Shown: piece after piece, positions 1-43,061 of the stretch
Position numbering within the stretch: position 1 is the first letter of the stretch
Layout: every line of letters begins with the position of its first letter
DNA from: Gloeobacterales cyanobacterium
Lineage (GTDB): Bacteria; Cyanobacteriota; Cyanobacteriia; Gloeobacterales; PMM-0068
DNA: 43,061 nucleotides
Reading direction: 5' to 3'
Assembly: GCA_038245785.1 (NCBI GenBank)
Contig: JBBRSB010000037.1
Location: 1 to 43,061 of the forward strand
Notes under the pieces: generated by a model
Told to the model about the DNA's origin: nothing
Seen by the model: only the letters and a program-made list of their open reading frames with translations
The model's database searches: none
Position numbers and translations under genes: made by a program

Positions 1-1438
1 TAGTCGTCCCTGAAAAATCGGATATTGGGCTCACGCCTGAGGTTGTAGCTTGAGCAGCGGAGCGGAATAGAAAAAGCGGTAGAGTTTCCGCAGATTGAAT
101 CCGCAACCCGATAGCAAAGCATTTATTCGGTCGCCCAAAGGACCGCACAGAAAATTGCGCTGCATCCGATGGTCCTGCTTGCTATGGCCAATGACCGGCT
201 CAATGGCACTACGCCTTCTGAGTAAGCGTTTGAGTTTGCTGTCCAGGTTGCGTCTGCCTGTCGTGAAAACCTCGACATCCGGGGGATGATGCGCGGTTCC
301 GCGAAATCCTTTGTCCACAAAGGCCTGAGCTGGTCTAACAGCGGTGAGGTACTCCACTTGGCTGAGCGCTGGGCTGAGCGTTGTGCCATCGTAGGGATTG
401 CCATGCTTGGCATCAATGCCCACTATCCAGTTGCTTTGATTAGTGGTGACCACAACGGCCTTGCAGCCGAATTCATAGGGCTTGTGGACTTTGCCTTTGG
501 CAATGCACTCTACTTCTGGAGCATGCACACTGTAGAGTTTTCCCGAATGATGGCGTTGCTGATGATGAATCCGCTTGGCACGCTCCAGGAGCTCTTGAAA
601 AGCTTCTCGGGCGGGCACCTGCGCCAGCTTCCGTTCAAGGTCGCGAATGACCCGCCCCAAGTAGGTCTTCAGTTTGCGTGTCTGTTTTTGGGCTCGCTGG
701 CCTTGGCGGGCTGCAGCATAGCGACTTTGCTGAAAGAGCGCTCGTTTACCCAAACGCACGTAGCTTTGACGCAGTTTGACTTGATGCTCGCGCGCTAAGC
801 GGACCAGCGCTCGTCTGGCTTTGTCATACAATCGCGCATCTGTGGGAAAAGCGATGGCCTTCTCCTGCACCGTTGTATCCACGTTCACGGCTTTAATCTC
901 CTTGGCTTTTAGCGCTTGCTGTTGAGTGGCTGCGCGCAATACTTGCTTGAGCAGTTTTTCTACACCCTCAGGGCCGACGCGCTGTCGCCATTTGACCAAG
1001 CTGGTCGGATGACAGGGCAACTCGTGTTGAAAACGTTCTTCTCCACAAAAGTATTGCCAGTAGGGATTTTCTACCCATTTACTGACCACGGTTTCATCAC
1101 TCTCGTCGTAGAGCGCTTTCAAGTAATGCAGACCGACCAGCAAGCGAGCAGGCAAACTTGGTCGCCCAGCTTCCCCGCTGGTCACAGGGCCGAATTGGTG
1201 CTCAAAGTAGCTCCAGTCAATGGACTCAGAGAGCTTGACCAAAGGATGTTGTAGATTCAGTTGATGAACTAACAACAGCACATCCTTTCTAGAAGTCTCA
1301 GGCTGCTTGGGGGGTGGGGGCGCACTCATTTCACCAGCTTTGGCCCTTGAAGGCGATATTTCTGGCAATTCTATATCAGCTTTTTTATCCTGAAACCCCT
1401 CTCCTGGTTATATCTGGATATTTTTTCAGGGACGACTA
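1..1438 (-). mobile_element. IS5-family insertion sequence, apparently complete
   Basis: Perfect 17-bp terminal inverted repeat TAGTCGTCCCTGAAAAA (1-17) / TTTTTCAGGGACGACTA (1422-1438) around a single transposase. The left target duplication lies outside the window. Confidence 0.93.
31..1368 (-). CDS. IS5-family DDE transposase
   Basis: DUF772-like N-terminus (HPL..L...IDW, GRP, ENPYWQYFCG) and DDE motifs VDTTVQEK, VDKGFRG, RRSAIEPVIGH. TTG start is uncertain. Confidence 0.93.
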   Translation of the reverse strand: MPEISPSRAKAGEMSAPPPPKQPETSRKDVLLLVHQLNLQHPLVKLSESIDWSYFEHQFGPVTSGEAGRPSLPARLLVGLHYLKALYDESDETVVSKWVENPYWQYFCGEERFQHELPCHPTSLVKWRQRVGPEGVEKLLKQVLRAATQQQALKAKEIKAVNVDTTVQEKAIAFPTDARLYDKARRALVRLAREHQVKLRQSYVRLGKRALFQQSRYAAARQGQRAQKQTRKLKTYLGRVIRDLERKLAQVPAREAFQELLERAKRIHHQQRHHSGKLYSVHAPEVECIAKGKVHKPYEFGCKAVVVTTNQSNWIVGIDAKHGNPYDGTTLSPALSQVEYLTAVRPAQAFVDKGFRGTAHHPPDVEVFTTGRRNLDSKLKRLLRRRSAIEPVIGHSKQDHRMQRNFLCGPLGDRINALLSGCGFNLRKLYRFFYSAPLLKLQPQA

Positions 1439-1531
1439 ATTAATGCGAATTGCTTCTACTTCTGCTGATAAAGAGATCCCCCCAGGCAAAAGAGAACCTC
1501 TATCCTTTGAGGGCTTTGCCCCCCTTAAGAA

Positions 1532-1678
1532 GGCTAAGGTGTATACAGATCTTGGAACCGCCCCCCTGCCCCCCAACTTTGGGGGGTTCTGACTCAAAGT
1601 CCCCCAAAGTTGGGGGATTTAGGGAGCGGTTCGGATCAAAATTTGAGTTGGTTTCGGCTTGTTATGTACACGGTAACC
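1532..1678. mobile_element. MITE-like non-autonomous element with internal REP-like double hairpin
   Basis: Imperfect ends GGCTAAGGTGTATA / TGTACACGGTAACC, flanking direct repeat TTAAGAA (1525-1531, 1679-1685), and internal palindromes CCCCCAACTTTGGGGG and CCCCCAAAGTTGGGGG. Confidence 0.65.
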
Positions 1679-1694
1679 TTAAGAATGAGGGATG

Positions 1695-2018
1695 TCACTC
1701 TAAAATCACAGCCGTACCCGTTGCCGCAACCATCAGCATGTCCCCACCACCACTTATGCTAATGGTTTCATAATCTAAATCCACTGCAATCACAGCATTG
1801 GCACCTATCTTTTTTGCCTCATCCTGCATCTCTTCTAAAGCGATATTTTTGGCTTTGCGCAATTCTTTTTCATAGGCTCCAGAGCGTCCACCGACAACAT
1901 CTCTGATGCCTGCAAAGAAGTCCTTGAAAATATTGGCCCCCAGGATAGCTTCCCCACTGACCAATCCCAAATACTGAATATTTTTGCCTTCTACAGTTGA
2001 TGTGGTTACAACGAGCAT
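1695..2018 (-). CDS. YbjQ/UPF0145 putative heavy-metal-binding protein
   Basis: Motifs [43 protein letters not shown]. Confidence 0.93.
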
Positions 2019-2046
2019 AGATGGTCTCCAAAGTTTTACTAAGCGG

Positions 2047-5000
2047 TTAGGCTAGCCCATGATACTCCTGAATCGTTTTCACCTGTAAAGGACCTTCTTG
2101 CAAAGCGCGAATGGCTTGGGCCGTAGCAATTGCCCCTGCAATCGTTGTAATCACAGGCACTCTTTGAGCAAGGGCGGTGCGGCGAATTCTGCGCCCATCC
2201 GATTGGGCTTCGCTACCGGTCGGTGTATTGATAACGAGCTGGATCTGACCATTTTTCAAGAGGTCTTCGATATGGGGACGACCTTCGTGAATTTTCAGAA
2301 CTTCTTCGGTGATAAGTCCCTGCTCTGCTAAAAATTTCTGGGTGCCTCGGGTACAGACTACAGAGAAGTTGAGATCTAACAGGTTTCTGACCACGGGAAT
2401 GACCGCCTCTTTATCCCGGTCGCTGACAGAAATAAATACTTTTCCAGCAATCGGAATGCGTTGTCCTGCAGCGATTTGGGCTTTGGCAAAAGCAGCGCCA
2501 AAGTCCACATCAATGCCCATCACTTCCCCGGTGGAACGCATTTCTGGACCGAGAATTAAGTCTGTCCCAGGGAACTTCTCAAAAGGAAGAACGGCTTCTT
2601 TAACGGCGACATGTTTGGGAATCACTTCTTCCGTAAAGTTTAATTCTTCTAGCGTCTTACCTGACATTAAGCGGGCGGCAATCATCGCCAGCGGCACACC
2701 AATAGCCTTAGAAACAAAAGGAACGGTGCGAGAAGCACGAGGATTCACTTCTAAGACATACACTTGTTCCTCTTGAACGGCATATTGCACGTTCATCAAA
2801 CCGACCACATTCAAACTCTGAGCAAGCTTAACCGTCCAATCACGAATCGTTTGCAAAACAGTTTCTGACAGAGAGCGGGCAGGCAATACACAAGCTGAAT
2901 CGCCTGAGTGAATACCCGCTTCTTCAATGTGTTCCATGATGCCACCGATTACCACTCGGCCTGTGCGGTCACAGACAGCATCAACATCGACTTCTACCGC
3001 TCCTTCGAGGAATTGGTCAATCAGAATCGGATGTTCGGTAATGTCTAGATCTAAAGGCAGAGCCGTAGTCATGTAGCGTTCTAAATCTCGGTCAGAATAG
3101 ACAATTTCCATCGCCCGTCCGCCGAGCACATAGCTAGGACGAACGACCACGGGGTAGCCTACCCGCTGGGCAGCAACCAAAGCTTCGGCATGGGAACGAG
3201 CAATTCCATTGTTTGGCTGACGAATATCTAAGGCCCGTAACACTTGTTCAAAGCGCTCCCGGTCTTCTGCCCGATCAATGGCATCAGGACTAGTTCCCCA
3301 AATCGGAACCCCTGCTTTTTCTAGAGGAACGGCTAATTTTAAAGGCGTCTGACCGCCAAATTGAACGATCACTCCTTCTGGTTTCTCTGCCTCCACAATA
3401 TTGAGCACATCTTCCCGTGTGAGGGGCTCAAAAAAGAGAACATCCGAAGTGTCATAGTCTGTAGAAACAGTCTCAGGGTTGGAGTTGACCATGATTGTTT
3501 CAAACCCATCTTCTGAAAGCGCAAAACAGGCATGGCAGCAACAATAGTCAAACTCAATGCCCTGACCGATGCGGTTAGGACCACCCCCGAGGATCATCAC
3601 CTTGCGTTTCGGGCTGATCCGCAGTTCCGTTTCTGACTCGTAGGTGGAGTAGTGATAGGGGGTAAAGGCTTCAAATTCGGCAGCACAGGTGTCTACTGTT
3701 TTATAGACTGGACTGATACCGAGGGTATTTCGCAAACTACGAATCGCCTGTTCGTTACTGCCCAAGAGATAGCCTAGCTGTGGGTCGGAGTAGCCATTTT
3801 GCTTGTATTCCAAAAGCCAGTCTTTCTGTTCTTGCGCAGAAAGCGTATCGAGACCGCCCTTCTCCCTGAGAGCTAAAGCTTGGTTTTCTAAGGCGACTAG
3901 TTCTGCAAATTTGTCCAAGAACCAGGGATCTACTTTGGTAATCTCGTGGATTTCCTCGACGGTGGCCCCTGCCCTTAAAGCATCATGAATCTGGAACAGG
4001 CGCTCAGGATTAGGCGTGCGGATGTTTCGCAGCAGGGCTGCGAGGTCTGTGCTGGCTTCAGGCCGGTCTGCCCCGAAGCCAAAACGGCCCAATTCCATGG
4101 AGCGCAGCGCTTTTTGCAAGGACTCATTGAAGGTGCGGCCTATACTCATCGCCTCACCCACTGACTTCATTTGAGTGGTGAGCACAGGTTCAGAACCAGG
4201 GAATTTCTCAAAGGCAAAGCGGGGTATTTTCGTAACGACATAGTCAATCGTTGGTTCAAAGCTGGCTGGGGTTTCCCGAGTAATATCGTTGGGAATCTCG
4301 TCCAAGGTGTATCCCACCGCTAGCTTGGCCGCAATCTTGGCAATCGGAAATCCGGTGGCTTTAGAGGCCAAAGCCGAGCTGCGAGAAACCCGAGGATTCA
4401 TTTCAATGACAATTACTTTGCCCGTTTCTGGCTGGATAGCAAACTGAATATTAGATCCACCTGTTTCCACCCCAATTTCCCGAATGACGGCGATAGAGGC
4501 ATCCCGCAGCCGTTGATATTCCTTATCGGTCAGAGTTTGAGCAGGCGCTACGGTTACCGAATCGCCCGTATGAATGCCCATCGGATCAATGTTTTCAATC
4601 GAGCAGATAATCACTACGTTATCGGCCAGGTCCCGCATCACTTCCAGTTCGTATTCTTTCCAGCCCAGGGCGGACTCTTCAATCAGGACCTGACTGGTGG
4701 GAGATGCTTCCATTCCCGTTCGACAGACTGCTTCGAATTCTTCTTGGTTGTAGGCAATACCGCCTCCAGAACCGCCTAAGGTGAAACTAGGGCGAATAAT
4801 TAAGGGGAAAGAGCCAATAATGTTTTGACCAATGTGGCGGCATTCTTCGAGGGTGTGCCCAAACCCTGACTTCGGCACAGACAAGCCAATCTTTTCCATG
4901 GCCGCCTTGAATTTCTCGCGGTCCTCTGCCTTTTGAATCGCTTCTAGTTTGGCTCCAATCAGCTCTACGCCATACTTTTCTAAAACGCCAGACTCGGCCA

Positions 5001-5304
5001 GGGCGACGGCCACATTCAGGGCTGTTTGACCGCCCATGGTGGGCAAGAGCGCATCCGGTCGCTCCCGCTCGATGATTTTAGCCACAATCTCTGGCGTGAC
5101 CGGCTCAATATAGGTACGGTCGGCAAAAAGGGGGTCTGTCATGATCGTAGCGGGATTGGAATTCACCAAAACGACGGTGTATCCCTCTTCTCTCAAAGCT
5201 TTGCAGGCTTGGGTTCCCGAGTAGTCAAATTCACAGGCTTGGCCAATGACAATCGGTCCAGCTCCGATAATCAGGATTTTCTTTAGGTCAGTTCTTTTGG
5301 GCAT
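2047..5304 (-). CDS. carB: Carbamoyl-phosphate synthase large subunit
   Basis: [30 protein letters not shown] start, duplicated ATP-grasp domains, C-terminal MGS domain. Start set at MPKR. Confidence 0.99.
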
Positions 5305-5368
5305 CAGGGCACACAAGGCAATCCCACTTATTCTAGGGGCACAGGAACGCTCTGTGGCGTGCTTCCTC

Positions 5369-7360
5369 TTAAAATATGCCGTTGTTTTTCAGCGGTACAG
5401 TAAACCAAAACGTAGACCCCCGAGCCTCTTTACTTTCTACCCCGATCTGGCCTCCGATCATATCCACGAGGCGTTTGCAGATGGCTAGCCCTAACCCCGT
5501 TCCTCCGTACTTACGGGTGACGGAACCGTCCACTTGCGTGAAGGGTTGGAAGATTCGCTCTTGTTCATGGAGAGCTAAACCAATGCCCGTGTCTACAACT
5601 TCGAACCGCACTGCGCTCTTCTGTTCGTCAACACTGACCCGCACCTCGATCCCTCCTTGCTCGGTGAACTTGACGGCATTTCCTAAAAAGTTCAAGAGGA
5701 CCTGGCGTACGCGACCAGGGTCTCCTTGAATAAATTCAGGGACGTTATGTTCTATGTCTATTTCTAAGGTGAGTTTTTTGCTGCGCGCCACGGGTTCTAC
5801 CAAGCGCATTGCCTGGAAGACTGTATCTTCCGGTTTGAAGTCATAGCACTCTAAGACCAATTGACCCGCTTCAATCTTCGAAAAATCGAGAATGTCATTA
5901 ATGATGTACATGAGGTTAGATCCAGACATCCGCACAATATCGACGTACTCATGCTGCTCAGCGTCCAAGGGAGTGTCGAACAGAAGTTCGGTCATCCCGA
6001 GAATGCCGTGCATGGGGGTCCGTATTTCATGGCTCATGGTGGCCAAAAATTCTGATTTGAGCCGAGAGGCTTCTATCGCTTGGTCTCTGGCTGCTGCTAG
6101 GGTACTTTCTGCTTCTTTGCGCTGAGAAATATCCAGGCAAGAGCCGATGATACGCGAGATCTTTTTGTTGATTTCTAAGACAGGGGATAGCGTGATCAAA
6201 TAGGTACAGTCTCCCATCTGTTCTTCATAGCTGTAGGAAGACTTTTCTTCTAAGCAGTAGACACAGTAGGCCCACAGCTTATCTGCTGCATCTTCCGGGA
6301 GACACTCATAGGGGCTAAACTTTTCGACAACGGTGGATAGGAGACAAAACATCCGAGCAAAGGAAGCGTTTACCGTTACAAAGCGTAGACTCGATTCCTG
6401 GGTTGAGGTCGGAGGGTCCACATCCACAATAAAAATTCCGTCTGAGATGTTGTCGAAGATAGTTTGCAAAATCGCTTCACTACTTTTCCGTGCTTCTTCT
6501 GCTTGCTTATTTTCTTCTTCAAGACGTTTGGATAGGGTGATGTCCTGGGCTGTAATGCGTAGCTCCGCCGTCTTGTCACTGACGCCAAAAACTAACTGAG
6601 TTTTTTCACGCACCCAAAGTTCAGTTCCGTCTTTGCAAACACGACGAAATTCTAGTTCTTTCTGATCAGCTCCTCTATGTAGGGTTTTAGCCATTTGTTC
6701 TTGGACTTGGTAACGGTCCTGCTCATGGATAAAGTTCCAGATTGATTTTCCCAATAGTTCTTCTTTGCCATACCCCAAATAATGCGCTCCTGATTGAGTG
6801 ATCGACTTGATCAACCCATCGGGGGTAACGGATAGGTAAATGTCAAGAGCGCGGTCATAGAGGTCTTGATGGCGAATTCTCTGAATAGCGGCTGCCATCG
6901 GCGTCATCATAGACTCGAGGAGCTGAATTTCCTGGGTGGACCATACGCGAGGACGATCACATTGATGAATATAGAGCACCGCAACTAACGTGCTCCCTAG
7001 CATGACAGGTACTCCCACGGCTGCGGCAGTCTGACTTGCTACATACTCTTGTTTAGCCTCAGCTGGAATGCGCTTGTCATAGCGGATATCAGGAATAATT
7101 TGTGTTGAATGTCCTTCTAAAATTAAACGCGCGAGAGGTTCATCCGCCTTAAAAAGTTGACGGGCTGAAATACAGTTTGGCTGAAGATACTCATGGAAGG
7201 GTTCTAAGACCAAGCTACCTGAGTCTACGGAGAGCAAAATACAGCGGCTTACCTGTAAACCTTCCCCAATCACGCTAACGACATCGTCGAGTACTTGCTC
7301 TAGAGAGACCGCCTGGGCTATATGCGTACAAAAGTCAGTCAACAGCGCAAGGTGCTTCAT
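5369..7360 (-). CDS. GAF-PAS-PAS sensor histidine kinase
   Basis: GAF ([17 protein letters not shown]), PAS/PAC, H-box [14 protein letters not shown]-box NAVKFT, DTGIG, GGTGLGL. No receiver domain. Confidence 0.93.
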
Positions 7361-7681
7361 CGGAGCCTGTCACGGAGATGGACATTTCCTGGATTCACGG
7401 CTGATCCACGGGTTAGAAAAGATCAAGTGATGAGGAAATACCGTATTAGTACGGATAAGTTCAGTTTTCCCTAGGCTGCGGGCGCTGTCCCATATCTGTT
7501 GAAGGTTTCATATTTTGATGATTGCTGTTTCAGTACGCCTGCGTGAGAGGTTACTGGGGAACGTATCCTATGATACATATCAAGATGCGTCTTACCCGGA
7601 GCTGGTTATAAGCTCTATCTATTTAAGGTGCACAGTGAACCTTAATATGTTCTGATCAAAAAACTACAAGCCTTCCATCGA

Positions 7682-8521
7682 ATGAAAGTACTGATTCTGG
7701 GATCCGGGTATACCGGTAGCCGTCTGGCCCTCTTACTCTTGGACCAAAAAATTTCTGTTTGTCTCACAACCCGTAGCGGAGAGCGTCCAGCTGCCATGGA
7801 TGCCCCTTGCTTCAGGTTCTCCGATGATTTTCCTGTACTTCCTGACCAAGCTTTGTCCGGTGTCACCCATGTTCTGAACAGTATTCCTCCCGATGAGCAA
7901 GGGCTAGATCCTGTGGCAGCCTATCTGCTCCCTGTCCTGGAAAAAGCTGCTCTAACGTGGTTTGGCTATCTGTCTACTACGGGAGTCTATGGAGATGTGC
8001 AGGGGGCTTGGGTCGATGAGCGCACCCCTGTAAACCCACAGCAAATCCGCTCACGACATCGAGTGGTTGCTGAACGCACTTTTTTAGCATCGGCCCTCCC
8101 GACGCATATTTTTCGGTTACCCGGTATTTATGGCCCAGGTCGGAGTGTTTTTGAGCGGCTCAAATCTGGTAAAGCTCAGCAGATTGATCGACCAGGCCAT
8201 GTATTTTCTCGTATTCACGTGGAAGATATCGTTGGCACTCTATGGGCTTCGATGAATCGACCGAATCCCCCTTCTATCTACAATGTGGCGGATGATGAAC
8301 CTACGGAGCCGAGCCAGCTATTGATAGAAGCGTCAAAGTTTCTTGGCATCGCCCCTCCCCCCGCTATCCCCTTTGAACAAGCGGCACTAAGCCCAATGGC
8401 CACCACTTTTTGGAGCGAATGCCGTAGGGTGAGCAATCAAAAAATAAAGACTGAGCTGGGAGTCGTTCTGAAATACCCGACCTATCGGGAAGGATTAAGG
8501 GCTATCTTTGGAGAATCGTAG
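7682..8521 (+). CDS. Atypical SDR / NAD-dependent epimerase-dehydratase family protein
   Basis: GSGYTG Rossmann motif, YLSTTGVYGD, RLPGIYGPGR, SRIHVEDI. Confidence 0.9.
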   Translation: MKVLILGSGYTGSRLALLLLDQKISVCLTTRSGERPAAMDAPCFRFSDDFPVLPDQALSGVTHVLNSIPPDEQGLDPVAAYLLPVLEKAALTWFGYLSTTGVYGDVQGAWVDERTPVNPQQIRSRHRVVAERTFLASALPTHIFRLPGIYGPGRSVFERLKSGKAQQIDRPGHVFSRIHVEDIVGTLWASMNRPNPPSIYNVADDEPTEPSQLLIEASKFLGIAPPPAIPFEQAALSPMATTFWSECRRVSNQKIKTELGVVLKYPTYREGLRAIFGES

Positions 8522-8536
8522 TTACGACCCATTTAA

Positions 8537-9391
8537 CTATCCCAAAGACAGAATCCTATAGGACCCAAAAACTTTGAGGCGTTCTGTCAACTCTTGAATT
8601 TCTTCTAATGCTTCTTGTACGTGGGGTTCGGATTGACTGGATTCTAGTTCTAGAAAGAATAAATAAGCGCCTAAAGATGTCTTCGTGGGACGAGATTCAA
8701 TCTTAGCAAGGTTAATTTTGCGTCGGGCAAAACTGTCTAAGACCTGATTGAGAACTCCGGGCCGATTGGCATAGAGGGAAAAAGCTAAAGAGGTATTAGT
8801 TGTGTTCGGTTGTTCTTCTGCGGCGAGACCGATGACCAAGAAACGGGTTTGATTGTCGGGATAATCATGAATAGAAGAGGCCAGAATCGGAAGATCGAAG
8901 AGTTGGGCTGCTCGTGCTGAAGCGATCGCTGCATAGCGCACGCTTGCTTCCTGGCTAATCGATTCCAGGGCCTCGGTATTGGAACTAGTGGGTATTAGTT
9001 GGGCCTGCGGCAGATTTTTCTCCAGCCAAAGTTGGCACTGGGCAAGAGATTGGGGATGGGTGTAGACTTCGGTTATTTCCTGTAGTGTTGCTGCCTTAGA
9101 AATCAAGTTGTGATGAATCGGCAACACCAAGGCTTGCTGAATCTGGACCTCAGGCGTAGACCACAGGCAATCCAACGTGGTGCCGACGCTTCCTTCAACA
9201 GAATTTTCTACTGGCACTACCGCCCAGGCCGCATCGCCTCGACTCAAGGCTTGGAAGGCTCCTTGGATACTGCGATGAGGGTCTAGTACAATCGTGCCCC
9301 CATGCTTGAGATGATGGTCTAGATAGCAAAGGGTCGCCCATTCGGTGTAGGTTCCTTTAGGCCCCAGGTATGCGATAACAAGTTCTGGCAT
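8537..9391 (-). CDS. pheA: Prephenate dehydratase
   Basis: IAYLGPKGTY, VPVENSVEGSV, NQTRF, ACT domain with KIESRP. Confidence 0.97.
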   Translation of the reverse strand: MPELVIAYLGPKGTYTEWATLCYLDHHLKHGGTIVLDPHRSIQGAFQALSRGDAAWAVVPVENSVEGSVGTTLDCLWSTPEVQIQQALVLPIHHNLISKAATLQEITEVYTHPQSLAQCQLWLEKNLPQAQLIPTSSNTEALESISQEASVRYAAIASARAAQLFDLPILASSIHDYPDNQTRFLVIGLAAEEQPNTTNTSLAFSLYANRPGVLNQVLDSFARRKINLAKIESRPTKTSLGAYLFFLELESSQSEPHVQEALEEIQELTERLKVFGSYRILSLG

Positions 9392-9395
9392 GACA

Positions 9396-10091
9396 ATGAA
9401 ACCTTATCAAAAGATTCTGATTCTCGAATGTGGTGAACCTCTGGTGGAGGTCTCCCCTATTTTCCCCCGTGAGTGTCCTCATCCGTACGTTGCTTTAGGT
9501 GCTCCCTACGGAGAACGCTCTCCCTTTTATCTGCGACAAGGGGTGATTGAACGCTTGGAGCAAGCTCAAAATAAACTAGAACAGCTGCACATAGGCTGGC
9601 GCTTGAAAATTTTTGATGCTTATCGTCCTATTCCTGTGCAGCAATTTATGGTCCAGTACAGCTTCGAGCAAGAGGCTAAAGTTCAAGGTTTAGATCCAAA
9701 GGCTTTGTCTGAGGCAGAACGTGAAGCTTTGATGGCTAGAGTCTACCAATTTTGGGCAGCACCTAGTCCAGACCATGCCACGCCCCCACCGCATAGTACA
9801 GGAGGGGCCGTGGACTTAACTTTGGTAGATGAATCAGGTCAGGAAATCGATATGGGTTCTCCGATCGATGAAATCTCAGAACGTTCTTACCCAGATCATT
9901 TCGCCTCTATAGACCCAAAGGTTCATCACCATCGCCAAGTCCTCAAGCACGTGATGAACGATGCCGGATTCAAACAGCATCTGAATGAATGGTGGCACTT
10001 TTGCTACGGCGATCAAATGTGGGTATGGCTTAGTCAGCAGGATGGAAATGGAAGAGTACAACAAGCGATGTATGGTCAGGCTTCTATCTAG
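9396..10091 (+). CDS. D-alanyl-D-alanine dipeptidase (M15/VanX family)
   Basis: IFDAYRP, PPPHSTGGAVDLTL, EWWHF. Start is ATG 9396 or 9390. Confidence 0.92.
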   Translation: MKPYQKILILECGEPLVEVSPIFPRECPHPYVALGAPYGERSPFYLRQGVIERLEQAQNKLEQLHIGWRLKIFDAYRPIPVQQFMVQYSFEQEAKVQGLDPKALSEAEREALMARVYQFWAAPSPDHATPPPHSTGGAVDLTLVDESGQEIDMGSPIDEISERSYPDHFASIDPKVHHHRQVLKHVMNDAGFKQHLNEWWHFCYGDQMWVWLSQQDGNGRVQQAMYGQASI

Positions 10092-10150
10092 AGAAATCCA
10101 AACTCACGACTTGTTACTGAAATAAGACAAAAAAGAAATACGATTAGCCA

Positions 10151-10852
10151 CTACTCGATACGTTGCACCTCATCTTGTCCTGCTCTCGCGACTAGAACTA
10201 AATCGGTCATACCTACAAAGAGCCCATTTTCTAAAACGCCTGGAATATTGTTGATTTGATATTCCAGAACTTCGGGATCATCAATACCGCCGGGGAACGT
10301 AATATCTAGAACAAAATTTCCTTGATCGGTGATCACAGGTCCGCCTTTACGGATAGCCATGCGCAGGTCCACTTTTGCGCCCATAGATTCTAATCGTTTT
10401 GTCACGGAGGCAGAGGCAAGGGGCAAAACCTCTACGGGCAGAGCAAAGGTTGTATTCAATTTCTCGACGAGTTTGGAATCGTCCACAATCACTACAAAAT
10501 AGTCTGCCATCGCCGCAACGATTTTCTCGCGGGTATGGGCAGCTCCTCCTCCCTTGATCAGATTCTTCTGGGGGTCCACCTCATCGGCTCCATCAATGGC
10601 GATATCCAAATGTGTAGCGTCATCAATGGGGATAGTGGGAATCCCTTCTTTCCGAGCAAGAAGCACTGACTGAAAAGAAGTCGGTACGCCGATGATCTTC
10701 AATCCTTCTTCTCTAACCCGCTGTCCCAAGGCTGCAATCATGAATGCTGCGGTGGACCCTGTGCCCAAACCGACCATCATGCCGTCTTCTACGAGCTGGG
10801 CAGCGGCTTCACCGGTACGTTTTTTTGCAAGATCTTTGGGGTCCATGGTCAT
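10151..10852 (-). CDS. rpiA: Ribose-5-phosphate isomerase A
   Basis: GLGTGST, DGADEVD, KGGGAAHTREK motifs. Confidence 0.98.
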   Translation of the reverse strand: MTMDPKDLAKKRTGEAAAQLVEDGMMVGLGTGSTAAFMIAALGQRVREEGLKIIGVPTSFQSVLLARKEGIPTIPIDDATHLDIAIDGADEVDPQKNLIKGGGAAHTREKIVAAMADYFVVIVDDSKLVEKLNTTFALPVEVLPLASASVTKRLESMGAKVDLRMAIRKGGPVITDQGNFVLDITFPGGIDDPEVLEYQINNIPGVLENGLFVGMTDLVLVARAGQDEVQRIE

Positions 10853-11120
10853 GACCGATCGCCTGTGTAGGGAAACGAGAGCATGATACCGCCCTGTATG
10901 ACTGATTGGAGCAAATAGTTACTGTCGATCGCTACTTTTGTGTGGATTCTATCAAGCTGATGTCAAGTTTAATGTGTTGATGAAATTACTTAGAACTACT
11001 GATAGAGGGCTTCTCCGTACTTCATAATGACTTCATCGATACCTTTACTGCACTTTATAAATACCTTCGTTTAGAAAGGTACTTTGAGTTTATACAAACA
11101 GTAAAAGTAGAGTATAAATT

Positions 11121-11351
11121 GTGGACAAACTAATCAGCCGTCTTATTGATGAAATCTATTTGGAATGTGAGGAGTCATATCAGAAGACAGGCCGGATTCC
11201 TAATGTCAAAGCTATGGTCGCTAAAGCTCTGGATGAGCTAGGCCTGCAGCTGCATGGGCAGCGCCCTGAGATCGAGTTGGCTGTTCGCAACAGTGTTCAG
11301 GAAAGTCTTCTGAAAGCAAGGATAAAGAAAAAGAGTCCATCTGCTTATTAA
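11121..11351 (+). CDS. Small hypothetical protein (76 aa)
   Basis: GTG-start ORF with helical, protein-like composition, lying after an AT-rich intergenic region. No family recognised. Confidence 0.55.
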   Translation: MDKLISRLIDEIYLECEESYQKTGRIPNVKAMVAKALDELGLQLHGQRPEIELAVRNSVQESLLKARIKKKSPSAY

Positions 11352-11643
11352 GTAGGCCAGAAAAACTTAGCTGTTTGTCGAGATATGATAAGTCTCCTAT
11401 TCTTCTAGTAGAATACGGAGACTTTTTTCATCTCCTTAGATAATGCAGTTCCGAAAAGGTCCTTCTCTGATTCATAGATCCTTATTGGTCCAAATCGACT
11501 GAAAGCAGAAGAAACTAGTGTTAGCGGAATAGACCTTATCAATGGAGAAGGATGAGCCTTAGATGAACCGATGTAGCAAGCGAGGCTCAAAGACCTCTCT
11601 ACTCACAATGACTCACCCTGAAACGCCTGGTTCAAAATAAAAG

Positions 11644-11673
11644 TTGGCAAAGGGAATTTTCAGGTAGTACTAT
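11644..11673 (+). promoter_or_regulatory. Putative sigma70-type promoter for tRNA-His
   Basis: TTGGCA-N18-TACTAT ending 14 nt before the tRNA. Confidence 0.45.
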
Positions 11674-11687
11674 GATTACTGGCTCAT

Positions 11688-11764
11688 GGCGGGCGTAGCC
11701 AAGGGGTTAAGGCAGAGGTTTGTGGTACCTCCATTCGTGGGTTCAAGTCCCATCGTCCGCCCCA
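11688..11764 (+). tRNA. trnH: tRNA-His(GTG)
   Basis: G-1, acceptor GCGGGCG/CGTCCGC, anticodon arm GAGGT-TTGTGGT-ACCTC, T-loop GTTCAAGTC, C discriminator and encoded CCA. Confidence 0.97.
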
Positions 11765-11793
11765 TGTTGGATATGAAAGCAACTGTACATGCC

Positions 11794-11820
11794 CCGCAGC
11801 AAGCTGCGGTTGGTCTTTTC
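11794..11820 (+). terminator. Hairpin between tRNA-His and the convergent phosphatase gene
   Basis: CCGCAGC-AA-GCTGCGG followed by TTGGTCTTTT. Confidence 0.55.
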
Positions 11821-12529
11821 ACAACTTCGTTTGAGCTTTCAATAAGTTCGTAATCTCAGGCTGTGTGCTGGGATCAAATCCGTAACCGCGCATCTCCGCT
11901 AAAGCCTTTTGGAAATCCCAACGGTCGTGCTGGAGACGATAGAGCGCGACCATGCCTCCGGTGCGGTCCCGACCGTGCTGACAATGGACATAGATAGACT
12001 TCGCCGCTTTCGGGTCGCTCGTCATAGCTAGAAAAGTAGAGGCTTGTTCTTGGTTGGGTGCGTTGTACATTGGTAGACGCACATACTTCAGACCCAGCTT
12101 ACGGACAACAGTGGCTTCTTGTGTGGGTGACATCGGTAGATGTGGATCGCTGAGGTTGCAGTTTTTGACGACTCTGCTCTTGACCCGTGTCCCTTCCGCT
12201 TCCCCTTTGCGCAAGTCGACAATGGTAGTCACGCCCAACTGCTTTAAACGTTCAAGCCCGGCCTGAGTCGGAGCACTGCCTCGATAAAAAGGTAAAGCAG
12301 GGTGGTCTTTTTTGAAGAGCGACGGCACTAGATTGGAATTGTAGAGGTCTGCATCGCCTGGCCTTTCGCTACAGCTTGCGGCCAATGCTGGCTGGCTTAG
12401 AGGGACGGCAGATGACCATAGGGCAACCCCAAGGGGAAGGGCAATTGCCATTAAAGAATGTAAAAAAGGTTGTGTACTCGATTTTGATTTTCTGGTTGAC
12501 CTTGACTGCACTTTGTCTGAATTCAGCAT
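11819..12529 (-). CDS. Exported Cys-based (dual-specificity/tyrosine-type) phosphatase
   Basis: CX5R loop HCQHGRDRTG, YRGSAP, TIVDLR, and an N-terminal hydrophobic stretch ending PALA. Start is uncertain (ORF extends to 12640). Confidence 0.85.
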   Translation of the reverse strand: MLNSDKVQSRSTRKSKSSTQPFLHSLMAIALPLGVALWSSAVPLSQPALAASCSERPGDADLYNSNLVPSLFKKDHPALPFYRGSAPTQAGLERLKQLGVTTIVDLRKGEAEGTRVKSRVVKNCNLSDPHLPMSPTQEATVVRKLGLKYVRLPMYNAPNQEQASTFLAMTSDPKAAKSIYVHCQHGRDRTGGMVALYRLQHDRWDFQKALAEMRGYGFDPSTQPEITNLLKAQTKL

Positions 12530-12770
12530 TGGAAATAAGCATCCAGAGAGTCCCAGAACATAGACTAGCATGGCCAAAGCCAGCATCTCTAGGAATAGCT
12601 TGCCTTCTATAAAATCAAAATAAGTTTGAATTTTAGGCAAATTAGTATGCGTTTATGGCTGAAATCACTTCGGGACGCGTAAATTCCCGAAAGCTGAAGG
12701 ATTTATGCACTTATTCAAGCCTCTCAGAATAGGTACTCTAACCTGGACGTAGGTACAGGCGGGGTCCTTT

Positions 12771-13958
12771 GTGAATCATGTAGAAATTGAAGAAAAAACT
12801 TTTCATACAGACGGGAAGCAGAAAGTTGCTATTTTGCTCGTTGGCTATGGCGAAGTGGAAGATTATGCTCACTTTGCCGACTATAACGAAAGTGCTTTGC
12901 GCCTCTTGACCGCTAAGTTCGTGACCATTCCTGACTCCCTCTTCTTCTGGGTAGCAAAGGTTTTGAGTTTTCTAGACAAGCGGGAATGGCATAGCCACGG
13001 GGATTTCGTCTCTCCCCACAATCGTATTTTTGAAGGCCAGCGCGTAGGGATTGAAGCTTCCCTCCAACGCCGCTTTGGCGAACAGGTTAAAGTCTTCAAA
13101 TCCTTCAACTTTTGCAAGCCCCATTTGCCCGAGCAGGTTCTCCAGCAAATTCGCTCAGAAGGCTATGAACGGGTGATTCTCTATCCGCTCTTGGTCGTGG
13201 ACTCTGTGTTTACCAGTGGTTTGGCGCTCCAGCAGTTCAATGAGGCCCTGAGCCATCAAGACCGTTGGATCAAGGCAATGCGCTATTGGCCTTCATTCTT
13301 CGACGCAAAGGACTACCACAAACTGCTGGCAGAATCTTTCCATGAGAGCATTCAACAGGCGCAAGGCCCCTATCCTTCGTCTCAGGTAGGTGTGATTTTG
13401 ATGAATCATGGTTGCCCTATGGATGCTCGTGGATTCACCACTGGTGTCGATGAGAGTGTGGCCCTCTATGAGTCGGTACGTGCGGAGATGATCACCCGCT
13501 ATCCTTTGATTTCCATTGGTTGGTTAAACCACGATACCCCTGGTAAGTGGACCACCCCCGATGTGACCCAGGCGGCCAAGAATCTCCTGCATCTCGGGGC
13601 TAAAAAGCTAGTTTTCGCGCCGATTGGTTTTTGCACAGAGAACCACGAGACGATTCTCGATGTGGCGCATATCCTTGAAAAGTTTGATAAAGAGGGCGTG
13701 CCCTGTCAGCATCTGCCTTGCGTAAATGAAGATGAAAAATTTTGTGAGATGGCGGCTCAATGGATCGAGCCACTGGTGGGTGAGCTATTGAACGTATCGG
13801 AACTGGCTGAACAGAGTCCCGTACATAACGGACACAGTCACGCTGAGCATAGTCATGGTCATAGTCACAATGGACATGCTCATAACGGCCATGCTCATCC
13901 TCATCCTCCCCAAAAACAGGCTCATAGTCATGGAGACGGGCATACTCATGTGCACTAG
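12771..13958 (+). CDS. Ferrochelatase-family chelatase with His-rich C-terminal tail
   Basis: AILLVGYGE, YPLLVVDS.FTSG, NHG.P, WTTPD, PIGF.TENHET.LD (ferrochelatase-like). 17 His in the last 44 aa. Confidence 0.85.
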   Translation: MNHVEIEEKTFHTDGKQKVAILLVGYGEVEDYAHFADYNESALRLLTAKFVTIPDSLFFWVAKVLSFLDKREWHSHGDFVSPHNRIFEGQRVGIEASLQRRFGEQVKVFKSFNFCKPHLPEQVLQQIRSEGYERVILYPLLVVDSVFTSGLALQQFNEALSHQDRWIKAMRYWPSFFDAKDYHKLLAESFHESIQQAQGPYPSSQVGVILMNHGCPMDARGFTTGVDESVALYESVRAEMITRYPLISIGWLNHDTPGKWTTPDVTQAAKNLLHLGAKKLVFAPIGFCTENHETILDVAHILEKFDKEGVPCQHLPCVNEDEKFCEMAAQWIEPLVGELLNVSELAEQSPVHNGHSHAEHSHGHSHNGHAHNGHAHPHPPQKQAHSHGDGHTHVH

Positions 13959-13979
13959 CCCATACTGCTAGATGTAATG

Positions 13980-14024
13980 GCAAAACAACCCCTGTTCTCT
14001 TGAAGAGAACAGGGGTTGTTTTGC
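13980..14024. terminator. Long perfect inverted repeat, probable intrinsic terminator
   Basis: 22-bp arms GCAAAACAACCCCTGTTCTCTT / AAGAGAACAGGGGTTGTTTTGC, 21 nt after the chelatase stop. Confidence 0.8.
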
Positions 14025-14060
14025 AGGGAGCAATCCTGGCTGGTCTGGAAGCATCAATAG

Positions 14061-14180
14061 GCTTACTGCACAGCGATTTTAGAAAGTTTAGGCCTGCGCG
14101 TAGTACGTGTCTCTGATGAGCAGGTGAGCTACCGTTTTGCTAGCATCTATACCCAAATCCGAGCGACCTTCTCCTCCTAG
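14061..14180 (+). pseudogene. DUF559 / Vsr-like endonuclease C-terminal relic
   Basis: Manual translation gives AYCTAILESLGLRVVRVSDEQVSYRFASIYTQIRATFSS*, resembling the DUF559 C-terminus (RT..LE..G.RV.RF.N.EV). An in-frame stop lies upstream and there is no start codon. Confidence 0.55.
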
Positions 14181-14359
14181 AACAGGCTCCCTTCTCGGCT
14201 TCGCCTACCTGTTGCCCTAAAGGGTCCCCAATCTGCCTACGGCAGCAGGTACCTTGTGCCAGACACGACTCTGCACGTGAGCTTCGCTTACAGGGAGCTG
14301 CCCTGCAGGGACTGAGGGCTTCCAGGATTCATGCAAGAGCTCTTAATCTTGAAATCTAG

Positions 14360-14971
14360 CTAATCAGCGTCTCCCTTTCCTTTTTTCTCCTTTCCTCCCA
14401 CTTTCTCTGCCTCCGCTTTCTGTACAATCCCGCAGGCTAGACGTCCATCTCCAGCGTCAGCCGCCGTTCCTCCCACTTTAATTTGGTCCTGGAGCGTATG
14501 AATGATGACCGCCGTTCCGTCAGCATCGAATACCGTGGTAGGACTATCTCCTAGAGAAACGCGACTAGTAACGGTCTGTAGCCTCCCTCTACCCTGTTCA
14601 TCTACGACTAGATTGGGCAGGTCTCCCAGATGATAAGGATGATTCAGTTCAACGGGTAAAGACGAACCAAATGGACCAGGGTCAAAGTGCCCACCTGCCA
14701 CACTGAAGGGCATTGCTCCTGATGCACAGGAACCTACACTATGGAAATGAATCCCATGGGCGCCTGGGGTCAGTATTTTGGGATCTCCATTGACATCTAC
14801 GTAAACACGGACAAAGCCCGGTGCAAATTCTACAAGAGTTGCCTGTCCTAAGATCCCCGGACCTTCAATTTTGACTTTAGCAACGAGATTATCCTCTGCT
14901 AGAACAACGGTGTTCGCGCACAAAACCAGCGTGCCCGCAAGAGAAAGTAGATATCCGATAGAGTGCTTCAT
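14360..14971 (-). CDS. sodC: Cu/Zn superoxide dismutase family protein, exported
   Basis: Signal peptide, HGIHFH, GGHFDP, NHPYHLGDLPNL, IIH, GRLACG. Confidence 0.9.
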   Translation of the reverse strand: MKHSIGYLLSLAGTLVLCANTVVLAEDNLVAKVKIEGPGILGQATLVEFAPGFVRVYVDVNGDPKILTPGAHGIHFHSVGSCASGAMPFSVAGGHFDPGPFGSSLPVELNHPYHLGDLPNLVVDEQGRGRLQTVTSRVSLGDSPTTVFDADGTAVIIHTLQDQIKVGGTAADAGDGRLACGIVQKAEAEKVGGKEKKGKGDAD

Positions 14972-15449
14972 TAGATTTATTCCTCGCTAGTAATTGATGT
15001 ATTGATGCAGACTTAGTCCATTTCTATTAATAGAATTTTGTACTAATCCTCCTAATAATTGGGTCTAAAATAGCGGTTTTAAATTGATCCACCTGCTAAT
15101 AAACGGCATATCAATGAGGAATATACTGAAGATAAACAGTGTTTTATACTGTTCTTATCGCTCGAGCACCATCTTATTCAGCTTTATCTCAAAAAAATAT
15201 CAGTATTCTTACGAATATCAAGTTCGAAAAGTGATGTTAGAGCGCAAAGAGATACTGAATCTTTAATCTTTGAAGAATTAAACAATCTTGACTTGATATA
15301 TCAGCTTTGTTTGATCTTAAAGGAGCGGCTATTTTGTTCCTTTTAATCAATTTCGGTTTGACTTTTTTATAGTAACAATGACCTTCTCCCTAAAGTCTGA
15401 AATCCCACTTAACCTAGGGGATGAAATATATTGCTGCATGCAGAGCTTT

Positions 15450-16547
15450 CTATTTGCGTCCTGCTTTCAGGGCAGCTTCACTTTTTTCGATAGTTCCGCA
15501 GGCTAGACGTCCCCCGCCCGCTTCATCAGCCGTTCCTCCCGCTTTAATTTGGTCTTGCAGCTTATGAATAATAAGGGCAGTGCCATCTGTATCGAATAGG
15601 CCAGTGGGACTATCCTTCAGGCTAATTCGATTCGTAATAGTTCTCAGCTTGCCTCTGCCTTCTTGGTCTACGACGAGATTCGGGAGGTCTCCCAGATGAT
15701 AAGGATGATTTGCTTCGACAGGCGTGGAGGAACCCATGGGGCCAGGATCAAAATGGCCGCCTGCTCCACTAAAGGGCTTGGCCCCAGATGCGCAGGAACC
15801 AACGGCATGTAAGTGAATACCATGCAAGCCAGGCGTCAGCACCTTGGGATTTCCTTGCACGGCTACTTCTACCCGTACTGCTCCATTTTTTTCTTCCGTA
15901 AACGTGGCCTCTCCCGTGATTTCCGGGCCTTCAATTTTGGTTTTAGCTATAGGCAAAAGTGGAAGAACGGCCATCCCCTCTTTTCGGATAACGCCGCAGG
16001 CTAGACGTCCCCCTCCCATTTCACTATTCGTCCCTTCGGTCTTTTCCTGTGTTGCTCCCTGATCTGACAGCCTATGAATGATAAGGGCAGTCCCATCTTC
16101 ATCGAAAATACTTCTAGGACCCTCACTCAGCGTAACTCGGCTCAGCATGACCTTGAGCTTGCCTCTACCCGCTTGATCTACGACGAGATTGGCTAGGTCT
16201 CCTAGGTGATAGGCCTGCTTTGTCTCGACAGGAATAGAGGAGTCGGAGCGGGCAGGACCAATATGCACGCCTGATTCACTAAAAGGCTTGTCCTCTGATC
16301 CACAGGAACCTGTGGAATGTAAATGAACGGCATGCAAGCCAGGCGTCAGCACTTTGGGGTCTCCCTTAACGTCTATCTCTACATGTACTAACCTGTTTTT
16401 CCCCTCAGAGAACTTGGCCTCGCCTGTAATGCCTGGGCCTTCAATTTTGGTTGTAGCTGTTGGCGGAACTGCCGCCGACACCGAAGTACTCATGGATAAG
16501 ACTAAGGTTCCAGTTATAAATAGTAGAGAGATTCTAAGTGAACTCAT
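15450..16547 (-). CDS. sodC: Two-domain Cu/Zn superoxide dismutase family protein, exported
   Basis: Signal peptide followed by two SodC repeats, each with HxxHLH, YHLGDL.NL, LIIH and GGRLACG. Confidence 0.9.
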   Translation of the reverse strand: MSSLRISLLFITGTLVLSMSTSVSAAVPPTATTKIEGPGITGEAKFSEGKNRLVHVEIDVKGDPKVLTPGLHAVHLHSTGSCGSEDKPFSESGVHIGPARSDSSIPVETKQAYHLGDLANLVVDQAGRGKLKVMLSRVTLSEGPRSIFDEDGTALIIHRLSDQGATQEKTEGTNSEMGGGRLACGVIRKEGMAVLPLLPIAKTKIEGPEITGEATFTEEKNGAVRVEVAVQGNPKVLTPGLHGIHLHAVGSCASGAKPFSGAGGHFDPGPMGSSTPVEANHPYHLGDLPNLVVDQEGRGKLRTITNRISLKDSPTGLFDTDGTALIIHKLQDQIKAGGTADEAGGGRLACGTIEKSEAALKAGRK

Positions 16548-16842
16548 ACGTAAGTTTCTCTAGGGTTGTTAATGAATACTGATGCTGAAGTTAAGGGTGC
16601 GGTTCTAAGTGAGAAATAGCTCTGCTTTTCCACATAACCAAAGATACAGGGTAATTTGTTTATTCTGAAAATAAAATGCCCAAATCAAGAAGAAATGCCA
16701 ATGCTTTGATTGCAAACTCAGGGATGCATCTATTTCTGATAAGAGCGAACGCAGGCAACGAACACTAGGCTGTGTCGGTCCATTTTGAGTTTTGGATTCA
16801 AAGGAGTGCGACAATAAAATTCGAAAACCACGGGAATTAATA

Positions 16843-17742
16843 ATGAGCAAAACCGCCTGGGTATTTCCCGGACAGGGTTCTCAAAAACAAGGAATGGCTG
16901 GGGATATGGCCAACCATCCTCTGACCAAATCCCTCTTCGAAGAAGCCGATGCGATGTTGGGCTGGTCGGTGGCAGAGCGGTGTGCTGGACCTCAGGAAGA
17001 ATTGGATAAAACACGCAATACCCAACCTTGCCTCTATGTCGTTTCCGCAGCGGCAGCTCTTCACTATCGCGCCTTAGGACATGCTCCCGACGCAGTCTGT
17101 GGTCATTCGCTTGGAGAGCTAACGGCCCTCTGGTGCGCCGGAGTTTTTGATTTTGGAACAGGGTTGCTCTTGGTCCAGAAACGGTCTTACCTCATGGAAG
17201 ACCAGACCCAAAAAGCGCCTGGCAGTATGGCGGCTATCCTTGGTTTTGACCGGGAAGCGCTCTATAAACTAGTGCAAGAGATTGATGGTGTCGTCGTAGC
17301 CAATGACAATAGTTCGGGTCAGGTCGTCATTTCAGGGACGAAGGAGGCGGTTGCCCAGGTGCAGAGTCAACTGAAAGCGAAACGGTTTATCCCGCTAGCG
17401 GTTAGTGGCGCTTTTCATTCACCGCTGATGACACCTGCCGCCCAGGCTTTTCGGGAAATTCTGGAGGCTACTCCTTTCCAAACGGCACAGGTTCCTGTCC
17501 TTTCCAATACAGAACCGATCGCCACTACTGATCCCACGGTACTGAAAGAACGGCTAGCGCTACAGATCGATGGTCCTGTGCGCTGGCGAGAAACGGTTAT
17601 TCAACTGGCGGCCCTTTCCGTAGAACGAACGGTCGAGATTGGACCAGGGAGTGTCTTAACCGGGTTGATTAAAAAGACAGATATTCCTGACCGTTCAGGT
17701 TCTGTCTTCGAAACCGAAAATTTCTTCCCCGTTACTTTTTGA
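16843..17742 (+). CDS. fabD: Malonyl-CoA:ACP transacylase
   Basis: MSKTAWVFPGQGSQ, GHSLGE, VSGAFHS, EIGPG. Confidence 0.97.
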   Translation: MSKTAWVFPGQGSQKQGMAGDMANHPLTKSLFEEADAMLGWSVAERCAGPQEELDKTRNTQPCLYVVSAAAALHYRALGHAPDAVCGHSLGELTALWCAGVFDFGTGLLLVQKRSYLMEDQTQKAPGSMAAILGFDREALYKLVQEIDGVVVANDNSSGQVVISGTKEAVAQVQSQLKAKRFIPLAVSGAFHSPLMTPAAQAFREILEATPFQTAQVPVLSNTEPIATTDPTVLKERLALQIDGPVRWRETVIQLAALSVERTVEIGPGSVLTGLIKKTDIPDRSGSVFETENFFPVTF

Positions 17743-17750
17743 TTGAAGCC

Positions 17751-18425
17751 TCAAGCGAAGTGATAGGGGGGAAGCGCTCCATCCAGTTTTAGGGTTCCTT
17801 GGGTACACTGTTCTTGCCATCGCTGAACCTGGGGCAGAAGAGAGACTTCTCCTGCTCGCTCGGCCAGAAGATGGATTCTTTCGAAGCCCTCTTGGGCCTG
17901 GCCTGGGATCACAGGATAGAGGCTATGGGCTTTTTCGATGACCGTTTGCCACTGTGCCTGTTGGGCCGCTTGCTGTTCTGCCCGTGCCTGATGCTGCTGT
18001 TTTTTTGCGAGGAAGTACTGTTTTCCTTTCTGGTTAGTTTCTTCTGTTCCCTCTGTTTCTGGCATGGCGCTGAGGGGATGCGGAATAAATTTCAGGGTGT
18101 ACTCTGCTTTGCCGTTGAGTTTTTCTAATTTGGCTAAATACCGATCGGCATTTTGTTCTAAGTGGGCGAGTAATCCTTCTTCTGAAATGAAACGGGTTCC
18201 AAACCGTAGCGGCAGGACGGTTATTTGCCGAAAGAGATCACAGATTACGCGGTCATGGGTGAGGGCAGCGCGGATCAGCAATTGGTCATTAGTTTCTAAG
18301 GTTTCAAAAGATACGCCCGGTTCTACGATCGCCATCAGCCGCTCGTTGCCAATAATTTTTACCTGTTCTATCATCCCTTCTGGTCTGTCAAATTCTGTAG
18401 GGATTGCAAAAGCGTAGGTATACAC
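17751..18425 (-). CDS. GvpL/GvpF family gas vesicle protein
   Basis: HDRVI, TVLPLRFGT, GKQYFLAKK, C-terminal PPYHF. Confidence 0.88.
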   Translation of the reverse strand: MYTYAFAIPTEFDRPEGMIEQVKIIGNERLMAIVEPGVSFETLETNDQLLIRAALTHDRVICDLFRQITVLPLRFGTRFISEEGLLAHLEQNADRYLAKLEKLNGKAEYTLKFIPHPLSAMPETEGTEETNQKGKQYFLAKKQQHQARAEQQAAQQAQWQTVIEKAHSLYPVIPGQAQEGFERIHLLAERAGEVSLLPQVQRWQEQCTQGTLKLDGALPPYHFA

Positions 18426-18427
18426 GG

Positions 18428-19453
18428 CTAATTCTCTAAGGCTAAGACAGGAGATTCGCGTTGAGAACGGTTAACAATCAGTTCTATCGCCAGTTCCATT
18501 GCATGCATCATACTCTTACAGTCTGCTACACCCTGCCCGACAATATCGAAAGCCGTGCCGTGGTCTGGAGAGGTTCGGACTAAGGGCAATCCAATCGTGA
18601 CATTAACCGCTTGGTCAAAGGCCAAGAGCTTGAGGGGAATTAAGCCCTGGTCATGATAAAGGGCCAGATATCCTGTGTAGCTCTTGGCCTTTGTGTTCGG
18701 ATCATACCAGCGCTGACCGGGCTGTACCCAGAGCGTATCGGGAGGAATCGGACCCTGCACTTGCGGGTATTGAGCCAGGAGCGGGGCCAACCAGTCTACT
18801 TCTTCGGTACCGAGGGCTCCGGCTTCTCCTGCATGGGGATTCAGCCCTGCTACGGCAATCTGGGCATCAGGTTCTTTAAAATCTTGTTTCAGGGCTTCCA
18901 GAAATAAATCTAGTTTTTGACGAACGAGCTGGCTATTTAGCACATCGGGCACTTGGCGCAGAGGAATATGGGTAGTGGCTAAAAGTATCCGAAAAGCCCA
19001 GTTGGTATAGGGAGAGCGAGCATGGAACATCATGCCATAACGCTCTGAAACGCTTAGTTGAGCCAACAATTCTGTTTGCCCTGGATAGAAATGTCCAGCT
19101 TGATACCAGGCGGCTTTAGAAATAGGGGCCGTGACAATCCCATCAAATTGGCCAGCTATCGTTTCTAGAATTGCCGTTTTGAGATAACTAAAGCTGGCCG
19201 CACCGCTGCTGGCTTGGGCTGCACCTGGCGTAAAGGAGTCGCAGGGTAATTCCAAGAGGTCCCATTGGTTTGGGTCCGCCACATTTCCTAGATGTCCTAG
19301 GGCTTGATAGCAACGATGCAATATGCTGGCAGTGCCAACAAGAGTTATCTGGCACTGGGATGACCAATCCTTTTGGGCTAAGGCTTTGAGCACCACTTCT
19401 GGGCCAATACCGGCGGGGTCACCGATGGTAATTGCTATTTTTGGCAGAGTCAC
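18428..19453 (-). CDS. pdxA: 4-hydroxythreonine-4-phosphate dehydrogenase
   Basis: GDPAGIGPE, TAPISK, GLNPHAGE, YHDQGLIP, RTSPDHGTAFDI. Confidence 0.97.
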   Translation of the reverse strand: MTLPKIAITIGDPAGIGPEVVLKALAQKDWSSQCQITLVGTASILHRCYQALGHLGNVADPNQWDLLELPCDSFTPGAAQASSGAASFSYLKTAILETIAGQFDGIVTAPISKAAWYQAGHFYPGQTELLAQLSVSERYGMMFHARSPYTNWAFRILLATTHIPLRQVPDVLNSQLVRQKLDLFLEALKQDFKEPDAQIAVAGLNPHAGEAGALGTEEVDWLAPLLAQYPQVQGPIPPDTLWVQPGQRWYDPNTKAKSYTGYLALYHDQGLIPLKLLAFDQAVNVTIGLPLVRTSPDHGTAFDIVGQGVADCKSMMHAMELAIELIVNRSQRESPVLALEN

Positions 19454-19488
19454 GAGAGAACCAATTTCATCTAAGGCATACTGACATT

Positions 19489-20114
19489 CTAAAGTTTCTG
19501 GGCCTGGATTACCTGTAGGCTTCCTCCGGCATGGAGTTGCTTTTTACGAACGGTAAATCCTTGCTTTTGCAAAAGCGCTTCCGGTTTTTGTGCTATCCAC
19601 TGCCAAGACGTTTCTGTCTCAAAAAGCCACAGGAAGAGGGCCAAACCAGGCCAGATCAGCGGAATATCTGGCTGATGAAAATCAATGAAAGCGAATGTGC
19701 CGCCAGGTTTCAGGACTCGATAGACTTCACTAAAAATTTTCTGGATTTGAGCAGGCGTCATTTCATGCAAGGCCATGCTGGTGTGCACCAAATCAAATTG
19801 ATCGGCTTCGAGGGCAGTTTCTCCGCGCGTCCCAAAATGAATTTCCCTCTGGGAACACTAGCTTGCGCTGTTTCAATCGCTACAGGCGAACAGTCCAATC
19901 CCGTTAGGTCATAGCCTTCTTCCGCCAAAACTTGAGCAGCTAGACCACTGCCACAGCAAAGGTCTAAAGCTTTTTTCTCTGGGTTTGCAACAAGATCTTG
20001 CAAGGCTAGTTTTCTAAATCGTTGTTCACCGCCGACCAAGAGGCTTGTACTTTTGGAAACCAAGTTATAGAACCAGAGATGACGAAAGGCCCAAGTGCGT
20101 AAGATAGTTGCCAT
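19489..20114 (-). pseudogene. Class I SAM-dependent methyltransferase, frameshifted near 19811
   Basis: The 5' ORF has LDLCCGSG and the 3' ORF continues VHTSMALHE...RVLKPGG. Adding one T at CCC-T[T]C-GAA restores AEKLPFEADQFDLVHTS. Could be a sequencing error. Confidence 0.8.
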
Positions 20115-20117
20115 AAG
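20041..20117. repeat. Left copy of 77-bp direct repeat (methyltransferase 5' end)
   Basis: 67/77 identical to 33468-33544, ungapped. Confidence 0.93.
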
Positions 20118-20123
20118 ACTTGC

Positions 20124-21071
20124 TCACCCCAGTTTACAGTGCGCTTCTCCTCCCGCCTCAATCCAGCCCCGAATCAGTCCAGAGGTTGACTGAGCCGCAG
20201 CGCAGCGACCCGCACTATCGATCACAATCACCCCGCCCTCTCCATTAACCTTTGCAACCAAATACTGAATCCCTGCCTTCGCCGCAGCTTCTGCATCCAT
20301 TCCCTGAAACTGCACAAAATCAGAAATTGTTTTTGCCAACACCGTACGCAAAAATTGTTCTCCATAACCCGTCGCCGATACCGCACAGGTTTCACTGTCC
20401 GCAAATACGCCTGCCCCAATCACAGGCGTATCGCCCACCCGGCCCCAGCGCTTATTCACCAACCCCCCTGTTGATGTCGCTGCCGCTAGATTGCCTCGAA
20501 GGTCAAGGGCAACAGCTCCGACAGTACCCAGCTTCTGGGAGGGCTTGATCCGTTCATGATCTAAGGTTATGCGACCAGCGGCCTGAGCTTCTTTCAATTG
20601 CTTGAGCCGCACCTCGGTAACGAAGTAATCGTCCGGGAAGAGCTCTACCTGGCAATACTTCGCAAACTCGAGCGCCCCATCGCCCACCAGCATCACATGG
20701 TCACCCTGCTCTAGGACATGGCGAGCTAAGGCAATCGGATTTTTGATCTGCTTGACACAGGCCACAGCCCCAGCTCTCAGATTGCTCCCATCCATCAGCG
20801 CCGCATCCATTTCTACTTTTGCTTCAGCATTGAGCACCGACCCTCGACCGGCGTTGTACAGGGCATCGTCTTCGAGGAGGGTCACACAATACTCCACCAC
20901 ATCCAGCGCACGAGCCCCTTTTTCCAAACGTTGACGACCCTGTTCCAAGATCGCAGTAATGCTCTGCTTAAATTCTGCTTCGCTGGCCTCATATTTCAGA
21001 TCGTCAAGGGCACCAGCACCACCATGAATCATCAGGGAATAGGACTTGGACATCGTTGTTTTACCAGTCAC
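20124..21071 (-). CDS. iaaA: Isoaspartyl peptidase / L-asparaginase (Ntn hydrolase)
   Basis: IHGGAG, NAGRGS, GTVGAVA (Thr nucleophile), TSTGG, GRVGD, TGYGE. Start may be the ATG at MSKSY. Confidence 0.95.
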   Translation of the reverse strand: MTGKTTMSKSYSLMIHGGAGALDDLKYEASEAEFKQSITAILEQGRQRLEKGARALDVVEYCVTLLEDDALYNAGRGSVLNAEAKVEMDAALMDGSNLRAGAVACVKQIKNPIALARHVLEQGDHVMLVGDGALEFAKYCQVELFPDDYFVTEVRLKQLKEAQAAGRITLDHERIKPSQKLGTVGAVALDLRGNLAAATSTGGLVNKRWGRVGDTPVIGAGVFADSETCAVSATGYGEQFLRTVLAKTISDFVQFQGMDAEAAAKAGIQYLVAKVNGEGGVIVIDSAGRCAAAQSTSGLIRGWIEAGGEAHCKLG

Positions 21072-21140
21072 AAAGTGATACTTAAAGAATGCTCTTACAC
21101 GGCTGCGTTCAACGCTTAGAAACCGTATGAAAAGTCCTGC

Positions 21141-22859
21141 TTATTTTTCTTTTGCCTTCCTGCGCTGACGCACCTTTTGGGTAACTAGTTGAGGGAGGTC
21201 GCACCCAGGAATAAGCTCCTCCAGTATCTTAAAACGAATATGGTTAATGGCTAGATCTCCTAGCGAGATGTGCTCCGGCAAGTCATCCGCTGTCATTTTT
21301 GCAAACTTGATCCCTTTACCAATTTCGGTGTGGTACCAGGCTAAACCCATGAAGAAACGCTCAGGGTAGGGTCCCCGCTCAACGGTATCATCCATATTGG
21401 ATTCCATCGGCAGCCAGCCAAGGCCAGGCACATAAAACTCCAACCAAACATGGTTGAAATCTGGCTCTAGGGGCAGATGGCGGCGGTCAGGATGCGGGGG
21501 ACACTTGTAGCGCCCAATAGTGCGACAGGCAATACCGTTGAGGCGCGCTAAGGCGAGCAAGACCCCAACGTATTCACCGCAGGAGCCAACCCCACGCTCC
21601 AGAGCAATATCGGGGGTATCAATAGTGGGCTGAATACCATAGGAAAGGCGATCGTAGACGTAATTGCGAATTTTGAGCATCTTCCGCAGCACATTTGTTT
21701 CTGTGCCGATCGCCTCCTTTGCGGCCTTACGAATAGTGGTCGTATCCATCGCCAGGTCATCATCATCTACCAAGTAGCGTTGCTGGAACTCGGGTGGGAG
21801 TGGCAGGCTGTCATCAACATCAGCGGGAGATAGATAATACTTGAGGCTGTACATTTCGATAGTGGCTTTCCATCCCAGTAGGCCGCCTTGATGCGGCTGA
21901 ACCTGATCAAACTGGAAGACCGCAACCTTCTGCCCCTCCTCTTCTTCAATCGTAAACGGATGACCGATCGGTTCAATGTGGCGGACACGCTGACGCAGTG
22001 TATCGGACGGCAAGGCAATCCGCCATTCAACATGGTTGAGGGTCACCGCTTCGAGGGGTAGCAGTTCTTCCACGTAGGATAGCTCCACCAAATAACCGTT
22101 GGAGAGCGTGTAGTGCGCTGCTGGGTTGTGGTGAAGGTACAAAGGATGAATGAAGGTGCGATCGCGGAACGTCAGCTGATAGGGAAATTCTGCGTTGGGA
22201 TCATCCCGAATGTAGGGTTCTTCATGGGCATAGGCAATATAGCAAATTGGTTCCTGCCCATCCACAGGAGCATAAAAGTCAATGCCCGTAGGAGAGGTAA
22301 AGGGCGTGAGCGCGCTGGATTGAATCGCTCCCGTGGCGCAATCAAGGCAATAGACAGTTTGCTCCGTGCGATCGCATACCCACAGCGCCTCGTTAAACAC
22401 TGTCATTGTTTTAGAACCGACACCGGGCTGGGGCAAGCGCCTAACCAGCTTGCCCGTATCACGCTCAAAAACATGGATATAGCCGGACTTCTGACTGCTC
22501 ACGTACACAGTTGAGTCCCAGACTGTGACCCCATCAACCGGATGGGGAAGTCGAGTAAAGATCGTCGGCACTAGGTCTTGGCGATGGCACCAAAGCACCT
22601 CCTGCCCCTTCGCAAACCAGAATCTATCGTGCGAAAGGGTCAACCCTGTCACACCAATCCAGTCTGAAACACAGTAAGGGTTCAAAATGATCGTGTCGTT
22701 GGTGTGTGGATTAATACAGATCAGGTATCCCCGAATCGTATCAACCGTGAGTAAACGGTCTCCATCAGACGTAAGTCCTGACAGGGAATAAACACCGATA
22801 GGGCGAATCATAGAATGTTGCAATGAAGCATCAGGGAACGCGCTTTCAGGCTTCAGCAT
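21141..22859 (-). CDS. Beta-propeller plus transglutaminase-like domain protein
   Basis: N-terminal propeller-like repeats. C-terminal GSCGEY, ARLNGIACR, NHVWLEFYVPGLGWLPME. Confidence 0.88.
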   Translation of the reverse strand: MLKPESAFPDASLQHSMIRPIGVYSLSGLTSDGDRLLTVDTIRGYLICINPHTNDTIILNPYCVSDWIGVTGLTLSHDRFWFAKGQEVLWCHRQDLVPTIFTRLPHPVDGVTVWDSTVYVSSQKSGYIHVFERDTGKLVRRLPQPGVGSKTMTVFNEALWVCDRTEQTVYCLDCATGAIQSSALTPFTSPTGIDFYAPVDGQEPICYIAYAHEEPYIRDDPNAEFPYQLTFRDRTFIHPLYLHHNPAAHYTLSNGYLVELSYVEELLPLEAVTLNHVEWRIALPSDTLRQRVRHIEPIGHPFTIEEEEGQKVAVFQFDQVQPHQGGLLGWKATIEMYSLKYYLSPADVDDSLPLPPEFQQRYLVDDDDLAMDTTTIRKAAKEAIGTETNVLRKMLKIRNYVYDRLSYGIQPTIDTPDIALERGVGSCGEYVGVLLALARLNGIACRTIGRYKCPPHPDRRHLPLEPDFNHVWLEFYVPGLGWLPMESNMDDTVERGPYPERFFMGLAWYHTEIGKGIKFAKMTADDLPEHISLGDLAINHIRFKILEELIPGCDLPQLVTQKVRQRRKAKEK

Positions 22860-23194
22860 AGATCAACGGCTCAGCATGTTTATCAAACAATATAGCCCTC
22901 AGGTTAAACGCCGGTTGCCTTAGTGCTCTGGCCAGAGGACACTAGCACAAACCTAGTTCAGAAGGAAAACCAATTCTGCTATGGACAATACCTAGCGGGA
23001 ATAAGCCCGCTTCATCAGCATATTGTTTTGTTATTCTAAGGATGCAGCAAAACCATCCTGACCTATGCTTATAGAGCCAAGAATTTGTCAATATAAGTGG
23101 TATATGATGAGTCAATCGGGAGCCTTGAAGCCTTAGCTTCAGCAGGTATAACCTGGTGAGCAGCACCTCATCGAAGCGAAGGATACAGCGTTTA

Positions 23195-23428
23195 ATGAAA
23201 GTTGTTTATGACCCGGACAAAGATATTTTACAAATTGCCTTTATCGAAACGACCATTGAGGAAACAGCTCAGATCGCACCAGGATTGGTGTTTGATTATG
23301 ACGAAGATGGAAATGTCATTGGATTGGAACTCATAAAAGCATCAACAAGGATGGATAGTCCCTACGCCATTTCCTACCTCGTTGGCGACGCCAATGTTGA
23401 TAAGCCTCAGCCTAAAACTACAGAATAG
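23195..23428 (+). CDS. DUF2283 domain protein
   Basis: MKVVYDPDKDILQI...DYDEDGNVIGLEL..AS. Confidence 0.85.
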   Translation: MKVVYDPDKDILQIAFIETTIEETAQIAPGLVFDYDEDGNVIGLELIKASTRMDSPYAISYLVGDANVDKPQPKTTE

Positions 23429-23452
23429 GCACGCTATCCCCATTGCAATGTC

Positions 23453-23674
23453 TCAATCGTTTATCCAGGACTCTTTCCCGACCAAATCAATAATGTGGCC
23501 CCTCAGCAAGTAGTCGTTCGCTTCTAATAGCCGCTCAATGTCCTGCCATTGGCGATCTCCAAAATGTCTCCTCAGTTCAAAAATACGCTGCTGCCGACCT
23601 ACTAGGCCTCGTGTGACTAAAGCACGAACCTCATCCTGAAAGTCAGTGATGGAATATTGATGAACGGTAAGCAT
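23453..23674 (-). CDS. DUF4327 family protein
   Basis: YSI..FQDEVRALV..G.V.RQQ.I..L...W..IE..LE.NDYLLR..I.DL...E.W. Start is uncertain (ORF extends to 23752). Confidence 0.8.
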   Translation of the reverse strand: MLTVHQYSITDFQDEVRALVTRGLVGRQQRIFELRRHFGDRQWQDIERLLEANDYLLRGHIIDLVGKESWIND

Positions 23675-23770
23675 AACCGTGTCCCCGCAAATGAAATTAG
23701 AACAACTTACTGACATAGGCTGATCTTGAAGCAAATCAGTGTTGCTACTCACATAATGGCATCTTACATT

Positions 23771-23811
23771 GTATTTTACGTTACGGATTTAACTGGAGTT
23801 TAGGCTAAATT
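23771..23811 (+). promoter_or_regulatory. Putative NtcA box with -10 element upstream of argZ
   Basis: GTA-TTTTACGT-TAC (23771-23784), then TAAATT (TAN3T) after 21 nt. Confidence 0.55.
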
Positions 23812-24141
23812 AAAAACTGCGCTAAATGTAGTGGTTTGCAAGGCTTAAATTTTCACGAAAACACTATCTATGAAATTAGTCTAAAATCCAAATTTAATAT
23901 AGAATCTGTGGCGTCTGTGAATCTTAAGTTTTGGATGAGTGGCTTGGCCATGGGGTGGCCCAGAACACACATAATTCTAAGGAACCTACTCTGGAAAAAT
24001 TGATATTAATTTGTCAGTGCTTCATGGCTAGAAATTTTTGAAAGTAGCTACATCGTGAACAGCTATGATGGGCAAGACCAAATGCTGTAAATCCATCAAT
24101 CGCCCACTACGAAAGCAATCCTGTTTAAGGTTGAGTTAACC

Positions 24142-26244
24142 ATGACTGATTCAGTGCAAATCTTGATGTGTGCCCCGCATCATTATGATGTCGATTACGT
24201 CATCAATCCGTGGATGGAAGGAAATATTCATCGCTCATCCCGTGAGGATGCCCAGGCCCAGTGGAATAAGTTGTACCAAGTGCTGAAAACCTACGCCACG
24301 ATTGACCTGGTTGAACCTCAGCCGGGATGGCCAGATATGGTTTTTACGGCGAATGCCGGGTTGGTGTTGGGTGATACGGTTGTTCTCAGTCGCTTTTTCC
24401 ATCCTGAAAGACAGGGTGAAGAACCTTATTTTCAACAGTGGTTTGAAGACCAGGGCTACACGGTTCATACATTGCCCAAAAGTTTGCCGTTTGAAGGCGC
24501 AGGCGATGCACTGCTTGATCGAGCCGGCCGCTGGTTATGGGCTGGTTATGGATTTCGATCGGAACTCGATTCCCATCCCTACTTAGCCAAGTGGTTGGAT
24601 GTGGAGGTGCTGTCCCTGAGACTGGTAGATCAGCGATTTTATCACCTGGATACCTGCTTTTGTCCGCTCACGGATGGATATCTGCTGTACTACCCTCCGG
24701 CTTTTGATACCTATTCCAATCGACTGATTGAGTTGCGCGTTCCTGCTAAGAAACGCATTCCCATTGATGAAGTGGATGCGGTTAATTTCTCCTGTAACAC
24801 GGTGAATATTGGTCACGTTGTGGTAATGAACAAAGCCAGTGATAGCTTGAAGCAAATCTTGGGCGATCGCGGCTTTACCGTTGTCGAAACGCCGCTGACG
24901 GAATTCCTGAAAGCAGGTGGGGCTGCGAAGTGTTTGACCCTGCGGATGACGGAACCACGCCAAGAGTCTCCACAAGCGTCCACGATCCAAAGCCGCGTCA
25001 TTCATCTTGAAGGCCATTTGTTGGATACAGGGCTCGTGAATCGGGTCTTAGATACGATCGTGACTGGGGGAGGTAGTTTTCAAGTCTTGAACTTTAATCT
25101 CGGCGAGCAGCGCCAAGATGCCTCGGCGGCGGAGGTCAAAGTCTCAGCTCCTGATGCGGCAGTGATGGCTGACATCATGGGGCAACTCATCGACCTTGGA
25201 GCGATGAGTGTGACCGAGGAAGCCGCCGAAGCGAATCTAGAAGTGGTCACCCTGCCGGGAGTAGCTCCTGACGATTTCTATGTGACCACTATTTATCCCA
25301 CGGAAGTCTTGATTGAGGGTCAGTGGCTCAAAGTCCAGGGACAAAGGATGGACGGAGCGATTGCTCTAATACAATCCACTGAGGGAGTAGTTGCCCGTTG
25401 TAAGCTCCTGCGGGATCTAGAGGTAGGCGAAGCCGTAGTCGTTGGCAGCGAGGGAATTCGCACCAAACGCAACGCCAAGAACCTGAAACAGAGCACGACG
25501 GAAGAATTCAGCTTCATGGGGGCTGGGGTTTCCAGTGAGCGACGGGTGGAACTGGTCGTAGAACAAATCGCCTGGGATTTACGCCGGATTCGAGACCAGG
25601 GTGGCAAAGTTGTGGTCACGGCAGGTCCAGTTGTGATCCATACAGGTGGCAGCGAACACTTGAACAAACTGATTCGCGAGGGTTATGTCCACGCGCTGTT
25701 GGGGGGAAACGCGATCGCGGTCCACGACATCGAACAGTCGCTGATGGGAACCTCTTTGGGTGTAGATATGAAAAGGGGCATATCCGTTCAGGGGGGTCAC
25801 CGCCATCACCTCAAAGCAATCAATACCATTCGCCGCTGCGGCAGCATTGCCAATGCGGTGGAGCAGGGTGTACTGCGTAGCGGTGTGATGTACGAATGCG
25901 TCAAACACAACATTCCTTTTTGCCTAGCGGGATCAATTCGGGATGACGGGCCACTGCCAGAGACTAAGATGGATCTGCTGGAAGCGCAGACGGAGTATGC
26001 TCGCTTAATTGAAGGTGCTGACCTGATTTTGATGCTATCGAGCATGCTCCATTCCATTGGCGTGGGGAACATGACACCCGCTGGTGTGAAGATGGTATGT
26101 GTTGATATTAATCCGGCTGTGGTGACGAAGCTGAGCGATCGCGGCTCAATCGAGTCAATTGGAGTTGTGACCGATGTGGGGCTGTTCCTCAGCCTTTTGG
26201 TGCAACAACTCAATAAACTGACGGGAGAATATGCTCAGGTCTAG
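24142..26244 (+). CDS. argZ: Arginine dihydrolase / ornithine cyclodeaminase ArgZ (AgrE)
   Basis: Amidinotransferase domain (YVINPWM, DMVFTANAG, FYHLDTCF, GGAAKC) fused to LOR/SDH-type domains (GHLLD, VSSERRVE, AGSIRDDGPLP). Confidence 0.95.
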   Translation: MTDSVQILMCAPHHYDVDYVINPWMEGNIHRSSREDAQAQWNKLYQVLKTYATIDLVEPQPGWPDMVFTANAGLVLGDTVVLSRFFHPERQGEEPYFQQWFEDQGYTVHTLPKSLPFEGAGDALLDRAGRWLWAGYGFRSELDSHPYLAKWLDVEVLSLRLVDQRFYHLDTCFCPLTDGYLLYYPPAFDTYSNRLIELRVPAKKRIPIDEVDAVNFSCNTVNIGHVVVMNKASDSLKQILGDRGFTVVETPLTEFLKAGGAAKCLTLRMTEPRQESPQASTIQSRVIHLEGHLLDTGLVNRVLDTIVTGGGSFQVLNFNLGEQRQDASAAEVKVSAPDAAVMADIMGQLIDLGAMSVTEEAAEANLEVVTLPGVAPDDFYVTTIYPTEVLIEGQWLKVQGQRMDGAIALIQSTEGVVARCKLLRDLEVGEAVVVGSEGIRTKRNAKNLKQSTTEEFSFMGAGVSSERRVELVVEQIAWDLRRIRDQGGKVVVTAGPVVIHTGGSEHLNKLIREGYVHALLGGNAIAVHDIEQSLMGTSLGVDMKRGISVQGGHRHHLKAINTIRRCGSIANAVEQGVLRSGVMYECVKHNIPFCLAGSIRDDGPLPETKMDLLEAQTEYARLIEGADLILMLSSMLHSIGVGNMTPAGVKMVCVDINPAVVTKLSDRGSIESIGVVTDVGLFLSLLVQQLNKLTGEYAQV

Positions 26245-26437
26245 GGGACGTTGGCAAGACTTCAGGGAAAGCTGGAATTTCAAACCAAAATGATATAGTT
26301 TTTGCAATAGAGGCAGTCAGGTCAAGCTGTTCAGACCTATGTATTTGTTCATGTGCAAAAGATGTATTAACCTAGACTCAATCAAGCTTTGGTTTTGTTT
26401 CACCACAGTGATATGATGCAGCTCTTGGGGTCGTTCT

Positions 26438-27286
26438 ATGCTTGAGATAGAATCTCTTTCTATGGCAATTTCTACTCAGTACCCAGTAATGATTATTGGT
26501 GGAGCAGAAGACAAGGTCAACGAGCGCGGCATCTTGACCGCTTTCTTTGAAAGTGCTGGTGGAAAGCTGGCTACCATCGGCATCATTCCCTGCGCTTCAC
26601 AGGAGCAAAGTGTCCTTGGTGATCGCTACTACCAGATCTTTCAAGGAATGGGCGCTCAAGTACAGATACTTGATATTCGTCTTCCCAAAGAGTGTGATAA
26701 CGAGAGTTGGTTGAACGTTTTAGACAGCTGTACAGGTATTTTTGTCACCGGAGGAGATCAGCAGCGCCTGTGTGATCTGATTGGCAATAGCAAGTTTATC
26801 GAATCCATAAAAGAGAGAGTTCATCTGCGCAAACTCGTCTTAGCAGGAACAAGTGCTGGCGCTGCGATGATGGGTGAAAAGATGATTGCAGGGGGGAGCA
26901 GCGGTGAATCTCCAAACAGAGCTTTAGTCGATTTGGCAGATGGCTTAGGCATTATTCCTGAGCTGCTTGTGGATCAACATTTTCATAACCGCAATCGCAT
27001 GGCTCGATTGCTCAGTGCGATCGCCGCCTATCCTGAGAAGTTAGGGATTGGCATTGATGAGGACACCTGTGCCGCTTTTGAGGATGATGGAACGTTTGAA
27101 GTACTTGGTAAAGGAACTATCACCGTAATTGATCCGGGAGAGTTGACTCATACGAACTATCTTGAAGCGGGTGAAACATCTCCGCTCAGCCTTCATAAAC
27201 TCATCGTTCACGTGTTGAGTCAAGGGGATCGTTACCATTATCAACATCGCTCTGTCTTGCCACCTTTGGCGACGCCTGAAAATTAG
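26438..27286 (+). CDS. cphB: Cyanophycinase
   Basis: IIGGAEDK, TGGDQ, GTSAGA, DQHFHNRNRMARL, GIDEDT. Confidence 0.96.
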   Translation: MLEIESLSMAISTQYPVMIIGGAEDKVNERGILTAFFESAGGKLATIGIIPCASQEQSVLGDRYYQIFQGMGAQVQILDIRLPKECDNESWLNVLDSCTGIFVTGGDQQRLCDLIGNSKFIESIKERVHLRKLVLAGTSAGAAMMGEKMIAGGSSGESPNRALVDLADGLGIIPELLVDQHFHNRNRMARLLSAIAAYPEKLGIGIDEDTCAAFEDDGTFEVLGKGTITVIDPGELTHTNYLEAGETSPLSLHKLIVHVLSQGDRYHYQHRSVLPPLATPEN

Positions 27287-27346
27287 GCTACATTAATTGC
27301 TGCCGATTAGTATATTTACTGACTCGACAGCAACTTACGCTGGTCG

Positions 27347-27360
27347 GTAGTAATTGATAC
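27347..27360. promoter_or_regulatory. Putative NtcA box between cphB and cphA
   Basis: GTA-GTAATTGA-TAC followed by A. No clear -10 element at the canonical spacing. Confidence 0.55.
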
Positions 27361-27532
27361 AGAATTAGAAACTTAACCTGAGATTAAGACCCATATATCT
27401 ATCCATCTCCTATATTCAATGGATAAGCAGTGGGTTCGCAAACTCAGCCCTTCCGGGGCCTTATTTCAAAACTCTCAAAACTCAAGATTACATTTACTAC
27501 ATGCGAGATCAGCCGATGTTCTGCCTAAGATT

Positions 27533-30301
27533 ATGAAAATACTCCAAACCCAAACGCTCCGGGGACCAAACTACTGGAGCATTCGCCGCTCAAAGCTCAT
27601 TCTTGTCCGACTGGATTTGGAAGAGCTAGCCGATAGGCCTTCTGAAACCATTTCCGGATTTTATGACGGCCTCATAGAGATTTTGCCAAGCCTTGAGGAG
27701 CATTATTGTTCACCAGGGTGTCGGGGTGGATTTCTGAGCCGTGTGCTGGAAGGCACCATGATGGGGCATATCCTGGAGCATGTGGCTCTGGAGCTCCAAA
27801 ACCTAGCCGACATGGAAGTGGGGTATGGCAGCACCCGCGAGACGGCAACGCCAGGCATCTACCAAATTGTAGTTGAGTATCAAAATGAGCAGGCAGGGCG
27901 CTATGCAGTAAGAGCTGCTCTCCGTCTATGTCAGAGCATTGTGAATACGGGCACCTATCCCAAAGCTGAACTTGAAAAAGATTTAGATGGCTTGATGAAG
28001 CTGAGGGCTGAAGCGGCTTTGGGAGCAAGCACAGAGGCACTGATGCGAGAGGCAGAAACTCTTGGTATTTCCTGGATTCAGTTAGAGACGTGTGACCTAT
28101 TACAGTTTGGCTACGGCAAATATCAAAAACGGGTTCAGGCTGCTCTGACTTCTCACAGTAATATTTTGGGGGTTGAGCTTGCCTGCGATAAGGAAAGAAC
28201 CAAAAAGATCTTGGCTAATCTAGGGGTTCCCGTCCCGTTGGGCGTTGTTATCTACTCCTTCAGCGAGTTAGAAGGATCTATTAGTCGCTTGGGGGGCTAT
28301 CCGATTGTGATTAAGCCCTTAAACGGCAACCATGGTCGGGGGATTACTATAGATATTCAGTCCTGGGAGCAGGCGGAAGTGGCCTACGACCGTGCGCGGG
28401 ATGTTTCCAAGGGCGTGATTGTCGAACACTATTATCAGGGAAGAGATCACCGCATTTTAGTGGTTAATCATAAAGTGGTAGCGGTGGCAGAACGGGTGCC
28501 TGCCCACGTGGTCGGTAACGGCGTAGGGACCATCGCGGAGCTGGTTGGGCAGGAAAACCAAGATTGCCGTCGAGGCGAGGGCCACGACAATATCCTGACT
28601 CAGATTCAACTGGACGACGCCACCGATGAAATGCTTAGCCGTAAGGGTTTTACCCTCGATACTATTCTGCAACCAGGCGAGATCTGTTACCTTCGGGCAA
28701 CCGCTAATCTGAGCACGGGAGGGACTGCTATTGACCGTACCGACGATATCCACCCGGAAACCGTTTGGCTGGCAGAACGGGTCTCTCGCATCATTGACCT
28801 AGATGTGGCTGGTATTGATGTGATCACGACGGATATTACTAAGCCGCTGAGCGAGGCGGATGGCGTGATTGTGGAGGTCAATGCTGCCCCTGGGTTGCGG
28901 ATGCATACGGCTCCGAGCCAAGGAGTTGCCCGCAATGTTGCTGCTCCCATCCTTCATATGTTGTTTCCACCAGGAACGCCGACTCGGATTCCGATTGTGG
29001 CGGTTACAGGAACTAACGGCAAAACCACCACCACTCGTCTTATTGCTCATATCTTCAGCCAGATTTATGACGCTGTAGGTTTTACGACTACGGATGGCAT
29101 TTATATTGGCGATCACTTGGTGGAGAAGGGAGATACCACGGGTCCGCAAAGCGCCCAGATCATTCTGCAAGATCCGACGGTGGACATTGCGGTCTTGGAG
29201 ACAGCACGAGGCGGTATTCTTCGATCGGGTCTTGCCTTCTCACACTGTGACGTGGGGGTCGTCTTGAATGTGGCGGCGGATCATTTGGGTCTGGGGGACA
29301 TCGATACTATCGACCAAATGGCCAGGCTGAAAGCGGTGGTGGCAGAGGCTGTCCACGTTGATGGCTATGCGATACTCAATGCTGATGATGAGCGGGTCTC
29401 AGCCATGGCGGAGCAGGTTGTGGGGAAAGTTGCCTATTTCTCGATGGACCCAGATAACCCGTTGGTGCGCTCCCATGTTCAGCGGGGGAGAATGGCTGCG
29501 GTTTATGAAGAGGGCTATATTTCGATTTTGCAGAAGGATTGGGTTCACCGGATCGAGAAAGTGGAGCGCGTCCCTCTTACGTTGGGCGGACGGGCACCGT
29601 TCATGATAGCCAATGCCCTGGCAGCCAGTTTGGCTGCTTTTGTTCAGGGTGTAAAAGTCGAGCATATTCGGTCGGCGCTGCGCAGCTTCCGAGCATCGGC
29701 TCAGCAGACACCAGGACGGATGAATTTATTCAACTTCGGCCACTATCATGCGCTGGTAGACTACGCCCACAATCCAGCTGGGTACGAAGCGGTAGGCAGC
29801 TTTGTGAAAACCTGGTCTGGCCCTACCCTTGGTGTAGTCGGGGGACCGGGAGATCGTCGTGATCAAGATTTGATTGAATTGGGTTCCCTTTCGGCGACAT
29901 TTTTTGATCAGATTATTGTCAAAGAAGACGACGATAACCGAGGTCGTCCTCGAGGTAATGCGGCAGAGTTGATCGTCCAGGGTATCCATCAAGTTGCGTT
30001 GGATGCTGATTCTCCAGTCCCGCACGAGATCCGGCTGGATGAGACGGAGGCAATCGAATGGGCGTTAGACCATGCCCCAGAAAATGCCTTGGTAGTTATC
30101 TTCCCTGAAAGTGTCAGTCGGGCAATCGCACTCATTATGTCCCGAAGTCCAATTCCCGATGTCATAGAAGCGGCATTTTCATCAGAATCGAAGCAAGACA
30201 CTTTATCAATGCTAGATACACTATCGCGGAGAATAATAGCAGACCCAGCATCTAATGGCGTGGAAGTTAATGCCGAAATAGCTGTACACTCCAAATCCTG
30301 A
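27533..30301 (+). CDS. cphA: Cyanophycin synthetase (CphA1 type)
   Basis: MKIL.TQTLRGPNYWSI, HYCSPG..GGF, ATP-grasp KPLNGNHGRG, Mur-ligase GTNGKTTT, ETARGG, DYAHN. Confidence 0.97.
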   Translation: MKILQTQTLRGPNYWSIRRSKLILVRLDLEELADRPSETISGFYDGLIEILPSLEEHYCSPGCRGGFLSRVLEGTMMGHILEHVALELQNLADMEVGYGSTRETATPGIYQIVVEYQNEQAGRYAVRAALRLCQSIVNTGTYPKAELEKDLDGLMKLRAEAALGASTEALMREAETLGISWIQLETCDLLQFGYGKYQKRVQAALTSHSNILGVELACDKERTKKILANLGVPVPLGVVIYSFSELEGSISRLGGYPIVIKPLNGNHGRGITIDIQSWEQAEVAYDRARDVSKGVIVEHYYQGRDHRILVVNHKVVAVAERVPAHVVGNGVGTIAELVGQENQDCRRGEGHDNILTQIQLDDATDEMLSRKGFTLDTILQPGEICYLRATANLSTGGTAIDRTDDIHPETVWLAERVSRIIDLDVAGIDVITTDITKPLSEADGVIVEVNAAPGLRMHTAPSQGVARNVAAPILHMLFPPGTPTRIPIVAVTGTNGKTTTTRLIAHIFSQIYDAVGFTTTDGIYIGDHLVEKGDTTGPQSAQIILQDPTVDIAVLETARGGILRSGLAFSHCDVGVVLNVAADHLGLGDIDTIDQMARLKAVVAEAVHVDGYAILNADDERVSAMAEQVVGKVAYFSMDPDNPLVRSHVQRGRMAAVYEEGYISILQKDWVHRIEKVERVPLTLGGRAPFMIANALAASLAAFVQGVKVEHIRSALRSFRASAQQTPGRMNLFNFGHYHALVDYAHNPAGYEAVGSFVKTWSGPTLGVVGGPGDRRDQDLIELGSLSATFFDQIIVKEDDDNRGRPRGNAAELIVQGIHQVALDADSPVPHEIRLDETEAIEWALDHAPENALVVIFPESVSRAIALIMSRSPIPDVIEAAFSSESKQDTLSMLDTLSRRIIADPASNGVEVNAEIAVHSKS

Positions 30302-30429
30302 ACGATTTAGAACGCTTAGGGATATAGATTGGGTTGATCTGATAAATGATAGGTTTGAGGGGTGATAGTACTGCTATGCCCTGACGTTGAGAGGTGAAGA
30401 TTAATACTCATTTCTCAGGAGGCTGTTTG

Positions 30430-33400
30430 ATGATTCTCAATTCATCTCTTTCTAGTTCTGAACCCTCTATTCAGCCAGCGTACGAGGAAAAGACCCAAGC
30501 CCTTGCTCGCCAGCTGCTAGCGGAGACCACAGAAAAGCGCTCACTCTTTGCTAAAGTGCGGGACCAACTCCGCTGGGATGACAAACTACTCAGTTGGACG
30601 ATGGACAACCCTAGTCTGCGGGTGCAGCTGTTCCGTCTGATCGACTGTTTGCCATCTCTGACAACGAAGGCGGAAATTGCCCGTCACCTTCAGGAATATT
30701 TGAGCGATGCTTCCGTGGAATTGCCCCAGGCGCTCAAGAACCTGCTCAATTTTACGAGCCCAGACTCAATGCCAGGGCAAGTCGCTGCCACCACGCTGGC
30801 CACGGCCGTAGAAACCCTGGCTAGAAAATATATTGCAGGCGAAAACCTGAAGCAGGCGCTCAAGAGTATTGAACAACTTCGTAAACAGTCCATGACCTTC
30901 ACGATCGATGTACTGGGAGAGGCCGTGGTGACGGAAACGGAAGCCCAATCCTACCTGGATCAGTATTTGGAGTTAATGGGACAACTTACAGAAGCTTCCC
31001 AGCGATGGGCTCCGGCACCCCAGATGAATACTGCCGATGGGCTAGATTTATCCAAGGTGCAGGTTTCGGTAAAACTCACAGCCTTTTATTCCCAATTTGA
31101 TCCCCTAGACGTAAAGGGTTCTCAAGCGAAGGTGAGTGACCGTATCCGTATCCTCCTGCGTCGGGCGAAGGAAGTGGGAGCGGAAGTTCACTTTGACATG
31201 GAGCAGTATCGCTATAAAGGTGCAACGCTGGAGGCGCTTAAGCAGCTGCTGATGGAGGAAGAGTTTCGTGACCGCACCGACCTTGGCATAACCCTGCAAG
31301 CCTATCTACGGGATAGCTATCAGGATTTGCAGGATTTAATCCATTGGGTCAAACAGCGAAGCAATCCGATCACGGTGCGTTTGGTCAAAGGGGCTTATTG
31401 GGATCAAGAAACGATCATTGCCCGCCAAAATTATTGGCCGACTCCCGTCTACAACCAAAAATCTTCGACGGACGCTAATTTTGAGCGCATGACGCGACTG
31501 CTCCTGGAAAATCATGAGCATCTTTACGCTGCAATTGGTAGCCATAACGTTCGTTCTCAAGCCTACGCGATTGCGATCGCCCAAACCCTAAATATTCCCA
31601 AACGGCACCTTGAATTTCAAGTCCTCTATGGCATGGCCGATAATCTTGCCACAGCCCTCGCCAAACGGGGCCATCGCGTTCGGGTCTATTGTCCTTACGG
31701 TGACCTAATTCCAGGCATGGCCTACCTGATTCGACGCTTGTTAGAAAATACGGCTAATAGCTCTTTCTTACGTCAAAGCCTGACAGAGCATCCGATAGAA
31801 GATTTGTTGGCAGTTCCTGTTTGGGGAGAAGGCGACGAGGACGGCAGCGAAGTCAAACCTACGCCCCTTAGCTTATCGACTGCGACCGTCACTCAAATTA
31901 ATCCCTCAGCGGATACGGACTATGCGATTGCTCAATCCCGAGCGGATGTGCTCACTGCCATGGAGTCTGTGAAACAACAGTTGGGGCAAACCTATTGGCC
32001 GCTCATTAATGGAGAGCGAGTACAGACAGCGACGACGATTCAATCTGTCAATCCGTCAAATCCGGCAGAGATTGTGGGCACGGTCGGCCAAATTAATATC
32101 GAACAAGCAGATCAGGCCATAGCCGTGGCAAAAAAAGCCTTTCACTCCTGGCAACGGACGCCAGCGTGGGAACGTGCTGCCATCCTTCGACGAGCGGCAG
32201 ATTTACTGGAAGCACGTCGTCATGAACTCAATGCCTGGATGGTTTTTGAGGCAGGCAAACCGCTCAAACAAGCAGATGTAGAAGTGTCGGAAGCAGCAGA
32301 TTTCTGTCGGTACTACGCAGCGGAAATGGAGCGCTTAGATCCAGAAGTAGTCTATGACGTGGCCGGGGAGAGCAATCGCTACGGCTATCGGCCCAAGGGA
32401 ATTGTGTTGGTGATTTCCCCCTGGAACTTCCCCCTGGCCATTCCGACAGGGATGACCGTTGCTGCCTTGGTAACCGGCAACTGTGCGCTGCTGAAACCAG
32501 CGGCCGTTACGTCCGTGATAGCGGCAAAGCTGAGCGACATCTTGGTGGAGGCAGGCATTCCTAAAGGGGTTTTCCAGTACGTTCCCTGCAGCGGCTCCAG
32601 CGTGGGTACCCATCTAGTCAAACACCCGGATGTACAAATGATTGTGTTCACCGGGTCGCAGGAAGTAGGTTGTCAAATCTACGCTAATGCAGCTATCCTG
32701 CAACCGGGTCAAAAGCACTTGAAACGAGTAGTTGCCGAGATGGGAGGCAAAAACGCAATTCTTGTCGATGAAAGTGCTGATTTGGATCAAGCAGTGCAGG
32801 GGATCGTCTATTCTGCCTTCGGCTATAGCGGCCAAAAGTGTTCCGCCTGCTCCCGTGTGGTGGTGCTGGCACCGATTTATGATGCGTTCGTGACTCGGCT
32901 GGTGGAAGCGACGAAATCGTTGAATATTGGGAATGCTGCCGATCCAGGCACCAAGGTCGGGCCCGTGATTGATGCAGCTGCTCAGCAGCGGATTCGCGAT
33001 TACATTGCCAAAGGAAAAACGGAAGCCACGCTTGCCCTAGAGCTTCCTTCCCAAGAACCGGGTTATTTTGTTGGTCCAGCTATCTTTATAGATGTTGATC
33101 CGCAGGCCACGATTGCTCAGGAGGAAATCTTTGGTCCGGTGTTGTCGGTGATGAAAGCCCAGAATTTTGATCAGGCCTTGGCGATTGCGAACGGTACCCA
33201 CTACGCCCTCACGGGAGGACTCTATTCCCGCACGCCGTCACACATTCAGCAGGCGAAAGCAGAATTTGAGGTAGGCAATCTTTATATCAATCGCACCATT
33301 ACGGGAGCGGTCGTGGCAAGGCAACCCTTTGGTGGCTATAAACTATCGGGCGTTGGCTCCAAGGCTGGGGGGCCTGATTATTTGCTGCAATTCCTCGATC

Positions 33401-33462
33401 CACGCACGGTTACGGAGAATATTCAGCGGCAGGGATTTGCGCCGATCGAGGGAATGGAATAG
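30430..33462 (+). CDS. putA: Bifunctional proline dehydrogenase / P5C dehydrogenase
   Basis: VRLVKGAYWD, YLIRRLLENTAN, ISPWNFP, EMGGKN, GQKCSAC, QPFGG. Start is ATG 30430 or GTG 30394. Confidence 0.96.
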   Translation: MILNSSLSSSEPSIQPAYEEKTQALARQLLAETTEKRSLFAKVRDQLRWDDKLLSWTMDNPSLRVQLFRLIDCLPSLTTKAEIARHLQEYLSDASVELPQALKNLLNFTSPDSMPGQVAATTLATAVETLARKYIAGENLKQALKSIEQLRKQSMTFTIDVLGEAVVTETEAQSYLDQYLELMGQLTEASQRWAPAPQMNTADGLDLSKVQVSVKLTAFYSQFDPLDVKGSQAKVSDRIRILLRRAKEVGAEVHFDMEQYRYKGATLEALKQLLMEEEFRDRTDLGITLQAYLRDSYQDLQDLIHWVKQRSNPITVRLVKGAYWDQETIIARQNYWPTPVYNQKSSTDANFERMTRLLLENHEHLYAAIGSHNVRSQAYAIAIAQTLNIPKRHLEFQVLYGMADNLATALAKRGHRVRVYCPYGDLIPGMAYLIRRLLENTANSSFLRQSLTEHPIEDLLAVPVWGEGDEDGSEVKPTPLSLSTATVTQINPSADTDYAIAQSRADVLTAMESVKQQLGQTYWPLINGERVQTATTIQSVNPSNPAEIVGTVGQINIEQADQAIAVAKKAFHSWQRTPAWERAAILRRAADLLEARRHELNAWMVFEAGKPLKQADVEVSEAADFCRYYAAEMERLDPEVVYDVAGESNRYGYRPKGIVLVISPWNFPLAIPTGMTVAALVTGNCALLKPAAVTSVIAAKLSDILVEAGIPKGVFQYVPCSGSSVGTHLVKHPDVQMIVFTGSQEVGCQIYANAAILQPGQKHLKRVVAEMGGKNAILVDESADLDQAVQGIVYSAFGYSGQKCSACSRVVVLAPIYDAFVTRLVEATKSLNIGNAADPGTKVGPVIDAAAQQRIRDYIAKGKTEATLALELPSQEPGYFVGPAIFIDVDPQATIAQEEIFGPVLSVMKAQNFDQALAIANGTHYALTGGLYSRTPSHIQQAKAEFEVGNLYINRTITGAVVARQPFGGYKLSGVGSKAGGPDYLLQFLDPRTVTENIQRQGFAPIEGME

Positions 33463-33467
33463 GTGTA

Positions 33468-33544
33468 AGGCTCGTGCTTTTTGAAACCAAGTCATAAAAA
33501 TAGAGATGGCGAAAAGCCCAAGTGCGTAAGATCGTTGCCATAAG
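33468..33544 (-). pseudogene. Orphan copy of the methyltransferase 5' end (right direct repeat)
   Basis: Encodes MATILRTWAFRHLYFYDLVSKSTSL versus MATILRTWAFRHLWFYNLVSKSTSL at 20114, then runs into the putA 3' end. Confidence 0.9.
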
Positions 33545-33775
33545 TTCATGATGGAGGAGGAGTTTTTCCTATAAGTGGGCAAGAACCTTGTCCTAAAGTG
33601 AAAAACCAAAATGTTTGTCAAGGATATCGTTTTGAAAGCCTCTCTGGGCAAGGGATTCAAGTCGTACTGGCTAGAACAATGTGTCCTTTTTTAACTATCT
33701 TAAAATAAGACTACATTCCTTCCTCTAAAACAGTAAAACTGATCGTGCTAGGGTGAAAAAACTCTGAATGACAAT

Positions 33776-34150
33776 ATGGCTGTACCCACAACTCTGACCC
33801 CCAATTTCACACTTCCCTTAGTCGTTCTTACTTTGGGACTACTTAGCCTATTTATCTTGCCGCTGGTACCCGCGATTCTTCTGGTTCTCTTTGGCCTATT
33901 TCTGATCTACCAAACCGTGACCCTCCGCATTGTCTTTTTAGAAAAGACCTTTGCCGTTCAGCGCTCCGGTAAAACCCTGGTTGACTTTCCCTACGTCGAT
34001 TGGTTCACCTGGAAAATTCTTTGGCCAACCGTGCCAATTCTTCTTTATTTTAAGGAAGTGAAGAGTATCCATTTCATCCCTATGCTTTTTTCCCCCAAAG
34101 AATTGCGCCAGAATTTGGAACGCTTTGTTCCTCAGGCAGGAGCTAAGTGA
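33776..34150 (+). CDS. DUF3119 family membrane protein
   Basis: LFGLFL..QT..LR..F, FPY..W..W.I.W...PIL.YFKEVKSIHF.PMLF. Confidence 0.88.
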   Translation: MAVPTTLTPNFTLPLVVLTLGLLSLFILPLVPAILLVLFGLFLIYQTVTLRIVFLEKTFAVQRSGKTLVDFPYVDWFTWKILWPTVPILLYFKEVKSIHFIPMLFSPKELRQNLERFVPQAGAK

Positions 34151-34776
34151 ACGCTTGGACGGGGGCTTTGGGGATTCCTGTAGGCTATCTACTAGGCTCT
34201 ATTTCTAGCGGCTATTGGGCGGGAAAGTGGGTTAAAGGTATTGATATTCGTGAGTACGGCTCCAAATCAACGGGCGCAACCAATGTTCTCAGAGTTTTAG
34301 GAAAAGGACCCGCCGCTGCCGTTTTTGCCGCTGATGTCTTCAAAGGCGTCCTTGCTGTATTAGCAGCTTGGTCCTTGGGACAGGGCTCGGACCTTTGGGT
34401 GATTGCAGCAGGATTAGCCGCAATTTTGGGCCATAGTAAATCTATCTTTTTGAATTTCTCTGGTGGAAAATCGGTTGCGGTTAGTGTTGGGCTACTCTTA
34501 GCGATGGATTGGCGGGTAGGACTCTGTGCGCTTGCTTTATGGGGCACAGTTGTAGGCTTAACGCGCTGGGTTTCCCTGGGCTCCGTTCTAACAGCAATTG
34601 CCATTGCCCCGCTAATGTATTTTTTCGGCAATCCTGTTAGCTACATACTCTTCGGAACCGTCGGTGGTCTATATGTAATCATCCGCCACAAAACAAATAT
34701 GCAGCGTCTCTTGAAGGGGACGGAGCCTCGTATTGGCGAAAAAGTGAATATAGAATCTAAGCCATCGGATGCATAG
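34147..34776 (+). CDS. plsY: Glycerol-3-phosphate acyltransferase
   Basis: YLLGSI, GSKSTGATNVLR, GGKSVA, RHKTNMQRL..GTEP. Confidence 0.96.
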   Translation: MNAWTGALGIPVGYLLGSISSGYWAGKWVKGIDIREYGSKSTGATNVLRVLGKGPAAAVFAADVFKGVLAVLAAWSLGQGSDLWVIAAGLAAILGHSKSIFLNFSGGKSVAVSVGLLLAMDWRVGLCALALWGTVVGLTRWVSLGSVLTAIAIAPLMYFFGNPVSYILFGTVGGLYVIIRHKTNMQRLLKGTEPRIGEKVNIESKPSDA

Positions 34777-34782
34777 GCATAA

Positions 34783-34900
34783 GCCCTCATCCCCTAACCC
34801 CTTCTCCCAAAGTTGGGAGAAGGGGAACTGAGCCGAAAAATCTCTGTTTTAATTTATGCTCCCCTCTCCCGAAATCGGGAGAGGGGCTGGGGGAGAGGGC
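34783..34900. repeat. Cyanobacterial REP-like double-hairpin element
   Basis: Outer stem GCCCTC...GAGGGC encloses CCCCTTCTCCCAAAGTTGGGAGAAGGGG and CCCCTCTCCCGAAATCGGGAGAGGGG. Confidence 0.8.
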
Positions 34901-34923
34901 AAAAGTCCAATAACATTCACAAC

Positions 34924-35619
34924 TTAATTTTGACTGCCAAATAGTTGAAATTCATAAGCCTGTGGGTGGAGAAAACCATACGAGGAGATGAGTTTAAACT
35001 TTAGATATTTCGCAGTCACAGGCGAAAACGTAAATTCTTGATAAGGTGTCTTAAATGTTTTCAGATTTTTGGTCTGAAATTTTCCTATAGAATTAAACTT
35101 CCCTGTGGGAGAATCATTAGACTCTAGTAACTCAAACTCTTCGATATTGGAATCAGCGGTTTCTGAAATAAGCATAGTGAACTTATCAAAAGTGGCTGGC
35201 TGTTCACCTTCAAAAGCATAAACAGCTTCTTGTCCAATGCCGGAAGAAATCTGCTGCCAATCCTCTTTTCCATCTATAGTTGCAGACCAATCATCACTGG
35301 ATGCAACTGCTAAATGGCCACCATTCTCAGCGGTGAGAAGATTGATCGATTTTGAAATTATTTTTCGGAGATTCAATATTGGAGTCGTGATAATTGGATC
35401 TACTTTAGGAGCTTCCAGAGCGGAAGTAATAGGGGCATTAGAAATCTCCTTCTTGGCTGGATCACTCTGTGGTAATGGAGTTGATCCTTTACCTGCCAGA
35501 AAACCTGATTGATTGAGTGCCAAAATTAGGCCACCAATAGCAGTGATCACAGCGCCAGTGCCTGTAAGTATTCCTGGCAGCGTACTCCACCAATTTTGGA
35601 CCTTCTGCTCCTGCTCCAT
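34924..35619 (-). CDS. Membrane-anchored discoidin/F5-8 type C-like protein
   Basis: N-terminal WWSTLPGILTG TM segment, Pro-rich linker, C-terminal PVTAKYLKFKLISSYG...EFQLFG. Confidence 0.7.
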   Translation of the reverse strand: MEQEQKVQNWWSTLPGILTGTGAVITAIGGLILALNQSGFLAGKGSTPLPQSDPAKKEISNAPITSALEAPKVDPIITTPILNLRKIISKSINLLTAENGGHLAVASSDDWSATIDGKEDWQQISSGIGQEAVYAFEGEQPATFDKFTMLISETADSNIEEFELLESNDSPTGKFNSIGKFQTKNLKTFKTPYQEFTFSPVTAKYLKFKLISSYGFLHPQAYEFQLFGSQN

Positions 35620-35779
35620 CACTTTCTCCTCACGAATGCACACTTGCAATCTGCGTGAGCAATATTCTAGAGATCCCTTAGCGGAGTGGCAATTGACAAT
35701 CTTTCGTTTCTATTGAAGGATTTTTCGGTTTCGCAAGAACAGTTAGAATAGTTAATATCCCGTAACATTGTTGGTGGTT

Positions 35780-36685
35780 ATGCAAGTAGCTCCGATTACT
35801 GCCCCGATTCCTGGTACCTATTGGCAGTGGCGAGGACAGTCTATCTACTATGTACGGGCAGGTGAACGGCATCCTCAGCGACCCCCGATTCTCTTAGTTC
35901 ATGGCTTTGGGGCTTCTACAGACCACTGGCGTAAGAACATTGCCGAACTCAAAGAAGATTTTGAAGTATGGGCCATCGATCTTTTGGGCTTTGGACGTTC
36001 TGAAAAACCTTTATGGCAATACAGCAGTGAACTCTGGAGTGATCAGTTGCGCGACTTTATTGCAGAAGTGATCGGTCAACCCGCTGTTTTGGTCGGTAAT
36101 TCTATCGGTGGCTATACAACCCTATCGGTGGCTGCGCAACATCCATCCTCAGCCGCAGGTTTAGTGCTCCTCAATAGTGTCGGTCCATTCACAGAAGCCA
36201 ATCCGCAGCCTGTAAATCCTGTGCAACAAGTTATTGGAAACGTCTCAAAATCGCTCATGGGTCAGCCTTGGGCTGGTTTGCTCTTGTTTCAATACATGCG
36301 TCAGCGCTCCGTTATTCGCAAGACGTTGGAGCGCGTATATCTAGACCAAAGCACCGTCACAGACCAACTTGTAGAAGAGATTTATCAACCATCTTGTGAT
36401 CCAAATGCCGCCAAGGTCTTTGCCTCATTTTTCAAAACGCCCCAAGGGGAAAAAGTAGATATTTTGCTGAAGCAAATGACCTGTCCACTCTTGCTATTAT
36501 GGGGCGAAGGCGACCCTTGGATGAATACAAAAAGCCGAGCAGCTAAGTTTCACCAGCATTATGCGCAAATCACCGAACACTATCTGCAAGCAGGACATTG
36601 CCCTCATGATGAAGTGCCAGAGCAGGTAAATGCTTTGATTCGGTCTTGGGTGCTGTCCTGTGGAAACTCTACACAAACGTTATAA
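35780..36685 (+). CDS. Alpha/beta fold hydrolase
   Basis: LLVHGFGASTDHWRKN, DLLGFGRS, GNSIGG, WGEGDPW, AGHCPHDE. Confidence 0.95.
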   Translation: MQVAPITAPIPGTYWQWRGQSIYYVRAGERHPQRPPILLVHGFGASTDHWRKNIAELKEDFEVWAIDLLGFGRSEKPLWQYSSELWSDQLRDFIAEVIGQPAVLVGNSIGGYTTLSVAAQHPSSAAGLVLLNSVGPFTEANPQPVNPVQQVIGNVSKSLMGQPWAGLLLFQYMRQRSVIRKTLERVYLDQSTVTDQLVEEIYQPSCDPNAAKVFASFFKTPQGEKVDILLKQMTCPLLLLWGEGDPWMNTKSRAAKFHQHYAQITEHYLQAGHCPHDEVPEQVNALIRSWVLSCGNSTQTL

Positions 36686-36734
36686 GTCCAAACGCATCTC
36701 GTTCGATTCAGAAAACCAAGACCAGTGTAGACAG
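36681..36734 (-). repeat. Orphan copy of the GNAT gene 3' end (left direct repeat)
   Basis: 50/55 aligned positions identical to 37756-37810 (one gap). Encodes SESNEMRLDL*. Confidence 0.9.
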
Positions 36735-37005
36735 TAAAGTCTAGTTTTAAGGGTATCGATTCCAAAGCTCCTCCTTAAGACAGTCGAGATAAAATCGCAT
36801 CTTGCGCAGCATAAAAGAGTTCAGTAGCACAATCTACAACGTGAGCTAGGCAAGATTGATGGGAGACGACTCTAGCGGTCGTTCTCCTTATGGTGATTAT
36901 TCTTGCTGCACGGCTATGTTGTAACACCTGAAGACTGGCAACCCGAGGATCATCGGAAGATGATTCGGAATTCACAGACTGTTTTACAAATGAGGAAAAT
37001 CAGCT

Positions 37006-37629
37006 ATGTTCAAACTCAACTTAGTGACAACTATCCTGGTGGCGACTGCGATCACTACCGCCACTGGCGTCACGGCTAAAACTACATTGAATCAAACGAG
37101 AATGCAGCCCGACCAAAGCAGCACAACACTGGCAAAACAACCCACGACTCAATCCGCTCAGCCCACGGCAAGCATTTCACGACGACAGTTTGTGATGAAA
37201 TCTTCCCAAGGAGGTATGGCAGAGGTGGAGCTTGGCCGAATGGCCTCCCAGCGCGGATCAGATGACCAAGTAAAACAATTCGGAGAACGGATGGTTCAAG
37301 ATCATACCAAAGCAAATGATGAACTCAAGCAGTTGGCAACTTCTAAAAAGATCACGATAGCTAAGAATGTTGGAGAGGAAAATCAGATGGTGATGCAACG
37401 GTTATCAAAGCTATCTGGTGCTGAATTTGATCGTGCGTACATGAAGCATATGGTTGAGGATCATATGAAAGATGTGTCCTTATTTGAACAAGAGGCAAAA
37501 AAGGGAAGAGATCAGAACCTAAAAGCCTGGGCGGCTAAAACACTGCCGACCCTGCAGGAACACCTGAAATTAGCTCAATCCATCGAATCTTCTCTAGGAG
37601 GTACAGCACCTAAATCTGATAATCAGTAA
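37006..37629 (+). CDS. DUF4142 domain protein, exported (ferritin-like)
   Basis: Signal peptide, GMAEVELG, VKQF..RMV.DH.KAN.ELKQLA, G.EFDRAYM..MV.DH, TLPTLQEHL. Confidence 0.92.
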   Translation: MFKLNLVTTILVATAITTATGVTAKTTLNQTRMQPDQSSTTLAKQPTTQSAQPTASISRRQFVMKSSQGGMAEVELGRMASQRGSDDQVKQFGERMVQDHTKANDELKQLATSKKITIAKNVGEENQMVMQRLSKLSGAEFDRAYMKHMVEDHMKDVSLFEQEAKKGRDQNLKAWAAKTLPTLQEHLKLAQSIESSLGGTAPKSDNQ

Positions 37630-37636
37630 GCAACAG

Positions 37637-37675
37637 CGAGGTGATAGACGTCAGCTGAATGTTTCTATCACCTCG
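37637..37675. terminator. Hairpin between convergent DUF4142 and GNAT genes
   Basis: 12-bp arms CGAGGTGATAGA / TCTATCACCTCG. Confidence 0.6.
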
Positions 37676-37754
37676 TAGTTTGTTGGGTATGCGCTGATCT
37701 ACAACCGCTAGAAGGCTGTAATTCAGTCTTGAATGCTTGAACTTACCTAAAACC

Positions 37755-38229
37755 CTATAAGTCCAAACGCATCTCGTTTAATTCAGAAAAACCGAGACCA
37801 GTATAGACAGGCTTTCCTGAAAGCGAAGCGTGCAAAATAACCCGCGTACAACCAAGGGATTTCAAATAGTCAACGGCTAGAGAAGTGAGCCTTTTGGCAA
37901 AACCTTGACTCCGCAAGTCTGGCTCCACATAGACCCCCCAGACATAGCCATATTTTCGAGAGGAATCTTCGATGATCTGAGGATAGAGACCAGCAAAGAG
38001 CTGACATCCTGCCGAGCCCACAACTATGCCATCGACTTCTACAACAAAAGCTTTGTAGGCCAATTCGCAACGAGCATGATTCAAGAACGCTATCGTCAGC
38101 TCCTGCCAATCGGGTCGAACCGATTCAATAGGAACATCATTATCCCGCCACATGGCATAAAAGTGTTCAGCAATTAGAGCATCTTCTGCTGAACTGGATT
38201 CTCTGTAGTTGGGGACTTTTTCTATCCAA
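37755..38229 (-). CDS. GNAT N-acetyltransferase (5' end lacks an in-frame start; possible frameshift)
   Basis: GYVWGVYVEP..RSQGFAKRL, LHAS..G.PVY..LGF. GNAT-like sequence continues upstream of ATG 38153, and the TTG at 38229 is one base out of frame. Confidence 0.8.
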
Positions 38230-38232
38230 GAA

Positions 38233-39321
38233 TCAACTCTTCGCCACAGCCTCAGCCACTAAAGCGCCCATCTCTTTACAGCCTACGGGTTTCATCCCAG
38301 GACTCATAATGTCACCCGTACGGTATCCCTGATCCAGTACGCTCAGCACAGCATTTTCGATAGCCTGGGCAGCTTCTGGTTGATTTAAGGAATACTGCAG
38401 CATCATGGCTCCAGAGAGAATCTGAGCCAGAGGATTCGCCTTATCCTGTCCGGCAATATCGGGGGCGGAACCGTGCACGGGTTCATACATCCCTAAACTG
38501 CCCGTGCCTAGAGAAGCAGAGGGAAGCATCCCAATCGAGCCTGTGAGCATGGAGGCCTGGTCTGAAAGAATATCTCCGAAGAGATTGCCCGTCACTATCA
38601 CATCAAACTGTTTTGGCCAGCGCACCAGTTGCATCGCACAGTTATCTACATACATGTGGCTCAGCTCTACCTGGGCATAGTCCTTACCCACGCGAGTGAC
38701 TACTTCCCGCCACAGTTGAGAAACTTCTAGAACATTGGCTTTATCCACAGAGAGTAAACGCTTACCCCGCTTCATCGCCGCTTCAAACCCTACCTTAGCA
38801 ATCCGCTCAATTTCAGACTCTCGGTAGACCATGGTATTGACGCCTTTGCGCTCTCCATTCGGTTCGGTAAAGATACCCTTAGGCTCACCGAAATAAATAC
38901 CTCCGGTCAATTCCCTCACCACCATCAGGTCTACACCTTCCACCACCTCTCGCTTTAGAGAGGAACTTTCAATCAGCTGGGGCAAAATCTTGGCAGGACG
39001 CAGATTGGCAAATAGTCCTAGACCAGACCGCAGTCCTAGTAGAGCCCGTTCGGGGCGTTTGTCATTGGGAAGCATATCGTACTGGAGACCACCCACTGCG
39101 CCCAGGAAAACACTGTCACTCTTCTGGCAAAGGGCTAAGGTTTCTGGAGGGAGAGGGTTTCCTGTCAGATCATAGGCCGCCCCGCCCACAGGAGCCTCAG
39201 TAAACGCCCATTCAAAATCAAACTTCCGAGCTACTTCTTTTAAAACATCCAGAGCCACCGAAACAATTTCAGGGCCGATGCCATCACCGGGAATGACTGC
39301 AATGGAATAGGTCTGAGTCAA
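38233..39321 (-). CDS. leuB: 3-isopropylmalate dehydrogenase
   Basis: [39 protein letters not shown]. Confidence 0.98.
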
Positions 39322-39704
39322 GGGGTCCCCTCAAAAATCCAAAGGCTTATTATCGAGGCTTAGGAGACCCAGAGCAAGAAAGATTATCTCGCAGCAATTA
39401 AAAGTATTCGACTTCTCAGGCTGTAAGCAACAGTTAATTTATTTGCTTAAATTCCTAAATTGTATAAAAAAGAACTTTTAAAATAGGTTTCTGGTATATC
39501 TAAACACACGGCAGGTAAAATTCAAGTGATATGATTATTGCCAAGAAAAAGAGTTAGTAAAGTGCTATTACCTCATCTTAATCTAAATACATAATTGTTT
39601 GCCTTTCACACTATAGATTCTTTATTAGAAAGGCTTGTATCCTCATTCTTTTACAATGCTCAAGTTGACTACTTCACGCTAGATCTTATAGTGAGGAGAC
39701 TCAG

Positions 39705-40793
39705 ATGGTTAATGCTACAGTCGTACAAGAGAAGGCTGCCAGCACAACTTACTCCTTTCGATATTATCCCCAATTGGATGGACTTCGAGCTGTTGCTATC
39801 ACCTGTGTATTGATAGAGCATGAGTTAAGTCAAACACTTAATATTTCAGGATGGAATAATTTTGGCAGCCTTGGCGTTATGCTCTTCTTTGTGCTTAGTG
39901 GTTTTCTAATTACAGGTCTTCTAGACAAAGAAGACATTAAGACAGGAACTATTGATCTAAAAGCATTTTACATCCGCAGAGCACTCAGAATTTTTCCTGC
40001 TTTTTTTGTGATGATTGCTGTGACTTCTTTACTAATTTCGGTGAGATTGGTGACAGATGTCTCATGGCTTAGTGTGATAGCTTGCTGTCTCTATATTCGA
40101 AATATTGTGGGCAGTGGAGATACTCTGGGTCATACTTGGTCTCTGTCACTGGAGGAGCAGTTCTATTTATTTTGGCCTCCAACCATGAAATGGTTAGGTC
40201 AACAAAAAGCTCTTCAGTTTGCTATTGTTTCTATAGCTTTTATAACAAGTTGGCGAACCATAGTTCTTCTTATCCACAAAGAATACGAACCTACCTTTGT
40301 TGCAAGACCTGATATGCGTTTTGATTCCATGCTCATTGGTTGCTGTATCGCTTTATTCTTAAGTCAATATCCCTTAACTACTTTTCTCCAAGAAAAGATT
40401 TCGCGCTTTTCCCATCCTCTCTGGATAGCCCCGTCCTTAATCCTTTGGACGCAGCTAGGAGATAAAATTCCTCATGCTGGACTTCTCTATATAACGATCC
40501 AAATGTTTCTAGTCGCTGCTTTAATCCTCAACTTAATAGTTATGGGAAAAAGTGTTTTTATTACTTGGCTATCCCATCCTTGGCTTGTATTCATCGGCAA
40601 ACTTTCCTACTCCATTTATTTGTGGCAGCAGATCTTTATCTATACTAAGGACCCAGATTGGGGTTGGGTACGAGCTTTTCCGATGGATTTAATTTTTGCG
40701 ATTGCTGCAGGAGTAGCCTCTTGCTATTTGATTGAACGCCCTTTCCTAAAACTGAAAGATTCATTACCAAGTAGAGCTAAGGCGTCTCAATAG
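39705..40793 (+). CDS. Acyltransferase 3 (OafA-like) membrane protein
   Basis: LDGLRAVA, FFVLSGFLIT, FYIRRALRIFP, HTWSLSLEEQFY, SYSIYLWQ. Confidence 0.93.
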   Translation: MVNATVVQEKAASTTYSFRYYPQLDGLRAVAITCVLIEHELSQTLNISGWNNFGSLGVMLFFVLSGFLITGLLDKEDIKTGTIDLKAFYIRRALRIFPAFFVMIAVTSLLISVRLVTDVSWLSVIACCLYIRNIVGSGDTLGHTWSLSLEEQFYLFWPPTMKWLGQQKALQFAIVSIAFITSWRTIVLLIHKEYEPTFVARPDMRFDSMLIGCCIALFLSQYPLTTFLQEKISRFSHPLWIAPSLILWTQLGDKIPHAGLLYITIQMFLVAALILNLIVMGKSVFITWLSHPWLVFIGKLSYSIYLWQQIFIYTKDPDWGWVRAFPMDLIFAIAAGVASCYLIERPFLKLKDSLPSRAKASQ

Positions 40794-41625
40794 GCAAATC
40801 GGTACGATTTCCCCATTCATTCCAAGAGCCGTCATAGTTACTTAGCTTTTCATAGCCCAAGGTATGCAAAGCGAAGAGCACTGCTGTCGCTGCTACCCCA
40901 CCATTACAGTAAGCAATCGTAGGCTCATTCGGATTCAGAGTCGCAAACATTTCTTTTAGGGCTTCAGGAGATTTGAGCTGACCTGTTTCAGCATCGAATA
41001 GATTCCCTTGGGGAATATTGACTGCTCCTGGAATGTGACCTTTACGGGCAGCACGGGTAATTTCTCCCTGATACTGCTTGGCCGGACGCGCATCAATCAG
41101 CGTAATGTCTTGACGGGTGAGCAATGCGTCAGTCTCCACGCGCCAGGCATCTTGGACCACTGGAGTGAAAACTTTAGGCGTTGGTTTAATGACCTCAGCC
41201 ATAGTTGGATAACCTTTCTGCGTCCATTGCTTCCAGCCTCCATCTAAGACCGAAACGTTGGTGTGGCCGTAATAGCGGAAGACCCACCAAAGACGGGTGG
41301 CATTCTGAGAAGGCCCATGATCGTAGGTGATTACATGCGTATCGGGACCAATTCCCAAACGACTGCCTAGTTCTGCAAAAGCTTCTGGTAGAGCGACTTG
41401 GGAAGATACGGGATCATCAGGGTCGGTGATGTCCTTCGTCCAATCGATGAATAACGCCCCAGGAATATGGGAAATCTGGTACTCATCTTCGGCTGATGAA
41501 TAGATTCCTTTCTGACGCCCCTCTCCGAGGTTTTCGCTTTTCACATAGCCACGGATATCTAGAATCCGTAGGTTGGGGTCGTCTAAATGTTGGCTCAACC
41601 AATCCGCAGAAATGAGGGAATTCAT
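40777..41625 (-). CDS. Two-domain rhodanese sulfurtransferase (SseA-like)
   Basis: HIPGA twice, LDGG, YCNGGVAA, YDGSWNEW. Confidence 0.93.
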   Translation of the reverse strand: MNSLISADWLSQHLDDPNLRILDIRGYVKSENLGEGRQKGIYSSAEDEYQISHIPGALFIDWTKDITDPDDPVSSQVALPEAFAELGSRLGIGPDTHVITYDHGPSQNATRLWWVFRYYGHTNVSVLDGGWKQWTQKGYPTMAEVIKPTPKVFTPVVQDAWRVETDALLTRQDITLIDARPAKQYQGEITRAARKGHIPGAVNIPQGNLFDAETGQLKSPEALKEMFATLNPNEPTIAYCNGGVAATAVLFALHTLGYEKLSNYDGSWNEWGNRTDLPIETP

Positions 41626-41690
41626 AATAGTGAATCGACCTTGAATAACTTCCTTCAAGATAGAGTAGCGGAGCAAGCCAGGATACGCTC

Positions 41691-42872
41691 ATGCGGACTT
41701 TGCAACAGCTTCCCCAAACCGTCTGGGTTTTAGGAATGGTGAGTTTGCTCACCGACATTAGCTCCGAGATGATTCACTCGGTCTTACCCTTATTTCTTGT
41801 TTCGCAGCTAGGAGCAGCCGTTTTAACCGTTGGCCTGATTGAAGGGATTGCTGAAGCGACCGCCTCAGTAGTCAAAGTCTTTTCGGGAGCGTTGAGTGAC
41901 TATCTCGGTAAGCGAAAAGCGCTGGCTGTTCTGGGCTATGGGCTATCTACCTTTGTCAAACCGCTGTTTTTCTTTGCGACTTCTCCTGCCTGGGTCTTGG
42001 TCGCTCGTTTTGCGGACCGAGTAGGTAAAGGGATTCGCGTAGCGCCCAGGGATGCCTTAGTAGCCGATACGACTCCAGTCTCGATGCGGGGTGCTGCCTA
42101 TGGTTTACGACAATCTCTAGACACCGTAGGCGCTTTTCTGGGACCGCTAACCGCCTTTGGTCTACTGGCTATTGCTCCTCAAAACTTTCGGCTAATTTTT
42201 GCGTTGGCCTTAATTCCTGGATTTTTAGCCGTTAGTCTCTTAGTTGCGGGCATCCAAGAACCAGAAGGGAAAACCGCTCAGCCGAAGACCAATCCGCTGC
42301 GCTGGGAAGCCTTAGGAACCCTAGGCTCGAAATACTGGTTTCTCTTGGCCATTGCGCTACTGTTTAATCTGGGCAATTCCAGCGATGCTTTTTTGCTGCT
42401 ACGGGCACAGCAGAGCGGGATTGGGGCAGCCTTTGTGCCCTTGACCCTGGTCGTGATGAACGTCTTTTATTCTTTAAGTGCCTATCCCGCAGGGGTGCTT
42501 TCTGACCGTATAGGCCGACTGGAATTACTAGTCAGTGGATTCTTGATCTACGCCTTGGCCTATTTGGGTTTTGCCTTTGTCCAGCAACCCTGGCAAGTCT
42601 GGGGATTATTTGCACTGTACGGTTTACATTTAGGTCTGAGCCAAGGAATTTTGCTAGCACTGATAGCCGATACCGTCCCCCTTGAACTACGCGGCACAGC
42701 CTTTGGCTTTCTAAATCTAGTGGTTGGCATCGCCCTTTTACCTGCCAGCCTGTTGGCTGGTTATCTCTGGGAATCTGTCGCGCCCAGTGCAACCTTCATC
42801 GCAGGTAGCTTTTTTGCCGTTTTAGCGGTGCTTGGCTTAAGCCTTTATCAGTACAAATTCCGTGCAATTTAG
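41691..42872 (+). CDS. MFS transporter
   Basis: DISSEMIH, DRVGKGIR.APRDAL.AD, GNSSDAFLLLR, about 12 TM helices. Confidence 0.93.
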   Translation: MRTLQQLPQTVWVLGMVSLLTDISSEMIHSVLPLFLVSQLGAAVLTVGLIEGIAEATASVVKVFSGALSDYLGKRKALAVLGYGLSTFVKPLFFFATSPAWVLVARFADRVGKGIRVAPRDALVADTTPVSMRGAAYGLRQSLDTVGAFLGPLTAFGLLAIAPQNFRLIFALALIPGFLAVSLLVAGIQEPEGKTAQPKTNPLRWEALGTLGSKYWFLLAIALLFNLGNSSDAFLLLRAQQSGIGAAFVPLTLVVMNVFYSLSAYPAGVLSDRIGRLELLVSGFLIYALAYLGFAFVQQPWQVWGLFALYGLHLGLSQGILLALIADTVPLELRGTAFGFLNLVVGIALLPASLLAGYLWESVAPSATFIAGSFFAVLAVLGLSLYQYKFRAI

Positions 42873-43061
42873 GACCAATTCTTCGAACGGCCTACCGCCT
42901 ATAAAGTCTCCCAAAGTGCTCAACCCCTTGTATGTTGAGAGTGAGCGGTAAACCGATAACCCCTTGATGCTAAATACTAAATATCGTGACTGAGCCTAGG
43001 TTGCCGCTTACTCCCTCTGAAACCCTTACAGTCGCTTGGGGCCATAACCCCGTATGAGCAA

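Follow-up and report, generated by a model that had tools for sequence, protein, structure and literature searches.

A 13.35-kb block in a Gloeobacterales cyanobacterium is an insertion: it lies between two diverged copies of the 5′ end of a host methyltransferase gene and, by its predicted gene content, carries a complete cassette for cyanophycin and arginine metabolism, from storage through to glutamate. The block belongs to a known class, insertion with long target duplication, and what is new is its metabolic cargo and an allele signal in the two repeat copies. Our preferred reading, held with moderate confidence, is that host recombination within the gene end, free of any integrase, brought in cargo and gene end from a sister strain after a first joining event that is itself unseen. 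The window, meaning the whole stretch analysed, comprises 43,061 nt (GCA_038245785.1 JBBRSB010000037.1:1-43061) and comes from a metagenome-type assembly of 5.0 Mb in 255 contigs (G000).

The empty site is present in both of the only two other genomes of the genus (the congeners G001 and G002), which are other species ~79% identical to the window, and in a metagenome contig (L035) that is 98% identical to G001. Each has one repeat copy, in the order pdxA, an intact 208-aa methyltransferase gene, a short spacer (78 bp in G002) and DUF3119–plsY, the arrangement that the initial annotation had proposed for relatives lacking the block. A metagenome scan for closer relatives yielded only L035 and one unrelated locus.

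Four sequencing runs were compared with the window by their assembled contigs: X1, and X2, X4 and X6 from three other studies; the runs listed include no RNA run. A separately assembled 28.7-kb contig from X1 spans 16700-36600 with no differences and at flat depth, X1 being possibly the source data of the assembly itself. Relatives in X2, X4 and X6 were mostly 91–94% identical across the long pieces listed, in cargo and flanks alike, and both X2 and X4 have a 2-base deletion at 33502, inside the right repeat copy. An X4 contig of the same depth value (14.1) covers 33351 in putA, and we read the X4 pieces as one contig that would bridge the right junction. Since these relatives share the cargo, the flanks and a decayed right copy, the insertion is old and has been inherited with its flanks. 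In principle, an assembly of the metagenome type, broken into 255 contigs, could join two strains, the assembly junction that had been named as an alternative, but the X1 contig and the right copies with changes of their own in the runs of two other studies rule this out, and we give a chimera practically no credence. Neither an excised circle nor a restored junction was found among the 15 joints listed, out of 52, in contigs, which drop rare forms.

The repeat copies, both on the minus strand, lie at 20041-20117 (left) and 33468-33544 (right), 13,427 bp apart. Recomputed alignment and BLAST self-comparison of G000 (E=5e-18) bore out the description of an ungapped direct repeat identical at 67 of 77 positions, and a third copy is absent from the 5.0-Mb assembly. 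The repeat covers codons 1–25 of the methyltransferase plus three upstream bases. Codon comparison likewise confirmed that seven of the ten differences are synonymous; the other three are non-synonymous (W14Y by two bases, and N17D). The left copy is joined to the methyltransferase body, and the right copy is stranded, attached to the native upstream DNA. As had been described, the cargo is closely trimmed, with 6 bases between the iaaA stop codon and the left copy and 5 between the putA stop codon and the right. RNA folding of both copies gave z-scores of 0.02–0.95 against shuffles, no structure that would account for their conservation, and the three Rfam matches in 19000-35000 were all far under the gathering score.

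Both edges lack an integrase, a transposase and a tRNA, again in line with the initial annotation: a Pfam scan of 35 open reading frames (ORFs) gave one mobility gene, for an IS5-like transposase (31-1368), and nothing from the integrase or transposase families inside the 13.35-kb insert; the only tRNA of the window lies at 11689. SXT/R391 elements integrate at prfC. If the block were what is left of a site-specific element of this kind, or of the dusA kind, the element would have given the gene a new 5′ end, and its integrase would since have been deleted or have acted in trans. The geometry agrees with that of dusA islands in the available text of PMC4482086: the target is the 5′ end of a protein gene, which carries the new 5′ end, and the old one forms the outer, far boundary, the incoming copy being putative here. 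In those islands the integrase is the only universal feature, with a 21-bp att consensus and circle excision, whereas none of the three was found here. G000 does have 12 tyrosine-recombinase matches, but none lies on this contig, and the block has no integrase or remnant of one either here or in the G001 copy. At other cyanobacterial loci of the methyltransferase (the 25 best-scoring of 42, with 1.5-kb flanks), none of 31 ORFs upstream of the gene matched an integrase family and no second 5′ end was found within 1.5 kb. Other repeat-bounded blocks in G000 have unrelated targets of 29–399 bp, unlike one att site, and in G001 the cargo is split and at other sites. We consider a site-specific element unlikely. 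The suggestion that the structure points to gene-end replacement as a new route of integration, or to a recombinase in trans, gained no support: the searches gave nothing in favour of a dedicated recombinase, with action in trans by one of the 12 matches a formal possibility, and the structure is of a published class.

The target gene (19489..20114, minus strand) encodes a class I SAM methyltransferase that is conserved in cyanobacteria; 43 of 61 genomes have the gene, and its product reached no NCBIfam cut-off. With dN of 0.08–0.10 against dS of 1.0–1.8, it stayed under selection until a recent frameshift near 19811 in the window strain; run X2 retains the base missing at 19811 in the window, so the frameshift is recent and strain-specific. 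Single-copy pdxA lies downstream (18428..19453, minus strand). To the right of the block, the native divergent intergenic region (33545..33775) measures 234 bp against 78 bp in G002; the G002 alignment continues from the right copy to 33552 and resumes at 33746, with ~155 extra bases between. It is followed by DUF3119 and plsY (33776..34776, plus strand), which adjoin the methyltransferase in empty sites.

Both end operons of the cassette face outward, into single-copy pdxA and plsY, so that junctions right at the stop codons would have been favoured. The tight left junction may be best explained by selection, the methyltransferase–pdxA unit having lost its upstream region and being read through from the iaaA operon. 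A promoter and terminator scan of 19400-34200 gave counts at or below chance (6 against 14.9, and 18 against 13.9) and called no terminator between iaaA and the methyltransferase or between putA and the right copy; it is uninformative and gives no evidence for read-through. The NtcA-type motif, in the form we assumed for it, had 6 matches against 3.9 by chance.

From left to right, the cargo begins with a gene for an IaaA-like isoaspartyl peptidase (20124..21071, minus strand; Pfam Asparaginase_2, with an NCBIfam beta-aspartyl-peptidase match under the cut-off), followed by genes that Pfam assigns to a transglutaminase-like protein (21141..22859, minus), DUF2283 (23156..23428, plus) and DUF4327 (23453..23752, minus). 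A ~105-bp non-coding element with inverted ends, MITE-like, lies next to these within the cargo (23785..23895). Neither this element nor the methyltransferase frameshift figured in the initial annotation. The remaining genes are all on the plus strand: argZ, for arginine dihydrolase/ornithine cyclodeaminase (24142..26244), cphB, for cyanophycinase (26438..27286), and cphA, for cyanophycin synthetase (27419..30301; likely start 27533), each above its NCBIfam cut-off, and putA, for proline dehydrogenase/P5C dehydrogenase (30394..33462; Pfam and NCBIfam). The names PutA and IaaA-like derive from Pfam and NCBIfam matches that are partly under cut-off. The five named enzymes (ArgZ, cyanophycinase, cyanophycin synthetase, PutA and the IaaA-like peptidase) are each single copy in G000, and no leftover pieces of the cargo were found elsewhere in that assembly.

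CphA stores nitrogen as cyanophycin, from which CphB and IaaA release arginine and aspartate; the arginine is then converted by ArgZ and PutA to glutamate via ornithine and proline. In the available text of PMC9974463 the breakdown of cyanophycin takes two steps and involves IaaA, and synthetase, cyanophycinase and isoaspartyl peptidase form one pathway and can cluster as cphA-cphB-iaaA, as they do here. Compared with those clusters, the present cassette adds argZ, putA, the transglutaminase-like gene, DUF2283 and DUF4327. A literature search, with most subscription journals outside its coverage, found no paper on the eight-gene cassette, on islands of this organism or on repeats of this kind in the group.

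By its sequence affinities, the cargo is foreign and not from the host's order. The window ArgZ is 65–69% identical to 10 full-length copies from its own order, compared with 90% to copies in Acaryochloridaceae and Thermosynechococcaceae assemblies and 84–86% to those of Chamaesiphon; a quick 46-row tree has it nested within the copies of these three groups, and an AU test on 25 rows rejected its grouping with its own order (p=0.00043). Gene order was compared across the 80 best argZ loci, many of which are cut off by contig ends: one (L063) has all eight genes in the same order, and three more (L053, L061 and L088) have seven of the eight. The cargo contains 7 occurrences of the octamer that we take to be the HIP1 motif, where the genome-wide frequency predicts 0.65 (P 5e-6). 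argZ, cphA and putA are present in all 11 genomes of the order's other two families, and G002, which is 97% complete, had none of the three with the queries used.

The congener G001 does have the cargo, 85–87% identical, but elsewhere in its genome and separated into an iaaA-argZ piece and a cphB-putA piece, around which no bounding repeats were found; split, relocated and without such repeats, it indicates that the block is not a self-contained mobile unit. Synonymous divergence between the window and G001 is 0.35–0.59 for the cargo and 0.93–1.77 for six flanking gene stretches (0.22–0.44 between G001 and G002). Because the cargo value lies below that of the flanks, the transfer came long after the lineages had split, the cassette having either passed from one lineage of the genus to another or been acquired by both from a single source. 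The ~105-bp element sits at the same place in the G001 cargo. G000 has a single copy, and we found 3 in G001 and 4 in G002; the other 79 argZ loci lack it, and of 398 other genomes 2 gave weak matches. As the element is otherwise typical of G001 and G002, the cassette probably came via a congener, and the simplest reading of these sequences would be a route from an outside donor to the G001/G002 side and on to the window's clade. It is also possible that the element spread in G001 and G002 after the cassette arrived.

These comparisons bear on a further explanation, in which duplication and deletion carried to its present site a cassette that the lineage already possessed, leaving the repeat as a scar. 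The genomes are heavily shuffled, with the G001 genes at other sites, and local direct repeats can be remnants of tandem duplication. Against this, a cargo dS to G001 under half that of the flanking genes means that the cassette was not simply inherited vertically, its intact order matches outside taxa, and the assembly holds no leftover cargo. We consider internal rearrangement very improbable.

The ten differences between the repeat copies bear on how the block entered. Polarised against the congeners, the copy in the gene has four changes, all synonymous, and the stranded copy three synonymous changes and all three non-synonymous ones; the congener alleles (~79% identical) are equally far from both. 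In the alignment, bases derived relative to G001 and G002 are common to the two copies, which places the origin of both in the window's own clade and not in the cargo's source. At least seven synonymous differences out of ten would arise with P 0.016–0.06 under identical duplication and neutral decay (binomial, transition bias 1–5), and with P 0.004–0.017 when that history is simulated; simulated allelic divergence followed by a shorter decay gave P 0.04–0.26. On this test, which rests on ten differences, the copies are probably, and with moderate support, two once-functional alleles joined by homologous recombination. The initial annotation had taken the synonymous bias as a sign of coding selection on both copies. 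The excess (P 0.004–0.06) indeed favours two once-functional alleles, but decay explains part of the pattern, the non-synonymous changes being confined to the stranded copy. Its related proposal, that the block entered by recombination within the gene and brought a second allele, agrees with the insertion and the allelic signal; the second allele, however, did not come from the cargo's source, given the shared derived bases. That allele either came with the cargo or was exchanged later, both of which are compatible with the repeat data, and an equal excess of synonymous differences would result if empty-site alleles had later acted as donors in gene conversion.

Taken alone, the stranded copy is compatible with neutrality (P 0.10–0.20), and of the six changes that it has acquired, four sit within a 10-base stretch and may be a single event. 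Its neutral behaviour suits a one-step insertion with identical duplication of a 77-bp target, by staggered break repair or template switching, after which the stranded copy decayed and any extra synonymous signal arose by chance or later conversion. A single event suffices for such a history, which is also the reading that PMC2853133 gives in its available text; the copies are both of the host lineage and have the three upstream bases in common, and the non-synonymous changes, like the deletion in the relatives, fall in the stranded copy. Yet without conversion it predicts mostly non-synonymous differences, at odds with both sets of probabilities above and with the pooled repeat pairs described below, a mixed set. 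We regard one-step duplication as possible but rather doubtful.

The preferred reading of host recombination within the gene end starts from what the data show: the host lineage lacks the order's native argZ, cphA and putA and has foreign versions, in the gene order seen in other cyanobacterial families. The cassette would first have entered a congener lineage, gained the small repeat there, and reached the window's clade well after the species split. An illegitimate event (break repair or template switching) may then have put it beside the methyltransferase start in one member of that clade. The synonymous excess suggests that a sister strain subsequently passed cassette and gene end together to the window's ancestor, the two recombining within the gene end either through a single crossover of a circle or through a homologous anchor in the gene and an illegitimate far end. 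The gene would thereafter have read from the 5′ end of one allele, leaving the 5′ end of the other stranded with the old promoter region. The gene then remained under selection up to its recent frameshift, while the stranded copy decayed and the block was inherited with its flanks. G000 contains a full-length ComEC-family gene with a 726-aa open frame.

Insertion with long target duplication was reportedly first described in Helicobacter pylori by Nobusato et al. in 2000, from the same group as Furuta, Abe and Kobayashi. As defined in the available text of their 2010 paper (PMC2853133), it has a repeat of >30 bp, an insert of <20 kb with no other mobile gene, and an empty site in a relative. 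The repeats are imperfect and often span a start or stop codon, leaving the target gene intact, and one target was later frameshifted; the cases come from Microcystis among others and mostly from naturally competent species, and the survey, which considered restriction-modification cargo only, suggested nuclease breaks as the cause. The present block is alike in its empty site (G001, G002 and L035), its 77-bp two-copy repeat, its 13.35-kb length, and the lack of an integrase or transposase. It differs in that its cargo is metabolic and nuclease-free, with no restriction-modification genes, whereas other repeat-bounded blocks of G000 carry MmeI-like and Mrr genes. The copies here also show a coding-selection signal, a kind of test not found in the main text of PMC2853133, whose Supplementary Figure 7 may hold closer cases.

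Homology-facilitated illegitimate recombination, a process of natural transformation, offers a second comparison. It is usually reported with loss of recipient DNA. Applied to displaced gene ends, it involves one homologous anchor and one illegitimate join and no integrase (PMC5361080, available text). As in the present case, foreign DNA is gained and a displaced gene end can be stranded; in contrast, a donor with the cargo already beside the anchor is needed, and here there is a duplication. At the putative illegitimate join, read by eye with the G001 flanks as donor proxy, at most 1–4 bases are shared.

Self-comparison of G000 suggested that the block has counterparts in the genome. Within the limits of the survey (repeats of 25–400 bp, 78–99% identical, 0.3–20 kb apart, in G000 alone), two-copy direct repeats outnumbered inverted ones by 58 to 6. 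By our own gene calls, with the methyltransferase added by hand, 33 of 59 pairs at distances of up to 60 kb had just one of their copies within a gene, 14 had both and 12 had neither. Pooled, the 33 gene/stranded pairs have 217 synonymous and 179 non-synonymous differences, a synonymous share above that for decay only (0.35–0.41, P<=2e-8) and below that for selection on both copies (0.79–0.82, also rejected); 25 of the 33 exceed the decay value. This pooled set is mixed and can include remnants of tandem paralogues, which are also synonymous-rich.

A second case lies in the window itself, where a 61-bp direct repeat of 88.5% identity (36675-36734 and 37750-37810) places copies of the 3′ end of a GNAT gene around a DUF4142 gene; no empty site was found for this block (36675..37810). 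Thirteen blocks contain 61 ORFs. Among the 44 that were scanned, some matched restriction genes (MmeI-like and Mrr), sucrose-phosphate synthase or reductases, and the best 5 families per protein included neither integrases nor transposases. Seven other blocks were looked for in G001 and G002, and none gave a clean empty site, because these congeners are too distant and too shuffled. We tentatively suggest, as an idea to which we give limited weight, that cassettes without an integrase, each framed by a copy of a host gene end, form a working class in this lineage. Once assembled, they would pass between sister strains and species by host recombination, with the gene end serving as attachment site and its alleles being swapped, and dozens of such events, the regain of the nitrogen-storage pathway among them, would account for much of this genome's gene gain. 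According to the available text of PMC2853133, release and re-infection were without experimental evidence; if our suggestion is true, the repeats, through their synonymous bias, would supply the evidence that this ‘release and re-infect’ step lacked. The genome-wide repeat pattern is the part most worth following.

The entry of large gene blocks without an integrase or transposase is poorly documented beyond a few laboratory systems, and the case described here adds a whole metabolic pathway to the restriction-modification genes for which insertion with long target duplication had been described. It also offers a simple test, in which synonymous and non-synonymous differences between repeat copies are compared to tell a copied target from alleles brought together. 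For this genus, the findings indicate that cyanophycin and arginine metabolism was lost and then regained horizontally: the searches did not find the genes in G002, and a foreign cassette lies at different sites in the window and G001. cphA, argZ and putA should therefore be used with caution as vertical markers in this group.

To the right of the cassette, a stretch of ~1 kb (window 34745-35752) carries a Sad1/UNC-like gene together with a hairpin repeat (34783-34900). This stretch, which has no long target repeat, is a younger insertion; it is missing from G002, one of the only two other genomes of the genus, and from the relatives in sequencing runs X2 and X4. Within the cargo, a ~105-bp MITE-like element with ~17-bp inverted ends (window 23785-23895; also at loci L030, L031, L032, L033 and L034) had no match in Rfam and is almost restricted to the window's genus.

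A second gene-end direct repeat (window 36675-36734 and 37750-37810) duplicates the 3' end of a GNAT gene around a DUF4142 gene, its copies differing by three synonymous changes, one non-synonymous change and one indel. Elsewhere in G000, the assembly containing the window, two defence blocks are bounded by repeats: one with Mrr and DUF499/DUF3780/DUF1156/SNF2 genes (C2 212246-229058; 57-bp repeats, 96%) and one with a split MmeI-like gene (C4 54871-59555; 56-bp repeats, 80%). Six small G000 contigs (C66, C67, C73, C74, C91 and C151; 1.7-6.8 kb) have identical 141-bp ends and are probably circular plasmids or assembly overlaps; they were excluded from the G000 repeat counts.

Near window position 19811, the conserved methyltransferase is frameshifted by a one-base deletion in this strain only, its reading frame being intact in G001 (the other congener), G002 and the run X2 relative. 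A single isolated gvpL/gvpF gas-vesicle gene (17751-18425) lies between pdxA and fabD, which adjoin each other in G001 without it, and a tandem pair of Cu/Zn superoxide dismutase genes (14360-16547; repeat families D1-D4) comprises three domains in total.

With the queries used, argZ, cphA and putA were not found in G002 (97% complete), an absence of matches that sets it apart from the order's 13 other genomes. In G001, the ORF following argZ (L025 7485-8621, contig C31) is a candidate succinylglutamate desuccinylase-family protein, judged from resemblance by eye; genes of this family can encode cyanophycin dipeptide hydrolases, according to PMC9974463.

Follow-up and report, generated by a model that had tools for sequence, protein, structure and literature searches.

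Gene clusters of cyanophycin metabolism are known. Clusters of cphA1 and cyanophycinase with iaaA, iadA or cphZ have been published, and in the passages that treat clustering the synthetase, cyanophycinase and dipeptidase genes lie together in 32% of 153 genomes with CphA1, cyanophycinase and IaaA; transfer and arginine-catabolic genes are not covered in these passages (Sharon et al. 2023, PMC10206079, PMC9974463). Module 45 in Table S2 of Beck et al. 2018 (PMC5862535) groups sll1049 (a transglutaminase-like protein, TGL), cphA, sll0422, DUF4327, cphB and sll1336 (argZ), with an adjacency of 1 in Chamaesiphon minutus and 0.18 on average, and the words 'cyanophycin', 'arginine' and 'module 45' do not occur in the main text of that paper. 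AgrE/ArgZ and PutA of Anabaena and Synechocystis, the same enzymes as those considered here, are predicted to convert arginine to ornithine, proline and then glutamate (Flores 2021, PMC8262935).

The present study concerns a window of 43,061 nucleotides, which is the whole stretch of DNA that was analysed, from a genome (G000) whose host is most likely a member of Gloeobacterales. It contains an eight-gene block of 13,350 bp in a methyltransferase gene, which in all probability was imported and which, by prediction, would give cyanophycin storage and the breakdown of arginine to glutamate back to its host lineage. As compared to the clusters in the passages of Sharon et al. 2023, the block adds argZ, putA, TGL, DUF2283 and DUF4327. 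As compared to module 45, which in its table (PMC5862535) comes with no functional or transfer analysis, has sdhC and lacks putA and DUF2283, the block carries an IaaA of another subtype than the ordinary cyanobacterial copy. The genes for AgrE/ArgZ and PutA are dispersed in ordinary genomes, whereas they are clustered here. The block resembles integrative genomic islands with att repeats in being foreign, in its bounding direct repeat and in the empty site of relatives; unlike them it has no integrase or transposase, its target is the 5' end of a protein gene and not a tRNA, and its repeats are 13% apart. What is new is that the insertion is mapped, that the host is basal and that there are signs of movement within the genus.

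A whole storage-and-mobilisation pathway that is dispersed in model cyanobacteria has moved as one block, and the empty sites allow the event to be dated. The recipient order is most likely the earliest-branching order of cyanobacteria. Since inferences about the ancestral cyanobacterium draw on its gene content, the block copies should not be mistaken for ancestral genes. The block shows, too, which genes travel together with the cyanophycin pathway.

Contents and linkage of the block

In the chemistry known for their families, CphA polymerises aspartate and arginine, CphB releases beta-Asp-Arg and IaaA splits it; ArgZ converts arginine to proline with the release of three NH4+ and PutA converts proline to glutamate. 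The first-pass annotation had placed the genes of these five enzymes in one cluster, and all five were found as open, intact, single-copy frames; its gene list had missed TGL, DUF2283, DUF4327 and the scar of the insertion. The features are:

19489..20114, minus strand: full-length copy of the host SAM-methyltransferase gene, 9 bp beyond the end of iaaA
20041..20117, minus strand: 77-bp direct repeat, left copy (3 bp and the first ~25 methyltransferase codons)
20124..21053, minus strand: iaaA, Ntn-hydrolase isoaspartyl peptidase/asparaginase (PF01112); frame reaches GTG 21071
21141..22859, minus strand: TGL (PF01841)
23195..23428, plus strand: DUF2283 small protein (PF10049); frame reaches GTG 23156
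23453..23674, minus strand: DUF4327 small protein (PF14217); probable ATG 23674, frame reaches 23752
23771..23784, no strand: NtcA-like box GTA-N8-TAC between DUF4327 and argZ
23794..23896, no strand: MITE-like element of ~100 bp with terminal inverted repeats, upstream of argZ
24142..26244, plus strand: argZ/agrE, arginine dihydrolase/ornithine cyclodeaminase (NF052231)
26438..27286, plus strand: cphB, cyanophycinase (TIGR02069; motifs GTSAG, DQHF, GIDE)
27347..27360, no strand: NtcA-like box between cphB and cphA
27533..30301, plus strand: cphA1, cyanophycin synthetase (TIGR02068 and NF010623 above cut-off); frame reaches ATG 27419
30394..33462, plus strand: putA, proline dehydrogenase/glutamate-semialdehyde dehydrogenase (PF18083, PF01619, PF00171; TIGR01237)
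33468..33544, minus strand: 77-bp repeat, right copy, an orphan methyltransferase 5' end facing the divergent DUF3119-plsY genes

By profile scores and motifs, IaaA, ArgZ, CphB, CphA and PutA are assigned to known enzyme families. ArgZ has fused dihydrolase and cyclodeaminase domains (NF052231, 1356 bits against a cut-off of 1025), CphA has the N domain, ATP-grasp and Mur-ligase architecture (TIGR02068, 1200 against 850) and CphB (TIGR02069, 283 against 126.6) has Ser-His-Glu motifs, the residues of which we take to be catalytic. PutA carries PutA_N, Pro_dh and Aldedh in one frame and passes TIGR01237 (782 against 659.65), and it is under the cut-off of NF008869 (687 against 747). IaaA passes Pfam Asparaginase_2, has the motifs GTVGAV, ATSTGG, GRVGDTP and ATGYGE, and contains the Thr nucleophile and Asp-binding residues named in the relevant part of PMC10206079; it scores below the equivalog NF007589 (262 against 567 bits). 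It falls outside the ordinary cyanobacterial IaaA group, the copies of which are 37–42% identical to it among the matches listed, and homologues of at least 74% identity occur in 23 of 251 genomes; judged by these identities, the block IaaA is a subtype confined to block carriers.

A check for other host copies showed each of the five genes to be the sole full-length copy in a 98%-complete genome, four other PutA matches (27–39%) covering the aldehyde-dehydrogenase half only. The block copies are the only cyanophycin synthesis and breakdown genes of the host genome. A NifH-family match in the genome is presumably ChlL, from its motif. The block is not a single operon: TGL is followed by iaaA on the minus strand, and the stretch between TGL and argZ is taken up by DUF2283 and DUF4327. 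It is not marked by composition (GC content 50% against 48%), a promoter and terminator scan gave no signal above shuffles, and an Rfam scan gave only a tRNA-His 8 kb off. No further recurrent member was found among 39 loci.

In the gene-neighbourhood survey, clustering of argZ, cphA and putA was rare in ordinary genomes and recurrent among carriers. With positions taken from the ~150 best matches listed per gene, 10 of 23 carrier-clade genomes had argZ at most 15 kb from cphA against 2 of 112 ordinary-type genomes class-wide, putA was as near in 18/23 against 3/115, and argZ and TGL were linked in 20/24 against 0/111. This contrast is partly circular, as resemblance to the query defined the carriers, and it counts related genomes, which are not independent. 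cphA and argZ were adjacent in none of 28 near-closed ordinary genomes among the matches listed. Because argZ and putA are near cphA in so few ordinary-type genomes, their clustering with cphA exceeds chance. It is not peculiar to the window genome, since the same block is present in unrelated families, and cphA-cphB-iaaA clusters are published. Loci L088 and L089 have the gene order of the window block, without a DUF4327 match; elsewhere the two sub-blocks of which it consists, iaaA-TGL-DUF2283-DUF4327-argZ and cphB-cphA-putA, are often apart, and DUF2283 recurs beside argZ or TGL in block loci.

Insertion site and gene trees

The block is inserted at the start of the host methyltransferase gene. 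In two sister species (G001, G002) and a metagenome locus (L328) the site is empty, pdxA, the methyltransferase gene, DUF3119 and plsY being contiguous with a 78-bp gap in each. The imperfect repeat (87% identical) is the only repeat of the region within the genome (E 1.9e-18). The window copy of the methyltransferase gene has a one-base frame break near 19811, which leaves frames at 19758–20114 and 19489–19791; the gene is single and unbroken in G001 and G002, and a related strain in sequencing run X4 has one extra base at the break. Cut from their own promoter, the methyltransferase gene and pdxA may be read through from TGL-iaaA.

Gloeobacterales are marked by a basal position and the absence of kaiA and psaJ. 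Neither gene was found in G000, G002, G003 or G004, while both were found in G166; the sister species have a CarB 95–96% identical to that of the host, and in the CarB tree the order is united with support 100. CphA, on the other hand, is 54–57% identical to order-mates against 82–85% to loci of Thermosynechococcaceae, Acaryochloridaceae and Altericista. Monophyly of the order was rejected by the AU test for CphA (p 1.2e-4), ArgZ (p 2.6e-6) and PutA (p 3.7e-6), all three of which nest inside a crown-cyanobacterial clade, and CphA of the order-mates is basal with a Chloroflexota root. For TGL the order was not rejected (p 0.117), yet the TGL of G000 nests among block carriers. The same sub-clades recur across the CphA, ArgZ, PutA, TGL and CphB trees, while a clade of 14 crown carriers is rejected on CarB (p 4.8e-4), where carriers are nested among non-carriers; the block thus moves as a unit. 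The conflict of CarB with CphA, ArgZ and PutA, along with the argZ-cphA linkage of the carrier clade, argues that the block was transferred, most likely from crown cyanobacteria. The cluster is then not a widespread, vertically inherited one congruent with carB. Other families of the order carry native copies and G002 is without them, which suggests that the host lineage likely had its own copies and lost them. Locus L067 ('Kovacikia sp.', 87–91%) was dropped as the closest cross-order donor. It is probably a misbinned contig of the same genus: its flanks are 79–86% identical in DNA to backbone contigs of G000, yet CarB of its bin is at 69%. The CphA placement was unchanged when the tree was rebuilt without it.

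The block had been called a self-contained, transferable module. The empty sites, bounding repeat, tree conflict and recurrence in unrelated families favour the second word; the first is overstated, as the block is without integrase and transposase and without genes to make or take up arginine, and its NtcA-like boxes need host NtcA, the gene of which is present in the genome. The empty site of relatives and the gene trees discordant with the host are those of a horizontally acquired island. A self-mobile integrative element is not indicated: no frame of the block codes for an integrase, a transposase or a conjugation function, and a plasmid search with TGL and ArgZ gave no match and hence no donor plasmid.

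TGL, DUF4327 and NtcA-like boxes

TGL consists of a beta-propeller, a beta-sandwich and a transglutaminase-like core with the triad Cys427-His470-Glu486, which is invariant in 40/40 sequences. By its core fold and its catalytic Cys and His residues, TGL belongs to the transglutaminase-like superfamily. The usual third residue is Asp, the position of which is taken by the invariant Glu486. The structure model (pLDDT 86) has PDB 3ISR as best fold match (E 1.9e-12, TM 0.67 over the target); a single-sequence fold was not usable (pLDDT 38). TGL shares the Cys and His motifs with the bacterial transglutaminase-like 3ISR and 6G49, and differs from them in its N-terminal beta-propeller, the Glu, the lack of a membrane segment and an identity of 16%. 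From annotation, the Chamaesiphon gene order as given in Table S2 of PMC5862535 and a matching distribution, it likely belongs to the Sll1049/Alr3376 family.

Across 251 genomes TGL and cphA are both present in 202, both absent in 41 and discordant in 8 (243/251 matching). Outside two wholly negative families TGL is lost in 16 of 17 cphA-negative genomes, and in the nine genomes where cphA and argZ disagree it follows cphA in seven; these include genomes of 5–6 Mb, so the loss is not mere streamlining. On balance, TGL is slightly more likely than not a direct enzyme of the cyanophycin pathway. In the simplest form it would be a cytoplasmic cysteine amidase or isopeptidase on the polymer or its dipeptides, which we consider rather unlikely. 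A new cyanophycin-acting enzyme, if true, would be relevant to nitrogen physiology and to biotechnological polymer production.

DUF4327 is of the Ssr1562 family, has its sole copy in the block and gave no structural or atlas lead. An NtcA-like box stands within 300 bp upstream of it in 11/23 loci against 2.1 expected from shuffles, these loci being related, and upstream of cphA in 7/30 against 2.5; no excess was seen upstream of TGL (0/19), putA (0/23) or cphB (2/29), and window-wide the pattern is at chance (6 against 3.9). In Synechocystis, NtcA peaks lie at the sll1049, ssr1562 and cphA promoters (PMC5714215). Host NtcA could be controlling the block through the two conserved predicted boxes, and DUF4327 might possibly be an NtcA-repressed small regulator, though we would not lean towards it.

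We tentatively put forward, at somewhat less than even confidence, that cyanophycin metabolism has two unrecognised components, TGL and DUF4327. The full eight-gene pathway would then travel as one block across the deepest cyanobacterial split and restore nitrogen storage to lineages that lost it; TGL, as a beta-propeller cysteine amidase of the Sll1049 family, would edit or open the polymer, and NtcA-repressed DUF4327 would tune CphB or ArgZ. A need for TGL is countered by the degradation scheme given in part of PMC10206079, in which cyanophycinase and dipeptidase suffice.

Slightly less probable is that the block is real and transferred but that TGL, DUF2283 and DUF4327 merely ride along as passengers. 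They would then be under nitrogen regulation, serve some other function and be retained or lost with cphA for ecological reasons. This would suit the presence of sdhC, which has no known cyanophycin role, in the module of the published table. DUF4327 is moreover absent from all eight cphA-positive f22 genomes and present in some that lack cphA, TGL relatives occur in Myxococcota and Bacteroidota, and just 1/120 ordinary-type genomes among the matches listed has TGL at most 15 kb from cphA. Seven cphA-positive genomes, including the closed G008, are without TGL, and in the Chloroflexota loci examined the 10 kb around cphA do not contain it. Against passengers stand the preference of TGL for cphA over argZ and the control family TIGR00268, which is kept in 9/9 tested genomes, five of them cphA-negative. 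Two unrelated genomes of the ordinary type (G004, G041) also have TGL close to cphA, and DUF4327 adjoins cphB or cphA in five (G038, G057, G022, G047, G065).

Signs of movement within the genus

The block probably entered the genus once and was then exchanged among its members; recombination of taken-up DNA is proposed as the route because the block has no mobility gene. An improbable alternative is a straight import from a crown donor into the methyltransferase site, the copy of G001 being an independent import, as might be thought from G001, whose methyltransferase locus is intact and which carries the block genes elsewhere, split in two. But the ArgZ (99), TGL (100) and CphB (85) trees all pair G000 with G001 as sisters, and the two differ at 0.20–0.35 of fourfold sites in six block genes against a median of 0.50 in 38 backbone genes, while the nearest crown loci differ at 0.49–0.61. 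Both also have the genus-type MITE-like insert at the same place upstream of argZ; G000 has one copy of the element, G001 four and G002 five, and G246 and G033 have none.

It is very unlikely that assembly or binning created the join by fusing the DNA of two organisms. The assembly has 255 contigs and 5.0 Mb against 2.8 and 3.5 Mb in the sisters, the assembly may derive from the sole run in which the whole stretch occurs, and independent confirmation is confined to the right junction. However, the stretch is covered without a difference by a single unitig of 28.7 kb at depth 58. In run X4, from another study, five indels from 33444 to 33710 share a depth of 41.1, as expected of a single related contig that runs across the right junction. 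The two copies of the repeat differ at 10/77 bases, and G001 of the same genus carries the same genes. Least credible of all is an ancestral, vertically inherited cluster from which other cyanobacteria scattered their genes: some genera do show the block with shared flanks and vertical-looking descent, G038/G057 and G247 have clusters of ordinary-type genes, and the order-mate G003 has putA at a distance of 8 kb from cphA, but the carriers nested among non-carriers on CarB speak against it, and for the window genome it is refuted by the AU tests and the empty sites.

Content of the cyanophycin block and its dependence on the host

The cyanophycin block is a real, horizontally acquired and recurrent unit, which has been in part anticipated. 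Its features follow in order:

20041-20117: first copy of a 77-bp direct repeat
iaaA, minus strand
TGL, minus strand: transglutaminase-like protein of 572 residues, absent from the first-pass annotation
DUF2283 gene, plus strand
DUF4327 gene, minus strand
argZ, plus strand
cphB, plus strand
cphA, plus strand
putA, plus strand
33468-33544: second repeat copy

The five genes recognized in the first-pass annotation (iaaA, argZ, cphB, cphA and putA) lie where it placed them, intact and in one copy each. All five enzymes carry their active-site motifs. For IaaA the active-site residues used in the comparison came from PMC10206079. IaaA homologues of at least 74% identity were found in 23 of the 251 compared genomes, every one a block carrier. 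In its sequence block IaaA differs from the ordinary cyanobacterial type, with about 40% identity to ordinary copies.

By the known chemistry of these enzyme families, CphA would serve nitrogen storage. CphB and a dipeptidase free Asp and Arg (PMC10206079), and AgrE with PutA converts Arg to Glu with release of three NH4+ (PMC8262935). NtcA-like boxes precede DUF4327 and also cphA; related loci have them more often than chance would give, and NtcA is encoded by the host. The cyclodeaminase is described by NCBIfam as nickel-pincer-dependent, and larC- and larE-type genes are found in the host outside the block. The block is thus not the self-contained module proposed in the first-pass annotation.

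Insertion site and probable movement within the host genus

The block is an insertion into the host methyltransferase locus. The 77-bp repeat is the 5' start of the host methyltransferase gene, and its copies (87% identical) stand 6 bp off the iaaA stop and 5 bp off the putA stop. The two sister species of the same genus, G001 and G002, have an uninterrupted pdxA-methyltransferase-DUF3119-plsY order, as does metagenome locus L328. No match to argZ, cphA, putA, iaaA, TGL or DUF4327 was found in G002 (97% complete), and in G001 the block genes lie at other sites, broken between argZ and cphB. The full-length methyltransferase copy in the window has a one-base frame break, and a relative in sequencing run X4 is without it. 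Of the ten differences between the repeat copies, eight affect the third base of a codon (p 0.003 if one third is expected, 0.055 if one half). This bias hints that recombination between two related genomes brought the copies together, and that they are not a single duplication that has decayed. The block contains neither an integrase nor a transposase. The region is spanned by a single unitig of run X1 at depth 58, X1 being possibly the source of the assembly; run X4, from a different study, partly backs the right junction, and independent support is for that junction only.

Between the host genome (G000) and G001, the 38 backbone genes compared differ at a median of 0.50 of their fourfold sites (0.34-0.61), and the block genes at 0.20-0.35. 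This lower divergence makes the block younger than the separation of the two species. A MITE-like element of about 100 bp lies upstream of argZ in both genomes; its copies number 4 in G001 and 5 in G002, and G000 has 1. This position and the copy numbers suggest that the block passed through a G001/G002-like genome. A contig titled Kovacikia (L067) has flanks resembling the host genus; it is probably misbinned, and is probably a third chromosomal block site in the genus, near a plastocyanin gene. In G001 an AstE/AspA-family gene (L035:7485-8621) lies 126 bp past argZ; it was not seen in the other block loci, and host contig C16 has a 49% homologue. CphZ dipeptidases are members of this family, and an aspartoacylase belongs to the Synechocystis NtcA regulon (PMC5714215).

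Foreign origin and transfer across families

The host itself most likely belongs to Gloeobacterales. Its CarB shares 95-96% identity with that of G001/G002, 75-77% with that of family f3 and 69-72% with that of crown cyanobacteria, and in the tree of CarB, the one gene used for the host tree, eight order members are grouped with support of 100. Absence of kaiA and psaJ is a criterion for Gloeobacterales. Neither gene was found in G000, G002, G003 and G004, and both were found in G166; it is this absence, taken with the basal position of the order-mates' CphA in the tree, that points to the placement.

CphA of the host is 54-57% identical to that of its order-mates and 82-85% identical to that of Thermosynechococcaceae, Acaryochloridaceae and Altericista loci. 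Monophyly of the order was rejected by AU tests (LG+G4, subsets of rows) for CphA (30 rows, p 1.2e-4), ArgZ (21 rows, p 2.6e-6) and PutA (23 rows, p 3.7e-6), and was left unrejected for TGL (p 0.117).

The block travels as one unit. Trees of CphA, ArgZ, PutA, TGL and CphB each show one clade (families f1, f11, f17, f20, f23 and Chamaesiphon) with matching sub-groups, and for CarB a clade of 14 crown carriers was rejected (p 4.8e-4). Among the best ~150 matches per gene in the 251 genomes, grouped by similarity to the query, cphA and argZ lie at most 15 kb apart in 10 of 23 block-type against 2 of 112 ordinary genomes, cphA and putA in 18/23 against 3/115, and argZ and TGL in 20/24 against 0/111; these counts omit 9 argZ, 7 putA and 6 TGL rows from genomes without a listed cphA position, and also four second cphA copies. 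A single stretch of contig holds all five enzymes in G000, G054, G126, G136, G145, G188, G211 and G228, in G220 with putA truncated at the contig end, and at loci L074, L088 and L089; some loci are the same contigs as the genomes, and the two counts are not summed.

Ordinary-type argZ-putA-DUF4327-cphB-cphA are gathered separately in L280:4098-14330 (G057) and L281 (G038), and G247 has an ordinary-type cphA-putA cluster. From these independent clusters it follows that the pathway was assembled more than once. In genus g80 (G134, G217, G249) arginine catabolism and cyanophycin are naturally uncoupled, argZ and putA being kept with no cphA or TGL match. At L097, L109, L252 and L271 a second cphA-like match (~740 residues, 72-74%) stands ahead of cphB-cphA; these shorter matches are in loci of Altericista/Acaryochloridaceae type.

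Candidate genes, prior work and the remaining window

TGL was found in 203 of the 251 genomes and cphA in 209, with concordant presence or absence in 243, at detection thresholds able to miss split genes. With the two families that are negative throughout set aside, TGL is also missing from 16 of the 17 cphA-negative genomes (eight families). In the predicted TGL structure a beta-propeller and a beta-sandwich accompany a transglutaminase core; in the core Cys427, His470 and Glu486 are invariant, and no membrane segment was found in the protein. DUF4327 tracks cphA less tightly than TGL does, and several lineages unrelated to one another have it next to cphB or cphA. PMC5714215 lists NtcA peaks at the Synechocystis sll1049, ssr1562 (DUF4327) and cphA promoters, with values of -0.40, -1.48 and +3.12, which we read as log change upon nitrogen removal. 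The reading preferred here, a tentative one, makes TGL a putative cysteine amidase that would act on cyanophycin or on dipeptides derived from it, and DUF4327 a putative small NtcA-repressed regulator. For DUF2283 the support is linkage alone. The likely TGL orthologue sll1049 is reported to have a strongly expressed internal antisense RNA in Synechocystis (PMC2758717).

The block is a variant of known cyanophycin gene clusters. Table S2 of PMC5862535 gives module 45 (sll1049, cphA, sll0422, sdhC, DUF4327, cphB and sll1336), fully adjacent in Chamaesiphon minutus; the main text is silent on it. In a literature search covering neither subscription papers nor bioRxiv supplements, TGL and DUF4327 came up in no functional work, and no account of the transferred block was found. 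The present analysis adds an insertion mapped in a basal lineage and two testable candidate genes.

The stretch 34746-35751, with a Sad1/UNC-like gene and a multicopy palindromic repeat near 34783-34900, is a second small insertion; gene and repeat are missing in G002 and in related X4 and X8 contigs. A single gvpL/F gas-vesicle-family gene (17751-18425) lies downstream of pdxA, with no match at the corresponding G001 and G002 sites. An IS5-family transposase (31-1368) is at the contig end, 19 kb off the block. A tandem pair of Cu/Zn superoxide dismutase genes, one with two SOD domains, occupies 14360-16547.
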